A DNA stretch of 64,000 nucleotides from a virus: IMG/VR virus record IMGVR_UViG_3300018719_000001. One strand, 5' to 3'. This document shows, piece by piece, positions 1-64,000 of the stretch. Position 1 is the stretch's first letter; each line of letters opens with the position of its first letter. The position numbers and the translations under genes are program-made. Under the pieces are notes generated by a model. It searched no databases. It was not told the origin of the DNA and saw nothing but the letters and a program-made list of their open reading frames with translations.

Positions 1-866
1 AATTCAACGTTGTCTTCCATTGAAGCCTCTTCATCCTGAATTGCAACTTCGGAATTGTCCTTAAATTCTTTTAATTTTGCTTCCAGTTCTTCGACAGAAA
101 TGGCTTCAAGGTCAATCCCCTTTTCGGCAATCATTTCTTCTGTGAAGGAGAACTTTTGCAATAGTTCTAATTTTTCTGGCATTTGTCCAACCTCCTCTTT
201 TGTATTAGTCATGGAAGAAAACAGCACTTCTTTCAACTCGCGCATTTGCTCTTGTACGAATTCCATAAAGCGACTCATTGTAAAATAGATTTCACCAGTA
301 GACGAATTCATTGCTGGCAAAACACCAGTTCCAAGCAAACATGCCCCATCAAATTCAAAGCGCGAGAAGTGGAACAAGCCATCGTTTTTATATTCACCCG
401 AGAACACGTCTGAAAGTTCCATACTATGATTTTTAACTTTGTCGCGCTCAATAATATCAACTGCGTCTGAAAATTTCTTCCAAACAAGCCCTTCAACGGT
501 TAAATACTCTCGTTCGATACCATCGTCTCCGATTCTCATTTCCCACTTCGGGTTACAAGATTCAGGTATAATCCCAAACGCCTGACCGATGTACTTGATT
601 TTGTACTGCCCATCTTCTTTCACTACTATGCTTCGATGATCGGTGAAATCTTTGTTACCATATTTGTCTTCTTCAATAAATCCCAAAATAGGAGTGTTGT
701 AAAGTGTTGGCAACGCTTGTTCCACGACTTCTTTCGTGAAATAGCTTTTGTTTCGATTTTTCCCAGTATGCATCAACCAAAACTTCATTCGAATAAAACG
801 AGAGTCTTGATGACTAACACCTTGGGACTCGAAATATACAGGAATCGACCTACATACCGCATTCAT
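1..866 (-). CDS. prohead protease/scaffold-like head-morphogenesis protein (partial, C-terminus beyond left edge)
   Basis: Own translation: open minus-strand frame from ATG 866 (GGGAGGTG SD 8 nt upstream) to position 1. Missing from ORF track only because no stop lies in the window. Directly follows the portal gene. Confidence 0.45.
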   Translation of the reverse strand, partial: MNAVCRSIPVYFESQGVSHQDSRFIRMKFWLMHTGKNRNKSYFTKEVVEQALPTLYNTPILGFIEEDKYGNKDFTDHRSIVVKEDGQYKIKYIGQAFGIIPESCNPKWEMRIGDDGIEREYLTVEGLVWKKFSDAVDIIERDKVKNHSMELSDVFSGEYKNDGLFHFSRFEFDGACLLGTGVLPAMNSSTGEIYFTMSRFMEFVQEQMRELKEVLFSSMTNTKEEVGQMPEKLELLQKFSFTEEMIAEKGIDLEAISVEELEAKLKEFKDNSEVAIQDEEASMEDNVE

Positions 867-887
867 CACTTTCACCTCCCTTTGCCG

Positions 888-2360
888 TTATGACTGTTGC
901 TTATTGCGACTCTTAATACCTTCGGTGCTCAATTTGTCATCTGGTTTCTTCGGTGCACCACCATCTTTTCCATTTTGAGTGTGGCTAGATTGAAGTGGAA
1001 CTAAAGTCTCATGAAGGTTAAGGACATCGTTTTCAAGGAAAGTCATATTCAGCATTGCGGATGGAGAAAGACCTAAAACTGCCACTGCCATCATTTTAAC
1101 AGGCAATCCAACGGTTGCACCTTCCAGAATCATTTCAAATGTTTCTTTCTGATTGTGGTGTGTCACGTTAAGCAGTTGAGTCTTGAATGGCGCGTTTTTT
1201 AATGAATTTTCCTTCTTAGCGCGTCGATTCAACCAACGTTCGACTTGAGTCAACCATGCAAATACAAGTGCTTCGTCTGTAATTAGAGAAGCCCCAACTC
1301 CCACTGCTGTAGATGAGTCTGTATTGAACAAAATTTGACTTACGCCAATCTTCGTATATAAGTCTCGTTCTGCGGCGGCAACGTTATCCACATCAATCTT
1401 ATCTTTACTGAAAGAAAAACTCTGGATTTTCATTGGAGAAGTAATAAGTCCAACATGTTCTGGTAACGCTTCAGTTGCCTTGTTGTGGAATTGCATTGCT
1501 GTATCCAAGTCGATCTTAAAGTCGTTGGCGTTCTGCGACTTTTCATCCATTGGAATTTGTTGAGCCAAAACAGCATAGTTACTAATTTCTTCCTTAATTT
1601 TACGCAAGTTTTTAAAGTCTTCAATTTCAAAAAGTTCTTCAAAAATACCCACAAATGGCGGAAGACCATAAATTCTATCTTCATTGACTTTAAGTACAAT
1701 TTGACGATCTGTACTTAGCTCTTGCCAGCGATAATTTATCGGGTCTTGCGCGAACAATTGGTAGCGAGCCTGAAACTCTTCGGGAAACATGTGTAGCTTC
1801 ATCTCATATGGACGAGAACCAAAATAGTTGAAGTCGAATGCGAAGTTAAAAACTCCATCTTCCATGCTACTAATAGCACAGTAATCAGGGTCTAGCATCA
1901 TGAATTGCATCGAATCTCCATTACGAACTTCGTAACCATAGAATACATCATCTCTCCATGCAACAAGCGATGCCTTTTTAAACTCATGCTTCAAATTGAA
2001 TGTTTCGATGAAATCAGCAAAACGTTGGAATTGGGTTTTCATGGTCTTCGGCTTGACCTTGGATGTATCGACACCAGTAGGAACAACTATATAAGACCAC
2101 GTAGGCATTAGTGCAAAGTGTTCAACCAAGCGCATATAGTGTGTACTACGCGCATACAAGAATTGACTTAACTGTCGAAGCTGACGTTCATATGAATGCG
2201 GATTCTTCAGCATTCTTCGAACATCTTCACGCGTATAGTTCGCAACGAAGTTATTATAAACTTTGCTACGTTTCAAGTCTTTAACTACCATTCTGGCAAT
2301 CGCTTTGTAATCCAATGGAACCGTACTGTAAATATTGTTCTTTGCTTTCTTGCCCCTCAA
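888..2360 (-). CDS. portal protein (by size and position)
   Basis: 490-aa ORF immediately downstream of terminase large subunit; TTG start 7 nt after GGAGGTG. Confidence 0.6.
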   Translation of the reverse strand: MRGKKAKNNIYSTVPLDYKAIARMVVKDLKRSKVYNNFVANYTREDVRRMLKNPHSYERQLRQLSQFLYARSTHYMRLVEHFALMPTWSYIVVPTGVDTSKVKPKTMKTQFQRFADFIETFNLKHEFKKASLVAWRDDVFYGYEVRNGDSMQFMMLDPDYCAISSMEDGVFNFAFDFNYFGSRPYEMKLHMFPEEFQARYQLFAQDPINYRWQELSTDRQIVLKVNEDRIYGLPPFVGIFEELFEIEDFKNLRKIKEEISNYAVLAQQIPMDEKSQNANDFKIDLDTAMQFHNKATEALPEHVGLITSPMKIQSFSFSKDKIDVDNVAAAERDLYTKIGVSQILFNTDSSTAVGVGASLITDEALVFAWLTQVERWLNRRAKKENSLKNAPFKTQLLNVTHHNQKETFEMILEGATVGLPVKMMAVAVLGLSPSAMLNMTFLENDVLNLHETLVPLQSSHTQNGKDGGAPKKPDDKLSTEGIKSRNKQQS

Positions 2361-2373
2361 TTCAACTCACCTC

Positions 2374-4101
2374 CTACCTGTCGAAAATAGACCTTGGCTT
2401 ACGGACAGCGAAATATTTCCAAGCATCTCCACGCTCTTGTCGTCTAATCTGATTTTCCCGTTCTAATGTGTAGATGTACCACAGGCAATACTCGAATGCA
2501 GAGAATTTGTCTTTTTGAATCTTCTTGGAAATCTGCTCTACTATGATCTGATTATTGTTCTGTTTGTGTTCAAGGTTCATAATCTCTTCGCATAGAAGAT
2601 CGACCATGCGGAATCCTTGAACTTCTTTAACCATCAATTCTGCATCCTTTTTCACGCTGTTCGGTAATGCCGCTATTGCTTGCGACTCACTGTATGGCAT
2701 CTTGATTCGTTGTTGCGATATAGCCTGAATAAACACGCTATGAATGTCAGAAGCCTTCATTTCACGTTTATTGGTGGACATTGCATAAATCAGAGGTAAG
2801 CTATTCTCCAACTTCCATCTATCCCAAGTTTCATCATTTACAACGCTGTAGGGAGGGTTTTCGTCAATTTCAAGAACCAAGTAGTCAACTAAGCCTTTAC
2901 CGACACCGTTGGCATCGACTACAAGCATACGAGCTTTGAAGTCATTGACTTTTCGCTTCAAGAATAATGCTTGCTCACGGAAGTGCGAACCCTTGAAACT
3001 GTAAATATTAACTAAGTGTTGTACATAAGTGCCATCTCCACGTGGTTTGATTTTGATTACACATAAAGCACAACTTGCCGCTTGTGCGCCTTCAGCACGA
3101 GCAACGTCATATGATAAGATGTAATCGACATCTTTTTCTCCACTATGCTTGTTTTCAGTGGTTCTCAGTACACGGCACTTGGTAAGATCATCGAGGTTTA
3201 CTAAAGAGTTGTCGCTTGAACCAGTCCAAACGGATTCGTACTCACGTGCAAAACCAAGTGGATTAGTGGTTGGGGCTTCCTTTCTCTCCATAATTTCTTC
3301 GATACTTAAATGTCCATGCATACATGGCAATTCGTATCCAGCACCCATAAAATATGCCGATTTACCTTCTGCCATCAGACCAACTACTTCCATTAGCTTT
3401 TCAAAAGCATACGACTGACGAGTGCCAGCGGTAGTTACTATTTGAACGAACTTATGATTTTCGTATGGATCACGAGAGCTTCCCGTTTCGGGGTCACGAT
3501 ACATCGACAAACGATCATCTGCCATTCGAGGTAAAATTACATCGTTGATGACTTCACGTTTCATCTTGTCGTCAACAATTTCCTCAATTGCCCCGCCATT
3601 GTTTCGACCACCACGAGCTTGTTCGCTTGCTACGATAACTTCGATCTTCGAACCATTGCGAAATCTTAAAGTCACGTAATCCTTACCGAACGAACAATTT
3701 TCTGCCGCATGAGGGGAGTCTAGTACCAATTCATTTTTCAAAATAGGAAAGTGAGTCCAAATTTTCTCTACATTTTGCTTTGTAATGCTTGCCGCCTGTT
3801 CTTTTCCGGGTGCCACCAAGAAAAGAACAGTACGAGGATACATAATGGCTTTAAGGTACATGGCCAAAATTTGCGTATACGATTTTGCTGTACCGCGTGT
3901 AAAGGTCAGGTAGGTGTTCTTATATCTGAACAACACACGAAGCATGATTCTTTGATAGAAGAAAAGATTAATTGGGCAATCTTCTGTACGAATGAAATCT
4001 ATAAATCTATCAGGATATGACTTCCAATATTCGCAATATTTTCGCCAATCATCCAACACCTCTTCAAATGGTCGAATAGTCAAGGTTTGCTCGTCCATCA
4101 T
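2374..4101 (-). CDS. terL: terminase large subunit
   Basis: 575 aa; Walker-A-like FTRGTAKS; ATPase-type N-half plus acidic nuclease-type C-half; gene order small subunit-terL-portal; ends in TAG. Confidence 0.7.
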   Translation of the reverse strand: MMDEQTLTIRPFEEVLDDWRKYCEYWKSYPDRFIDFIRTEDCPINLFFYQRIMLRVLFRYKNTYLTFTRGTAKSYTQILAMYLKAIMYPRTVLFLVAPGKEQAASITKQNVEKIWTHFPILKNELVLDSPHAAENCSFGKDYVTLRFRNGSKIEVIVASEQARGGRNNGGAIEEIVDDKMKREVINDVILPRMADDRLSMYRDPETGSSRDPYENHKFVQIVTTAGTRQSYAFEKLMEVVGLMAEGKSAYFMGAGYELPCMHGHLSIEEIMERKEAPTTNPLGFAREYESVWTGSSDNSLVNLDDLTKCRVLRTTENKHSGEKDVDYILSYDVARAEGAQAASCALCVIKIKPRGDGTYVQHLVNIYSFKGSHFREQALFLKRKVNDFKARMLVVDANGVGKGLVDYLVLEIDENPPYSVVNDETWDRWKLENSLPLIYAMSTNKREMKASDIHSVFIQAISQQRIKMPYSESQAIAALPNSVKKDAELMVKEVQGFRMVDLLCEEIMNLEHKQNNNQIIVEQISKKIQKDKFSAFEYCLWYIYTLERENQIRRQERGDAWKYFAVRKPRSIFDR

Positions 4102-4970
4102 TCAACATCACTCACCTTTGGCGTATCATGCGGTGGTTCGTCTAAAATCTGACGATCAAACAAACGTAGATTGTAATTTAGCATATACTGAATTGTTCTA
4201 TCTACAATATCTTGATTCTCTTCAATGGGTGCTGGCTTGATATATCCACGTTTTTCTACTTCTGCGAATATTTGAGAAAACGAACGCACACCTGATAGTT
4301 GCGCCCCATCCCGCTTGTCTTTTCCTGCGAAACCAGCCATGCCAACCAAGTCTTTTTGCACCGCATTCAAGTCTTTGTAGTCTTTCATTCGATTTTCTCG
4401 ACGCGCCCTGTCCATTAGGACAATGTTCTGACAATATTGAATCAACTGTCGAACGTGCTGTGGTGTTTCAATGGGGTTTGATGTTTTCATGGCATCGTAT
4501 TCTTGCTCCATTTGCAAGTATTCGAAATCCGTGAACCCTTCCCCAAATTTTAACTTAATCTCTAAAGGAACGTCTGGAAGTTGTTTTTTGCTTTCGCGCT
4601 TTTCCGCACTAAAGTTATCTTGCATAGTTGCTGTAGCTTCTGGAACTTCATTCATTCCATCGCTATCATCATAAGTCTTATCTTTATATTGTGGCAATGT
4701 ACTTACTTCTCTCAAATACCATCCAAGAGTTTCTTTTCCAGCTTGAACACATTCAAACCACTTCTCTTTAATGAATGGTCTGTCGATCTGCCGCAAAACT
4801 CTTCTGACGGAAGCTATATCATTTTCATCTAGCTCCGTTTTTAAACATGCTTTACAAGTATTTACTCGTCCATCTGGAAAGATGGAACTGTTGCTAACAA
4901 AGAAGTCGCGAGTTACCGATTTGCTCCTTTGGCAACGAACACATATTTTCTTTTGCGTTTCTTTTACCAT
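4098..4970 (-). CDS. putative terminase small subunit / DNA-recognition protein
   Basis: 290 aa; stop overlaps terL ATG; N-terminal CxxC...CxxC zinc ribbon; call rests on position only. Confidence 0.4.
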   Translation of the reverse strand: MVKETQKKICVRCQRSKSVTRDFFVSNSSIFPDGRVNTCKACLKTELDENDIASVRRVLRQIDRPFIKEKWFECVQAGKETLGWYLREVSTLPQYKDKTYDDSDGMNEVPEATATMQDNFSAEKRESKKQLPDVPLEIKLKFGEGFTDFEYLQMEQEYDAMKTSNPIETPQHVRQLIQYCQNIVLMDRARRENRMKDYKDLNAVQKDLVGMAGFAGKDKRDGAQLSGVRSFSQIFAEVEKRGYIKPAPIEENQDIVDRTIQYMLNYNLRLFDRQILDEPPHDTPKVSDVE

Positions 4971-5047
4971 AAAACGCCCTCCTTCTTAAATAAGAAGAAG
5001 TCCAAGTCAACGTCTATCTAGAAGATAGACGCTCAAAAGACTTCCTC

Positions 5048-5341
5048 TTATTTGTCATCGAATAGCATGGTTTGAGCTTCATTCAGTTCTTCGAGCTTCT
5101 TTTGAATTTCTTCTGTTAAATAAACCTGAATGCCGTTCAAGTATCCATCCAAAAAAACTTTCTTTAGACCAACACGAAGCTGATCTTCCGTTGTTACATG
5201 TTCTGCGAACATAGCAACCATATCTTCGATGTATGATTCCGAATCAAATTCTCTTATATCTACACCGACAAGATCATTGTCTTTATCGTGCGCCGTTCCA
5301 CAAGCAGGACAAGCATTGGATTCGCGATTAAATTCAAACAT
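5048..5341 (-). CDS. hypothetical protein (CPACG zinc-knuckle motif)
   Basis: ORF-track frame; ATG 5341 preceded by GAGGTG is preferred over track TTG 5374. Confidence 0.5.
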   Translation of the reverse strand: MFEFNRESNACPACGTAHDKDNDLVGVDIREFDSESYIEDMVAMFAEHVTTEDQLRVGLKKVFLDGYLNGIQVYLTEEIQKKLEELNEAQTMLFDDK

Positions 5342-5498
5342 TTTCACTTTGCACCTCGCTCGAAACCGACTCAAAGATCGGTTGCCCGTCCTTGTCGATC
5401 CCCTGAAAAATGTACTTCTTACCGTTTTGAATGATCAAGTCGCCATACTTTAGCAACGAAAAGTCTATCGTATTCTGTGCGAATCTGTTTATGAACAT
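5334..5498 (-). CDS. hypothetical small protein (54 aa)
   Basis: Own translation; ATG 5498 follows GGTGGTG SD; stop overlaps next gene start (ATGTTTGA coupling); below ORF-track cutoff. Confidence 0.4.
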   Translation of the reverse strand: MFINRFAQNTIDFSLLKYGDLIIQNGKKYIFQGIDKDGQPIFESVSSEVQSENV

Positions 5499-5501
5499 TG
5501 C

Positions 5502-6761
5502 TTACACCACCTGCAATCCAATCCTCAGTGGGATGATTTCACCGTCACCAGTTACCACAATCATTACTTGCGAAGCGTCTGTAGCACATGATATTTTTTT
5601 CGAATAGCTGTTTCGACCAATAAAACTACCTACGCCAACTACCATTCGACCATGATCTGACTCTTCTACCTGATAGCTGTGCAAGTGTCCATACACTAAG
5701 CAATCTACAAAATCGTTCGCCATTGAAATGTAAGCCTTTAAGCGATCACGCTTGTTGCCCTCGTCAAGATGACCATGAACAAACTTCAATTTCTTTCCAT
5801 TCAATTCAATATTGATTTCCGTACCTGATCTATTTTCGAGATACTGGATTCGCTCAACACCGCTTGTATCAATAACTGTCTTAATCATATGATTGATAAC
5901 GTAGTTAGCATTGTCTGAATCGGCAGAAATGTCTTTATTGCCATGCATTCTGTCGTGATTTCCGTCAATTGCTTCATAAGTTACGTTTACATGCCCCGAC
6001 AGGCTCGTCAAGAAGTATAGAATCAATTCGCCAGCTTTTACAATCTGCTGACTCATGTTAAATTCTACATCATCACGTTGTTTGTCTCTCATGTAAACAT
6101 GTTCAATCATATCTCCCAAGCCCACCACATGCACGTCATTGATTTCGAACGCTATACAATGATCAATAATTCGATCTAGGTAGGCATCAATTCTTTTCCG
6201 CGCAATTTCATAGTTGTAACTGTTACCAAACACGTTATCAACCAATGCTCCCACATGAAGGTCTGTCAGCGTTACAACAGCCCTGTTCTTCGAATTTTGA
6301 ATTCGAGTGCCATATGCGTATTCGGGGATTTTAATTTGAATTTCATCAAGAAGTGCATCGCGTACCGCTTCTGCCGTTACAGCCACATGAGTAAGTTCGC
6401 GCTTCGCTCGATTAATTCCATTTAGAATCAATTGATTTTCACGGCGTTCGCGATATAAATCTCCCGTCAGTTTTCGAATAGAGTCCAACTTTGAAACTGC
6501 CACTTTTTCTGCATGACGTTTTGCCGTATCAAGTTTTCCAATTTCAGCTTGATATGCTTTCACCATGCAACGATAACTTTCATTTGTGTCAGAATCCCAA
6601 AATCCTTCGCTCTCCATACACGCCTGATGCTCTTTCCAATTGCACTTACGAGATGGAGATGCGTTTTGCAGTTCTAGCTTGATCTCGACAGCCATGTCAA
6701 GATGAGCTTTCCCTACTGTGACCTTATCCCCCATAGAATCAGTATAAGTGCGTACTGTCAT
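5502..6761 (-). CDS. calcineurin-like metallophosphoesterase (SbcD/Mre11-type nuclease or phosphatase)
   Basis: Motifs LTDLHVG, GLGDMIEH, IDGNHD, VHGH, GHLH after a coiled-coil N-terminus. Confidence 0.7.
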   Translation of the reverse strand: MTVRTYTDSMGDKVTVGKAHLDMAVEIKLELQNASPSRKCNWKEHQACMESEGFWDSDTNESYRCMVKAYQAEIGKLDTAKRHAEKVAVSKLDSIRKLTGDLYRERRENQLILNGINRAKRELTHVAVTAEAVRDALLDEIQIKIPEYAYGTRIQNSKNRAVVTLTDLHVGALVDNVFGNSYNYEIARKRIDAYLDRIIDHCIAFEINDVHVVGLGDMIEHVYMRDKQRDDVEFNMSQQIVKAGELILYFLTSLSGHVNVTYEAIDGNHDRMHGNKDISADSDNANYVINHMIKTVIDTSGVERIQYLENRSGTEINIELNGKKLKFVHGHLDEGNKRDRLKAYISMANDFVDCLVYGHLHSYQVEESDHGRMVVGVGSFIGRNSYSKKISCATDASQVMIVVTGDGEIIPLRIGLQVV

Positions 6762-6771
6762 AAGCTACACC

Positions 6772-6981
6772 TTACTCGTCTTCCGAAGGACGTTCAGAAC
6801 TTGATTCAACCGCATTTTCGACTTTGATAGAAATTGAAATCGTCTTACCGACGAACTCTTCTTTTAGAATCGCCAATAGATCATATAGTTCAGATGTTTC
6901 ATTCTTCGTGTCGATCTCTTCGATCATCATATCTTCATGCAGATAGCCTTTTGCGCTAAATGCTTTCGTGAATTTTGCCAT
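6772..6981 (-). CDS. hypothetical acidic protein
   Basis: 69-aa ORF tightly packed in the minus-strand operon. Confidence 0.45.
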   Translation of the reverse strand: MAKFTKAFSAKGYLHEDMMIEEIDTKNETSELYDLLAILKEEFVGKTISISIKVENAVESSSERPSEDE

Positions 6982-7010
6982 TGTCGTTACTCCCTTTTTT
7001 TCTCCGAATA

Positions 7011-7370
7011 TTATTTATCGGTAAATCCAGTTACGACAGTAAATCCAGAATCTTTTACCTGTTGCGAATTTACCCCTTCGTCGATTACACATAGCAAACT
7101 GCTACTAGATCCACGTACACTTCTTGCTTGGGTATCTGAAAAAATATGTTGGTAATTAAATTTATTACGCAACAAAGAAGCTACTTCTCTTCCTTTAACG
7201 AAAACCGTTAGACCATGTAGTTTTGCAAAATTGATTAACGCAGTTGTTTTTCCAATGCCGCGTGTAAAGCTGGAATCTACCAACACACGCTTGACCGCTC
7301 CTTGCGACAACTTTTCATGCAGAACATCTTTAATGGAATTCAAGTACTTCTCATCTAAAAGTTGAATCAT
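7011..7370 (-). CDS. hypothetical P-loop protein
   Basis: Walker-A-like RGIGKTT; ATG 7370 with AAGGAAG SD preferred over track start 7409. Confidence 0.5.
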   Translation of the reverse strand: MIQLLDEKYLNSIKDVLHEKLSQGAVKRVLVDSSFTRGIGKTTALINFAKLHGLTVFVKGREVASLLRNKFNYQHIFSDTQARSVRGSSSSLLCVIDEGVNSQQVKDSGFTVVTGFTDK

Positions 7371-7524
7371 TTTTGAACTCTTCCTTTTTTGAGTTACTTG
7401 GTTGAACATCGAAGAACGTCAATGATTCCGTAATTTTCAAATATGATATAGCGTGTAATATTTGACCAGTTCGTAAATCAATGAACATTACATCTGCTAC
7501 TTCTCTTTCTCCATATTTAGGCAT
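7351..7524 (-). CDS. hypothetical protein
   Basis: ATG 7524 preceded by AGGAGA; track start 7632 lacks an SD. Confidence 0.4.
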   Translation of the reverse strand: MPKYGEREVADVMFIDLRTGQILHAISYLKITESLTFFDVQPSNSKKEEFKNDSTFR

Positions 7525-7543
7525 TATGTTGATCTCCTGTTCT

Positions 7544-7825
7544 CTACTTGCAAACACGTGGTAGAAATACTTCCGCAAAGGTACGACTGTTTGTATCTCC
7601 AAAGTAGAACAAATTATGGCATCTTCCACCACAACTATGTCCTACATCTTCAAGCACAACATCAATACGTCCACCATCAACAAGCCAAACCTTGCAATAG
7701 TCTTTTCCAATAACATATCTTTGAATATTATTATTCAACAAGTATGTAATCATATTGGAAATCGTCTGCAATTGATCTTTGCTTGTTGCAACCACCAATG
7801 AAATCTTAGGTGATGATTCTGCCAT
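7544..7825 (-). CDS. hypothetical protein
   Basis: ORF-track frame; internal ATG 7825 overlaps the end of the upstream gene. Confidence 0.4.
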   Translation of the reverse strand: MAESSPKISLVVATSKDQLQTISNMITYLLNNNIQRYVIGKDYCKVWLVDGGRIDVVLEDVGHSCGGRCHNLFYFGDTNSRTFAEVFLPRVCK

Positions 7826-8036
7826 CTTTATCTCGTTCCCATGTGGGCTTGTACAGTCGTGAACCTTTGGTGCGGTCATTTCCTACTACATGAACGCTCT
7901 TGACTGTAGCACCAACCATTTTGGCTTCATCATGCGCCATTCGTTCTGCAACATGGCGGTGAGTCGCTTCTATTGCAATCGTAAAGTCAAAAGAACGTTT
8001 GTCGTCCTGTTTAGTAGCAATCGCATAAAATCGCAT
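7806..8036 (-). CDS. hypothetical protein
   Basis: 76-aa ORF, last CDS downstream of the tRNA array on the minus strand. Confidence 0.45.
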   Translation of the reverse strand: MRFYAIATKQDDKRSFDFTIAIEATHRHVAERMAHDEAKMVGATVKSVHVVGNDRTKGSRLYKPTWERDKDGRIIT

Positions 8037-8102
8037 TGTCCTTGTTTCTCCTTTTTCTCGGTATTGAGACTGAAAATCATTCTCAATGAATAGTCAAAAA
8101 AA

Positions 8103-8176
8103 TGGCAGGGGCTACAGGACTCGAACCCGTACCAACAGTTTTGGAGACTGTCATGCTACCATTACACCAAGCCCCT
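8103..8176 (-). tRNA. tRNA-Trp (CCA)
   Basis: Reverse-complement cloverleaf; anticodon loop CUCCAAA; GGTTCGA T-arm; encoded CCA. Confidence 0.85.
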
Positions 8177-8179
8177 AGA

Positions 8180-8258
8180 TGGAGGTATGGAGGGGATTTG
8201 AACCCCCGAATGCTGGTTTTGCAGACCAGAGCGTTAAACCGAACTTCGCCACCACACC
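8180..8258 (-). tRNA. tRNA-Cys (GCA), copy 1
   Basis: Anticodon loop CUGCAAA; discriminator U; long D-loop; encoded CCA. Confidence 0.7.
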
Positions 8259-8287
8259 TATAGCAAATACATGCAAACAAAATATTT

Positions 8288-8364
8288 TGGTGCGCCCACA
8301 GGGATTCGAACCCCGACGAACTGATTAAAAGTCAGCTATGCTAAACCGTTACATCATGAGCGCA
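8288..8364 (-). tRNA. tRNA-Lys (UUU)
   Basis: Anticodon loop CUUUUAA; GGTTCGAATCC T-arm; CCA. Confidence 0.85.
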
Positions 8365-8367
8365 AAG

Positions 8368-8445
8368 TGGTACTGGTGGTTGGATTTGAACCAAACGACC
8401 TCACGATTATAAGTCATGCGCTCTAACCTTCTGAGCTACACCAGC
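8368..8445 (-). tRNA. tRNA-Ile (UAU)
   Basis: Anticodon loop CUUAUAA; TAGCTCAG D-arm; CCA. Confidence 0.75.
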
Positions 8446-8455
8446 ACAATACGTG

Positions 8456-8542
8456 TGGTGCGAGTGGAGAGACTCGAACTCTCAATCCATTAAAGGCGAC
8501 AGATTTTAAGTCTGTTGTGTATGCCAATTCCACCACACTCGC
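8456..8542 (-). tRNA. tRNA-Leu (UAA)
   Basis: Anticodon loop CUUAAAA; long variable arm; CCA. Confidence 0.85.
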
Positions 8543-8548
8543 ATAATA

Positions 8549-8624
8549 TGGAGTGCCGTAGAGGATTCGAACCCCTCTGTATCTGCTTAGAAGGCAGATG
8601 CCCTATCCACTAGACCAACGGCAC
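8549..8624 (-). tRNA. tRNA-Arg (UCU)
   Basis: Anticodon loop CUUCUAA; canonical arms; CCA. Confidence 0.85.
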
Positions 8625-8726
8625 ATAAAAGAAGCGACAATAGTTAATATCGTTTCAGGATTAGTTTATCGTCTCCCCTGCGGAGAATGTCGATTGTCGC
8701 ACACGACATTGCCATTTTAGCACTTT

Positions 8727-8802
8727 TGGAGCGGGGTACTGGATTCGAACCAATGATCTCTCACGTTGCAGGTGAGCGCGTTAGCCACTTCGCCAACCCC
8801 GC
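8727..8802 (-). tRNA. tRNA-Cys (GCA), copy 2
   Basis: Anticodon loop CUGCAAC; discriminator U; CCA. Confidence 0.7.
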
Positions 8803-8886
8803 ATAAAACACATCATCGACACAGAAAAAGAAGAACATATTTCAGCTTCAGGAGGATGGAATAAATGGTTGTGCCGACGATGCTTT

Positions 8887-8961
8887 TGGCGATGGTAAGG
8901 GGAATCGAACCCCTGTCTTTCGGGAGACAGCCGAATATAATAACCATTATACGATACCACC
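8887..8961 (-). tRNA. tRNA-Asp (GUC)
   Basis: Anticodon loop CUGUCUC; GGTTCGATTCC T-arm; CCA. Confidence 0.85.
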
Positions 8962-8966
8962 ATTAA

Positions 8967-9042
8967 TGGTGCCGAAGACAGGATTCGAACCTGCAACCTT
9001 TCGCTTACAAGGCGATTGCACTAGCCATTGTGCTACTTCGGC
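8967..9042 (-). tRNA. tRNA-Thr (UGU)
   Basis: Anticodon loop CUUGUAA; CCA. Confidence 0.85.
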
Positions 9043-9464
9043 AATAAAACAAGTTGCTAACCAAACAGCCACGTGGCAATCAACAAGGTCAATTCGCTAC
9101 AACCTGCAAGCCAATCACAGCTTCGCGAAAGCTGTTTACCGTGGATTTTGTCAAGTTTTCAGACTTGAATCATGATTCTTAATTCAAAAGAATGTAAGAG
9201 TCGTGAGCTTCTAACCTTATTAACTTTGAACTTTTATCTTTACATCCATATTTGTCTACATTCAACATACTATGAATGTGCTTTTAAATAATTTCCGTAG
9301 TATCACGATAAAAGTCATATAACAAGGTTGCCCATTTAACCCAATGGGCTAGGAAGCGAAGTTCGCTGATTTTCGTCTGATTAGCAACAACACTGTTTAT
9401 TGGTACAGTGAAACCACTTTACCACTCGCTCTTGAATTCGTGGCGAAACACCATACGAAAACTA

Positions 9465-10136
9465 TTACCCATCAATCTCGATAGTAGTTTGCGTATTTGC
9501 AACAACAAGAGCGTAATCAACTTCTGCCTTGAAGTCTTCGATTTCAGTGCGCAATTTATCAATCATGTCGCGAATACCGAGAGGATCGAGCAAAATCGGT
9601 TGGCGTTGTGCAGTATATGCATCAACAGACGCTTGCTGTTCGGCTGAACGGTGCTTAGTGGCTTCTGTTCCAAAAGAGACACGAACAAAATCCTCAACGT
9701 TACGATCTAGCTCTTTTTGCAGAGTTTGCACTTTCGAAAGAGCTAATGCATAATCAGACTCCAATTTTGCAAGGAGTGCTTCGTCGTAAGCGATAGAAGA
9801 ATTCTTGCGCTCCAACGCTTCTGCGATTGTCATTTCCTTACCGCCGATTGTGATCTTGCGAAGTTCATATCCGTCACCAGCTTTCACGCCAGCATTCGAG
9901 ATTACAACAGCAGACTTAATCCGCTTGCGACGTTCAATCAAATCAAGTACAGATTGAAGTTTCGACCCTGCGCGTTTAGTGAAATCTTCAACAGAAGTTC
10001 CAAAGCGCGGTTCAATCTTTTGAGCAGTACCAGTGTAGTATGCTACATATGTACCGTCATTGATTGCACGATGAATACGAGCATCAAGAGTTTTCAATTC
10101 CACAAGAGCTTGCGTGATAGTCATGGTTTGAGCCAT
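9465..10136 (-). CDS. hypothetical coiled-coil protein embedded in tRNA array
   Basis: 223-aa ORF with clean coding character between tRNA-Pro and tRNA-Thr; no recognisable motif. Confidence 0.6.
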   Translation of the reverse strand: MAQTMTITQALVELKTLDARIHRAINDGTYVAYYTGTAQKIEPRFGTSVEDFTKRAGSKLQSVLDLIERRKRIKSAVVISNAGVKAGDGYELRKITIGGKEMTIAEALERKNSSIAYDEALLAKLESDYALALSKVQTLQKELDRNVEDFVRVSFGTEATKHRSAEQQASVDAYTAQRQPILLDPLGIRDMIDKLRTEIEDFKAEVDYALVVANTQTTIEIDG

Positions 10137-10192
10137 TCTGTTGTAGTCTCCTTTTGTCTCTTCAATTTTTATGATTCAATTTGTACGAATTT

Positions 10193-10269
10193 TGGTCAGG
10201 GAGACAGGATTCGAACCTGCGACCGCTCGCTTCCAAAGCGACTACGCTACCAGACTGCGCCACTCCCTG
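10193..10269 (-). tRNA. tRNA-Pro (UGG)
   Basis: Anticodon loop UUUGGAA; CCA. Confidence 0.85.
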
Positions 10270-10303
10270 TTATGAGTCACCATTCTCTTGGTGACAACAC
10301 ATT

Positions 10304-10379
10304 TGGCATCCCCTGATGGAATCGAACCACCACTTCGAGATTCGTAGTCTCGCGTCTTCGTCCATTCGACTAAGAGGAT
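10304..10379 (-). tRNA. tRNA-Arg (ACG)
   Basis: Anticodon loop CUACGAA; CCA. Confidence 0.85.
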
Positions 10380-10381
10380 AT

Positions 10382-17126: not shown

Positions 17127-19484
17127 TTATTGTTTGTGCAACACAAAATTTTCTAGTAATTCTGGTAAAAAAGTGTTTCGTTTTGCTGATTTGTTTTGAT
17201 CTACAGCATAGATCAATGCATTCAACTCCACAATCAATACACACGTTTTTACAGCACGCGTCAAAGCTGTGTACACCAATTGACGAGAGAGTAATTTGAA
17301 TGCCGAATAATCCATTGCAAACAGCACGATTTCGAACTGCGAACCCTGCACTCGGTGCACAGTTAGCGCATAAGCAAGTTCAATTTGCGACATTTGTTCA
17401 GCCGTATACTTAACCGTACCAGTCCCAACAAATTCAATAAGTACATAGCTTTCTTTCTTGTCGGGGTCAACGTGTACTTTGGTAATTGTCCCAAGAGTAC
17501 CATTGAATACCATATCATCGTAATTGTTTCCGTTTTGAATAACTTTGTCTCCTTCGCGGAAATCATATTTATTACGAGTAATGTAAGGCTTACTCATGTC
17601 GTTAAACACTTTTTGAAGCTCCAAATTTAACTCTCTGGTGCAGTTTTTTCCTCGTTCTTTCAATGGCGTAATTACTTGGAAGTCCATGATTGAAACCTTG
17701 TTCTTCACGATGAAGTTCTGATAGAACGAAATACTATATTTCATCACCGTTTTAAACACATCTTCCGCTGTTTCGTATGGACGGAAATGCAAGTCCTTCA
17801 ATTCGCCAATAACGCGATTTCCGTAGTCGTTTCGAACCGCAAACTGAACCCCTTCGCGCACTAAATTCGCCGTTGATAGAATGCCAGACATTTGAGCCTG
17901 ACGGTGAACCTGCGTCAAAGTAACTGTCGGAAACTTCTGACTATCAATCAGGTCTTTAAACAAGTTGCCAGCGCCAATAGGTTCAAGCTGTTCGGTGTCT
18001 CCAAGCATAATGAAGATCGCGTTATCTGGCAATGCCTGAATCAAACTGTTACCAATCGGTACGTTGATCATAGAAAATTCATCACCGATAACTACATCTT
18101 CCTGCAAAGGATTTTCTGCACAATAGAAAAAACCGCCTGTGCGCGGTTCATAACCAAGCATCCTGTGAATTGTTGATGCTTCCAAGCCAGTCGATTCATT
18201 GATGCGCTGTGCGGCTTTGCCAGATAATGCACACGCTTTATACAATAAAGGTCGATCACTAGCCAGATTCAAGACACGAATAATACCTTTGAGAATCGTC
18301 GTTTTACCCGTACCAGCTTTACCATGAATAATCAGCACTTTGTAGTTGCAAGCATAGACAATCGCCGTTCTCTGTTCGTCTGTGAATTTAAATCCCTGTT
18401 CTTCCTCCACCTTTTCAATCAGCTTATCAATATCGTCAGATTGAATTGGATGTTTTCTGGACAACAGATCGAACAATTTCTCTTTGATCCGAAATTCGCT
18501 ACGGAACAAATAATACAATCCAATTCGACCTTTGTCTAAAATGTATTTTTGATTCTGCTGTTCAGTTCTCCCATATTCGCCAAGCCAAGCGTCAATCTTT
18601 TCAATCCCAATACCCAACAATTCGTTAGCCCTGTTCAACAACTTGTCAATATACATCCATGTGTGTCCGTCATTAGTAGATTCTTCGAGAATATACTTAA
18701 TACAAGCGTCGATACGGAACGACGAATCGGGAGCTACACCCATTTTAAGTGCATATTGGTCACATTTTTTAAACCCAATACCATCAACTTGCGTCAAAAT
18801 GTAAGGATTTTCTTTAACCTTTTGCATCAAAATTCCTGCACTTCCATAGTGTCCAATCAGTTTGGATACCATGTTATAGTTCAGACCATATTGGCTCAAT
18901 TCAGCCAACGCTTCTGCCATTTCGATGCTTGCAAGCACCTTTTCGCGCACTCGTTTATACGTTGTTTCTCCGAATCCACGAATACGATTATATTCCAACG
19001 TATCGTCACGGAACATTTGCAAAACATCTTGCCCGTCATACACTTCGTAGATAGCTTGTACTTGCAGTTCGGTTAGAATTGTTGACAAGTATGCCCTCTG
19101 CGTATCAACAGATGTCGGCAATTCTGTGTTCATGCGAATTAATTCATACCCAATTCCCCATTTAGGATCACGTACTTCTTTTACAAAAACCTTGTAGTAA
19201 CTTCGCTCCTGCAATGGTGGCATTACTCCTTTAAGGGAAATGTTTCCATATGCGTTAAGTTTTACTTTTGTGGTATCCGATGGCAGACAGCCGTAGATAC
19301 CGAAATTTCTATCGTTATCGTAAAAGAGTTGGCGAACTACTTGTACTTCAAGTTCGATTTCTTCATCCGAAACTTCGGCTTCTCTTTCACTTCCCGACTC
19401 GTATACATAGTTATCGTTTGTCAAAATGTCTTCGAACACTTGTTTCCTCTCCTTCTGCTGTTGTACTCCTATCTTACCAGACAT
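17127..19484 (-). CDS. RecD-like SF1 DNA helicase
   Basis: 785 aa; Walker A HGKAGTGKTT; GDTEQLEPIG; LTQVHRQ; LTVHRVQGSQF; YTALTRA. Confidence 0.85.
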   Translation of the reverse strand: MSGKIGVQQQKERKQVFEDILTNDNYVYESGSEREAEVSDEEIELEVQVVRQLFYDNDRNFGIYGCLPSDTTKVKLNAYGNISLKGVMPPLQERSYYKVFVKEVRDPKWGIGYELIRMNTELPTSVDTQRAYLSTILTELQVQAIYEVYDGQDVLQMFRDDTLEYNRIRGFGETTYKRVREKVLASIEMAEALAELSQYGLNYNMVSKLIGHYGSAGILMQKVKENPYILTQVDGIGFKKCDQYALKMGVAPDSSFRIDACIKYILEESTNDGHTWMYIDKLLNRANELLGIGIEKIDAWLGEYGRTEQQNQKYILDKGRIGLYYLFRSEFRIKEKLFDLLSRKHPIQSDDIDKLIEKVEEEQGFKFTDEQRTAIVYACNYKVLIIHGKAGTGKTTILKGIIRVLNLASDRPLLYKACALSGKAAQRINESTGLEASTIHRMLGYEPRTGGFFYCAENPLQEDVVIGDEFSMINVPIGNSLIQALPDNAIFIMLGDTEQLEPIGAGNLFKDLIDSQKFPTVTLTQVHRQAQMSGILSTANLVREGVQFAVRNDYGNRVIGELKDLHFRPYETAEDVFKTVMKYSISFYQNFIVKNKVSIMDFQVITPLKERGKNCTRELNLELQKVFNDMSKPYITRNKYDFREGDKVIQNGNNYDDMVFNGTLGTITKVHVDPDKKESYVLIEFVGTGTVKYTAEQMSQIELAYALTVHRVQGSQFEIVLFAMDYSAFKLLSRQLVYTALTRAVKTCVLIVELNALIYAVDQNKSAKRNTFLPELLENFVLHKQ

Positions 19485-19527
19485 AGTTGTTGTTTGTCAA
19501 CATCTATTTATTTGCAACGTATCATAG

Positions 19528-19650
19528 AAATCGAAAAAGGGTAACTATTTGCTACTAACAGAAAAAATGTTTATATTATATAGTTTTATATATAATATAT
19601 TATAACTATATATATTCTATTATTGGCAAAGAGTTACCCTTTTTCGATTT
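19528..19650. repeat. 19-bp inverted repeat flanking an AT-rich internally palindromic core
   Basis: AAATCGAAAAAGGGTAACT (19528) pairs with AGTTACCCTTTTTCGATTT (19632). The core is TATA-rich with a nested imperfect dyad. Lies between the helicase start and the tubulin-like gene stop. Confidence 0.7.
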
Positions 19651-19663
19651 GTATGAATTTGAA

Positions 19664-19700
19664 CACAAAAAGAGTCTATCGGATGACAGACTCTTTTTGT
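19664..19700 (-). terminator. bidirectional-type terminator after tubulin-like gene
   Basis: AAAAAGAGTCT...AGACTCTTTTT hairpin. Confidence 0.7.
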
Positions 19701-19706
19701 GATACG

Positions 19707-20837
19707 CTATTTACGCTTGTATTTATTAAGCACATCGCTTGCCGTTCGTCCGCTGGATTTCTTGTTTGAGCGTATCATATCTTCGATACTATTTGCAGAT
19801 GATTTATACCTAACATCTTCTTCCTCGTTGAAGATCAATGCTATTTTGTCATTGCTTTCTTGGATAATCTGGTCAATTTTCCCCATTCGTTCGGAATTCC
19901 AAGCTAATCCAGACAATATTGTCAGCAGTTGACCATCCGATTCATCGTAACCGCCATCAAAAAGGTCGATAGGCATACCAAGTTCGAATTTGCTGAAAAT
20001 AAGTTGGGGGTCGATGAACTTTAACATAGAGGGGTCGCCATCAAAAACAATTCCAGCGTTTACCACTTTTTTGTATTCGACAGGTGTGAACACGGTGTTT
20101 TTCCAAGAATTTTGCACAGAATTTGCAACACCTTCTCTCGAAAGGTCGATTTTTCCATGATTCATTTTCGCAATTCCGAGTTCAGATATGGTACACACGC
20201 CTTTTGTATTGAAAATCGTTCGCAAATCTGTGCGGTCGAAGTTGCCAACCTTTGATTGTTTCGTCGTGTAGGATAAAATCCTGTCAAGTAATTGCAGTGC
20301 CTTTGCATTAGTCTGTTGGTACAGTTCATCTTTACCGATATTTGGAAACATATTACGCATTGCTTGATTGTCAATCGGCAAAATAGCACACTGCAATTGC
20401 GCCAGTTCTTCCGATGTCTTGCTAGAGTTCATTTGTGGTACAACCAATTCTTGCAAGTCAGGCAAAATTGGCATTGCGACGAACGTTTTTTCGGGCATTT
20501 CATTTGAACACATCTCGATCAACATGGGACTGATACCTGAGCCAGTACCTCCACCTGTCGAAAAAGCTACAAACACGATTTCAATAGACGGCTGATTCAG
20601 GTTTTGCTTGATGAAGTCTACAACTTCTTGGTATTGATTGGCAAAAATATCCTGAGCTTCATTGCGGTTGTGACCAACGCCTTCTGAACCAATTAAACGA
20701 AACTTGGATTTGACATTTTTCAAGCCATTCAACTCATTTTGAGACGTATTTACCGCTACAGATGGAATCCCAAACACTCTTGTTGCAAGATCAGCGATAT
20801 TTCCACCAGCGCCACCGTTGCCTACGACTGCAAACAT
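19707..20837 (-). CDS. tubulin/FtsZ-superfamily GTPase (TubZ/PhuZ-like)
   Basis: 376 aa; N-terminal GNGGAGGN and tubulin signature STGGGTGSG. Confidence 0.8.
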   Translation of the reverse strand: MFAVVGNGGAGGNIADLATRVFGIPSVAVNTSQNELNGLKNVKSKFRLIGSEGVGHNRNEAQDIFANQYQEVVDFIKQNLNQPSIEIVFVAFSTGGGTGSGISPMLIEMCSNEMPEKTFVAMPILPDLQELVVPQMNSSKTSEELAQLQCAILPIDNQAMRNMFPNIGKDELYQQTNAKALQLLDRILSYTTKQSKVGNFDRTDLRTIFNTKGVCTISELGIAKMNHGKIDLSREGVANSVQNSWKNTVFTPVEYKKVVNAGIVFDGDPSMLKFIDPQLIFSKFELGMPIDLFDGGYDESDGQLLTILSGLAWNSERMGKIDQIIQESNDKIALIFNEEEDVRYKSSANSIEDMIRSNKKSSGRTASDVLNKYKRK

Positions 20838-21089
20838 TTATTCCAACTCCTTTTCAAGTGCTTGTTGGACTGCTGTAATACCATAACCTGTAATGAACAG
20901 GCTTTTCTTGCTGTTGTCTCTGACGACTTCGACAAAATTCAAGGCTTCCAGACGATAAATTTGTTCTCTGAATTTCGCTATAGACAATTCGGTCTTTTCG
21001 CGAAGATCATCGTGGTTCATTGCTTTGAATTTTGCGTCAATTCCTTCATCATTCAATATTACAAGGATAGCAAGGGACTCTAGCGACAA
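20838..21089 (-). CDS. TubR-like winged-helix DNA-binding protein (start uncertain)
   Basis: Small ORF abutting the tubulin-like gene. wHTH-like LSIAKFREQIYRLEALNFVEV plus wing. Track TTG start has no SD; an in-frame ATT 36 nt upstream lies 12 nt after AGGAGG. Confidence 0.45.
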   Translation of the reverse strand: MSLESLAILVILNDEGIDAKFKAMNHDDLREKTELSIAKFREQIYRLEALNFVEVVRDNSKKSLFITGYGITAVQQALEKELE

Positions 21090-21139
21090 TAGAGATACTA
21101 CTTTGCCGAAGTATTCGTTAATTTTTGTTCACTCCCTCC

Positions 21140-21235
21140 TCTGATTTGCTTTGATACTTATATATATGGCGATATATCTCCGCATATTCCTGAATATGAA
21201 AATATTTTTCTGTATATAATTGTATATATACATAT
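21140..21235. promoter_or_regulatory. AT-rich TATATA-repeat region upstream of TubR-like gene (candidate promoter/centromere)
   Basis: ORF-free stretch rich in (TA)n and ATATAT blocks between a terminator and the tubR-like start. Confidence 0.3.
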
Positions 21236-21260
21236 AAAAAGGAGCCATGCGCGGCTCCTT
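21231..21260 (-). terminator. rho-independent terminator
   Basis: GGAGCC-ATGCGC-GGCTCC hairpin followed on the minus strand by TTTTTAT. Confidence 0.7.
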
Positions 21261-21262
21261 GG

Positions 21263-21469
21263 TTAACGGTTCAAATATATTTGCCGAAGTGTTGGCGGCG
21301 ATTCATGCAGTGCCCACAAAATTCTGTTAACGTGTTGTTCGTGCGTATGACATCCGTAAAATGTCAGTTGCATCCGTTCGTTAATTTTTAAAATTGTTTC
21401 GTGATCGCTTTCCATTAATGCTTTATGTGCTTCATCTCTGCTCATCGACTTCAAAATGCTTAACTCCAT
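21263..21469 (-). CDS. hypothetical protein
   Basis: 68-aa ORF followed by the terminator. Confidence 0.45.
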   Translation of the reverse strand: MELSILKSMSRDEAHKALMESDHETILKINERMQLTFYGCHTHEQHVNRILWALHESPPTLRQIYLNR

Positions 21470-21706
21470 TTACCATGTCTCCTTCGGATTATATTCGATA
21501 ACTTGATCTTTTACGATTTTTCCTTGCAAGGCTTTATTGACTAGCGATTCGTCTGCAATGTCGATCAGATCGCCAGTTGTCAGGGAAATCACTTGAACTG
21601 CGCCATTCGAAACGCTAACGACTTTGTATTCGCCTGTGTAGGATTTGGCTTGATATGCGGCGAAAGAAATAGAACCAATAACAAGCAGAAGAAGCATTTT
21701 TTTCAT
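21470..21706 (-). CDS. small secreted protein (signal peptide)
   Basis: MKKMLLLLVIGSISFAAYQA hydrophobic N-terminus. Confidence 0.5.
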   Translation of the reverse strand: MKKMLLLLVIGSISFAAYQAKSYTGEYKVVSVSNGAVQVISLTTGDLIDIADESLVNKALQGKIVKDQVIEYNPKETW

Positions 21707-21770
21707 TCAAACTCCACACCTTTCGTTTGTTCTTGCTACATCATATGCATGAATATCCGCGCTTAGAACT

Positions 21771-21913
21771 AGAGATACCGAGATACCGCACTCCCCTCCC
21801 CTGCCGCCCCAAGCGGCTATTTCGGTATCTTGGTATCTTTGCTTTAGTAAGAAAAACGCTAAGAGTGGAGGGTTAACGCCGAGAGGGGAGGATAGAGATA
21901 CCGAGATACCACA
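21771..21913. repeat. iteron/operator-like AGAGATACCGAGATACC repeats
   Basis: 20-bp direct copies at 21771 and 21894. Inverted related copy CGGTATCTTGGTATCTTT at 21823. Flanked by dyad CTCCCCTCC / GGAGGGGAG. Confidence 0.7.
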
Positions 21914-21991
21914 TAATAGTACATTCATTAACAAATGTCATATATTTAGAATTATGTGCATATTAATAGAAGTATCAAGGAGGTGTTGGAC

Positions 21992-22300
21992 GTGGCTGGC
22001 AGACGAAACTCCGCATTCCCAAAACAAGCACAGATCAACAGGCAGGAGGAGCAAGAGGTACATGAAATGATGTTGCGCATGAATTCGAAACTCAACACGT
22101 ATCTCGAATACTGGAAAATGAGAACAGGAGTAGACAAAAGCCAAATGATTCGTCTTTTGATTTTTCTTGCGCCGCACAATAAGTTGTTCAATCAAATTAT
22201 GGAAAGTTTCACTAAACCAGAAAGAAAGGGAATCGTTTATATTCACCAATGGAACGACGATGAGGATGACTTGTGGATGAAGCTGAATGCAGGGAGGTAA
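21992..22300 (+). CDS. ribbon-helix-helix-like DNA-binding protein
   Basis: GTG 21992 after AAGGAGG; pattern ...VHEMMLRMNSKLNTYLEYWKMRTGVDKSQMIRLLI resembles CopG/MobC RHH. Confidence 0.4.
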   Translation: MAGRRNSAFPKQAQINRQEEQEVHEMMLRMNSKLNTYLEYWKMRTGVDKSQMIRLLIFLAPHNKLFNQIMESFTKPERKGIVYIHQWNDDEDDLWMKLNAGR

Positions 22301-22304
22301 ACAC

Positions 22305-22568
22305 ATGGAAGGTATCTCGTTTACCGATACTCTATTAAGTGTTGTTGCTTTAGGTGTTATGGTGTTCGTTTTCTTCGCTGACCTATTTGATAGCGCCAAG
22401 CCTAGAAATCATCAAATGTACACTGAGATCATCGAAGATGACGAAGAATATTCTGACATGGAAAAGATTCGTCAACGTTGGAGAATGGAACAGAAAGTTA
22501 AGAAATTAAATCAGCAAGCAAGAATGGCAAGGAAGGCATTGAAAACAATGGAAAGCGAAGATTTTTAA
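22305..22568 (+). CDS. small membrane protein
   Basis: ATG 22305 after GGGAGG; one TM helix then a charged tail. Confidence 0.5.
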   Translation: MEGISFTDTLLSVVALGVMVFVFFADLFDSAKPRNHQMYTEIIEDDEEYSDMEKIRQRWRMEQKVKKLNQQARMARKALKTMESEDF

Positions 22569-22596
22569 CACCTCATTTAATGGGGTGTTATTTTTG
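22567..22596 (+). terminator. rho-independent terminator
   Basis: AACACC...GGTGTT hairpin + T-run. Confidence 0.7.
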
Positions 22597-22605
22597 TTCC
22601 TCGGC

Positions 22606-22634
22606 TTGACAGCATTGTTATCTTGTGTCATAAT
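22606..22634 (+). promoter_or_regulatory. sigmaA-type promoter of recombinase gene
   Basis: TTGACA-17-CATAAT. Confidence 0.55.
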
Positions 22635-22673
22635 AAGTTTAGATATTAGGTACAAAACCTAGGGGGTGTGACC

Positions 22674-23711
22674 ATGCAAGTACGAGAGCAAAACAATGTA
22701 ACACCGATGCGCGATTACAGATTGCAGGATGATATTCAATCGTGGTTTAATCGTTTAAGTGAAGAATCTTCCAACACAAGAACCAACTACGAACGTTCAG
22801 TACGATTCTTCTTCGAAGTCTTGTTGAACAAGAGCTTGGAACATCTTACTCTGACAGATATTCAGATCAGACGAGTCGATCTTGATAACTTTGTTACTAA
22901 GATGTCAAACATGAAAAAGGCACGTGGAGAAGGTACATATAGCACTACCACTGTGAATCAGACTGTAGATCGCGTTTCTGCATTCTACAAATACCTTGCG
23001 ACAAACGAATATCCTGTCAATCCTGCAATCTTCCATAAGGCTGGAAGAAAAGAAAGAGATGCAGAAAAGCATCCTATTCTTACATGGGAACAAGTAGAGC
23101 GGATCATGGACATCGTTAGAGGCTATGATGAGAACGGCGAAACGTTCGCTCTTTTGATCGAAACGGCTGTCAAGACTTGTTTCAGGAAGGAAGCACTTTT
23201 GAGTTTGACGCTTCAAAACTTTAAGAGGTTGAACGAAAATTTGTGGATTGCAAAAGTCTACGACAAGGGCGAGTGGAACGAGAAGCCTGTCAAGCGAGGA
23301 CTGTATGAACGGCTCGTTGAGCATCACCACAAGACGCAAGACCCCACAGGTAGGCTGTTCACCGTGTCGTCAGATCAAGTGCAGACGATGGTCGAAAGAG
23401 TGCGTAAGGATGCGGGGTTCCATTTCGTCTTCCACTCCTTTAAGAAGGCTGGTATGCTAGAAGTTAGCAACATCACAGGTGGAGACATCAAGGCAATTCA
23501 AGAGATGGGAAACCACAAAGATGCTACTACCCCCATCGAATACTATATGGAGTTCAACAAGGACTGGGAGAACCACCCTGCCCTACAGATCGGTGAAGCG
23601 TTAGACTTGTCTGTATTTGATTCTTTAGACAAAGTACAATTGCTCGAACTGATCAAGAAGTCTGAACGAGCCATCCAAATGCGTCTACTGAATACTCTGA
23701 AAAATAACTAA
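22674..23711 (+). CDS. tyrosine recombinase / phage integrase family protein
   Basis: 345 aa; N-terminal SAM-like core-binding region; C-terminal catalytic-type layout (..CFRKEALLSL.., HSFKKAG, GNHKD...IEYY). Confidence 0.65.
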   Translation: MQVREQNNVTPMRDYRLQDDIQSWFNRLSEESSNTRTNYERSVRFFFEVLLNKSLEHLTLTDIQIRRVDLDNFVTKMSNMKKARGEGTYSTTTVNQTVDRVSAFYKYLATNEYPVNPAIFHKAGRKERDAEKHPILTWEQVERIMDIVRGYDENGETFALLIETAVKTCFRKEALLSLTLQNFKRLNENLWIAKVYDKGEWNEKPVKRGLYERLVEHHHKTQDPTGRLFTVSSDQVQTMVERVRKDAGFHFVFHSFKKAGMLEVSNITGGDIKAIQEMGNHKDATTPIEYYMEFNKDWENHPALQIGEALDLSVFDSLDKVQLLELIKKSERAIQMRLLNTLKNN

Positions 23712-23713
23712 CA

Positions 23714-23750
23714 AAGAAACCCCCGCTGATTAGCGGGGGTTTCTTTGTGT
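23714..23750 (+). terminator. rho-independent terminator
   Basis: AAAGAAACCCCCGC...GCGGGGGTTTCTTT hairpin. Confidence 0.8.
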
Positions 23751-23896
23751 TGTCGGAACTGTCGAAGAGTGGGTTAGCAGACAGACGCGAATCCCAAATT
23801 CATCAGCGATTGGACTTGAGGTTAAAGCATTCTGATGTCGCTCCTGTCTGCTAAATGTATTATGTCCAAATAGCGGCTTTATATACATGGACAAAA

Positions 23897-23932
23897 AAAT
23901 CCCCTCGCTTCTAGCCGAGGGGTATGGCAATT
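23897..23932 (-). terminator. rho-independent terminator (minus strand)
   Basis: CCCCTCGGCTAGAAGCGAGGGG followed by ATTTTTTT on the minus strand. Confidence 0.55.
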
Positions 23933-24053
23933 TCATGCCAATGATAGAATTGTGGTTAAAATAAGACATACATATTCAGAGCTTACACACTTGGATTTTG
24001 TCTTAATAGACAAGGTGTGCTTGACATTAATTTATCATTGATCGGATGAATTG

Positions 24054-24857
24054 TCAACTGGCAATACGATAAATATTAGCTTCTCGTTCGTCGGCTGGTG
24101 CATCAACTAAATATGGCTTGTGTTCAACACGTAAATATGATTTACCTGATAAAACACGTTTGCCGTCAACGTAACGCCAGCCTTCAAGAGCGGCTATGTA
24201 CTTTTGTATTGTCCTTTCGCCAACCCCTGTTTCCTGCTCCAACACCTTGTATGATGCTTGATATCCATCCTTAAATATGTCAATGCGGTGTTTTATATAG
24301 GCATACAAATAGAAGCCCATTGTTCCTAAAGCGCTATCCTTCATCATTTCATTGAATAGCGAAAAGCGAATTGCGTGGGTGTTTTCAAATTCATAGAACG
24401 TGCCATTAAGTATGCTTTCATCCCTAGATTCATTGTCCCTGTGAAAGCATCTAAGAGGACGTTTAACTTTGAAATTTCGCATATTTACAGGGATAATGTA
24501 TTCATCCTTTAGTTCAGACACAGTTGTGAATTCAATCAAATTGTCCTCATCAAATCTAGGGAAAACAGGAAAGTCTGTTGTGGTTTCGGTATAGCCCATT
24601 TTATCAAGAGTTCCATTCTTTTTGAATAACTTCTTGATTTTGCTGTTTTCTGGAGAGTAGCCAAGAAAAGATATGATTTTATCCTGAGTCATGATGTTTT
24701 CTGGCGTTATGGCGAAAAGGCAGTATCTATAAAGATAGGACACGTAGTAGTAATACGAGTATGCCAGTGCTACCTGTGTAGATACGGGCAGTTCTTTTTG
24801 AAGGTCTTTAAATATTTCGTTGGGCATTAGAATCGAATCGGAGGACACGCCAATCAA
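24054..24857 (-). CDS. HTH-containing protein (possible replication/maintenance factor)
   Basis: 267 aa; C-terminal YKVLEQETGVGERTIQKYIAALEG HTH. Confidence 0.45.
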   Translation of the reverse strand: MIGVSSDSILMPNEIFKDLQKELPVSTQVALAYSYYYYVSYLYRYCLFAITPENIMTQDKIISFLGYSPENSKIKKLFKKNGTLDKMGYTETTTDFPVFPRFDEDNLIEFTTVSELKDEYIIPVNMRNFKVKRPLRCFHRDNESRDESILNGTFYEFENTHAIRFSLFNEMMKDSALGTMGFYLYAYIKHRIDIFKDGYQASYKVLEQETGVGERTIQKYIAALEGWRYVDGKRVLSGKSYLRVEHKPYLVDAPADEREANIYRIAS

Positions 24858-25186
24858 TCCTCCACGGCAATTTCGTAGAAGATTTGTGATTTTGTGTCTG
24901 CAAACATAAAATCACCTGCCAAATACTGTTGCATGGTACGACAATAATTCTTCGTGGCTTCGCGCATCTCTTCGATGTTTTCGATTGCGTGGATGTCGTC
25001 CAACGTGTTTTCATGTTCGGACAACATAGCTTCCATTTCGAGGTACATTTTTCTGTTGCTTGATTCTCCACCGTTGGAAGATGAATCTTTTAGAGTCCTA
25101 ATTCTGTCGTTGTACGCTCGAAGAAGTTCCATGCTGATACGTTGTAAAAAGTCTCGTTCATGGTTGATTTTCATTGCTGATGCCAC
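24854..25186 (-). CDS. hypothetical protein
   Basis: 110-aa ORF overlapping the downstream gene by 4 nt. Confidence 0.5.
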   Translation of the reverse strand: MASAMKINHERDFLQRISMELLRAYNDRIRTLKDSSSNGGESSNRKMYLEMEAMLSEHENTLDDIHAIENIEEMREATKNYCRTMQQYLAGDFMFADTKSQIFYEIAVED

Positions 25187-25293
25187 TGGTATATTCCCCT
25201 CTCTTTTAGCCGACCCTAAAAGGGTAACTATTTGCTACTAGTATATCACCGAGTGAAGGGATATGCAAGCACATTTTTGAAAGAAGGTGCAAA

Positions 25294-25509
25294 ATGGAAC
25301 AGGTGACACCAGAAGAAGAACGCAAAGCAAAAAAACTTTTGCTGATTGAGGTGTTGCAGGAGTTAGGTTACGAGATACCGCATGATGGATATTATGGACA
25401 TTTGCCATCGTGGGTAAACAAGAAGGCACACATAATAACAAATGCTAGGTATGATTACTTCAGGAGGTGTTACCGCATTAAAACGCTCTTAGGTAAATAT
25501 CACAATTGA
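25294..25509 (+). CDS. hypothetical protein
   Basis: ATG after AAGGTG SD. Confidence 0.45.
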   Translation: MEQVTPEEERKAKKLLLIEVLQELGYEIPHDGYYGHLPSWVNKKAHIITNARYDYFRRCYRIKTLLGKYHN

Positions 25510-25599
25510 AATATCGGTATTGACACAATTGCTTAAAAATGTTATTATTTTATATAGAACATGAATGGAAACAAAAATAAATTTATGGTGGTGCAGAAG

Positions 25600-25710
25600 A
25601 TGTCAGTATATGATTACGTTGTTTCAGTAATGGGGTTTTTGACGATTGCTTGGTTATGCTGGTGTCACTGGAATGGGCTTTTTGATGGTGATACCAATAC
25701 GAACGGATAA
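25600..25710 (+). CDS. 36-aa single-TM peptide
   Basis: Own translation MSVYDYVVSVMGFLTIAWLCWCHW...; GGTGGTG SD. Confidence 0.3.
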   Translation: MSVYDYVVSVMGFLTIAWLCWCHWNGLFDGDTNTNG

Positions 25711-25735
25711 GATTGTTTGAGAGGATGTGTTTTCG

Positions 25736-25849
25736 ATGCAACTCTGGATGCCGCTCTCTCAGAGCGAAACCATTGTAGTAGCCTATGTTGTTCTTTTCAT
25801 GTTTTTGGGGACACTAACAGCTATACGCAGAATCAGTGATCGTCGTTAA
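25736..25849 (+). CDS. 37-aa single-TM peptide
   Basis: Own translation MQLWMPLSQSETIVVAYVVLFMFLGTLTAIRR...; GAGAGGA SD; terminator follows. Confidence 0.3.
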   Translation: MQLWMPLSQSETIVVAYVVLFMFLGTLTAIRRISDRR

Positions 25850-25869
25850 TAAGTTACAACATTTAATGT

Positions 25870-25903
25870 GGACGTTTAGGTCAACGATCTTACGTCCTTT
25901 TTT
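25870..25903 (+). terminator. rho-independent terminator
   Basis: GGACGT...ACGTCC hairpin + TTTTTT. Confidence 0.65.
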
Positions 25904-26145
25904 CATGCACCCTTGTTTAATCTGTCGATTGAGAAAATGCTTGTTTTTGGTAAAGTGATAAGGGTTTTACGATAGCAAATTCGATAACAAGGATAGTCGA
26001 TTTTGGAGGTAGAGATTGATGTCGGTCGATTTGGGTTCGCGGTCGCGGGAAGGGTGTGCTAGGGGGATTTGTCAGAAAATTCTGACATTTAAAGGTTAAA
26101 ACCACCCCCCTACCCCTGCCCTAATATCCCTAGTTATTAGGCGGC

Positions 26146-26410
26146 TGTCAACCTAGCACAGATCAATGTGTTTGTCAAGAGGAATGTGTGTTCTATCTGA
26201 TCATTGATAGTCATTATCAATTGACCTACCAACACGACACTAAACACTTGACATATGAGCCATTGTGTGATAGTGATATCGGTACTAGTAACACAGATCG
26301 CAGGGCTTGACACCCCACACCAGCCTATCAGCCCATCACTCTCATCAATCATCACCTACCACAACCGTAGCCACTTGTCAACCTATCTACAAATCAGCTA
26401 CTTGTCAAGC
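26146..26410. repeat. array of seven CTTG(T/A)CAA(C) boxes
   Basis: Boxes at about 26146, 26172, 26220, 26247, 26306, 26374, 26401 in ORF-free DNA. Preceded by palindrome TGTCAGAA-AA-TTCTGACA at 26067. Confidence 0.5.
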
Positions 26411-27010
26411 ACCATAATCCCTACTGCTATTTCCTTATTTAAACATATCGCTCCCAAATGTAAACATCTATTCATCAACATTGTTATCGAACATTCCTTA
26501 ATATATCTTATATATCTCTACCCTATCTATTTGTGTCTACTACAATAAGTAATAATATTATATTAATTATCTCCTTATCTATCACCATTCACAATTATTA
26601 TATCTTACTTTAATAGAACATATACGCATACATTAATACATACTACATAATAGCATACTTACTTATATTACTAATATTCATGCTATCTATCATCATATTA
26701 TATTTACATATACTAATATATTCACAAATACTATTAACTTATATCTATTCATACACACTATCACCTACTATTATATATGTGATTAATAAATATAATTGCA
26801 TAAGTCCATTTACTTATTATAGTACACCTTATAGCATTAAACAGTAATATGCACTTATATTTATTAATATAGCATACCATTCTTTGCTTATTATATAATT
26901 AATGATTTGCTACCCATACAATTATCATATAATCATCCATTAGTAAATACTTACTAATATTATAATACAACATACAAATAAACACTAACTCACACTTACT
27001 AATTAATAAT
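26330..27010 (+). other. ORF-free A/T/C-only (G-depleted) tract
   Basis: By eye, only a few dozen G in ~680 nt of the + strand; very AT-rich; no periodic repeat. Confidence 0.7.
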
Positions 27011-27013
27011 AGT

Positions 27014-27170
27014 CAGAAAATTACGTGTATTCAACAACATGTTGAAAATGAGAGCTATCAGACCTTCTAAAAGCCCTCTATTTGCCCTTATACGCTGTTT
27101 TACCCCCTTTCTGGTACAACCTATTTCAGATCGAAAGAAACAGCCCTTAGAAACGAATTTTAAACTTTAT
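27014..27170 (+). repeat. noncoding repeat module, copy A
   Basis: CAGAAAATTACGTGTATTCAACAACATGTTGAAA...CTTCTAAAAGCCCTCTATTTG...GTTTTACCCC...AGCCCTTAGAA; paralogous to 27464 and 41375. Confidence 0.6.
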
Positions 27171-27463
27171 GCAGAATCCTATGCAACTATTCAACCGATT
27201 ATTTCCCAAAATAGAGCACTTGACAGAATATCAAAGACTTGTTCCGCCTTATATATCAAGGCTTCCCGGAATTGTTTGTGGGAAATAAACAATTCTGCGC
27301 ATTGCATATTCTGCATACGTATTCATAGCTATTAAACTTAAACGTCGAAAATTGCCTATTGACAACTATCATATGAGTATGTTACCATTAAGAGTTAGAC
27401 TTTGATTGCCAATCATTAATATTGTTAATTTCTCACTTACGTTACCATACTAAAGAAACAATT

Positions 27464-27620
27464 CAGACAATTGCGTGTATTCAACAATGTGTTGAAAAAT
27501 GATCGTTTTGACGAATGCGACACCTTCTATAAGCCCTCTATTTGGCTCTGTATTGCGTTTTACCCCTTCTCAGCTATAGCCTATTTGGGAATCAAAAACA
27601 AAGCCCTTAGAAGGCAAATG
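27464..27620 (+). repeat. noncoding repeat module, copy B
   Basis: Collinear with 27014..27170 (same block order). Confidence 0.6.
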
Positions 27621-28026
27621 TATAAAAATCCATATTTGACAAACTGATAATTGTGTGAAACCCTTGATATTGCTAGGTTTTCTAGTGCTTGACAAATATC
27701 AATATTCATGCATCATCTTCATATATGCATCATTAATGCATAAAGATGCAATAGAGGGGCATATTGACAAACGACAACTATGTATGATATAATTGTCTGT
27801 TATGCATTAATCAGAGTTAAACAAACCACGCGAAGCGATTCATATTCGTTTAATTAGCTATTTTCTCCTTTATTAAGGAAAAATTAAACACTTGAATCAT
27901 GTGCGCGATTATATCATACAATAATATCGCTTGTCAAGAATTTTCTTGTCAGTACATACGTTCTTGTACTCGTACACAGTGTATTATATGAAGCGAAAAA
28001 TTTTTCCAGTAATTAATCAAAACCTA

Positions 28027-28056
28027 TTGACAGATTGCAAATTTGATTGTTACTAT
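28027..28056 (+). promoter_or_regulatory. early promoter
   Basis: TTGACA-18-TACTAT followed by conserved CAAGATG. Confidence 0.6.
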
Positions 28057-28104
28057 CAAGATGCACCACAAAACACGCCGAACGGCAAAAGGAGACAATT
28101 ACAT

Positions 28105-28437
28105 ATGGAAATCACACTCGATAAGTTCAAAGAAGTCAGCAACGTTATTGCCAATGTAGAACAATGGTTAGAGCTTGGCGGTGACAATCGTAAATGGGCA
28201 ATCGAAGCTATCAAGACATTGGAAGCAGTCGGTTTTGTCCGCAATCGAGACAAAGAACGACTGTTCGAACGAACAGCTATTCTAGACTACAATGCGACAC
28301 TCGTTCACGAGATCAAGGGCAAGACGTTCTATCTTGGTTCAAAACATCAAATCTCGTTTACGGTTCAAATCTCTCAACTGCCAGACATGACATTTACAAT
28401 GTCTTCCAGTGAGAACAATCCGTTCCCAAGAGCCTAA
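28105..28437 (+). CDS. hypothetical early protein
   Basis: ATG 28105 in GGAGACAATTACATATG context; track start 27931 lies upstream of the promoter. Confidence 0.6.
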   Translation: MEITLDKFKEVSNVIANVEQWLELGGDNRKWAIEAIKTLEAVGFVRNRDKERLFERTAILDYNATLVHEIKGKTFYLGSKHQISFTVQISQLPDMTFTMSSSENNPFPRA

Positions 28438-28440
28438 CAG

Positions 28441-28463
28441 CCGTCCTAATGGGCGGTTTTTCT
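28441..28463 (+). terminator. rho-independent terminator
   Basis: CCGTCC-TAAT-GGGCGG + T-run. Confidence 0.65.
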
Positions 28464-28505
28464 TTGTGTACAATTATCTGAAAATTGCGTCTGTTCATCG
28501 AAGTG

Positions 28506-28535
28506 TTGACAATTCTTAGCTTCATCTTGTATTAT
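28506..28535 (+). promoter_or_regulatory. early promoter (CAGAAAATT...GTGTTGACA class)
   Basis: TTGACA-18-TATTAT; upstream CTGAAAATTGCGTCTGTTCATCGAAGTG. Confidence 0.6.
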
Positions 28536-28585
28536 CAAGATGCAAGACAACGAAAACACGCCGCAAGGCATAGGAGGAATTACAT

Positions 28586-28966
28586 ATGATGAACAACCAA
28601 GAACAAAACCAAGTTCGCGCAATGTCTCTGATCGGGCGCACGATGAACATTCAACCGAAAGATCAAACGAAAATCATCAAAAATGTTCGCCTGATCGACG
28701 TAAAAGCCCCAAATGTCGTGTTTCAATACGAAAGCGGCGACAAACAAGGCGAAACGTTCGAACTAGAAGCAAATTCGTTCCTGTGGGAAGCACTGAACAG
28801 CAAAGAGGAAGGAGAAATCTGGCACCACGAATCTACCAAGAATCAACTCTTGGAAGCATACGGTGATGAAGTGCCTGACAGAGTAAGGGATTTTGTTGCT
28901 GAACACATCGACAAACCACTGAAAGAACTGTACGCAATCGTTGAAGCGCGAAGCAAAGAGCAATAA
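28586..28966 (+). CDS. hypothetical early protein
   Basis: TAGGAGGAATTACATATG start context. Confidence 0.65.
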   Translation: MMNNQEQNQVRAMSLIGRTMNIQPKDQTKIIKNVRLIDVKAPNVVFQYESGDKQGETFELEANSFLWEALNSKEEGEIWHHESTKNQLLEAYGDEVPDRVRDFVAEHIDKPLKELYAIVEARSKEQ

Positions 28967-29089
28967 GCCGTCCTAGCGGCTCAAAACAGCCCTTTAAGCT
29001 AGGAGCGTCTACCCCGAAAGGGGTAGGGTAGGGTATATCCCTAAAACATCACAGAAAGCCCGCTAGGGGCTTTAGGAGGTCAATTACAT

Positions 29090-29257
29090 ATGGAACTAAC
29101 GATCAAGTTGGAAGGTCAAATTTTGGAAATTCACCAAGGGGAACAAAAATTGATCACTGCTACGGTGTGGAGTGCTTCAACAGTTGAGGAGTTGAAAACC
29201 GATCCTCAAAAGCTCCTGACATATGCTAGTGCGGTTTTGGAAGAAAACCGAGAATAA
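29090..29257 (+). CDS. hypothetical early protein (55 aa)
   Basis: Own translation; AGGAGGTCAATTACATATG context; terminator follows; below ORF-track cutoff. Confidence 0.5.
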   Translation: MELTIKLEGQILEIHQGEQKLITATVWSASTVEELKTDPQKLLTYASAVLEENRE

Positions 29258-29266
29258 ACAGCATCG

Positions 29267-29294
29267 ACCGCCAGTTTTTGGCGGTTTTTATTTT
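29267..29294 (+). terminator. rho-independent terminator
   Basis: ACCGCC...GGCGGT + TTTTTATTTT. Confidence 0.7.
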
Positions 29295-29304
29295 CAACAC
29301 AGTG

Positions 29305-29334
29305 TTGACAACGCTTCAAAAACTATGATATTAT
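29305..29334 (+). promoter_or_regulatory. early promoter (TTCAACANNGTGTTGACA class)
   Basis: TTGACA-18-TATTAT then CAAGATG. Confidence 0.6.
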
Positions 29335-29389
29335 CAAGATGCACCACAAATCAAATAAAAGCCTAGCGGCTTATAGGAGGTAATTACAT

Positions 29390-29812
29390 ATGAAAATCAA
29401 ATTTAATCATCAGGGCGACCAAATCAATGACGTTTGGGTTTGGTTGACGAACGATGAAATGGATAAATTTGGGCGCAAACAAGAACTTTGCGTGGAAAAC
29501 CTTTTCGGAGTGGATTCGCACATGCCGAAAGATGGAGCTTATGAAACCATGATAACCCTTGGTACGTTTGGCGGTAAAAAGCCTTGCATCGTGTATCATG
29601 TCACTGTTAAGCGTAGCAAAATTCATCCTGAAAACTGTTTTGTGGAGTACGAACTTTTGACCAAGCACATGCATGGTAGCGACGAACGTGTAAGCATGAG
29701 CCATGTAAAAAAATATGAGTTCTATTGCAAGTTCACGCAACGCCGCAATACTCTTGAAAAGTTCATTCGTAAGCTGATTAAAGACGGTCATATGAACTTC
29801 TTCACCAAGTAA
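29390..29812 (+). CDS. hypothetical early protein
   Basis: TAGGAGGTAATTACATATG context. Confidence 0.65.
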   Translation: MKIKFNHQGDQINDVWVWLTNDEMDKFGRKQELCVENLFGVDSHMPKDGAYETMITLGTFGGKKPCIVYHVTVKRSKIHPENCFVEYELLTKHMHGSDERVSMSHVKKYEFYCKFTQRRNTLEKFIRKLIKDGHMNFFTK

Positions 29813-29835
29813 ACCACCCATATGGGTGGTTTTTG
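29812..29835 (+). terminator. rho-independent terminator
   Basis: AACCACCCA-TA-TGGGTGGTT + TTT. Confidence 0.7.
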
Positions 29836-29858
29836 TTATGTAAGATACAAAATAATGC

Positions 29859-29887
29859 TTGACATATCATCAAAAAGGGCGTAATAT
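29859..29887 (+). promoter_or_regulatory. early promoter
   Basis: TTGACA-17-TAATAT then CAAGAG. Confidence 0.6.
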
Positions 29888-29944
29888 CAAGAGTAGCAAG
29901 ACAAACAACGAAAACACGCCGCAAGGCATAGGAGGAATTACATA

Positions 29945-30355
29945 ATGATCAAGCAATACACTTACAGCGAAAATCAAGTTAAAGCGGGCAAGCTGTTGAA
30001 CAAGCTCTATCCGCTCAACAATCATCCGATGCATGAAGTCAGAGCGGAAGTCAAGCGACTGGTAGGAATTGCGGTTGCGAATGGCGGTTCGTTCAAAGTT
30101 GTAAATGATACGCTCCAAATTCGCTACTGTGGGTTCGACTTCGAAGTAAAAAGCGTAAACGGTATTTGCAAAGTTTACTTCGATGAAGAAGACTTTTTCT
30201 CCAAAGAAGAAAGTGAAGCGATCTACAGAAGCGAAATGAAAGCCGAATACGGTTGGTTGCACCGCGCCGAAAGTTCAGGCGAACGCCTTGACCCGCATGG
30301 ATACGAAATCGAACGTCAAATGTGGGACATCGACCCACAAATCTCCTGCCACTAG
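29945..30355 (+). CDS. hypothetical early protein
   Basis: Leader identical to that of 28586 gene; GGAGGAATTACATAATG; TAG stop inside the terminator hairpin. Confidence 0.65.
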   Translation: MIKQYTYSENQVKAGKLLNKLYPLNNHPMHEVRAEVKRLVGIAVANGGSFKVVNDTLQIRYCGFDFEVKSVNGICKVYFDEEDFFSKEESEAIYRSEMKAEYGWLHRAESSGERLDPHGYEIERQMWDIDPQISCH

Positions 30356-30370
30356 GCAGGAGATTTTTAT
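30341..30370 (+). terminator. rho-independent terminator
   Basis: ATCTCCTGCC-ACTA-GGCAGGAGAT + TTTTT. Confidence 0.75.
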
Positions 30371-30451
30371 TTCAACAAAGTGTTGACTTATGCTTTTGTA
30401 GCGAGTAAAATAATACTTGTAAGGCAATCACATCAAACAAGTGAAGGGGTA

Positions 30452-30763
30452 ATGAAAATGAAAACAAGCCTCAAACATGGTAATGCTATCGCTCGTCGTC
30501 TTTACAATGTTGTAAGAAAAGGAGAGCCACAACTTGTGCCCGCTGTACAGGCTATTGTAAAAGAAACTTTCACGAATGGGAAATTGGTGTTAGAAGAAAA
30601 GCAAAGCGTACTGTTCGTACAAAGCGATACGGCTGGTTTGGCAGATGTTGGGTTTCTCCTAACGGGAGAGGTTTTCGAACCTATCGGTTTGTCGATAGAC
30701 AAAAAGACTATAGGCAAATACTTTGAGATCAAAGGACAGGGCAAGGTAAAACAGTGGAAGTAA
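30452..30763 (+). CDS. hypothetical early protein
   Basis: ATG 30452 after GAAGGGG; track start 30380 lies inside the promoter. Confidence 0.55.
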   Translation: MKMKTSLKHGNAIARRLYNVVRKGEPQLVPAVQAIVKETFTNGKLVLEEKQSVLFVQSDTAGLADVGFLLTGEVFEPIGLSIDKKTIGKYFEIKGQGKVKQWK

Positions 30764-30804
30764 GATGGCATTAATTACATAGCGCGTAGCGCAAGGGGGA
30801 AATT

Positions 30805-31098
30805 ATGATGGCTGTTAAAATCAACGAACAAGGTAAGAAAGAAGCAAGCGTCCGTCATTGCGGAACAATAATCACCTTCACTGAAGGTGAAGGTGCAACA
30901 GTCGATCATGCTGAAGGATTTGAGAAACCGAAATTTGTTGGCTTTCTTCTCTACAAGGGAATCAATTGGGAAACTGGTCAGTTTGAAACCGATATGGGCA
31001 TCTATCAGATGAAGTATCCTAACCTTATGCCTGAACTGCGTGAGCTTGTTAGAAAGTACGAATATGAGGTATGCGGTCATACGAACACCTCCAAATAA
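30805..31098 (+). CDS. hypothetical early protein
   Basis: Promoter-less junction AATTACATA-GCGCGTAGCGC hairpin-AAGGGGG SD. Confidence 0.6.
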   Translation: MMAVKINEQGKKEASVRHCGTIITFTEGEGATVDHAEGFEKPKFVGFLLYKGINWETGQFETDMGIYQMKYPNLMPELRELVRKYEYEVCGHTNTSK

Positions 31099-31122
31099 AC
31101 CACCCGAAAGGGTGGTTTTTCT
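31099..31122 (+). terminator. rho-independent terminator
   Basis: CCACCC-GAAA-GGGTGG + T-run. Confidence 0.75.
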
Positions 31123-31124
31123 TA

Positions 31125-31154
31125 TTGACATGAACGTTTGCGCGTGTTACTATC
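31125..31154 (+). promoter_or_regulatory. early promoter
   Basis: TTGACA-18-TACTAT then CAAGACG. Confidence 0.6.
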
Positions 31155-31200
31155 AAGACGTACCAATTACATAGCGCAACGGCGCATGGAGGTTATCAAC

Positions 31201-31743
31201 ATGGGCAAGCAGTTTACAACCTACACCAAAAAGCAGTTTTACTTCTTCTTGATTCAAACCATGAAAGAGCTTAAAATGTACGGCAAGTGCTTGGAAGTCA
31301 CTGAACAATTCCCCGATACGTGGGAAGCGGTGTATAGCATCCCCACTCGAAACAAATCGGTTGACATCGTGGTTTACTCCTCAGTAGACCTTCGCACCCA
31401 ACGCACACGCGATAAGGGCGCAGACATGGTTAGAATCGTACTTCGGTGGAAAACGAAAGACGGTTTCATGTACAAGCGCATTGCACACCGTGAAAGACTT
31501 GTGACGCTGTTCGCGAACGTCAAAAAGAGCATAGCGGACGCAAACGAAAAGGCGTTCGGTCTGAAGTGGAACGAGTTCCAGCCCATGACGGACTACAAGC
31601 CGCAAGAAACGCCGCAAGCACCGCAAGAGGAGCAAGAGGAGCAACAACCCGAAACGCCACTCACACCGTTTGAAAAGCACTTGGAAGACATGGCGTACAC
31701 ATGGGAAGCACAACGCGCATACGAACAAGGTCACATCTACTAA
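31201..31743 (+). CDS. hypothetical early protein (Q/E/P-rich C-terminus)
   Basis: ATG 31201 after ATGGAGG; box and hairpin upstream. Confidence 0.6.
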   Translation: MGKQFTTYTKKQFYFFLIQTMKELKMYGKCLEVTEQFPDTWEAVYSIPTRNKSVDIVVYSSVDLRTQRTRDKGADMVRIVLRWKTKDGFMYKRIAHRERLVTLFANVKKSIADANEKAFGLKWNEFQPMTDYKPQETPQAPQEEQEEQQPETPLTPFEKHLEDMAYTWEAQRAYEQGHIY

Positions 31744-31744
31744 G

Positions 31745-31769
31745 CCACCCGTTCGGGTGGTTTTCTTTT
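31745..31769 (+). terminator. rho-independent terminator
   Basis: CCACCC-GTTC-GGGTGG + T-run. Confidence 0.75.
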
Positions 31770-31895
31770 GCCCACAGAAGCCCCTAGAATCCTCTGTAAG
31801 CGTTTCTGTGTGTTGGTAGGTACATTGGGTATGCCTAGACGGAAAGACGGCTCTAAGAGCCATACAGGAGCTTGGTAGAGGTTTTCAATTGTCTG

Positions 31896-31924
31896 TTGAC
31901 AATTGATATTGAATCATGTACTAT
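31896..31924 (+). promoter_or_regulatory. early promoter (TTTTCAATTGNCTGTTGACA class)
   Basis: TTGACA-17-TACTAT. Confidence 0.6.
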
Positions 31925-31971
31925 AAAAGAGCATCAATTACATATCTTGAAAACAATTGGAGGGCTGTCAA

Positions 31972-32271
31972 TTGAAAATCGTTGAGAAGCAATTGAAGAT
32001 CGTTGGGGTTCACTCTAAAGCAATGCGGGACTATTGTTACAAAGAGGGGAGCGTTGTTCCTCATCATCTTGCACAAGCACTTTCTGCTAACATGTCAAAC
32101 ATGCAGAATGCGGTAGAAAACTGCGACAAAGATTGGGCTAGAGAGCTACAAAATGAAAGATTTTATCTTTACATCGAAGCGCGAAAGCTATTCGGTTTGA
32201 ATATGAGCCAAATGAATTGGCTATTGTGGGAAGAATTTAAGCATGAAATCACTGACTTTAAAGTCCGATAA
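31972..32271 (+). CDS. hypothetical early protein
   Basis: TTG 31972 after GGAGGG (track TTG 31957 overlaps the SD). Confidence 0.5.
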   Translation: MKIVEKQLKIVGVHSKAMRDYCYKEGSVVPHHLAQALSANMSNMQNAVENCDKDWARELQNERFYLYIEARKLFGLNMSQMNWLLWEEFKHEITDFKVR

Positions 32272-32289
32272 TAGGGGGTGCAACAGAGG

Positions 32290-32388
32290 TTGACACGCTC
32301 TCAACAAATGGCAATCATAGCACGGATGCAACGACAACAGGCGATGAAATGCCTACTAGTTGTAGGTAAAATATCATTGAAGAAGTAA
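32290..32388 (+). CDS. candidate 26-32-aa basic peptide
   Basis: Own translation (M)TRSQQMAIIARMQRQQAMKCLLVVGKISLKK; GGGGGTG SD; terminator follows. Confidence 0.25.
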   Translation: MTRSQQMAIIARMQRQQAMKCLLVVGKISLKK

Positions 32389-32414
32389 CCGCCCGTTTTG
32401 GCGGTTTTTCTTTT
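32388..32414 (+). terminator. rho-independent terminator
   Basis: ACCGCC...GGCGGT + T-run. Confidence 0.7.
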
Positions 32415-32424
32415 CAATTGCTTG

Positions 32425-32453
32425 TTGACTATTATCTAAAAATATGTTATGAT
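32425..32453 (+). promoter_or_regulatory. orphan early-type promoter (no ORF for ~170 nt)
   Basis: TTGACT-17-TATGAT with TTTTCAATTGCTTG upstream. Confidence 0.55.
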
Positions 32454-32460
32454 AGAAGCA

Positions 32461-32625
32461 CGAGCGGTGGCAAGGCAAGTGTCGAATGGGAGGGATGCTC
32501 ACTAACTTTAATGCGGTGAAGCATCAAACGAACAATTCTGAATAGTCGGTTTTCTCTTGCCAAAGGGGTAGTAGGGGAGAACGTCCAAAACGGCTTAGAA
32601 GGGAAGATAGAAGCCTTAGAGTTGA
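32461..32625 (+). ncRNA. candidate noncoding transcript / repeat module X
   Basis: Downstream of the orphan promoter; no ORF; ~120 nt collinear with 36031..36170 (GCGGTGAAGCA...ATAGTC.GTTTT...GGGG.AGT...GTCCAAA...ATAGAAGCCTTAG). Confidence 0.3.
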
Positions 32626-32649
32626 CATTATCGAATATTCAATTTCCTG

Positions 32650-32678
32650 TTGACACATGGAAAAAATCGCGATACTAT
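32650..32678 (+). promoter_or_regulatory. early promoter
   Basis: TTGACA-17-TACTAT then CAAGATGTACCAAACATCAAACATGCC leader shared with the 33041 gene. Confidence 0.6.
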
Positions 32679-32723
32679 CAAGATGTACCAAACATCAAAC
32701 ATGCCACTATTTGGGGGATTGTC

Positions 32724-32921
32724 ATGGAAAAGAAAAATCCTTATCTTGAGAAGAAACTATGGTCATTTCATGATGTTTATGGTTCTGTTATGAAACCAAA
32801 AACAGAACTAATTTTAATGGCGAAAGCAATAGGTTTGAAAGGTTATAGCAAAAAGAGTCAAAACGAATTAACTTGGTTAATTCTGGATGAATTAAAAAAG
32901 CAAGGCAAATATACTGGATGA
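32724..32921 (+). CDS. small protein with HeH/SAP (Rho-N-like) motif
   Basis: ATG 32724; ELILMAKAIGLKGYSKKSQNELTWLI resembles Rho N-terminal/HeH motif; track start lies in the promoter. Confidence 0.45.
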   Translation: MEKKNPYLEKKLWSFHDVYGSVMKPKTELILMAKAIGLKGYSKKSQNELTWLILDELKKQGKYTG

Positions 32922-32958
32922 CTAGCGTAAATTGCTAGTCATTTTTTTCAATTACCTG

Positions 32959-32987
32959 TTGACAGTTCATATTTTGTTTGATACTAT
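32959..32987 (+). promoter_or_regulatory. early promoter
   Basis: TTGACA-17-TACTAT; TTTTTCAATTACCTG upstream. Confidence 0.6.
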
Positions 32988-33040
32988 CAAGATGTACCAA
33001 ACATCAAACATGCCAAACGGCAAACAGGAGGAATTACATA

Positions 33041-33448
33041 ATGACTTGGCTAGCGTCTACGAAAGTCCAAGCGGGGAATCATATCATGGTGAAAGGTGCA
33101 GACGGCACAAAGGAAGCCGAAGTTCTGCATGTCGAGATCGAAAATCAATTCGTAACCTACTTTACTGAATCAGGTTATGCAGAAGTGTCCGTTGATCAGC
33201 TTATCTGCGTTTCTCCCTATGATACGCTAATGGGGATCGAAAGGGATATTGTGAAGTATGATGAAAACGCGCCACGATTCGCAAAACGGACGTATCCGCT
33301 GAAAGATGCAAAATATGTCTGTCAAGTTGGTGACATCTACCGAACGCAATTAGATGGCGATTATTGGGAAGTTCTGGAAGTGATTAGTCAACATGAAATC
33401 AACGATACCCAAGAAATCGTTCAAACGCTGAGAGTGAAAAAGTTCTAG
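33041..33448 (+). CDS. hypothetical early protein
   Basis: CAGGAGGAATTACATAATG context; TAG stop. Confidence 0.65.
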   Translation: MTWLASTKVQAGNHIMVKGADGTKEAEVLHVEIENQFVTYFTESGYAEVSVDQLICVSPYDTLMGIERDIVKYDENAPRFAKRTYPLKDAKYVCQVGDIYRTQLDGDYWEVLEVISQHEINDTQEIVQTLRVKKF

Positions 33449-33523
33449 CAACAAAAACCACCCTTTTGGGTGGTTTGTCTTTTATTTCAAATAAACAGAA
33501 TATTGCGTCTATTCAACAAGTTG

Positions 33524-33552
33524 TTGACAGATTTTAGAATATGAGGTATTAT
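33524..33552 (+). promoter_or_regulatory. early promoter
   Basis: TTGACA-17-TATTAT; CAGAATATTGCGTCTATTCAACAAGTTG upstream. Confidence 0.6.
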
Positions 33553-33618
33553 TTTAATCAAGAGGTTGGCACACCTCGAACCAATTACATAGCGCGTCAC
33601 GCGCAAGGAGGAATTTAA

Positions 33619-33993
33619 ATGTCTAACTCTGTTCGCTTCTACTTCTATACTGTCGATGGTCAACCGATTGAGACTAATCTCAGCAATCTTCCGATGTCTG
33701 GATGCTATGCGTCGATAGTTGTGAAGGTCGAAGGAGTTTGGAAGAAGAAACTTTGGAAAACCAAAAAAGGAAAAACGCTCTTTGGTCGCACGGAAATCAG
33801 AGTGTTTAAATCTCATAGCAGTTATGACTCGATTTCTATCACCGCAGATACTTTTGGGCACGATACGGTTATTGTAAAAGAGTGGAGTCCAGTAGAAACC
33901 GAATGGTTCGTGTTAACCAGACTGCAAGAAGGAGAAAGTTATGCTGATCGAGTAATTTTCGAAGGTGAACACGTAGCGGTTCATTTGAACTAG
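33619..33993 (+). CDS. hypothetical early protein
   Basis: AATTACATA-GCGCGTCACGCGC hairpin-AAGGAGG-ATG; TAG stop. Confidence 0.65.
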   Translation: MSNSVRFYFYTVDGQPIETNLSNLPMSGCYASIVVKVEGVWKKKLWKTKKGKTLFGRTEIRVFKSHSSYDSISITADTFGHDTVIVKEWSPVETEWFVLTRLQEGESYADRVIFEGEHVAVHLN

Positions 33994-34056
33994 CCCTAGT
34001 GGGCTAGTTTTCTTTTTGGAGTAATAAACTGAATATTTCGTAAATTCAACATAGTG

Positions 34057-34085
34057 TTGACATGTGTTCTGTGTTCCTGTATTCT
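34057..34085 (+). promoter_or_regulatory. early promoter
   Basis: TTGACA-17-TATTCT then TGTATCAAGA. Confidence 0.55.
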
Positions 34086-34139
34086 TGTATCAAGAAATAC
34101 ATTACATAGTCGCAAATGGCGACAAGGAGACGATACGAC

Positions 34140-34616
34140 ATGAAATACTTTGCTGGAATCACTACGATGGAAGAACTGAAGAAGGCTTACAAGCGTTTGG
34201 CAAAGAAATACCATCCTGACTTGAACGATCAGAATACAACCGCAATCATGGCAGAAATCAACACCGAATACGAGCGGATGGTTGAAATCTTCCAAATGGG
34301 TGGAGCGACCAACGCAAATGCTTTTGACGGATTCCGTGAATTCATCATGAAACTGCTGAAAGTCTTGGAGGATGTGGAAGACGTGACCGTCGAAATTTGC
34401 GGTTCGTGGGTGTGGGTGACTGGAAACACAAAACCCCATAAGGATAAGCTGAATAAGACAACGGGAGTTGGTATGCAGTACGCAAGCAAGAAACGCGCTT
34501 GGTACTGGTATGAAGGCGAATATGTCAAGAAATCCCGAAAAAATTACAACATGGAAGAGATTCGCGAAATGCACGGTTCGCACGTGATTAAAGAACAAAA
34601 AGCGCTCACCGCATAG
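34140..34616 (+). CDS. J-domain (DnaJ-like) protein
   Basis: ATG 34140 after AAGGAGA; ELKKAYKRLAKKYHPDLN with the HPD tripeptide; no DnaJ zinc-finger/CTD. Confidence 0.75.
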   Translation: MKYFAGITTMEELKKAYKRLAKKYHPDLNDQNTTAIMAEINTEYERMVEIFQMGGATNANAFDGFREFIMKLLKVLEDVEDVTVEICGSWVWVTGNTKPHKDKLNKTTGVGMQYASKKRAWYWYEGEYVKKSRKNYNMEEIREMHGSHVIKEQKALTA

Positions 34617-34757
34617 GTGGGCGTTTTTATTTGCTTAGACAAGCCCCTAGAAGCCCGCATGAGCGGTTTTCGTAGATCGCAAAGGGTGATGGATATGTTT
34701 GTACTAAAAACCGCCTAGAGAGGCGTATAGAGGCGCAAAATAATTTTCAATTGCCTG

Positions 34758-34786
34758 TTGACATATGGGCGAATGTCCTGTATTAT
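34758..34786 (+). promoter_or_regulatory. early promoter
   Basis: TTGACA-17-TATTAT; TTTTCAATTGCCTG upstream. Confidence 0.6.
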
Positions 34787-34846
34787 ATGTATCAAGAGGT
34801 ACGAAACACAAAAACTTGTCGCAAGGCGAAAGGGGTTAATTACATA

Positions 34847-35110
34847 ATGGAAATTCGTCAAAAGCTCATCGAAGGAATTCGTGAAATCGTGGTATACTTT
34901 AAATTAAATTTAGGGCTTGACGCGAAGCACAACATGAGGGTTTGCGATAACTTCATGGAACAGTTGAATGGAGCGCTTCAACTAATCAAGTCTCTAGGAT
35001 ACGGAAAGGATGATGAAATTGCATTTGAATTAAATGAAGCAAGATACTTGATCTACAACAAGCGTCTCGAATTTCAGGATGAACTAAAAAATCTTTCTGA
35101 TTCAAGATAG
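34847..35110 (+). CDS. hypothetical early protein
   Basis: AAAGGGGTTAATTACATAATG context; TAG stop. Confidence 0.6.
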   Translation: MEIRQKLIEGIREIVVYFKLNLGLDAKHNMRVCDNFMEQLNGALQLIKSLGYGKDDEIAFELNEARYLIYNKRLEFQDELKNLSDSR

Positions 35111-35117
35111 AAAACAA

Positions 35118-35161
35118 AACAAGAGCGCTTCATGTGCAAATGTGAAGCGCTCTTGTTTTTC
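35118..35161 (+). terminator. rho-independent terminator
   Basis: 15-bp stem AACAAGAGCGCTTCA...TGAAGCGCTCTTGTT + TTTT. Confidence 0.8.
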
Positions 35162-35299
35162 GTAATATCAATTAAAAACGAACTGACAGAATTGCATAAA
35201 AATTATGTGTATTCAATATAACGTTGACTATGTTGCTTCTAATGTATAGAATATTAATCAAGAGATGGACTTACATTCAACGAGAAAAGAGGAGTGCAA

Positions 35300-35497
35300 A
35301 TGAGCTACCTTGCAAAGCGGATGGAAAGACATCGGCTGGTTCAAAACAGTCTGTATGATGAAATGCAAGCAAATTTCAAGTCTATCAAGCATCTTTTAAA
35401 ACCTGAGCAAGTTGAAATGTGGGAGAACTGCGCTTCCGAAAAAGAAGAGAAGCGCATGTATGCCGAATTTATTGAACCATTATTGCATCAAGATTGA
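35300..35497 (+). CDS. hypothetical early protein
   Basis: ATG 35300 after AAGAGGAG. Confidence 0.55.
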   Translation: MSYLAKRMERHRLVQNSLYDEMQANFKSIKHLLKPEQVEMWENCASEKEEKRMYAEFIEPLLHQD

Positions 35498-35577
35498 TTG
35501 CATAGTTCTTGCCTATTGACAGAGTTGCTTATCACTGTTATAATGACTAAAGATTCAATTACATAGGAGGTTTTGGC

Positions 35578-35889
35578 ATGATCATTCTGCACTCGTACAA
35601 TGCAAAAGAAAACGGTGAAATCGTTACAAAGTGGGTTCTCTTCAAAACTAAGAACGCGAACTACACAAAGTCGATTATCGAGAAAGTCCGTGACTATCTG
35701 GCGAAACACGTTCATCCGAAATACAAAGAGATGTCCGATGTAGCCATTAAAAATGGCTACACGATCAAGTATGACGACGAATGTCTCAAATTGGATAAAT
35801 ATGGCGGTGAAGAGTGGTACGAACTGCGTGACAGAACATCCTTTTGTCTCAAAGAAACAAGGCATGTGACCATCGTAAATATTGACTAA
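35578..35889 (+). CDS. hypothetical early protein
   Basis: CAATTACATAGGAGG-8-ATG. Confidence 0.65.
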   Translation: MIILHSYNAKENGEIVTKWVLFKTKNANYTKSIIEKVRDYLAKHVHPKYKEMSDVAIKNGYTIKYDDECLKLDKYGGEEWYELRDRTSFCLKETRHVTIVNID

Positions 35890-35921
35890 CAAAACAACCA
35901 CTCCACAGGAGGAGTCGCACA

Positions 35922-36005
35922 TTGAACGTGATAAACAAGCGTAAAACGTGGTTTGATCGAGTTACGCGAAAGATCAGAAATACAGTCAAGAAAGCCATCC
36001 ATTGA
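35922..36005 (+). CDS. candidate 27-aa basic peptide
   Basis: Own translation MNVINKRKTWFDRVTRKIRNTVKKAIH; GGAGGAG SD; terminator hairpin overlaps the stop. Confidence 0.3.
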   Translation: MNVINKRKTWFDRVTRKIRNTVKKAIH

Positions 36006-36030
36006 GATGGCTTTCTTTTGATCAAGTCAA

Positions 36031-36170
36031 TTTATTGCGGTGAAGCACTGAACTACAAATAGGCAGAATTATTTGCATAGTCAGTTTTTTTCACTGCAAG
36101 GGGATAGTGTGGGTGTTCGTCCAAATACTCATATAAGGGCAAATAGAAGCCTTAGCGGGCAGGTTCGCAA
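36031..36170 (+). repeat. noncoding repeat module Y (paralogue of 32505..32625)
   Basis: Collinear blocks TTGCGGTGAAGCA, ATAGTCAGTTTT, GGGGATAGT, GTCCAAA, ATAGAAGCCTTAG. Confidence 0.5.
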
Positions 36171-36295
36171 CAGGAGATCGAATGGAAATGTACGCAAGCA
36201 ACTTAGAAATTTTCTGTTGACATATTATTCATATTCATTTATTATGATAGCTAAGAGGAGGATTTTCCTCAACAATTACATAGGGAGAGATTAAA

Positions 36296-36658
36296 ATGAA
36301 AGATCGCAAGGTTTATCCTGCCGAACACTTCGCTAATTCGGTAGTAGTGGAATACCAAGATAATGATGTCCTTTTTTCTGTGGTCAAGCGGAACGATGGA
36401 ACCGCAAGTGTGCTAAACCTGTTTGGTGGAAGCATCGACAGCAAATGTGCACTTGTACAGCGATTCTTCCAAGAGTTTCCAGAAGTTTGGAAGCTCACAA
36501 ACCAAGTTCACAATGTTAGTGAACTAAAGGCATGTTATAAAGCTGGATTGCGGTATCACTCACAAGAGTCGAATTGTCCGTTTAATCTTTCGGAAACGGT
36601 TGCTCTTGTCAAAGCACATGAAGTGCCTAGCGTAAAAATGATCTGGAAACGCTCCTAA
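36296..36658 (+). CDS. hypothetical early protein
   Basis: CAATTACATAGGGAGAGA-6-ATG. Confidence 0.65.
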   Translation: MKDRKVYPAEHFANSVVVEYQDNDVLFSVVKRNDGTASVLNLFGGSIDSKCALVQRFFQEFPEVWKLTNQVHNVSELKACYKAGLRYHSQESNCPFNLSETVALVKAHEVPSVKMIWKRS

Positions 36659-36681
36659 ATGGGGCGTTTTTCAATTTTCTG

Positions 36682-36710
36682 TTGACATATCTTCCGCAAC
36701 GTGTTATATT
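36682..36710 (+). promoter_or_regulatory. orphan early-type promoter
   Basis: TTGACA-17-TATATT; next promoter is only ~135 nt downstream with no ORF between. Confidence 0.55.
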
Positions 36711-36716
36711 CAAGAT

Positions 36717-36805
36717 ACGAGAGGTGTCCAACGAATTCGGGGGAAGAAAGGCAGGGATGCGCTCTCGCTTTAGCGAAGTAAAGCGTAGAAGTTGCGTCGA
36801 GCTTT
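36717..36805 (+). ncRNA. candidate short noncoding transcript
   Basis: Between the orphan promoter and the next promoter; contains CGCTTTA-GCGAAG-TAAAGCG hairpin; ends GAGCTTTTT. Confidence 0.25.
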
Positions 36806-36817
36806 TTCAATTGCTTG

Positions 36818-36846
36818 TTGACACATGGAGTTTTTGATGGTATTCT
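36818..36846 (+). promoter_or_regulatory. early promoter
   Basis: TTGACA-17-TATTCT then TATATCAAGAGG. Confidence 0.6.
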
Positions 36847-36909
36847 TATATCAAGAGGTGAAACTACCTTACTCAATACGCGTCATAAGCGCATAGGAGG
36901 AATTACATA

Positions 36910-37338
36910 ATGAACCGCTTCAACCGCTATCAACTGAAACCGCTTGGAAAATCTGTTCACCATCGTCAAATCATCGGAAAGGTCAATTATCACGGATTTC
37001 ACACGTTTGTTGATGTATACAGCACTTTGGCAGGCGAAGAAATGCATGAAGTTTCTGGCAAAGTGCTTGTAATTAAGTTCAAAGGTTCTGAAGAAACTAG
37101 GGAAACCATCGTGCATGGTGGTTACACTTCAGACGGAAGACGGGTAGCGTTCTGCCATCAAAAAACGGTTGCACCAGAAGACATGGAATATTGGCTGAAC
37201 CTGACTTGCGAAACAGAAGAAGAAAGAGAGGGGGAGCGCAAGAGGATAGAGGAGTTCCGCAAAAACCCTGAAACGTATGCGACACTGATTGACGCGAATG
37301 GATATGAATATATCCGTATTGAAGATACTACCCTTTAG
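36910..37338 (+). CDS. hypothetical early protein
   Basis: ATAGGAGGAATTACATAATG context. Confidence 0.65.
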   Translation: MNRFNRYQLKPLGKSVHHRQIIGKVNYHGFHTFVDVYSTLAGEEMHEVSGKVLVIKFKGSEETRETIVHGGYTSDGRRVAFCHQKTVAPEDMEYWLNLTCETEEEREGERKRIEEFRKNPETYATLIDANGYEYIRIEDTTL

Positions 37339-37353
37339 GGTAGTATCTTTTTA
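37323..37353 (+). terminator. rho-independent terminator
   Basis: AGATACTACCC...GGGTAGTATCT + TTTT, overlaps the stop codon. Confidence 0.75.
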
Positions 37354-37498
37354 TATGGCTTAAATCCAACATTCGCGCTATGGCTTCTATCTGGTCATGT
37401 GCGGCGTTTTGGTGGCTCTAGGCTATATTCGTATTGGGTTGACTAGAAAAGCGCCTTACAAGCCAAAATAGAAGGTCAAAAATATTTTCAATTAACTG

Positions 37499-37527
37499 TT
37501 GACACTTATGGTTGCACATGGTATATT
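37499..37527 (+). promoter_or_regulatory. early promoter
   Basis: TTGACA-17-TATATT. Confidence 0.6.
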
Positions 37528-37578
37528 GTTTTCAGGGGCAGATAAGCCCGAAACAATTACATAATCGGAGGGGTTCAA

Positions 37579-37911
37579 ATGGCAACACTTATCGTAAATC
37601 CTGACAACACTCGTATGCGCCGTGTGGAGAGTCATCAGCCGTTTCTGGCTGATTTGGACGAAATGCGCAAGTATGGCGTAAAAGCGTTCGTCCTGTCGTG
37701 GCTGATCGCACACTTCGATCATAGTGGCGAAAATATGAGAGATTTTCATTGGACAAAGTTGGGCGAAGAAACGGAAGTTCTTAACTGTCAGGGCTTCTAT
37801 GAATGGGACGAACGATTTACTTTGTCTTACGTGGCTCTGACCATCGACGGATTCTTGATCGCCGTCATGCAAGACGCAAACGACGATGAAGTTAAATACC
37901 AAATCAACTAA
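37579..37911 (+). CDS. hypothetical early protein
   Basis: CAATTACATAATCGGAGGGG-6-ATG. Confidence 0.65.
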   Translation: MATLIVNPDNTRMRRVESHQPFLADLDEMRKYGVKAFVLSWLIAHFDHSGENMRDFHWTKLGEETEVLNCQGFYEWDERFTLSYVALTIDGFLIAVMQDANDDEVKYQIN

Positions 37912-37947
37912 AGTTAAGCGGTGGGGAAACTCACCGCTTAACTTTTT
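37911..37947 (+). terminator. rho-independent terminator
   Basis: 13-bp stem AAGTTAAGCGGTG...CACCGCTTAACTT + TTT. Confidence 0.8.
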
Positions 37948-37978
37948 ATGGATGCTACGAAAAACTTTTAACATAGTG

Positions 37979-38007
37979 TTGACAGTGTGTTCTATTGGTG
38001 TTATATT
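37979..38007 (+). promoter_or_regulatory. early promoter
   Basis: TTGACA-17-TATATT; TTTTAACATAGTG upstream. Confidence 0.6.
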
Positions 38008-38063
38008 ATAGATAAGACGACAGCACAAAACATGCGCAACGAGCGCAAAGGAGAGAATTACAT

Positions 38064-38327
38064 ATGACGGAACACGAAAAGAAATACAGCGAAATTGTCG
38101 AAGCGGTGGGTTTGAATAATCTGATTCCTCTTATCCCTGCAACGAAAGAAGAAGTGCAAGATGCGCTCTCATGTAACTGTTATTTAAACAACATTCCTCT
38201 TCAAAGTTGGGACATGCAACACTTCAATGTTCTCAGATTGACTAAACGAGCAGGATATCAGGATAATTCGTTATCGTTTACGGTATGCGTTCTGAAACAA
38301 GCGGCTAGAATGTGGGCAAAATCATAG
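38064..38327 (+). CDS. hypothetical early protein
   Basis: GCGC-AACGA-GCGC hairpin, AAGGAGAGAATTACATATG. Confidence 0.65.
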   Translation: MTEHEKKYSEIVEAVGLNNLIPLIPATKEEVQDALSCNCYLNNIPLQSWDMQHFNVLRLTKRAGYQDNSLSFTVCVLKQAARMWAKS

Positions 38328-38485
38328 TATTTTATAACCCTGTATCTCTACAGGGTTCTTTTTAACTGAGCAGTTATCTGAATATTCCGTGTATTCAATT
38401 GATTGTTGACTTTCTTTTCCGTATCCTGTAGTATTATGTTTGTAAGAGAACAACACGCGCATAGCGCAAAAGGAGACAATTACAT

Positions 38486-38914
38486 ATGGCAAACGCTTAC
38501 TACGAACTGAAACAGAAACATCAGGCAGAAGTAAACAACTTCCCGATGGTGTTTGCATTTAGCAAACAACAGTTTGCGGAAGCAATGGAGAAACTTGGGT
38601 TGACGGAAGCCGACACTGACAAAATCTATTCTATCGGTGGCGGTGGATTCATTCGCAAATCTGATTCGGATGCATTTGGTGAAATGTTTAAACGCCACGC
38701 CAAGGAAATGCAGGAAGCCGTTGACGCTGACAGCACAGGAGATGGATTCGTATTTGACATGTTCAACTACGAATTAGCTAATCATGAATATGTCTTGACA
38801 TATGATGTTCAGCCCGCTCTCGACGCTTTAGACCTCACCATAGAACAGGTCAACACAGACCCGAAACTCAAACATGCTCTCGAAAAAGCATGTAAAGCAC
38901 AATTTGAAGTATAG
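38486..38914 (+). CDS. hypothetical early protein
   Basis: GCGC-ATA-GCGC hairpin, AAGGAGACAATTACATATG. Confidence 0.65.
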   Translation: MANAYYELKQKHQAEVNNFPMVFAFSKQQFAEAMEKLGLTEADTDKIYSIGGGGFIRKSDSDAFGEMFKRHAKEMQEAVDADSTGDGFVFDMFNYELANHEYVLTYDVQPALDALDLTIEQVNTDPKLKHALEKACKAQFEV

Positions 38915-38992
38915 CAAGCACATAAACCCATAGCAATATGGGGTTTGTGCTATATATTAATTATCAGAAAATTTTGTATATTCAATTGGGTG

Positions 38993-39021
38993 TTGACATT
39001 ACCTTACATCTCATGTAATAT
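38993..39021 (+). promoter_or_regulatory. early promoter
   Basis: TTGACA-17-TAATAT; CAGAAAATTTTGTATATTCAATTGGGTG upstream. Confidence 0.6.
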
Positions 39022-39075
39022 AAGACTTGTAAGGCAAATCAATTACATAGTGCGAAGCACACAGGAGGAGCCAAA

Positions 39076-39366
39076 ATGAACAACACGAAAACCATCTTCA
39101 ATACCGATGAAACCTTTGTCTATCAGATCGTTGTTGATGGTAAGGAAACGAAATACTACAAAGGTGTTCATGACCTGTTCGAAAACTGCGGTTTCCGTTT
39201 GACGGGTGTAAATCAGTCTCAAAGCACACGCGAAGAACTGCAACGGCAACCGAAATTCAGCGGGTTAATTGGTCCGATGTGGAACGGCTATCATGAACTT
39301 GAAGGTGTTAAGTATCCCTGCATTAGATACGAATGCCCGAAAGAATATGCTACCTATGCAAACTAA
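39076..39366 (+). CDS. hypothetical early protein
   Basis: AATTACATA-GTGC-GAA-GCAC hairpin-CAGGAGG-ATG. Confidence 0.65.
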   Translation: MNNTKTIFNTDETFVYQIVVDGKETKYYKGVHDLFENCGFRLTGVNQSQSTREELQRQPKFSGLIGPMWNGYHELEGVKYPCIRYECPKEYATYAN

Positions 39367-39504
39367 AGCAGGGCTTCCCCTGCTTTTTCTAATTTGTCAA
39401 TTTACTGAAAATTCCGCGAATCCAATTTACTGTTGATATTATATCTATCTGCCTGTATTATAAGACTTGTAAGGCAAATCAATTACATAGGGAGATGGAA
39501 GAAC

Positions 39505-39834
39505 ATGGCACAAAACTTTGAGTACCTTTGCAGTACGCCTGTAGAAGAGGATTGCGCACAAGTAGGGGAGGAAAATTATGAGCAACGCGCAAAACGCGAA
39601 TGTCGTGCCCTCATTGGTCAACTTATACGGATGTACGGCGAACCGCCTGAAGGTGTGACGCTGGTCACTAAGGGGTTCCCGCACGATTTTGGGACGTATT
39701 ACGAAGTTATCGTTAATTTCGACGATGCGAACAGGAAACAAACTGCATACGCTTGTATGCTGGTTGACGGGCTTCCTGACCTTTGGGACGAGCAAGCAAG
39801 GGAAGAGTTAGGGCTGAACGAGAAAACGGCTTAG
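39505..39834 (+). CDS. hypothetical early protein
   Basis: ATG 39505; leader TAAGACTTGTAAGGCAAATCAATTACATAG identical to that of the 39076 gene; TAG stop. Confidence 0.6.
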   Translation: MAQNFEYLCSTPVEEDCAQVGEENYEQRAKRECRALIGQLIRMYGEPPEGVTLVTKGFPHDFGTYYEVIVNFDDANRKQTAYACMLVDGLPDLWDEQAREELGLNEKTA

Positions 39835-39884
39835 AAGGGCAAATAGACGGGGTGAAAGCCCCGTTTTTGTTTTTCAATTGCATA

Positions 39885-39913
39885 TTGACACGTTTAGAAT
39901 AGTGGTGTAATAT
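39885..39913 (+). promoter_or_regulatory. early promoter
   Basis: TTGACA-17-TAATAT. Confidence 0.6.
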
Positions 39914-39953
39914 ATTAGATGTAAGCGACAATTACATAAGGAGATGGGGAAAC

Positions 39954-40460
39954 ATGAGAATTGAACCGTTCCAACAAACCGTAAACAACTCGCAAACGTT
40001 GAGTGTAGGAAGCAAATTCAACGTTAAGCTGTACGAGAAGGATACTGTAAACGTCTGGAAGGTAGAAACCATCGAAAGTGTTTCCGTGATGGGAGATAAA
40101 ACCACTGTGACTGGCAAAGCGTCATTCGTTGAACAGGTCGAATTGCGTTCTTTGATGGACTTGTTACACGAAACTCAATCTGGCTTGTTCTTCCGAACAG
40201 TCGGAAAATGGAGGTTGCGCGAAACAATTACGGGCTTTCTTGTAGTCGAACACGAAACGAAGGGCGAATACGGGTTTATGAGTCAAAAAGTAGAATGGAA
40301 GGGCAAGACTTTTGACAAGCTACCCAATGCTGTTCGTGCAGTGATTCAAGAGTGGTGGGAACTGAAAAACCCGCGCTACGAAACCCGCCCTCTTTTGGAC
40401 GGGAAACAGATGGCAAGTATGCATTCAAACCTCAATGAATCTGGTCGTTACAAGATATAG
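39954..40460 (+). CDS. hypothetical early protein
   Basis: CAATTACATAAGGAGATGGGG-4-ATG. Confidence 0.65.
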   Translation: MRIEPFQQTVNNSQTLSVGSKFNVKLYEKDTVNVWKVETIESVSVMGDKTTVTGKASFVEQVELRSLMDLLHETQSGLFFRTVGKWRLRETITGFLVVEHETKGEYGFMSQKVEWKGKTFDKLPNAVRAVIQEWWELKNPRYETRPLLDGKQMASMHSNLNESGRYKI

Positions 40461-40500
40461 CGAAACATCTGATGGGTGAATATGGATTAATTGAAAACAA

Positions 40501-40540
40501 ACAACAAAAACAGGGTATTGTCTGCCCTGTTTTTGTTGTT
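40501..40540 (+). terminator. rho-independent terminator
   Basis: ACAACAAAAACAGGG...CCCTGTTTTTGTTGT. Confidence 0.7.
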
Positions 40541-40808
40541 GACAATTCCACTTTAGTACGGTGAAGCGTCTAATCATTGAATAGTGCTATAGGACTAGTA
40601 TTAAAGTCATGTTGTCGTCTACAGGCTCTAGGAGCCATTTTAAGCGATTTTACCCCTTATCTGGTATAATCCTATTCGGATGATGTGAAACGCCATTCTG
40701 GTGGCATTCTAAGGGCTGTGTTTTTGTTGGTGTTCCTGTTAGAATGGGGTTGCAAACGCAAGACACTAGATTATAATAAGGATATAGACTGATAAGGTGG
40801 TGTTTCGT

Positions 40809-40964
40809 ATGGAGATCACAACAAATTGCTTGGGGCAAGTGTGGGTAAAGTGTGTTCGTGACTATTATGTTGGTAAACTTCGTACAATGAAGAAAGATGA
40901 ATTTTATTTAATCCATCTTTCAACTGCAAAAATGCTACAAGCTCAAGGGTTTGTTGAAATCTAA
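40809..40964 (+). CDS. candidate 51-aa protein
   Basis: Own translation; AAGGTGGTG SD; stop followed by an AATTACATA box and terminator hairpin. Confidence 0.4.
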   Translation: MEITTNCLGQVWVKCVRDYYVGKLRTMKKDEFYLIHLSTAKMLQAQGFVEI

Positions 40965-40975
40965 ATAATTACATA

Positions 40976-41010
40976 TTAAGCAGACGTAAATAAATGCGTC
41001 TGCTTAATTC
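40976..41010 (+). terminator. hairpin terminator (weak T-run)
   Basis: TTAAGCAGACG...CGTCTGCTTAA. Confidence 0.5.
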
Positions 41011-41054
41011 ATGTTAATAATTATCAGATAATTGCGAAGAATTAGAATAGTTTC

Positions 41055-41130
41055 TTTGCTACGGCGAAGCGGCGATACTGCGTACTTTAGAACGGTGAAG
41101 CGTTAGTCTTTCGAACAGTGAAGCGGCATA
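41055..41130 (+). repeat. three tandem copies of the CTTTAG-NN-CGGTGAAGCG motif
   Basis: CTACGGCGAAGCGGCG / CTTTAGAACGGTGAAGCGTTAGTC / TTTCGAACAGTGAAGCGGCA. Confidence 0.6.
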
Positions 41131-41374
41131 GCAGGGAAATCACGGAATATGCAGAATAGACTGACATATTTGACAATTCTAACTATAATTGAGATCGCCG
41201 CTTGCAAAATATGCATTTAACTTCAGATGAAATCACTGTTTTATCCAACGTTGAACAGGTGGGGACATTGACATAAGACATCTTTAATAATAACTTAAAT
41301 CAACAATAATTGAATAAATGTTAATCATATTGATAAGGAATCTCTAATCTTAGGATACAAACACTGAATATTCT

Positions 41375-41700
41375 GAATTTTATGAATAGAAGAACTTTTC
41401 AACAGGGTGTTGAAAAATGGCATTTTTCCACTAGGAAACTTTTTGTCGAATCGCTTCTAAAGCCCCTAGAATGTCCGTAGAGACGTGCAATACGTTGCCC
41501 ATATATTCCCCTTGGCACCCTCCAAAAAATCGTTTGTACGGGAAATTTCCCGAATATGCAATAACGTATTCATTCTGAGCAATTCTGATAATTCGAGAAG
41601 GCTTGATACGTCTAGGTTTTATACCCCCGCAGGGTATATGATGCGCATTGCATATTCTGCATAATATGCAACGTGTGGGAAATATTTGACTATATAGTAC
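41375..41700 (+). repeat. noncoding repeat module, copy C (related to 27.0-27.9 kb)
   Basis: GGTGTTGAAAAATG, CTTCTAAAGCCCCTAGAA, and a 21-bp exact repeat GCGCATTGCATATTCTGCATA (41643 = 27297). Confidence 0.55.
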
Positions 41701-41780
41701 AAATGAGAGGGCTTGACATAAATATTTTTTTGTGCATTATTCAACATAGTGTTGACAAATGAATTTCTGCTGACCAATCA

Positions 41781-41809
41781 TTGACCGAGCATCCCTTTTA
41801 TGGTATGTT
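41781..41809 (+). promoter_or_regulatory. promoter of membrane-protein gene
   Basis: TTGACC-17-TATGTT. Confidence 0.45.
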
Positions 41810-41839
41810 AATCTAGATAAAACAATCGGAGGGATTAAA

Positions 41840-42274
41840 ATGAAATCTTACTTCACTAAACTTAATAATCGACTGAAAGCGCGTGACAACAATTATCATC
41901 TATTGTTAATTATCGAATGTTTTGTAATACTTACATTTGTAATAAATGTGATTTTAGGTGATATGATGTTTATTTTATTTCAAGGAATCCTGCTGTTAAT
42001 AATGAGAGAGTTAAGACAGAATTTAACTAGATCGTGGCAGGAGTTACAACTTTATAGATTACATATTAATAGGAAAATAATTATTCACTTAGAAGAGTTA
42101 ATAGAGATAGAAAAATGGACAGTAAGAGGAATGCAGACAGTGATTCAAGTCAGAGTTTATAGAGCAATACAAAATGAAATAAGGAAGGAAACTGAAGAAA
42201 TTAGGGAATCTCTTGAGGCGTATGAAGTGGATTTATCTAAAGAAGCAATAGTCGGACAATTTAAAGATGCTTGA
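41840..42274 (+). CDS. membrane protein with coiled-coil C-terminus
   Basis: 144 aa; two hydrophobic helices; noticeably more AT-rich than neighbours; no AATTACATA box. Confidence 0.6.
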   Translation: MKSYFTKLNNRLKARDNNYHLLLIIECFVILTFVINVILGDMMFILFQGILLLIMRELRQNLTRSWQELQLYRLHINRKIIIHLEELIEIEKWTVRGMQTVIQVRVYRAIQNEIRKETEEIRESLEAYEVDLSKEAIVGQFKDA

Positions 42275-42420
42275 CATCCCTGTCAATATATGATAAGATT
42301 TTGTCAGTATCACCCGATTCCTAATTTGAACGACACAAAATGTGTCGGGCTGTAGGCTATGCGCTTACAGCTTTCTTTTTGTGTAAAAATTTTAGAAAAT
42401 TCTGTATATTCAACAGAGTG

Positions 42421-42449
42421 TTGACACTTGTATTCAAATGTTGTATACT
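42421..42449 (+). promoter_or_regulatory. early promoter
   Basis: TTGACA-17-TATACT; TAGAAAATTCTGTATATTCAACAGAGTG upstream. Confidence 0.6.
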
Positions 42450-42501
42450 CGTTTTAGTGGCAGATATACCACGACAACAATTACATAATGGAGGGTTCAT
42501 A

Positions 42502-42822
42502 ATGACTGTGTTTACGAATGACCTGACTGTTTTGCAAGGCGAAGACCTATTTAAGCAGTGCCTGAAAGAAGCATGGTACACCTCTCATCGTGGACAGGTT
42601 GGAGAGTTCGATAATCTCGATAAGCAGGATATTGCAAGCGTCCTATTTAAAGCTCTGCACGAGCTTGACTTGATCAAAGAAGGCGAATTGGACAACATGC
42701 ACCACATGAGCCGTAAAGCGTATAAACGCAAGCTGGAAGCCTTCTTGGTGCGTTGGGCAAAATACTGCGACAATCCAGACGATGCGGACATGTACAAAGA
42801 ATTCCTCGAAACCACCGAATAG
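42502..42822 (+). CDS. hypothetical early protein
   Basis: ATG 42502; CAATTACATAATGGAGGG SD context; track start lies upstream of the promoter. Confidence 0.6.
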   Translation: MTVFTNDLTVLQGEDLFKQCLKEAWYTSHRGQVGEFDNLDKQDIASVLFKALHELDLIKEGELDNMHHMSRKAYKRKLEAFLVRWAKYCDNPDDADMYKEFLETTE

Positions 42823-42907
42823 GTGGTTTTTCTTTTTAATAAGGTATTGATATAATTTTAAAAATATGCTATAATTAAGAAAAGTCGTAATTACATAGGG
42901 GGAAAAG

Positions 42908-43309
42908 ATGAATTATCAGCGTCATATGTGCACATGCGGAAAAAGACCTGTACGCTACAAAGGACTATGCAATCCTTGTTATCGCGCACAACAAATTAAG
43001 GCGAAGCGACAAAAGCAAAAAGAGGAGGAAATTAAAAGTACTTTTGAGATCGCCCAACAGCTTTTAGATCAATGGGAAAAAGAAATGAGAGAGTCAGTTA
43101 GAGAGGGAGGAAGATATGTTCACTATCCGTCTCAAACGAAGTTGGTACAGATGATATGGGACGAGCTAAATGAAGAAGTAAAACGCCTAACGGTAGCGGT
43201 TTTGCAAAGCAGGAAGGTACATGTCGATGGGAGAGATATATTGAATCGCATAAAAGAAAGAATTGAAAATCCATCGAATCGCACAAGCATGGAAGAACAG
43301 CTAAAATAG
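42908..43309 (+). CDS. hypothetical zinc-ribbon protein
   Basis: CTCG...CNPCY cysteines; GTAATTACATAGGGGGAAAAG-ATG. Confidence 0.6.
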   Translation: MNYQRHMCTCGKRPVRYKGLCNPCYRAQQIKAKRQKQKEEEIKSTFEIAQQLLDQWEKEMRESVREGGRYVHYPSQTKLVQMIWDELNEEVKRLTVAVLQSRKVHVDGRDILNRIKERIENPSNRTSMEEQLK

Positions 43310-43389
43310 CTGTTCTTTTTCTATTGACACACAACGCGTGACATGATATATTGAATATAGAGATTCAATTACATATCAGGAGGGTTATT

Positions 43390-43752
43390 ATGAGCCGCAA
43401 TAAGCCAAGAATCAAACATTATGGTGATGGAATCACCCGCAATGCCGTTAAATCGTTTGCCCGCATGTTGCCAAAAATGGGCAATATCACGGTTGTACGT
43501 GGAGAGTTTGACAACAGTCGCAAATGGTATCGAGTTCGTTTCATTAACGACATGGGTCATCAGTTCGTTTTTCACGGATTCGCATGGTGGTTTGGAGGAG
43601 AAGGCCCGAACGGACTTGTAAAATGCCTGATCTCGTTAGGGTTCGAGTACGAACAAGTGAAGTGGTTAATGGGGCGCGAGTGGGCAGGAGATAATCACAT
43701 GCCAAATTGCTGGAAGCTGGAAGTGCCACACGCCCTAGGGGTGAAAGCATGA
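43390..43752 (+). CDS. hypothetical early protein
   Basis: ATG 43390 after CAATTACATATCAGGAGGG. Confidence 0.6.
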   Translation: MSRNKPRIKHYGDGITRNAVKSFARMLPKMGNITVVRGEFDNSRKWYRVRFINDMGHQFVFHGFAWWFGGEGPNGLVKCLISLGFEYEQVKWLMGREWAGDNHMPNCWKLEVPHALGVKA

Positions 43753-43943
43753 AAGAAGCAATCTTAGGAAAGTATACATTTACTTTCCGTGGCAAGAATG
43801 GTAATGTACAAACCATCGAAATACCCGCATTCGTTGAACATCAAGCATATATGTATGCACGTGATCTAGCAGAACAATTAATGTTCTACTGGGAATGCGA
43901 GGTAAGTTATGAACGAAACTTACTGATACAAAATCGCTCCTAA
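43749..43943 (+). CDS. hypothetical early protein
   Basis: ATGA overlap with the upstream stop. Confidence 0.5.
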   Translation: MKEAILGKYTFTFRGKNGNVQTIEIPAFVEHQAYMYARDLAEQLMFYWECEVSYERNLLIQNRS

Positions 43944-44036
43944 TTGGGGCGATTTTCTTTTTGTTCTTATCTGTTGACAGTGTTACTTATGACTGCTATA
44001 ATAATAATAGATTCAATTACATAGGGGGAAATACTA

Positions 44037-44351
44037 ATGGAAGATACAGAAATTGTATTGATCAAGACGAATGCAGATATCAAGATACGAGAAAATCAAC
44101 CGTTTATCTATGAAAATATTAAATACATCTGTAAACGGATCATCACATTGACCTTCGAAGAGTCAGCGCGTTTTCGTATCCAGTTGGAAGTGTCAGCGAT
44201 TCGCTTAGAAGGCGAGGTTTGTCCGCACTGCCCAATGCCTATTTATGGAAGCCAACAGGCATTGAGACACAATGGACAAGTGATGCACCTGAAGTGCGCA
44301 ATTGAATCAGGAGACTTTGAAAGAATACGAAAAGAAGCAAGCCCCCAATAA
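44037..44351 (+). CDS. hypothetical early protein (CPHCP motif)
   Basis: CAATTACATAGGGGGAA-7-ATG. Confidence 0.6.
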   Translation: MEDTEIVLIKTNADIKIRENQPFIYENIKYICKRIITLTFEESARFRIQLEVSAIRLEGEVCPHCPMPIYGSQQALRHNGQVMHLKCAIESGDFERIRKEASPQ

Positions 44352-44525
44352 GGGGGCTTTTGTTTGTTGACAATAGATGATTTTTCAATTGCTTGTTGCA
44401 AACAAAAAAGCAATGAGCGCTGAAAAAAGTTGTTGACTGTCACTTTCATCCATGTTATACTAAAAGTGTCGAAAGGGATAAACACTAATCGACAAAAAAT
44501 TACATATGAAAAGGTGGAATTATTA

Positions 44526-44927
44526 ATGTGCCAAGTTTGTGTAAATACTGTCCGCGAAAACATGAAGGGCGCTATCGAAGTGATCGGGAATCGAAAGTTG
44601 CCACTGCTGGAAGTGCGGCGCAAGCCAGCCGCCGCTATAACTACTTTCGGTTTGGAAGTCGGCTTCGAAGTTGAGCACTCTGTCAAAGAAGCGGAAGTCG
44701 TCAGCTTCTATGTTGCGGGAAACATTTTTCATGTCGCTGAAATGGAAGACGGAAACGTTCTGATTCAGGACGAGTTGGAAATTGTAGACCGCAAAAATAC
44801 GGTTGAATGGTTCTTGAATCGCCCCGAAGAATGTTTTTGCTACAAGTGCCTGCTCTGCTCCGTAATCGTCGAAATATACAAGGAAGTCAAGGAATCGGCA
44901 GATCAAACACCACAAGTTGTAAATTAA
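44526..44927 (+). CDS. hypothetical early protein
   Basis: ATG 44526 after AAATTACATATGAAAAGGTGG. Confidence 0.55.
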   Translation: MCQVCVNTVRENMKGAIEVIGNRKLPLLEVRRKPAAAITTFGLEVGFEVEHSVKEAEVVSFYVAGNIFHVAEMEDGNVLIQDELEIVDRKNTVEWFLNRPEECFCYKCLLCSVIVEIYKEVKESADQTPQVVN

Positions 44928-45051
44928 TCCGTAACGCCCTACTAAAGTAGGGCGTTTTTCATTTCCTCGGACAAACGAAAACTATGTCTTGACAAATTGT
45001 TCTGAATGATGTATATTATCAAATATCAAGATATAGCTAGGAGGAAAAGCC

Positions 45052-45234
45052 TTGACATCTCAAAATATTGCCGTACTTTATAGAAAAGAGCGCAAAATCA
45101 AGCGTGACATTCGTCGTAAAAAACGCCGTGAAACAATAAGGCAACGATTGGAAGAATGCGGAAGAATGTTGCTGTGGGTAGGTGTATTCTATGTAATGAT
45201 TGTTCTGTACAAAATGGCAACTGATTTTCAATAA
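45052..45234 (+). CDS. small basic protein with C-terminal TM helix
   Basis: TTG start after AGGAGGAAAAGCC; RKKRRE-rich then LLWVGVFYVMIVLY. Confidence 0.45.
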   Translation: MTSQNIAVLYRKERKIKRDIRRKKRRETIRQRLEECGRMLLWVGVFYVMIVLYKMATDFQ

Positions 45235-45238
45235 CCTG

Positions 45239-45267
45239 TTGACTTTTGTACGCACTAGTAGTATTAT
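45239..45267 (+). promoter_or_regulatory. early promoter
   Basis: TTGACT-17-TATTAT. Confidence 0.55.
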
Positions 45268-45318
45268 ATAGACAGAGGAAAACAACATTTTGCATCAATT
45301 ACATAGGGGGTTTTGCAA

Positions 45319-45387
45319 ATGCAAACCATTAAGGCTCTATTCGTGGAGCCAGAAAAGTTCTCCAAGGTTGTAGAAATCGACATATGA
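45319..45387 (+). CDS. 22-codon ORF upstream of MazF-like gene (remnant antitoxin or leader peptide?)
   Basis: Own translation MQTIKALFVEPEKFSKVVEIDI; CAATTACATAGGGGG SD context; followed by hairpin CGGGGGA...TCCCCCG. Confidence 0.3.
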   Translation: MQTIKALFVEPEKFSKVVEIDI

Positions 45388-45450
45388 GGACGAAGATAGT
45401 CAACGGGGGAAGTGACACATATGTCATCTCCCCCGTTTGAATTTTTGTTG

Positions 45451-45480
45451 TTGACACAGAAGAGGAAGTCATGTTATACT
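45451..45480 (+). promoter_or_regulatory. promoter of MazF-like gene
   Basis: TTGACA-18-TATACT; its leader lacks the AATTACATA box. Confidence 0.55.
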
Positions 45481-45517
45481 ATAAACAACGATTAGCAAAC
45501 GACTAGAGGTGAACACG

Positions 45518-45898
45518 ATGGAAGCAGTAGCCAGAACACATAACGTTGTACCAATGCCGCGCTACGACTATATGCGCGGGGATATTTATATGGTAGACCT
45601 TAACATTGACTCACACGGCAGGGAGCAACGGGGCTATCGTCCCTGTGTAATCGTCTCCAACAATATAGGAAACAAGTTCTCTCCAATTGTAACCGTTATT
45701 CCCATCACGTCCAGCAAAAAGGACTTTAAATGTCATGTGCCAGTAGTATCTGAAGCTCTGGATAAAGATAGCGTTGTTACCTGTGAGCAGGTCAAGACCG
45801 TCGATAAAACACGACTTAAAAATAGAATTGGTCGATTGACTTCTAGTGAAATGGAAGCAGTTGACATGACGCTGAAAATGAGCTTAGGATTGAGTTAA
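45518..45898 (+). CDS. mazF: MazF/PemK/EndoA-family endoribonuclease (no cognate antitoxin gene seen)
   Basis: By-eye full-length alignment to B. subtilis EndoA: RGDIYMVDL..GREQRGYRPCVIVSNNIGNKFSPIVTVIPITS...DSVVTCEQVKTVDKTRL; ATG 45518 after AGAGGTG. Confidence 0.85.
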   Translation: MEAVARTHNVVPMPRYDYMRGDIYMVDLNIDSHGREQRGYRPCVIVSNNIGNKFSPIVTVIPITSSKKDFKCHVPVVSEALDKDSVVTCEQVKTVDKTRLKNRIGRLTSSEMEAVDMTLKMSLGLS

Positions 45899-45910
45899 TA
45901 GAAACGATCT

Positions 45911-45936
45911 AACCACCCCTTGGGTGGTTTTTTTGT
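45911..45936 (+). terminator. rho-independent terminator
   Basis: AACCACCC-CTT-GGGTGGTT + TTTTT. Confidence 0.75.
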
Positions 45937-45958
45937 GCACACTTCATTCAATTGCCTG

Positions 45959-45988
45959 TTGACAATATGAGTGTTGACGTGATATTCT
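45959..45988 (+). promoter_or_regulatory. early promoter
   Basis: TTGACA-18-TATTCT then TATATCAAGAGA; CATTCAATTGCCTG upstream. Confidence 0.55.
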
Positions 45989-46035
45989 TATATCAAGAGA
46001 TGAGTAGTTCGTTACAAAGAGGAGGAATTACATAA

Positions 46036-47283
46036 ATGGAAATGACAGCGGTTGTAACCCGTAAAAATTTGGAATCTCTGGAAGAAAAGATCAACAAATG
46101 GAATAAGCGCTCCAAGAAGACGGGTGTATCTCCAATTGTGCTGAAGGTTCTGGAATCGTGGGTAGAACCTAAAGAGCGCAAGGTGGAAGGCGAAACAGTG
46201 ACTTATTTAATTCACTGGCGAAAAATCGTATTGAATGGCGAACGACCGCAAATCAAAGGGTACCGATTCGTAAGCGCGATTGAACATCTGACCGAAGGTG
46301 CAAACATCCTCCGTACTATCGAAGGCGAGGAGGTTCCAGCGCATTACCGCACGGCACGTGGAAACTGCGATCATTGCAAAATCAATCGTTATCGAAAGCA
46401 TACGGTAATTATTCAGAAAGCGGAAACAGGCGAATACATCCAGATCGGAAAGTCTTGTCTGTCAGACTTTCTTCCAAATCAGAATGTCGAAGAGGTAGCC
46501 AAATACTTCGAATACCTGTCCACCCTCTCTGATGAGCTAAGACGGGTGGATGGCGGCGAACCTGACGAAGACGATGGTTATGAAAGCGGAATGGGTGGAG
46601 GTGGAAAACGTGAGTTCTATTTACCAGATTTCCTAACGGTGTGCGCCGAATTGGTTTTGCGAGGTGGCTACACAAAAGCATCAAAAGAAGGATACGATTT
46701 TCGATTGTCAACAGGCGATAGGGCATGGAACTTTTTGGTAGATAAGAGCGACTACAACAAGCCTTCTAAAGACCCGTTGGAAATTACAAAGTTTAATCCT
46801 CTTAACAAAGAAATGAGTCAAGAGTTCGGTGAAAGGGTTCTTAAATGGGTGTTAACGCTTGACGGTAATAATGACTTGAGCGAATATGAACACAACATTT
46901 TGACAATCGCTAAATACCAAGCTGTAGAATGGAAGAACCGAAACATAGCGGCTTCCATGTTTGCCGCATATCAACGGGCGCAAGATCGACTGCAAGATAT
47001 GAAAGAGGAGGATAGAAAGGCGAACACAAGCGAACACATCGGACAACCGAAAGAACGAATTGCAATCAAAAATGCTAAAGTAGTTAAGATCGTTAAAAAC
47101 GAAGGAACCTATGGAGTAAGTCACATTCACACAATTGAGGACGAGAAGGGTAATGTGTTCGTATGGTTCTGCACAGGGATTCCATTGGAGGAGGGTGCTA
47201 TATACGATGAACTAAGGGGCACAGTCAAAAAGCATGTCGAGTTTAGGGGTATAAAACAAACCGTGCTATCAAGAGTCTCTTAG
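46036..47283 (+). CDS. hypothetical protein, one of the larger early ORFs (415 aa)
   Basis: GAGGAGGAATTACATAAATG context; cysteine cluster CDHCK...GKSC; no recognised domain. Confidence 0.7.
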   Translation: MEMTAVVTRKNLESLEEKINKWNKRSKKTGVSPIVLKVLESWVEPKERKVEGETVTYLIHWRKIVLNGERPQIKGYRFVSAIEHLTEGANILRTIEGEEVPAHYRTARGNCDHCKINRYRKHTVIIQKAETGEYIQIGKSCLSDFLPNQNVEEVAKYFEYLSTLSDELRRVDGGEPDEDDGYESGMGGGGKREFYLPDFLTVCAELVLRGGYTKASKEGYDFRLSTGDRAWNFLVDKSDYNKPSKDPLEITKFNPLNKEMSQEFGERVLKWVLTLDGNNDLSEYEHNILTIAKYQAVEWKNRNIAASMFAAYQRAQDRLQDMKEEDRKANTSEHIGQPKERIAIKNAKVVKIVKNEGTYGVSHIHTIEDEKGNVFVWFCTGIPLEEGAIYDELRGTVKKHVEFRGIKQTVLSRVS

Positions 47284-47310
47284 AACTACCTTAACAGGTA
47301 GTTCTTTTTG
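47282..47310 (+). terminator. rho-independent terminator
   Basis: AGAACTACC...GGTAGTTCT + TTTT. Confidence 0.75.
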
Positions 47311-47439
47311 TCTTATTTTGTCGATAAGTATATTCGCGAAATTGCTTGAAAACCGTTGACTAATGTTTGCATATGGTATATACTAGCATTGTAAGGAGTT
47401 TACGGATAACAAAAGACTAATAAATGGAGGGTTTACAAA

Positions 47440-47892
47440 ATGAAAAAATTCGTGGCTGGTCTGATCGTTGGTGTGCTGATGATGTGCGGCAACTCTGCAT
47501 TTGCAAGCTCCATCGTCAAAGAGCTTCAGATTGTTGTTGATGGTTCCGATAAGACGATTCATTCGATGGAGTACGATGATCGAAACTTCGTGGCTATTCG
47601 CGATATTGTTTCGGCAACTGGCGGCAATGTTAGAGTAGAAAACGGCAAGATCAATGTACTGACTGGCAAGTTCATCAATGACATGGTAGGGAAACAAGTT
47701 AGAGTCAAGGTCAAGCAAGATGTAAACGGCTTTGATGTGGATACAAGCCAAGTATACACCGTAACCAATATCAACAACTTTAACGCAATTTATGGGAACT
47801 TCCCCACAAACTATTGGAAGGGCGCAACAGCGTTCATCACTGTTGGAAACAAACACTTGCTAAACCCTTTCGATGTTGAAATGGTGAAGTAA
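47440..47892 (+). CDS. secreted protein with copper-amine-oxidase-N-terminal-like (stalk) domain
   Basis: Signal peptide MKKFVAGLIVGVLMMCGNSAFA; IVVDGSDKTIHSMEYDDRNFVAIRDIVSATGGNVRVENGKINVL pattern. Confidence 0.5.
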   Translation: MKKFVAGLIVGVLMMCGNSAFASSIVKELQIVVDGSDKTIHSMEYDDRNFVAIRDIVSATGGNVRVENGKINVLTGKFINDMVGKQVRVKVKQDVNGFDVDTSQVYTVTNINNFNAIYGNFPTNYWKGATAFITVGNKHLLNPFDVEMVK

Positions 47893-48382
47893 AATACATC
47901 TAAACAAAAACCACCTTCGTCGGGTGGTTTTTTTGTTTGGATGTAAGTGATAGGAGTAGCTTGCAGGACATCCTCTGTGGCGCTCTCGTTGATATGTGTG
48001 ATCGTTTCTACGGCTGTTTGATAGCCTAGCGCATACTCACGAGTTTTGGGCGATATGCTGAACCTAAAACGCTATAAGATGTTATTGACTGCTGTTTTAT
48101 TATGTGTTAGCATTGATATGCGGTAAGGGTTTCATCATATAGCCCCATATGTGGCGCATAATGGGGCAACAATTATTTGGATGGTGTTAATGTTGTTTAA
48201 CACTAAAACACCAAGAATACGAAGGGCATAAAATACTTGAACATCTAAATAATACCTTAGAATACATTAATTCTATGTAAATCAACGGTAGCCTTGTCTC
48301 ATTTTGTAGTTGACAACCATACCGAATTTTGGTAAGATGAAAGTAGAAACGCATTACATAGTGGAGGGAGAATCATTTGCAC

Positions 48383-48535
48383 ATGCAAGCCAAAATCATT
48401 AACGAAAATCTCTTTCGTCTGCCCATCGGTATGGTACTAGAAGTTGAGTCCTATGATTCCGTAGCTGTTTACTGTGAACACGAAGGCAAAACCCTTCTCT
48501 TCATCAGAGACGAAGAAGTCGAATTAAAGGGGTGA
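48383..48535 (+). CDS. hypothetical 50-aa protein
   Basis: Own translation; CATTACATAGTGGAGGG SD (in-frame TTG 48377 alternative). Confidence 0.4.
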   Translation: MQAKIINENLFRLPIGMVLEVESYDSVAVYCEHEGKTLLFIRDEEVELKG

Positions 48536-48540
48536 AGTTA

Positions 48541-48936
48541 ATGAGCATTGAAGAACGCTACTTTAGGTGCTATGACCGAGAGGGCAATCTTGTGGGTATC
48601 GTTGGGGGCTTTACAATTTACGATGCTATCCATCAACTTCAACCGCAACCTTGGGGAACGTTTGCTTCTGTTGTTGAAATTGATATTTCAAAACTAGAAT
48701 CTTTAAGCCCCATGACCATCTTCAATTCAACACAAGACCAAATGATAAATGCACTTAACACGACTGGCATGATTGTGCTGAAAGGCGACGACAATCGTGT
48801 TATGGTTTATCGTGGTGTAAAAAAGTTTCAAGTAGTTGGGAGAGACTTTCGAATTACTCACCAAACGACCGAACAAGCAGTAGAATGTGCTGTTGCTAAG
48901 ATGCAGGGCAATTTGGAGTGGAAAGCCGTCCAATAG
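48541..48936 (+). CDS. hypothetical early protein
   Basis: ATG 48541 after AAAGGGG (track GTG 48532 alternative). Confidence 0.55.
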   Translation: MSIEERYFRCYDREGNLVGIVGGFTIYDAIHQLQPQPWGTFASVVEIDISKLESLSPMTIFNSTQDQMINALNTTGMIVLKGDDNRVMVYRGVKKFQVVGRDFRITHQTTEQAVECAVAKMQGNLEWKAVQ

Positions 48937-49052
48937 TGTAACAGTAGCCACCCACAAAAAGGGTGGTTATATTTTTGTATCAGGGTGTTGACATGTGTCG
49001 ATAATTGTCCTATAATTTTGGGTAGTAGGACAAATTACATAAGACAAGGAGA

Positions 49053-49589
49053 ATGAATGTGTTCAAAGGTATCATCAATGCAATTGACGGATTGACCAAC
49101 CAATTAGCCGAGTTTAACAAACTCGAAAGAGAAAGGAGAGCCGCCGACCAAAGGAATTTTGAAGTTTTGAAAGAAACTATAGAATCTCAACAGCGCCAAA
49201 TCGACCTCCTTAACTTCCAGTTGAAAGAGATTAAAGCTGGAATTAACAATCCGCAAGTTTTGGAGGTTTTTAGTAACCAAAAAATACAAGATCAACAAGA
49301 TCAGAAAGAGCATCAAAAAAGCAAGTACGAATGGGTTCACGTCCCCACGAATCGCAGAGGGGACATTATGTGGTCTTCTAGCGATATGACGAGAGAACAA
49401 GTCGAAAATCAGGTCTTATACGAACTAGAAGCGATTCATGGAGTAGATATTTCTTTGGGGAGAAACTTGGATACCAGTCTCTATACTCAGATCAAGTCTC
49501 ACAACAAGGGGATATCTTGGGGCGAGATCGTTGAACGTGCACGTCAAAATGCTATCAAAGTCGAAACAGTGTCGGTGATTCAAGAATGA
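49053..49589 (+). CDS. hypothetical coiled-coil protein
   Basis: AAATTACATAAGACAAGGAGA-ATG. Confidence 0.6.
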   Translation: MNVFKGIINAIDGLTNQLAEFNKLERERRAADQRNFEVLKETIESQQRQIDLLNFQLKEIKAGINNPQVLEVFSNQKIQDQQDQKEHQKSKYEWVHVPTNRRGDIMWSSSDMTREQVENQVLYELEAIHGVDISLGRNLDTSLYTQIKSHNKGISWGEIVERARQNAIKVETVSVIQE

Positions 49590-49846
49590 ACAACTTGAAA
49601 GGAAAAAAGTTTGGAAGATTAACCGTTCTTTCGAAAGGAGAAGGGAAGTCATTCTGGAAGTGTGAATGCAAATGTGGCAACATTGTTACCGTGAGAAGCG
49701 ACAATCTGCGAAGCGGCAGAAGTCAAAGTTGTGGATGCTTACGTAAACGATCAAGAACTGGCAATGTCTTAATTGTTGAGCGAGATGAAGATGAAATACC
49801 CACAGTGTTACAAATGGATGGACGCAAATATCGGTTAGTGAATTGA
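49586..49846 (+). CDS. zinc-ribbon protein (GRLTVL...WxCxCxCG...SCGC family)
   Basis: ATGA overlap with the upstream stop; four Cys pairs. Confidence 0.55.
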   Translation: MNNLKGKKFGRLTVLSKGEGKSFWKCECKCGNIVTVRSDNLRSGRSQSCGCLRKRSRTGNVLIVERDEDEIPTVLQMDGRKYRLVN

Positions 49847-49898
49847 GCGAAATTACTTAGCATGACTCATGACATCATGTTAATGGAGGGTTCATTCC

Positions 49899-50204
49899 TT
49901 GAATGTTGAAGCAGACAACTCTAAAAGCGTAGCACAGCTTAAAGAGGAATTGCAACAGCTAGTGCTATTGCTTGCTTCAAAAGATGTAACCAGAAAGGAA
50001 ATTGTTGACCTTGCAAGAGGTGCATACAACAAAGGGAACTGTTCAGTCGATGGTTGCGAAAGACCTGCCCGAACAGGTGGTTTATGTAGCGCTTGCTATC
50101 AATATTTTAGAAGGCACGGAACACTAGTTCGTATTCGCAGACGAGCTTCGAATCGTTCTGTAGGAACGTGCCCACATAAAACAAATAAGGGGATGAAAAT
50201 ATGA
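49899..50204 (+). CDS. zinc-finger protein (CSVDGC...GLCSACY motif)
   Basis: TTG start after AATGGAGGG. Confidence 0.5.
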   Translation: MNVEADNSKSVAQLKEELQQLVLLLASKDVTRKEIVDLARGAYNKGNCSVDGCERPARTGGLCSACYQYFRRHGTLVRIRRRASNRSVGTCPHKTNKGMKI

Positions 50205-50305
50205 CCAAGAAGCAGGACTGGATACTTACAGCTATAACACTGCTGGCACTACTCGTTGTCGTTGGCTTGGAAGTTCGCCATCAAATCATAACCTTTTACA
50301 GCTAA
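50201..50305 (+). CDS. 34-aa single-TM peptide
   Basis: Own translation MTKKQDWILTAITLLALLVVVGLEV...; ATGA overlap with the upstream stop. Confidence 0.35.
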   Translation: MTKKQDWILTAITLLALLVVVGLEVRHQIITFYS

Positions 50306-50306
50306 A

Positions 50307-50355
50307 GAAAATCCTCCAATTGCGAATTGACAATTGGAGGATTTTCTTGTATACT
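50307..50355 (+). promoter_or_regulatory. fused terminator-promoter palindrome
   Basis: Hairpin AAAATCCTCCAATTG...CAATTGGAGGATTTT with TTGACA (50327) in the loop; descending arm is the 17-bp spacer to TATACT (50350). Confidence 0.65.
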
Positions 50356-50388
50356 AAAAATAGATCAATTACATAAAGGTGTGATGAC

Positions 50389-50616
50389 GTGACACGAGAA
50401 GAGTTTTTGGAGTCTAGAGGATGGAAACTAACCTTCGATGCACCAACAATGAAAAAGTGGGACTTATTTACTGAATTCACGCATTATGAACTCTATGCTC
50501 ACTTTCCAGACGATGGCGATAAGCCTTATTGCAACCTGTATTACACGTCTGGCGACGATTGCTTCGTGTTCTCGTGGCGAAATATGAAATCAATGATCGA
50601 GAAGTTGACAACATAA
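50389..50616 (+). CDS. hypothetical early protein
   Basis: GTG start after CAATTACATAAAGGTG. Confidence 0.5.
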   Translation: MTREEFLESRGWKLTFDAPTMKKWDLFTEFTHYELYAHFPDDGDKPYCNLYYTSGDDCFVFSWRNMKSMIEKLTT

Positions 50617-50623
50617 GGAGGAA

Positions 50624-50836
50624 ATGCTTTTGCATAAACACACTCGAAAGCATATCATGCGCGTAGCAAAATGGATTTCCATGATTTCGTTTTTCGCATT
50701 TCTATTGACTACTGGCATTATAATCTATTTCGACAACACGACAAATAAATTCTTGGAACTCGTATTCATGTTATCAATAGGAATATGTTGGTGGAGTGCG
50801 TCAATTTACGATACAAATGCAATGCAAAAAGATTGA
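50624..50836 (+). CDS. two-TM membrane protein
   Basis: AAGGAGGAA-ATG; two hydrophobic helices. Confidence 0.55.
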   Translation: MLLHKHTRKHIMRVAKWISMISFFAFLLTTGIIIYFDNTTNKFLELVFMLSIGICWWSASIYDTNAMQKD

Positions 50837-50878
50837 TGCAAATGCGGTTATATAGAAGGAAGTGTAGTCAATATGTTG

Positions 50879-50907
50879 TTGACATATTGTTAGCTCTATG
50901 CTAAAAT
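50879..50907 (+). promoter_or_regulatory. early promoter
   Basis: TTGACA-17-TAAAAT. Confidence 0.55.
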
Positions 50908-50931
50908 TAATGCAAGGAGGTGAGTTCGACA

Positions 50932-51162
50932 ATGTACATCACTGTAGTTAAAGGAATATTGACAGGTCGAATCGGAAGCGATTCGACGAACAGAGCCACG
51001 GATAAGGTTCATGTAGTTGCTAGAAGTGGTAATGAGACTGTGTGCGGAATTAAACTCAAAAACAGCAAATCTCTAGGATTTCCAGAGATAGCAGAATCGA
51101 AAGAGGTAAATTGCAAGCGCTGTAAATCGTCTTACTATGGAGACTTGGCAATAGAGATTTAA
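50932..51162 (+). CDS. hypothetical protein (CGIK...CKRC zinc motif)
   Basis: ATG 50932 (track GTG 50920 overlaps the SD). Confidence 0.5.
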   Translation: MYITVVKGILTGRIGSDSTNRATDKVHVVARSGNETVCGIKLKNSKSLGFPEIAESKEVNCKRCKSSYYGDLAIEI

Positions 51163-51203
51163 TGCTAAGTTATCTACGAATTACATAATCGGGAGGTTAT
51201 TAT

Positions 51204-51461
51204 ATGGGCAGTATGAAGTTTAATGAGGAATGTTGCTGTCAAGAAGAACCGAAGTCAATCGGAAGATACGAGGGCATCAATCGCACATTTTTCATCTATG
51301 CAAAATCGAATGAAGGCACATTTGGAGCCATTCTCGTAGGCGCAAGTTACGAAGAAGCGGAATGGCTCCAATGGAGCCTGTCTGAAGCTGGTAAGAGCGT
51401 ATGCGCTGACAATGGTAGAGACGATGAAATGATTTACGAAGACGAAATCGTTTGGACTTAA
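51204..51461 (+). CDS. hypothetical early protein
   Basis: Promoter-less gap with GAATTACATAATCGGGAGG-8-ATG. Confidence 0.6.
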   Translation: MGSMKFNEECCCQEEPKSIGRYEGINRTFFIYAKSNEGTFGAILVGASYEEAEWLQWSLSEAGKSVCADNGRDDEMIYEDEIVWT

Positions 51462-51511
51462 AACAAAATGTGGCATTGTCTATTGACAATTGCCACATTT
51501 TGTTTTATAAT
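51460..51511 (+). promoter_or_regulatory. fused terminator-promoter palindrome
   Basis: AAAACAAAATGTGGCA...TGCCACATTTTGTTTT with TTGACA (51483) in the loop, 17 bp to TATAAT (51506). Confidence 0.65.
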
Positions 51512-51549
51512 AATGGTAGATCGAATTACATAATGAGAGGGCAGATATT

Positions 51550-51750
51550 ATGTCTTGGAAAAATGAGAAGCAAAATTATATTAATCTTGGAGGAGGTAAC
51601 GGTTGGAAAGAAATTAAACTCTGTCCTTTAATTTTCGAAAAAGCTCTCTCTGAAGAGGAAGTTGAATTGTTTTGGTCTTTCGTAAAAAGGGTTCAACAGA
51701 AGGAAGCAGAAATCTATGGCGATGATTCAGAAGGCTATGGATATCTGTAA
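51550..51750 (+). CDS. hypothetical early protein
   Basis: GAATTACATAATGAGAGGG-9-ATG. Confidence 0.6.
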   Translation: MSWKNEKQNYINLGGGNGWKEIKLCPLIFEKALSEEEVELFWSFVKRVQQKEAEIYGDDSEGYGYL

Positions 51751-51788
51751 ATGAAATGTTGGTTTTATTTAGAAAGGGAGTTGATGTT

Positions 51789-51935
51789 ATGTGGTACTGG
51801 AAAGCAAAAACAAAGGATGGTCAAGAGTTGTGTGGTCATTGTGAAGATTATAACGGCGCTTTAGATACTTGTTTGGCAGAAAATCCACAATACAAAGATG
51901 AGGACATTATTCAAATTGAAGTTTTGGAAGACTAA
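51789..51935 (+). CDS. hypothetical 48-aa protein
   Basis: Own translation MWYWKAKTKDGQELCGHCEDYNG...; AAGGGAG SD. Confidence 0.4.
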   Translation: MWYWKAKTKDGQELCGHCEDYNGALDTCLAENPQYKDEDIIQIEVLED

Positions 51936-51971
51936 ATGAAACGTTGATTTCATAATAAAGGAGGGATATTG

Positions 51972-52154
51972 ATGTTTACGCTATTCGAGGTGGATGGAGC
52001 AAGCAAGTGGTATAGAACTGACGATGATATTTACAATGTCCTCGAACGACAAGATGGAGTATTCTTAATTTACAAATTGCGAGAAAATGAATACATCTAT
52101 ACAGGAATTAAATATCACTCGTTGCAAGAATGCGAAAATGCAATAAAAGGTTAG
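51972..52154 (+). CDS. hypothetical early protein
   Basis: AAAGGAGGG-6-ATG. Confidence 0.55.
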   Translation: MFTLFEVDGASKWYRTDDDIYNVLERQDGVFLIYKLRENEYIYTGIKYHSLQECENAIKG

Positions 52155-52180
52155 ATTCGCAGAAAGGAGGTGGGTGCAAA

Positions 52181-52363
52181 ATGATCGCATTATCTTTCAT
52201 TGTGTATTTGGCATCGCTGTACTTTGGTTACAAACTAATGAAAACGGATAGCAATAAAATACTTAACCAAAAGGATAAAATACTTATTTCTATATGGTTT
52301 ACTATATTCATCGTATCTCAGGTTATTTGGATCGGAGGAGTCATGAATGCAATTATGTCGTAA
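52181..52363 (+). CDS. two-TM membrane protein
   Basis: ATG 52181 after AAAGGAGGTGGG. Confidence 0.5.
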   Translation: MIALSFIVYLASLYFGYKLMKTDSNKILNQKDKILISIWFTIFIVSQVIWIGGVMNAIMS

Positions 52364-52405
52364 ATAAAATTTTACTTCTATAAATACGAAAGGAGTTGAA
52401 GTGCA

Positions 52406-52612
52406 ATGTTAAATAGTTTTACTGATAGTAAAAATCAAAAAGGCACCATTGGATCAAAAGTTTGTCATTGGATGACATTTGGCAAACCCAATGCAGAAGT
52501 GAAGGGTGTTATTAGAATTTATAAACGTGGCAAGGCTGGAACTATGCTTCTGCTGGAAGGAGATCGGACAACGGTTCCAGCAAAGAGTTACACGATTATT
52601 AATAAATTTTAG
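52406..52612 (+). CDS. hypothetical early protein
   Basis: AAAGGAG SD. Confidence 0.5.
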   Translation: MLNSFTDSKNQKGTIGSKVCHWMTFGKPNAEVKGVIRIYKRGKAGTMLLLEGDRTTVPAKSYTIINKF

Positions 52613-52632
52613 TTTCGCAAGGAGTTTTTAAA

Positions 52633-52809
52633 GTGGAGAAAAGAAAACGAACATTATGGTGGAAGGCAATTGACAGCAAAGGGGTTACTATCGACCTCTG
52701 TATAGCCGAAAACAAAAAAATTGCTGAATACGCATTCAAAAGAGCATCAAAGAAGTTTGTAGACAAATACGTTGACTGGAAGGATACCGTGATTCTTTAT
52801 GAAGATTAA
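52633..52809 (+). CDS. hypothetical 58-aa protein
   Basis: Own translation; GTG start after CAAGGAG. Confidence 0.4.
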   Translation: MEKRKRTLWWKAIDSKGVTIDLCIAENKKIAEYAFKRASKKFVDKYVDWKDTVILYED

Positions 52810-52839
52810 TTTAATTCAATAAAAGGGAGTGTTTGGAAT

Positions 52840-53082
52840 ATGAACAAGTGGACTTTGCGTGATGAACTTATGTGGGCAGGATACAGCTTCGGAGAAGCTA
52901 CTAGGCTCATCTTGAACGGCAATGTATCAATCAACGAAGTGAAATGCAAAAAACCTAAGCAGGAAGTGATCGACGGTAACTTAATTTGGGTAGACAAAAG
53001 AAACAAGGTCATTCGACTGACAAATGGAAGAAAGGTTAAACCCAAGTCCCAACATGAGTCTTGGGTTTCAAGATACATCTAA
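52840..53082 (+). CDS. S4-like RNA-binding-domain protein (tentative)
   Basis: AAAGGGAG SD; LILNGNVSINEVKCKKPKQEVIDGNLI resembles the S4 alpha-L motif. Confidence 0.4.
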   Translation: MNKWTLRDELMWAGYSFGEATRLILNGNVSINEVKCKKPKQEVIDGNLIWVDKRNKVIRLTNGRKVKPKSQHESWVSRYI

Positions 53083-53084
53083 GG

Positions 53085-53447
53085 ATGAAACGGAAAATTA
53101 ATTTATATCTGGACGATCTTCGAGATTGTCCGCAAGGGTTTGTGGTTGCTAGGAATATCGAAGATGCAATTCGAATATTAAAAGAGTACGAAGTTGACAT
53201 TCTGACACTTGACCATGACTTAGGAGAGGACGAAAACGGAAACCTTCTACCCTCTGGCTATGATCTCGTGAAATACATGTGCGAAAACGGGCTTCGTGCC
53301 AACAAAATCTACATGCATACCGATAATAGTGTAGGTCGTGAAAATATGTATCAAACGTTGCTTGGGGCGCAAAGAAGAGGTTTTATTGATGAAGATATTG
53401 AAATTTATTATTATCCCATCACTAAAAACGTTTACACTGGCTACTGA
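53085..53447 (+). CDS. cyclic-phosphate-processing receiver-like domain protein
   Basis: INLYLDDLRDCP...LTLDHDLGED...GYD...IYMHTDNSVGRENM pattern typical of this phage/bacterial family. Confidence 0.5.
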   Translation: MKRKINLYLDDLRDCPQGFVVARNIEDAIRILKEYEVDILTLDHDLGEDENGNLLPSGYDLVKYMCENGLRANKIYMHTDNSVGRENMYQTLLGAQRRGFIDEDIEIYYYPITKNVYTGY

Positions 53448-53476
53448 TTCGGAAGAAATGAAGGTAATAAAGTTTT

Positions 53477-53527
53477 AACAAATAACGGATATTGTCAATT
53501 GACAATATCCGTTATTTGTTATATACT
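53477..53527 (+). promoter_or_regulatory. fused terminator-promoter palindrome
   Basis: Perfect 20-bp arms AACAAATAACGGATATTGTC-AATT-GACAATATCCGTTATTTGTT; TTGACA (53499) spans the centre, 17 bp to TATACT (53522). Confidence 0.7.
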
Positions 53528-53559
53528 AGAACTATCAACTTAAAAAGGGGGTGAGTTAA

Positions 53560-53736
53560 ATGAAATTTTACAAATCTGATAGAGACGGCAAAATATATGT
53601 TAAGTATGATGGCGAATGGTATGTCAGAGGTGACAACAACATCTGGCATCAAACACTTCTGCCATCTAGCATTGTCGCATTAGAAGATGACGAAGATTTT
53701 AAAGCTGATTTTGAAAAATTCATTTATTCTAATTAA
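53560..53736 (+). CDS. hypothetical 58-aa protein
   Basis: Own translation; AAAGGGGGTG SD. Confidence 0.45.
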   Translation: MKFYKSDRDGKIYVKYDGEWYVRGDNNIWHQTLLPSSIVALEDDEDFKADFEKFIYSN

Positions 53737-53759
53737 TCATGCATTTGGAGGTGAATTAA

Positions 53760-53966
53760 ATGTGGGACAAATTCTTCGATGAAGAAACGAGCGAAAAAAT
53801 AGAAGGTCTGAAACGCGCAATTGGCGACTGCTATTTCCGCATAGCTACTCATCCTGACAACGAAGAGTATCGTCAGCAACAACTAGAGATGGCGAATAAG
53901 TACGGCAAGCAGTTGCAGGATGTTATCGAAAGTTTTCTTAGGAACATAAAAACAGCAAACGACTAA
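53760..53966 (+). CDS. hypothetical early protein
   Basis: TGGAGGTG SD. Confidence 0.55.
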   Translation: MWDKFFDEETSEKIEGLKRAIGDCYFRIATHPDNEEYRQQQLEMANKYGKQLQDVIESFLRNIKTAND

Positions 53967-54018
53967 CAATAAATCCTCTCAATTGTTTGTTGACAATTGA
54001 GAGGATTTATTGTATAAT
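53967..54018 (+). promoter_or_regulatory. fused terminator-promoter palindrome
   Basis: CAATAAATCCTCTCAATTG...CAATTGAGAGGATTTATTG; TTGACA (53990) in the loop, 17 bp to TATAAT (54013). Confidence 0.7.
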
Positions 54019-54041
54019 TGAATTAGAAAGGAGGTGCAAAA

Positions 54042-54602
54042 ATGCAGAAAGTTGTATCCGAAATCTCAATTCGCGAAGTATCATTGTTCCTTGGCGATAG
54101 AATCAAAGAGATTCGTTCTGAACAGGAAAAGAGATACGCAAACAACTTTATGGCAAAAGCGATTGGCATGAACAGGGAGACATTGCGCCTAAAGCTGATC
54201 GGAGACAGAGAGTTGTATACATACGAATTGGAAAAGATCGCAAAGTTGTTTAACGTTTCCGTTGATCGAATCTTAGGTACTGACTTACAACAGAAGTACA
54301 GATTTCTTTACAACTTCATGAAAAACAACCCTCTTATTACTGTGTCTCTTGCGCAAGAGTTGGTCAGAGATGCAGTAGGAAGAACAGAACGATTGTTCGC
54401 AATGTTTAATTTGACAACATGCTACTACTTAAATAGCAACTACAATGAAGTGTCTACATGCTTCTTTGATATTCAGAAAATCGTAGGTAATGACGAACAT
54501 GCTGAATACTTAGGACACTACTACAAGGAGTTCGTCTCCTCTTTGTTTGCTGGAAACCTGAATTTCTATCAGGTTGCATTAGACATCAGTACACTTAAAT
54601 AG
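54042..54602 (+). CDS. XRE/Cro-type HTH transcription regulator with helical-repeat C-terminus
   Basis: FMAKAIGMNRETLRLKLIGDRELYTYELEKIAKLFNVSVDRILG. Confidence 0.6.
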   Translation: MQKVVSEISIREVSLFLGDRIKEIRSEQEKRYANNFMAKAIGMNRETLRLKLIGDRELYTYELEKIAKLFNVSVDRILGTDLQQKYRFLYNFMKNNPLITVSLAQELVRDAVGRTERLFAMFNLTTCYYLNSNYNEVSTCFFDIQKIVGNDEHAEYLGHYYKEFVSSLFAGNLNFYQVALDISTLK

Positions 54603-54639
54603 TAATTCATGTTCAATTACATAGAAACGGAGCGAAGAC

Positions 54640-54963
54640 ATGCCAAAAAGAACAACTCCACAATGGCACTACCCAACACCTGAAGGTTGGCACTACAATC
54701 CTACGTTCGGGGTGTTTCAAAAGTGCCACGATAAACGATTCGTCTACATTACCCGCATGATCGGATTTTACATGCTTCAAATCTACGACAGAGGACGCAC
54801 CATTGGTCACTGTGGTTTGGAAGCCAGAAGTCGAAAACGTGATTTTGACGCACTTGTAAAACTAGGAGAAGAGTGGTTGGAGAAGTATGGAGACGGAAAG
54901 CCCTATGATGTCAAGGAGGGCGAACTGTTTTCTCTGTGGAGTGGTAATTGGTATATCGACTAA
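54640..54963 (+). CDS. hypothetical early protein
   Basis: Promoter-less 37-nt gap with CAATTACATAGAAACGGAG-8-ATG. Confidence 0.6.
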   Translation: MPKRTTPQWHYPTPEGWHYNPTFGVFQKCHDKRFVYITRMIGFYMLQIYDRGRTIGHCGLEARSRKRDFDALVKLGEEWLEKYGDGKPYDVKEGELFSLWSGNWYID

Positions 54964-54995
54964 GGGGGCGATATTATGAAAGGAGGTGAATAGCT

Positions 54996-55511
54996 TTGAT
55001 CTTTTGGACTGTCCAACGCAAGCAAGCATGGGAACAGTTTCAGCTAAATGGTACGATGAGCGGCAACAGGTCTTTTATGGACGATTGGTGGGCAACTAAG
55101 TATCAATGGATGATGGAGCAAATGCGTAAGCGTATTAAAGGTTATGGTGGGAAATACCCTGTTTGGGTATGGACTGAAAGACCAGACCTAAGACAAAGTG
55201 CGCTCTTGTCGCGTGGCACGGAAGGAGTTCTTTTAAAATTGGAACTTCCTCCCGAAAAAGTTTTATTGTCAGATTTTGACGCATGGCATATCGTTCTCAA
55301 TGAAGGATATGTGGGCTTGTCTGAACAAGAATTAGACTTATACTATAATGACAAAGAAACTCCAATTACAGCACAAGAATCTTGGGAGAGAATCTTTGAC
55401 CTTCAGGCTGTAAGATGGGATTCCGAATGTGGTGAATATCAGACACAAGGAGTTGTTGAAGAAATTAAATTGTCTCAAGTATTACATGTGAAACCTTTTA
55501 TAGCTCGATAA
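54996..55511 (+). CDS. DUF3841-like protein (tentative)
   Basis: TTG start after AAAGGAGGTG; IFWTVQRKQAWEQFQLNG... N-terminus resembles that family. Confidence 0.45.
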   Translation: MIFWTVQRKQAWEQFQLNGTMSGNRSFMDDWWATKYQWMMEQMRKRIKGYGGKYPVWVWTERPDLRQSALLSRGTEGVLLKLELPPEKVLLSDFDAWHIVLNEGYVGLSEQELDLYYNDKETPITAQESWERIFDLQAVRWDSECGEYQTQGVVEEIKLSQVLHVKPFIAR

Positions 55512-55512
55512 T

Positions 55513-55563
55513 AGCAAAAACCGTGCAATTCTTGTTGACAAGTTGCACGGTTTTTGCTATTAT
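55513..55563 (+). promoter_or_regulatory. fused terminator-promoter palindrome
   Basis: AGCAAAAACCGTGCAA...TTGCACGGTTTTTGCT; TTGACA (55535) in the loop, 17 bp to TATTAT (55558). Confidence 0.7.
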
Positions 55564-55599
55564 TTAAATGCAAGATAATTACATATTGGAGGTATGAGA

Positions 55600-56007
55600 A
55601 TGCTTCAAATTGGTACAAAAGAAGATCAGATGGGTGACATTTTGTTTGGCTTCAGTCACTACAATCGCTCTTGGTTCAGAATGGACAATCACAATTGGAA
55701 AGACGAGGTGATGCTTAGGCTCTATAAATCTGACGGAAGTGTCGTTGGAGAAATGGCTATGCGTTGGTATGTTGTGGAGGGCAAGTTGTCGGCTCGATTG
55801 GAAGTCTACCATGATGCATGGCATGTATTACCACGAATCGGCAAGCTGATAGAAAAACTTGCAACGCTTCACAAAAAAGGAATTGATCCCGAAGAGTTTT
55901 GCGAATTACTGAAAGAATGCGGCTTCGAAGATTTAACATTGACCAAAAAGCCTGATTTAAGGAGGATTGAAAATGCTTTATCGAATAACCCTTACAACCA
56001 AGGATGA
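55600..56007 (+). CDS. hypothetical early protein
   Basis: ATG 55600 seven nt after TAATTACATATTGGAGG (track ATG 55594 too close to the SD). Confidence 0.55.
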   Translation: MLQIGTKEDQMGDILFGFSHYNRSWFRMDNHNWKDEVMLRLYKSDGSVVGEMAMRWYVVEGKLSARLEVYHDAWHVLPRIGKLIEKLATLHKKGIDPEEFCELLKECGFEDLTLTKKPDLRRIENALSNNPYNQG

Positions 56008-56233
56008 TGAACGGTTGGTAGTCATCAAGAAACAATTAGGGAGATATGCAACCGATGTAGCTGTATATCACGGATTCTTGGCTACGCCTGTAGCGATTTA
56101 CGATAACCACAGAGACGATCTCGACATGGGGAAATACGAAGTAACCAAACAACAGTTCGTCAGGATTTTAAAAAACGCAAGCGAACAAGGGATATTGAAC
56201 AAGGTTCCAAAGAAACAAGAAACCACCCAATAA
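55973..56233 (+). CDS. hypothetical early protein
   Basis: ATG 55973 after AAGGAGG; overlaps the upstream gene end. Confidence 0.5.
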   Translation: MLYRITLTTKDDERLVVIKKQLGRYATDVAVYHGFLATPVAIYDNHRDDLDMGKYEVTKQQFVRILKNASEQGILNKVPKKQETTQ

Positions 56234-56258
56234 TTTTGGGTGGTTTTTCAATTACCTG

Positions 56259-56287
56259 TTGACAAATTAGATGTCAGGTGCTATGAT
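56259..56287 (+). promoter_or_regulatory. early promoter
   Basis: TTGACA-17-TATGAT; TTTTTCAATTACCTG upstream. Confidence 0.6.
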
Positions 56288-56321
56288 ATATACAAGAGGT
56301 TAATCGAAAACAGGAGTGATG

Positions 56322-57005
56322 ATGATGGGTAAAGTTAATTTCAGCAGAATTATCAACAAATACGGATTCGCTGGTATGATCGCAAACATGCGCAAAGGCG
56401 TACAAGTCGCTTACAATGAAGCGGTCAAGACTGGCGATTACGATGCATTCGCAAGATTTCAAGGCATGACGGAATACACTCTAGAAGAAATGAATGCAAC
56501 CGTGAACGAGATGCGAAGAAAAGAACGGGAAGCTGGCGAAGCATATAGCATTTCCGATGAAGAACTGAAGTTGATGGACGATCTTCGGAGGGATATTCAA
56601 ACGATGGCATCTGAACTGTACAACAAAAATGAAAAATCCGTACAGATTGTACCACTTCGCAATCCTCCGAAAGAGAAGAAAAAACTGCAAGAAGGTGCTG
56701 ATCGTTGGGATGTTTCTGACGATAAAGATAGACTCAATATCATCATCAAGAAAAATGATATTGAAGTACACAAAATCAGCTACAACTTCACCAGTCAAAA
56801 GTTCATTGGTTCTGGCATTGACCCGATGAATATGCCACTACAAGTTCGCACACGTATAGAAGCGTTGGTCAAAGGGCTGATGCCCTACGCAGAGAAGTAT
56901 CAGGATAAAATGGACGCAATGAACTATGGTCGTCCGATGGGTGGCATTGGTCACGATTATCCTGATGATGATGACGATTGCCCGATTGGTGGCTTCCATC
57001 ACTAA
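56322..57005 (+). CDS. hypothetical protein (D-rich C-terminus)
   Basis: Run GTGATGATGATG after CAGGAG; exact start ambiguous (56316-56325). Confidence 0.6.
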   Translation: MMGKVNFSRIINKYGFAGMIANMRKGVQVAYNEAVKTGDYDAFARFQGMTEYTLEEMNATVNEMRRKEREAGEAYSISDEELKLMDDLRRDIQTMASELYNKNEKSVQIVPLRNPPKEKKKLQEGADRWDVSDDKDRLNIIIKKNDIEVHKISYNFTSQKFIGSGIDPMNMPLQVRTRIEALVKGLMPYAEKYQDKMDAMNYGRPMGGIGHDYPDDDDDCPIGGFHH

Positions 57006-57117
57006 CAATGTAGACGATGGGTTTAACCCCATCGTTTTTTACTAATATAATGCTTTAGTGCGGTGAAGCGTTAGTCCGATAAATTAATTTAGAATGTTTC
57101 CGATATTCATTTGCCTG

Positions 57118-57146
57118 TTGACATATTGGCTACTTATTGATATACT
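57118..57146 (+). promoter_or_regulatory. early promoter
   Basis: TTGACA-17-TATACT. Confidence 0.6.
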
Positions 57147-57176
57147 TGAAATAGAAGGCAAGTCAATATTACATAG

Positions 57177-57362
57177 GTGGTGGATAAGTTGGGAAGAGAG
57201 GTTGTGTTTTTAGGTGGTATAAGGGGAATTGTTAACCGCAACATGCGAACCGTTTGTGTTTATTGGGACAAGGGTTTGGGAATCCCATCCTCCGTGTACA
57301 CGACCGAACGGTTTGAGCAAATGCTGGAAGAAGGCAAAATCACGAAGGGCGGGATTAAGTAA
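57177..57362 (+). CDS. hypothetical early protein
   Basis: GTG 57177 or TTG 57189 after TATTACATAGGTGGTGG. Confidence 0.45.
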   Translation: MVDKLGREVVFLGGIRGIVNRNMRTVCVYWDKGLGIPSSVYTTERFEQMLEEGKITKGGIK

Positions 57363-57670
57363 TGGAATGGATTCGTGTAAACGCAAGTAAGCTATTTGTT
57401 GAGTACGATGGTTATCCCTCATGGGATCTTTTGAGTCTTGATACTCAAAAAGGCGAAGCTGTTATTCGACGAATGGACGATGTGCTAACGGTTTCAATTG
57501 CTGACACGAAATTTAGTTTAGCAATAAATGCTGATCATCTGGAAACACCAAAAATGCACGGATGTCCGTTGTGCGGTCAAATCATCACAAAACAATGGCG
57601 CGAACACTACCTGATCCCACGTGAAGAAAAACGTATGTCAAAGCACCAAGAGGAGTCTAATAAATGTTAG
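57362..57670 (+). CDS. hypothetical protein (CPLCG motif)
   Basis: TAATG overlap with the upstream stop. Confidence 0.5.
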   Translation: MEWIRVNASKLFVEYDGYPSWDLLSLDTQKGEAVIRRMDDVLTVSIADTKFSLAINADHLETPKMHGCPLCGQIITKQWREHYLIPREEKRMSKHQEESNKC

Positions 57671-57927
57671 GTAGACTCATTCGTCCTGCTGGATTATCTG
57701 AGCTTGAATGGAAGGTGCGTCAGGCAAGACAAAGGTACGCTGGAAAGACGATAGCCGTAATCACTAAAGCTGATGGTCTTTCACAGTTAAAATTCATTGC
57801 CAAGTTGAAGGTAAATGAAATTGAAGCAGATCAACACCTTAAAGAAGTATTGGTTCGCGTGTCACCCGTGGTTGGCATTGGTGAACAGGCGATCAAGCTA
57901 TCTGACTTCGAACGAATGATGCTATAA
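57664..57927 (+). CDS. hypothetical early protein
   Basis: Overlaps the upstream stop; followed by a 20-bp-arm terminator. Confidence 0.5.
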   Translation: MLGRLIRPAGLSELEWKVRQARQRYAGKTIAVITKADGLSQLKFIAKLKVNEIEADQHLKEVLVRVSPVVGIGEQAIKLSDFERMML

Positions 57928-57966
57928 ACTAAAGCCCTAGCAAATATTTGCTAGGGCTTTAGTTTA
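57927..57966 (+). terminator. terminator, perfect 20+20 palindrome
   Basis: AAACTAAAGCCCTAGCAAAT|ATTTGCTAGGGCTTTAGTTT. Confidence 0.75.
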
Positions 57967-57990
57967 TAGTGTGTATTTAAATAAGACAAA

Positions 57991-58035
57991 TAGCAAACAT
58001 CCCAACTTTAGAGATGTTTGCTATTTGTCAAATAA
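57991..58035. repeat. 17-bp-arm inverted repeat of unknown role
   Basis: GACAAATAGCAAACATC...GATGTTTGCTATTTGTC; no T-run on the + strand. Confidence 0.5.
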
Positions 58036-58330
58036 TTATGAACTTGACAGAGAGCCTATCTATTTAGTTCGATACCTCTCCACAGAAGCCCCCGCGCTCT
58101 GTTCCGTACTGGTCGCTGTCCAAGCGGCTCTCTGTCAAAGAGTAGGTGAGAAGTGGATAAAGCAAAGGGACACAACCCACCCGCTCAGTATCAGGTCGCA
58201 CAGGGGAATACTGTCTGCTTTTTTATCGCAACAGCATTGTACGTCCCTGACAACTATTATAATACTATAAAAATTAATGTATGTCAATAGGTTTGCCAAT
58301 GTTTTAATTTTCTGACTATTCAATTGCATG

Positions 58331-58359
58331 TTGCTTATTAGTGTGTATTGAGGTATAAT
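58331..58359 (+). promoter_or_regulatory. early promoter
   Basis: TTGCTT-17-TATAAT; TATTCAATTGCATG upstream. Confidence 0.5.
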
Positions 58360-58394
58360 GAAAACAAGGCGAACAAAGGGGAGCGAACAATAAA

Positions 58395-58751
58395 ATGAAT
58401 AGATGGCATTCAATTAAATTCTCATGTGGTCATGAAAGCACATTTATAAATCTCGATGTTGTCAACAAGTGGGAACACAGATTTGTAAATGGACAAACGC
58501 TTTGCTATAATTGTCGAATCGAAAACAATAGAATCCAAGTGTTAGAACAAGACATCTATCTAGTTGTCGAACAATACGCAACACAACGCATTCACTTGAG
58601 TTGTAGTTTGAAAGACAATGAAGAAATTAGAAAGAAAGGGGATTTCGCTTACTATCTCAATCATGATAAAGGTACGAGCATAGTCCCTTATCATTGGTTA
58701 GTAAATGAAGCATTAAGATTTAAGAAATTATTACATAGGAGGAATGATTAA
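58395..58751 (+). CDS. hypothetical protein (CGHE...CYNC zinc motif)
   Basis: 118-aa ORF; GGGGAG SD. Confidence 0.55.
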   Translation: MNRWHSIKFSCGHESTFINLDVVNKWEHRFVNGQTLCYNCRIENNRIQVLEQDIYLVVEQYATQRIHLSCSLKDNEEIRKKGDFAYYLNHDKGTSIVPYHWLVNEALRFKKLLHRRND

Positions 58752-58753
58752 AG

Positions 58754-58849
58754 ATGAAATTTGGAGAAGATTTCGTAATGGAAGATGGAAATATTTTGTT
58801 GGTGGAAAAAAGAAGTGAATTTTGGGAAAACTGGATTCCGAAAAGATAA
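58754..58849 (+). CDS. candidate 31-aa protein
   Basis: Own translation; TATTACATAGGAGG-11-ATG. Confidence 0.35.
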   Translation: MKFGEDFVMEDGNILLVEKRSEFWENWIPKR

Positions 58850-58882
58850 AGCAGAAACAATACAAACAAAATCAGGATTAAG

Positions 58883-58915
58883 AAGATAGGTATTATAAGT
58901 ACCTATCTTTTTTAT
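58883..58915 (+). terminator. rho-independent terminator
   Basis: AAGATAGGTA...TACCTATCTT + TTTTT. Confidence 0.75.
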
Positions 58916-59008
58916 TTCATTTCCTATTAAATAGATTGTTATTTCGATTTATCCATTTTTATATTAGATGAAATAACAGTTTTATCTATACGAATGTTCA
59001 ACACAGTG

Positions 59009-59037
59009 TTGACACTAGTTAGAGTTGGTGTTATACT
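59009..59037 (+). promoter_or_regulatory. early promoter
   Basis: TTGACA-17-TATACT; TTCAACACAGTG upstream. Confidence 0.6.
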
Positions 59038-59077
59038 GTATATAGAAGGTAAGAATTATGAAAAGGAGGATAAATGG

Positions 59078-59665
59078 ATGTATAGCAACAAACAACTTGA
59101 ACAGGCGACACATAAGATGGGACAGACTGGAATTTCCATCTTGAACAGCATCTTTTGGTCTACGGCGTTGAATGGTGTTGCAACTCGCAGTCCGAATCGA
59201 AAGCTGGAACTGATGCTGAAGACTGCAATGTTCGTCGAAACTGGCGAAAGCTCTATTGAAGTTCAACGTTTTGAAAAATGGTTTTATAATGGGGTAGCTC
59301 CGCAACGCGTTTGCGATGCCATGCTGAAAATTACCGACTACCTATCCCAAGTGTTTCCGACTCCATGCAAAATACGTGCGCTCGACATCGTGCCGCTTTA
59401 TATGACGGCAAGCAAAGCGATCTATCACGGCATTTCTGCTGATGCTTTTCGTAGCATCGTAACGGAATTTTTGTCGTTCAAACGTAGTGTTTCGGCTAAG
59501 GTTTCAAAAATGCCAAACAAAGATATCTTGCAATCGTACTGGATTAATTACACTGAAGCCAGCAAGCAAGGTACGAACCGACAAGAGAAAGTTGACGCTC
59601 GAATCATTGCCATGTGGCAATTCCTCTTCAATGTGTATAAACATATGGAAGATTGGCGAAAATAG
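59078..59665 (+). CDS. hypothetical early protein
   Basis: ATG 59078 after AAAAGGAGGA; track start lies in the promoter. Confidence 0.6.
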   Translation: MYSNKQLEQATHKMGQTGISILNSIFWSTALNGVATRSPNRKLELMLKTAMFVETGESSIEVQRFEKWFYNGVAPQRVCDAMLKITDYLSQVFPTPCKIRALDIVPLYMTASKAIYHGISADAFRSIVTEFLSFKRSVSAKVSKMPNKDILQSYWINYTEASKQGTNRQEKVDARIIAMWQFLFNVYKHMEDWRK

Positions 59666-59678
59666 TTTCAACAGGGTG

Positions 59679-59707
59679 TTGACGAATGCGTCTCGCCATG
59701 ATATACT
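59679..59707 (+). promoter_or_regulatory. early promoter
   Basis: TTGACG-17-TATACT; TTTCAACAGGGTG upstream. Confidence 0.55.
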
Positions 59708-59753
59708 GTAAACAGAAAGCAGGAATTACATAAGAAAAGGAGAGTGGACAAAA

Positions 59754-60761
59754 GTGGGTGAAATGTCTCCCCGAAAGCAAGAGTTGCTAATCGTAACCGA
59801 TAATTCGCGGTTGACACAAGTCGAAAACGATGGTAATATGGAATCAACCAATAAATCCCAACAAGGAGGTATTCAAATGGATACTGCAAAAGGAACGGAA
59901 ATTGTAAACGAAGAAACCGAAACGAAAGAAGGTGCTGAACCGCTAGTTGATGCAATCAACGAACCTCATATCGAAAACAACGAACCGAATGACGATGATG
60001 CACCTGTTATGATGGAGAAGTTCGGAATCGAGGAGGAGGAGTTGGAACAGGTAAAAGTGAAACTACCGGAAATCCCCGATTGCGGTATCTGTCTTATCCC
60101 GAAAGAAGATGCTGTTGTTCGCTCCGCAGTCGATATTAAACATTTCCCCCATTGGGAAGGAAAGCTGGTTTGCGACGAGTGTCGCCAGAAGGCACATCTC
60201 GAACAGGCGCGAGAAGCCAACAAGCAGAAAGCAGAAGATATGGCGGCATCCGATGCGGAACAGTACGCCAAAGGTATGCGTTGGCGCTACGAATACCGTC
60301 TCGTTTCGGAAGACGGCACAGAAGACCAAACCGTCATTCAGTACAACAAGGTAAAGCTCCAAAAAAAGCAAGTCAAACAGCACTGCGACCGCTTGGTGAA
60401 AATTCACAAAGAATCTGGATTCGTTGCGGCTGAAATGAAACAGGAAGTTAAACTTTCTGCACCGCCGAAAAAGGATGTCTCCAAACCAACTGACGAAAAC
60501 AACAAGCTACCCGTTTCTTCATCTCGTCAAGCGAAACCATACGTGCCGAACAAAGAGGAAGACGAGCGCAAGCGCTCTATGGGTTATCCGCACAAGTATG
60601 TCTTCAAAATCGACAACATCTACAAAGATCAATATGCGGCAACTGTTCTGAAAGAAACGACTATCCAGACGCTGAAGAAATCCTATGCGCGTATCTATAA
60701 AGCGCAAAACGAAATCACTGTGGAATACTTCGACCTGAATAAAGAGGAAGTTACGGCGTAA
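59754..60761 (+). CDS. hypothetical protein (acidic N-terminal half, CGIC...CDEC zinc motif)
   Basis: GTG 59754 nine nt after GAATTACATAAGAAAAGGAGAG. Confidence 0.6.
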   Translation: MGEMSPRKQELLIVTDNSRLTQVENDGNMESTNKSQQGGIQMDTAKGTEIVNEETETKEGAEPLVDAINEPHIENNEPNDDDAPVMMEKFGIEEEELEQVKVKLPEIPDCGICLIPKEDAVVRSAVDIKHFPHWEGKLVCDECRQKAHLEQAREANKQKAEDMAASDAEQYAKGMRWRYEYRLVSEDGTEDQTVIQYNKVKLQKKQVKQHCDRLVKIHKESGFVAAEMKQEVKLSAPPKKDVSKPTDENNKLPVSSSRQAKPYVPNKEEDERKRSMGYPHKYVFKIDNIYKDQYAATVLKETTIQTLKKSYARIYKAQNEITVEYFDLNKEEVTA

Positions 60762-60769
60762 GCAGATTG

Positions 60770-60791
60770 CGGGGATCATCCCCGTTTTTTG
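60770..60791 (+). terminator. rho-independent terminator
   Basis: CGGGGA-TCA-TCCCCG + TTTTTT. Confidence 0.75.
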
Positions 60792-60865
60792 CTTATGGTT
60801 TACTTTAGCGCAGTGAAGCGTCTATGTAATAAATACATTTCTTTGCAAAAACATTCAACTACCTG

Positions 60866-60894
60866 TTGACATTTTGCCCTCATTTTGGTAAGAT
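60866..60894 (+). promoter_or_regulatory. early promoter
   Basis: TTGACA-17-TAAGAT. Confidence 0.55.
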
Positions 60895-60949
60895 GTAGTC
60901 ATAGGGCAGTTACATAGTCCAAAACAAAAGCGATAGGTGGTGACAAAGC

Positions 60950-61210
60950 ATGAATATTCCGACAATCGAAGAACCGACTTTCGGAGATGACGTGTTTTTC
61001 GGACTTGCAAAAGCATTCACGTTTTTGCACAACGAAAAGAAAGTGGTCATCTCTGAAACAGAATACGGTGAACACTGGATGAAAATCGCTAACACCGTAT
61101 TACATGCCCTCAATAATCAGTTGTTCGAATACATGTTCAATGGGTACAGCGTCCAAGTGCGCAACTGCGAATGGGCAACATCTGTACAATTAGAACCAAA
61201 ATTCGATTAG
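60950..61210 (+). CDS. hypothetical early protein
   Basis: Variant box AGTTACATA, SD TAGGTGGTG. Confidence 0.55.
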   Translation: MNIPTIEEPTFGDDVFFGLAKAFTFLHNEKKVVISETEYGEHWMKIANTVLHALNNQLFEYMFNGYSVQVRNCEWATSVQLEPKFD

Positions 61211-61286
61211 AGGAGCGTATAGAATCCCCTAAAATGGTCAACAATGATACTACCAAAGAAAAACACGAATCAATCGTAAAAAGTTA

Positions 61287-61315
61287 TTGACTGTTACATC
61301 TGAACATGCTACAAT
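61287..61315 (+). promoter_or_regulatory. early promoter
   Basis: TTGACT-17-TACAAT. Confidence 0.55.

Positions 61316-64000: not shown

Follow-up and report, generated by a model that had tools for sequence, protein, structure and literature searches.

In Bacillus subtilis, the aprE 5' stem-loop together with ribosome binding, and strong Shine-Dalgarno (SD) sequences, are established blocks to RNase J1 (PMC3997798, PMC5737220). The endoribonuclease EndoA/MazF has U/ACAUA as its strict in vivo site (PMC11780869), which is conserved across Bacillota MazFs and, when inserted in a 5' UTR, renders a GFP reporter MazF-sensitive (bioRxiv 10.64898/2026.08.06.743204). Here we analysed 64,000 nucleotides (the window) of a large Bacillota phage (IMG/VR record IMGVR_UViG_3300018719_000001); searches for a related genome found none. 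At most of the phage's early genes the leader is a reused cassette that combines a short hairpin, an SD and a 9-letter box, and the box contains the published cut site U^ACAUA. These leaders look like nuclease-operated on/off switches.

The full cassette has a sigma-A-type promoter and a 5' tract rich in A and C; a short GC hairpin abuts a strong SD, and the 9-nt box is AAUUACAUA. A preliminary description of this DNA had recognised two fixed orders, and both exist: layout A is hairpin-SD-box-AUG and layout B is box-hairpin-SD. The scheme was nevertheless incomplete: among the 38 leaders whose start was called, 22, the largest group, have a layout C of box and SD without a hairpin. In six leaders another hairpin stands at the 5' end, before the box. 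Of the 20 leaders at 28-39.5 kb, six (about 31.9, 35.6, 36.3, 37.6 and 39.5 kb) match neither A nor B, their SD following the box directly. The true constant is the hairpin adjoining the SD, with a gap of 1-4 nt to the SD core in 15/15 cases, while the box either lies 5' of this hairpin-SD unit (0-nt gap in 5/5 layout B leaders) or occupies the SD-AUG spacer.

All features given here are on the + strand. In layout A, where the SD stands between hairpin and box, leaders were found at 28077..28107 (3-bp hairpin GCCGAACGGC 28077-28086, box 28097-28105, AUG 28105), 28560..28588 (GCC-GCAA-GGC hairpin GCCGCAAGGC, AGGAGG as SD, box 28578-28586, AUG 28586), 29359..29392 (5-bp hairpin AAGCCTAGCGGCTT 29359-29372, box 29382-29390, AUG 29390), 29918..29947 (hairpin GCCGCAAGGC 29918-29927, box 29936-29944, AUG 29945), 33011..33043 (hairpin 33011-33022, box 33032-33040, AUG 33041), 34819..34849 (hairpin 34819-34829, box 34838-34846, AUG 34847), 38033..38066 (hairpin 38033-38047, with GCGCAACGAGCGC at 38034, box 38056-38064, AUG 38064) and, before a DUF7659 gene, 38457..38488 (hairpin GCGCATAGCGC 38457-38467, box 38478-38486, AUG 38486). 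The leader at 36855..36912 has an extra 5'-terminal hairpin (36855-36870) besides the SD-adjacent one (36879-36891; box 36901-36909, AUG 36910), and that at 29055..29092 is promoter-less and lies 3' of a Pistol ribozyme (7-bp hairpin 29055-29073, box 29082-29090, AUG 29090). The same order without a strict hairpin recurs at 46018..46038 (SD, box 46026-46034, AUG 46036), before a gene just downstream of mazF.

Layout B, in which the SD follows the hairpin, heads genes at 30773..30807 (intercistronic and promoter-less; box 30773-30781, hairpin GCGCGTAGCGC 30782-30792 with a 0-nt gap, AUG 30805), 31165..31203 (box 31165-31173, hairpin GCGCAACGGCGC 31174-31185, AUG 31201), 33562..33621 (5'-terminal hairpin 33562-33577, box 33583-33591, hairpin GCGCGTCACGCGC 33592-33604, AUG 33619), 34101..34142 (a DnaJ-domain gene; variant box ATTACATA 34101-34108, hairpin GTCGCAAATGGCGAC 34109-34123, AUG 34140) and 39041..39078 (box 39041-39049, hairpin GTGCGAAGCAC 39050-39060, AUG 39076). 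All 11 hairpins listed in the preliminary description are thus present, lying 0-5 nt from where it had placed them (28560 and 29918 for 28555 and 29915, 28077 for 28074, 38457 for 38455).

Layout C boxes, followed by an SD without a strict hairpin, are located at 31936..31944, 35557..35565 (14 nt past a -10 hexamer, with GGAGG directly after), 39481..39489 (in the duplicate of the leader at 39021), 39930..39938, 42889..42897, 43367..43375, 44015..44023, 45297..45305 (heading a short transcript of a 22-codon ORF and a terminator just upstream of mazF), 49033..49041, 50367..50375, 51524..51532, 55577..55585 and 59724..59732, and in the intercistronic, promoter-less leaders at 51179..51187 and 54615..54623. 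A 5'-terminal hairpin precedes box and SD at 36255..36282 (hairpin 36255-36270, box 36274-36282), 37536..37563 (37536-37549, 37555-37563) and 42457..42487 (42457-42472, 42479-42487); at 44468..44506, such a hairpin (44468-44493) is followed by a box (44498-44506) that is predicted to be paired (P unpaired 0.03). Variant 8-mer boxes were found at 48353..48360 (layout C, ATTACATA with C before), 57168..57175 (layout C, ATTACATA with T before) and 58730..58737 (GGAGG directly after).

A hairpin was called strict if it had 4 or more Watson-Crick pairs, of which 3 or more were G-C, and its loop measured 3-6 nt. Strict hairpins occur in 13 of the 20 leaders at 28-39.5 kb, compared with 0.8 +/- 0.8 in dinucleotide shuffles (maximum 4 in 500), and in 0 of the 18 later leaders beyond 39.6 kb; they are genuine features, peculiar to the 28-39.5 kb cluster. 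Folding of all 38 leaders gave a mean MFE z-score of -0.84 (p = 2.6e-4). The listed stems at 28077, 28560 and 29918 have just 3 bp and a 4-nt loop. Stem sequences vary (GCC, GCGC, GUGC, AAGCC, UCGC and others) while pairing is retained, indicating that structure is conserved rather than a DNA site.

Copying and recombination have spread the leaders, as modular expression cassettes, to unrelated small early genes. The three duplications reported earlier (28549/29907, 32673/32982 and 39021/39461) are exact, and BLASTP detected no similarity between the ORFs within any pair, bearing out the proposal of shuffled cassettes insofar as leaders are reused and exact 30-40 nt patches precede unrelated ORFs. 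The 40-nt patch at 28547..28586 (family D6) is 100% identical to 29905..29944. The 36-nt patch at 32671..32706 (family D1), comprising a -10 hexamer and 5' leader, is identical to 32980..33015; the latter runs on into a layout A hairpin-SD-box, whereas in the former the identity stops within the hairpin, leaving the 5' arm without the 3' arm, strong SD or box. The 30-nt patch at 39021..39050 (family D2) is identical to 39461..39490, one copy extending as layout B and the other as layout C. These exact duplicates and the stereotyped promoter families (D1-D3) would fit recent duplication alone, in which cassettes were copied along with their promoters and hairpin and box are functionless. We regard this as extremely improbable: the 9-mer is invariant across 35 copies although its flanks have diverged, the box has three arrangements and is shared by leaders that are otherwise dissimilar, and stems that differ in sequence have remained paired and SD-adjacent.

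The 9-mer box AATTACATA has 35 copies on the + strand and 0 on the - strand of the window, while shuffles gave 1.13 and 0/100 reached 35. In 11 leaders its 3' end falls within 1 nt of the start codon (-1 to +1), and in the others it lies 6-31 nt upstream. Beyond 27 kb the + strand has 40 ATTACATA sites. Of these, 33 lie 13-56 nt past a consensus -10 hexamer, and several hairpins are GCGC...GCGC palindromes, as might be expected if a phage transcription factor used box and GC palindromes on the DNA as operators or roadblocks to silence early promoters. This is very unlikely, however, since the distance to the promoter varies whereas that to SD or AUG is fixed, promoter-less intercistronic leaders also hold the box (29082, 30773, 51179 and 54615), the box is strictly strand-specific, and stem sequences change with pairing kept. 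Being strand-specific, leader-confined, tied to translation signals and present without a promoter, the box most likely acts at the RNA level.

An orphan, antitoxin-less PemK/MazF-family endoribonuclease gene is encoded at 45518..45898 (PF02452, E 3.4e-31). It has a separate promoter, with the -35 hexamer at 45451; its leader holds no box and its coding sequence no TACATA. The box-less leader is not special, because about 17 plausible promoters also lack the box. The phage MazF has its best solved relatives in the S. aureus and Bacillus MazFs, which are specific for UACAU(A). It retains counterparts of the essential residues Arg25 and Thr48 (PMC10893535). Against this, its identity to characterised UACAUA-specific enzymes is only about 45%, so that its own specificity is putative. 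A MazF (44% identity) is found in Psychrobacillus phage Perkons too, and TACATA leaders head 8 of this phage's first 15 genes compared with 3 of 67 later genes (Fisher p = 2e-5), TACATA ranking first among the 60 orderings of its letters. Four TACATA-SD leaders were also found in an ArdA/DUF7659 element. The TACATA core has different flanks in Perkons and in this element, and no hairpins were visible by eye in the leaders of Perkons and L147.

Because the box holds the exact six-letter Bacillota MazF/EndoA site and the phage encodes an antitoxin-less MazF homologue, we read the box as most likely a cleavage switch. We read the hairpin-SD unit as most likely a 5' stabiliser or roadblock. Our preferred model, to which we give an even chance, combines the two: the unit would stabilise, and the position of the box would set what a MazF cut does. 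Cleavage would be carried out by the phage MazF, the host MazF or both. In layout A, a cut would detach the ORF from its hairpin and SD, with a leader of 4-5 nt left, so that the gene would be shut off. In layout B, the message would lose its 5' end and begin with 5'-OH-ACAUA followed immediately by hairpin and SD, and would probably remain translatable and protected; in this layout alone, and only once the box is cut, would the hairpin become 5'-proximal. In layout C, the triphosphate end would be lost, along with the 5'-terminal hairpin where present, and the SD would end about 5 nt from the new 5'-OH end.

Several observations count against the MazF-switch reading. Conservation spans 8-9 box positions rather than 6, so that a hexamer cut site alone is insufficient. 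UACAUA is not avoided in phage coding sequences (6-8 observed vs 5.8 expected from synonymous shuffles), which gives no hint of strong selection against cuts by MazF at other places. The box is also no more accessible than chance: the suggestion that hairpins present it as single-stranded RNA failed, as the mean P(unpaired) of UACAUA was 0.65 vs 0.69 with shuffled flanks (p = 0.2, in the wrong direction), and the box is unpaired simply because it is AU-rich. Besides the absence of hairpins beyond 39.6 kb, the layout A hairpin is not 5'-terminal, lying 14-26 nt from the predicted 5' end, where classical 5'-terminal stabilisers do not sit, and SD accessibility shows only a weak predicted gain with the native hairpin (0.59 vs 0.51, p = 0.09). 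A role of the hairpin as 5'-end stabiliser is plausible.

The conserved length exceeding the hexamer would suit a box that, alone or with the hairpin, is bound by a putative translational regulator of the phage, an RNA-binding protein of the type of T4 RegA, the MazF match being coincidental. The box lies at or adjoining the ribosome-binding site, and most early ORFs belong to no recognisable family, so that a binder could be among them. Yet a Pfam scan of 40 early proteins returned 0 RNA-binding families, chance is an unlikely source of an exact match to a rare strict hexamer together with a mazF in one cluster, and the TACATA core recurs with other flanks in Perkons and the ArdA element; we consider such a regulator quite improbable. 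The slight rise in SD accessibility could also point to pure translation modules without cleavage, in which the hairpin insulates the SD from sequence upstream, and the box, AU-rich and unstructured, serves as a spacer or enhancer and contains UACAUA by chance. Hairpins do adjoin the SD, the layout A box exactly fills the optimal 8-9 nt SD-AUG spacer, and an identical SD-box-AUG 18-mer precedes flagellin-like chromosomal genes in Bacillus genomes. A spacer role is however unable to explain the 9-mer 5' of the SD, 10-31 nt before the start, in 27 leaders, the accessibility gain is not significant, and why a phage mazF accompanies the box here and in Perkons is left unexplained, making this account unlikely.

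Under the MazF-switch reading, the window itself offers a parallel case. A Pistol self-cleaving ribozyme (28966..29033; 60 bits, gathering score 34.5) lies directly 5' of the promoter-less hairpin-SD-box leader of the gene at 29090, and Pistol self-cleavage would leave a 5'-OH end, as would the proposed MazF cut. In its proposed stabilising role, the phage hairpin-SD unit would resemble the B. subtilis stem-loops and strong SDs at which RNase J1 is halted.

The 9-mer AATTACATA (the box) occurs 35 times in the window, exclusively on the plus strand, compared with an expectation of 1.1 copies, and the 8-mer ATTACATA adds five further sites. All 35 nine-mers and the five eight-mer variants, which lie on the plus strand beyond 27 kb, contain TACATA. 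The hairpins and repeated leaders on which the preliminary description was built proved genuine: all 11 hairpins and all three duplicated leaders, the latter exact, were found within 5 nt (0-5) of where it had placed them. With a strict hairpin defined as at least four Watson-Crick pairs, at least three of them G-C, and a loop of 3-6 nt, 13 of the 20 leaders at 28-39.5 kb carry one, compared with 0.8 ± 0.8 in dinucleotide shuffles (maximum 4 in 500), and none of the 18 leaders beyond 39.6 kb does (shuffles 0.1 ± 0.3, maximum 1 in 500). As a group, the leaders also fold more strongly than their shuffles (mean z = -0.84, p = 2.6e-4). Since both the hairpin counts and the folding exceed those of the shuffles, the leader pattern is real and non-random.

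The leaders had been thought to follow two fixed orders. Both exist, namely hairpin-SD-box-AUG (layout A) and box-hairpin-SD-AUG (layout B), but a third arrangement, in which the box is directly followed by the SD with no hairpin between them (layout C), is found in 22 of the 38 leaders whose start was called, six of them within the very range originally described. In all 15 hairpin leaders, the end of the hairpin is separated from the SD core by 1-4 nt. When the box lies 5' of this hairpin-SD unit, the hairpin begins 0 nt after it (5/5); alternatively, the box fills the 8-9 nt spacer between SD and AUG. The leader grammar is a single hairpin-SD unit plus a movable box bearing a MazF site, and one rule underlies layouts A and B. 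An extra hairpin is present at the predicted 5' end of six leaders (33562, 36255, 37536, 36855, 42457 and 44468); in the three that were measured (33562, 36255 and 37536), it lies 4-6 nt 5' of the box. The layout A hairpin starts 14-26 nt from the transcription start site (TSS) as predicted from promoter spacing. In the layout A leaders at 28063-38456, the tract from the predicted TSS to the hairpin is 78% A+C, compared with 51% for the region; it is rich in A, poor in U and contains repeats such as ACAAAACAC. One box without an ORF was also observed at 40967-41007 (+), at the end of gene 40797-40964, with an 11-bp hairpin (40976-41007) immediately 3' of it.

The hairpins had further been proposed to present the box as single-stranded RNA. 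UACAUA has a mean predicted probability of being unpaired of 0.65 across all leaders and of ~0.77 in the 28-39.5 kb cluster, compared with 0.69 when the flanks are shuffled, and the box at 44498 is predicted to be paired. A presenting role is unsupported, because the box is no more open than its AU-richness predicts. For accessibility of the SD, a weak trend in favor of the hairpins was found (p = 0.09). A lambda nut-type antitermination (boxA/boxB-like) site was considered as well, but the box precedes a hairpin in only 5 of the 38 leaders, the order is reversed in layout A, and the loops of layout B (GUA, AACG, UCA, AAAUG and GAA) differ from each other, as do the stems; this reading was rejected because both order and loops are variable. 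A target for a trans-acting antisense RNA is likewise unsupported, as the complement of the box is absent from the plus strand of the window.

Rather than at the DNA level, the box and hairpins seem to act at the RNA level, to which several features of the sequence point. The distance from the -10 hexamer to the box is variable (13 to 56 nt), whereas the placement of the box relative to SD and AUG is limited to a few fixed classes; intercistronic leaders without a promoter carry the box as well (29082, 30773, 51179 and 54615); the box is strictly strand-specific; and the hairpin stems vary in sequence with their pairing and position kept.

The leaders are also mosaics. Exact duplicate patches of 40 nt (28547/29905), 36 nt (32671/32980) and 30 nt (39021/39461) precede ORFs that BLASTP shows to be mutually unrelated, in line with the preliminary description. 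The first patch stops at the start codon. The second stops inside the hairpin, and its copy at 32671 has the 5' arm only, without the 3' arm, strong SD and box. The third continues as layout B in one copy and as layout C in the other. Repeat families D1-D6 are terminator-promoter-leader units, the ORFs behind which are again unrelated (BLASTP). By analogy with the promoter-early stem-loop (PeSL) cassettes of T4-type phages, this mosaicism would fit recombination between cassettes. The earlier interpretation is supported for the cassettes and the hairpins, which are real, but not for the presentation of the box, and its two orders are incomplete. Three other families (D8, D9 and D13) are repeated non-coding modules at 32425-32620 and 36031-36155 (+), 70 nt in length with 71% identity. 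One of them is preceded by a promoter of its own and lacks an ORF, which makes such modules candidates for phage small RNAs.

On the transcribed strand, the box includes the exact hexamer UACAUA. In vivo, EndoA/MazF of B. subtilis cuts only U^ACAUA, a specificity common to the MazF proteins of Listeria and S. aureus, and one such site in the 5' UTR renders a GFP reporter MazF-sensitive (PMC11780869; bioRxiv 10.64898/2026.08.06.743204). Among the early ORFs, a Pfam scan identified a protein of the PemK/MazF family, encoded at 45518-45898 (+) (PF02452, E 3.4e-31); its best solved relatives are the MazFs of S. aureus and Bacillus (roughly 45% identity). Alignment with Bacillus MazF (7bxy) showed that the equivalents of Arg25 and Thr48, which are essential MazF residues (PMC10893535), are kept, together with the surrounding blocks. 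The phage mazF has its own promoter. Its leader lacks the box, its coding sequence is free of UACAUA, and no recognisable antitoxin was found upstream of it. Because ~17 other promoters likewise lack a box, the box-less mazF leader by itself says little. Avoidance of UACAUA in coding sequence was rejected, with 6-8 sites observed versus 5.8 expected from synonymous-codon shuffles, under which the apparent strand bias of UACAUA also disappeared. Moreover, conservation of the box extends over eight to nine positions, and C never follows it directly (0/40; G 15, A 13, U 12), so that the hexamer site alone is an insufficient explanation. Trimming after an EndoA cut has been reported to depend on the base at this following position (PMC11780869). 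Just upstream of mazF, a short transcription unit was observed at 45239-45440 (+), consisting of a promoter, a box at 45297, a 22-codon ORF and a strong terminator hairpin, whose product could be a small peptide, or else an RNA with a MazF site that serves as a decoy or resembles an antitoxin.

The window comes from a phage genome of ~164 kb that recurs unchanged in several metagenomes. The first ~22 kb of the window encode portal, terminase, exonuclease, helicase and ~28 tRNA genes on the minus strand, followed from ~27.9 kb by dozens of small plus-strand ORFs, mostly without a recognised family, many of them with a terminator and a consensus promoter of the sigma-A type of their own. A Skipping-rope RNA (RF02924, 71 bits) lies within the tRNA array at 11292-11370 (-), and promoters at 17120 and 19404 (+) and at 27779 (-), on the strand opposite to TACATA matches, belong to a conserved family whose spacer is identical (TTGACAAACGA.AACTATGTAT.ATATAAT). 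By portal protein, the nearest isolates, Brevibacillus phage Sundance, Alicyclobacillus phage KKP_3916 and large Bacillus siphoviruses, are only ~41% identical. Megablast against INPHARED gave no near DNA match to the window, pattern scans of IMG/VR for SD plus box or for the promoter motif gave single chance matches only, and a search of IMG/VR for related loci with the 415-aa protein gave one 32% match, without boxes. The portal protein had no match in GTDB genomes, and the SD-box-AUG 18-mer occurred in GTDB genomes at 80 loci, none of them box-dense. The neighbourhoods of DUF7659, gene 31201 and MazF homologues belonged to the same genome (the identical loci L138 and L139) or to unrelated elements. 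Overall, IMG/VR, INPHARED and GTDB genomes yielded no relatives, and the searches recovered this genome only as identical copies.

TACATA leaders were found in other elements. Psychrobacillus phage Perkons, which also encodes a MazF (44% identical), has them before 8 of 15 first genes versus 3 of 67 later genes (Fisher p = 2e-5), and of the 60 orders in which its letters can be arranged, TACATA comes first there. An unrelated element in two Logan contigs (L141 and L142) with ArdA, a RecD2-like helicase and DUF7659 has four consecutive TACATA-SD leaders in the order A-rich sequence, UACAUA, SD; in L142, TACATA occurs 14 times on the sense strand versus once on the antisense strand. A homologue of gene 31201 (50% identical) also has a TACATA-SD leader. 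Because the flanks differ, the core common to Perkons, the ArdA element and this homologue is the MazF hexamer, not the 9-mer. The opposite pattern was observed in L151, a phage-like contig of 11 kb that encodes a MazF with 45% identity, where TACATA occurs twice in sense and eight times in antisense, with ~9 expected from base composition and none in any leader. Separately, an identical 18-mer, SD-AAUUACAUA-AUG, precedes genes of Bacillus changyiensis and Bacillus sp. WMMC1349 (L200, 1072 and 3314 (-); L217, 4745 and 7150 (-)), indicating that the layout A arrangement is common to a host gene. The products of these genes begin MRINHNIAAL and resemble flagellin, making them putative flagellins.

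The hairpin-SD unit resembles, by analogy, the 5' stabilisers of B. subtilis, which hold off the 5' exonuclease RNase J1 by means of a stem-loop combined with a ribosome on a strong SD (PMC3997798, PMC5737220). If MazF cuts at the box, the effect would be set by the layout. In layout A, the cut would part the hairpin and SD from the ORF and thereby inactivate the gene, with T4 RegB, which cleaves early mRNAs inside their SD sequences, as the analogue (PMC2988021). In layout B, it would leave 5'-OH-ACAUA directly followed by hairpin and SD, and in layout C, the triphosphate end would be lost together with any 5'-terminal hairpin. Gene 29090 has no promoter and is preceded by a Pistol self-cleaving ribozyme, situated between two early ORFs (28966-29033 (+), 60 bits; gathering score 34.5), and then by a hairpin-SD-box leader. 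Self-cleavage of Pistol leaves a 5'-OH end, which here would be followed by hairpin and SD, the same outcome as that proposed for layout B.

It is conceivable, although we consider it rather unlikely, that these leaders constitute a self-contained RegB-like temporal programme run by a domesticated MazF toxin, with one nuclease and one box whose position sets the outcome. In such a programme, immediate-early genes (SD-box-AUG) would be turned off, box-hairpin-SD genes would be matured into hairpin-capped mRNAs that are still translatable, and the Pistol ribozyme would perform the same maturation constitutively for one gene. MazF genes are present in 136 INPHARED phage records, and to our knowledge the role of phage-borne MazF genes is unexplained. 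If true, the programme would give these toxins a concrete job and make a toxin cut site a regulatory grammar with position-dependent outcomes. It would also be a natural counterpart to the ribozyme-plus-hairpin insulators engineered in synthetic biology.

Among known systems, the PeSL cassettes are mobile regulatory cassettes of T4-type phages (Arbiol et al. 2010, PMC2839356). There, too, the early genes are small, for the most part ORFans, and each has a strong promoter of the host type and a stem-loop on its flanks; the repetition of these cassettes before unrelated ORFs has been proposed to promote modular shuffling. The present window likewise contains small, mutually unrelated ORFs flanked by repeated units of promoter and stem-loop. 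The PeSL stem-loop is a terminator, whereas the present cassettes contain, in addition to terminators, a 9-nt RNA box and, directly beside the SD, a distinct short hairpin in the leader; the host phylum is not the same either. The classical B. subtilis stabilisers, exemplified by the 5' stem-loop with ribosome binding in aprE and the strong-SD block to RNase J1 in hbs (PMC3997798, PMC5737220), share with these leaders a stem-loop and a strong SD in the 5' leader, here 1-4 nt apart in 15 of 15 cases. However, their stem-loops lie at the very 5' end, a position that here applies only to the six extra hairpins and, after the hypothetical cut, to layout B, and not to layout A with its 14-26 nt from the predicted TSS.

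With the interplay of MazF and phages in B. subtilis, the leaders share the identical hexamer and its placement in a 5' UTR, where a site makes a reporter MazF-sensitive. An enrichment of MazF sites in phage transcripts has been reported (phi3T/SPbeta), but there the enriched motif is UACAU within the ORFs of temperate, SPbeta-like phages encoding inhibitors of MazF (bioRxiv 10.1101/2023.04.27.537455, PMC10769878). Here, in contrast, the sites lie in leaders, fixed relative to SD, AUG and hairpin and inside a longer 9-mer, and the phage encodes a MazF toxin with no recognisable antitoxin. RegB is a different protein with a different target motif, GGAG, and cuts its own mRNA, whereas the mazF leader lacks a box. 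As a functional analogy to layout A, in which cleavage at the box is putative, RegB is likewise a phage-encoded sequence-specific endoribonuclease with its target motif in or next to the SD of early mRNAs, the expression of which it ends (PMC2988021). Together, the leader grammar is a variation on known themes, namely regulatory cassettes and the interplay between MazF and phages.
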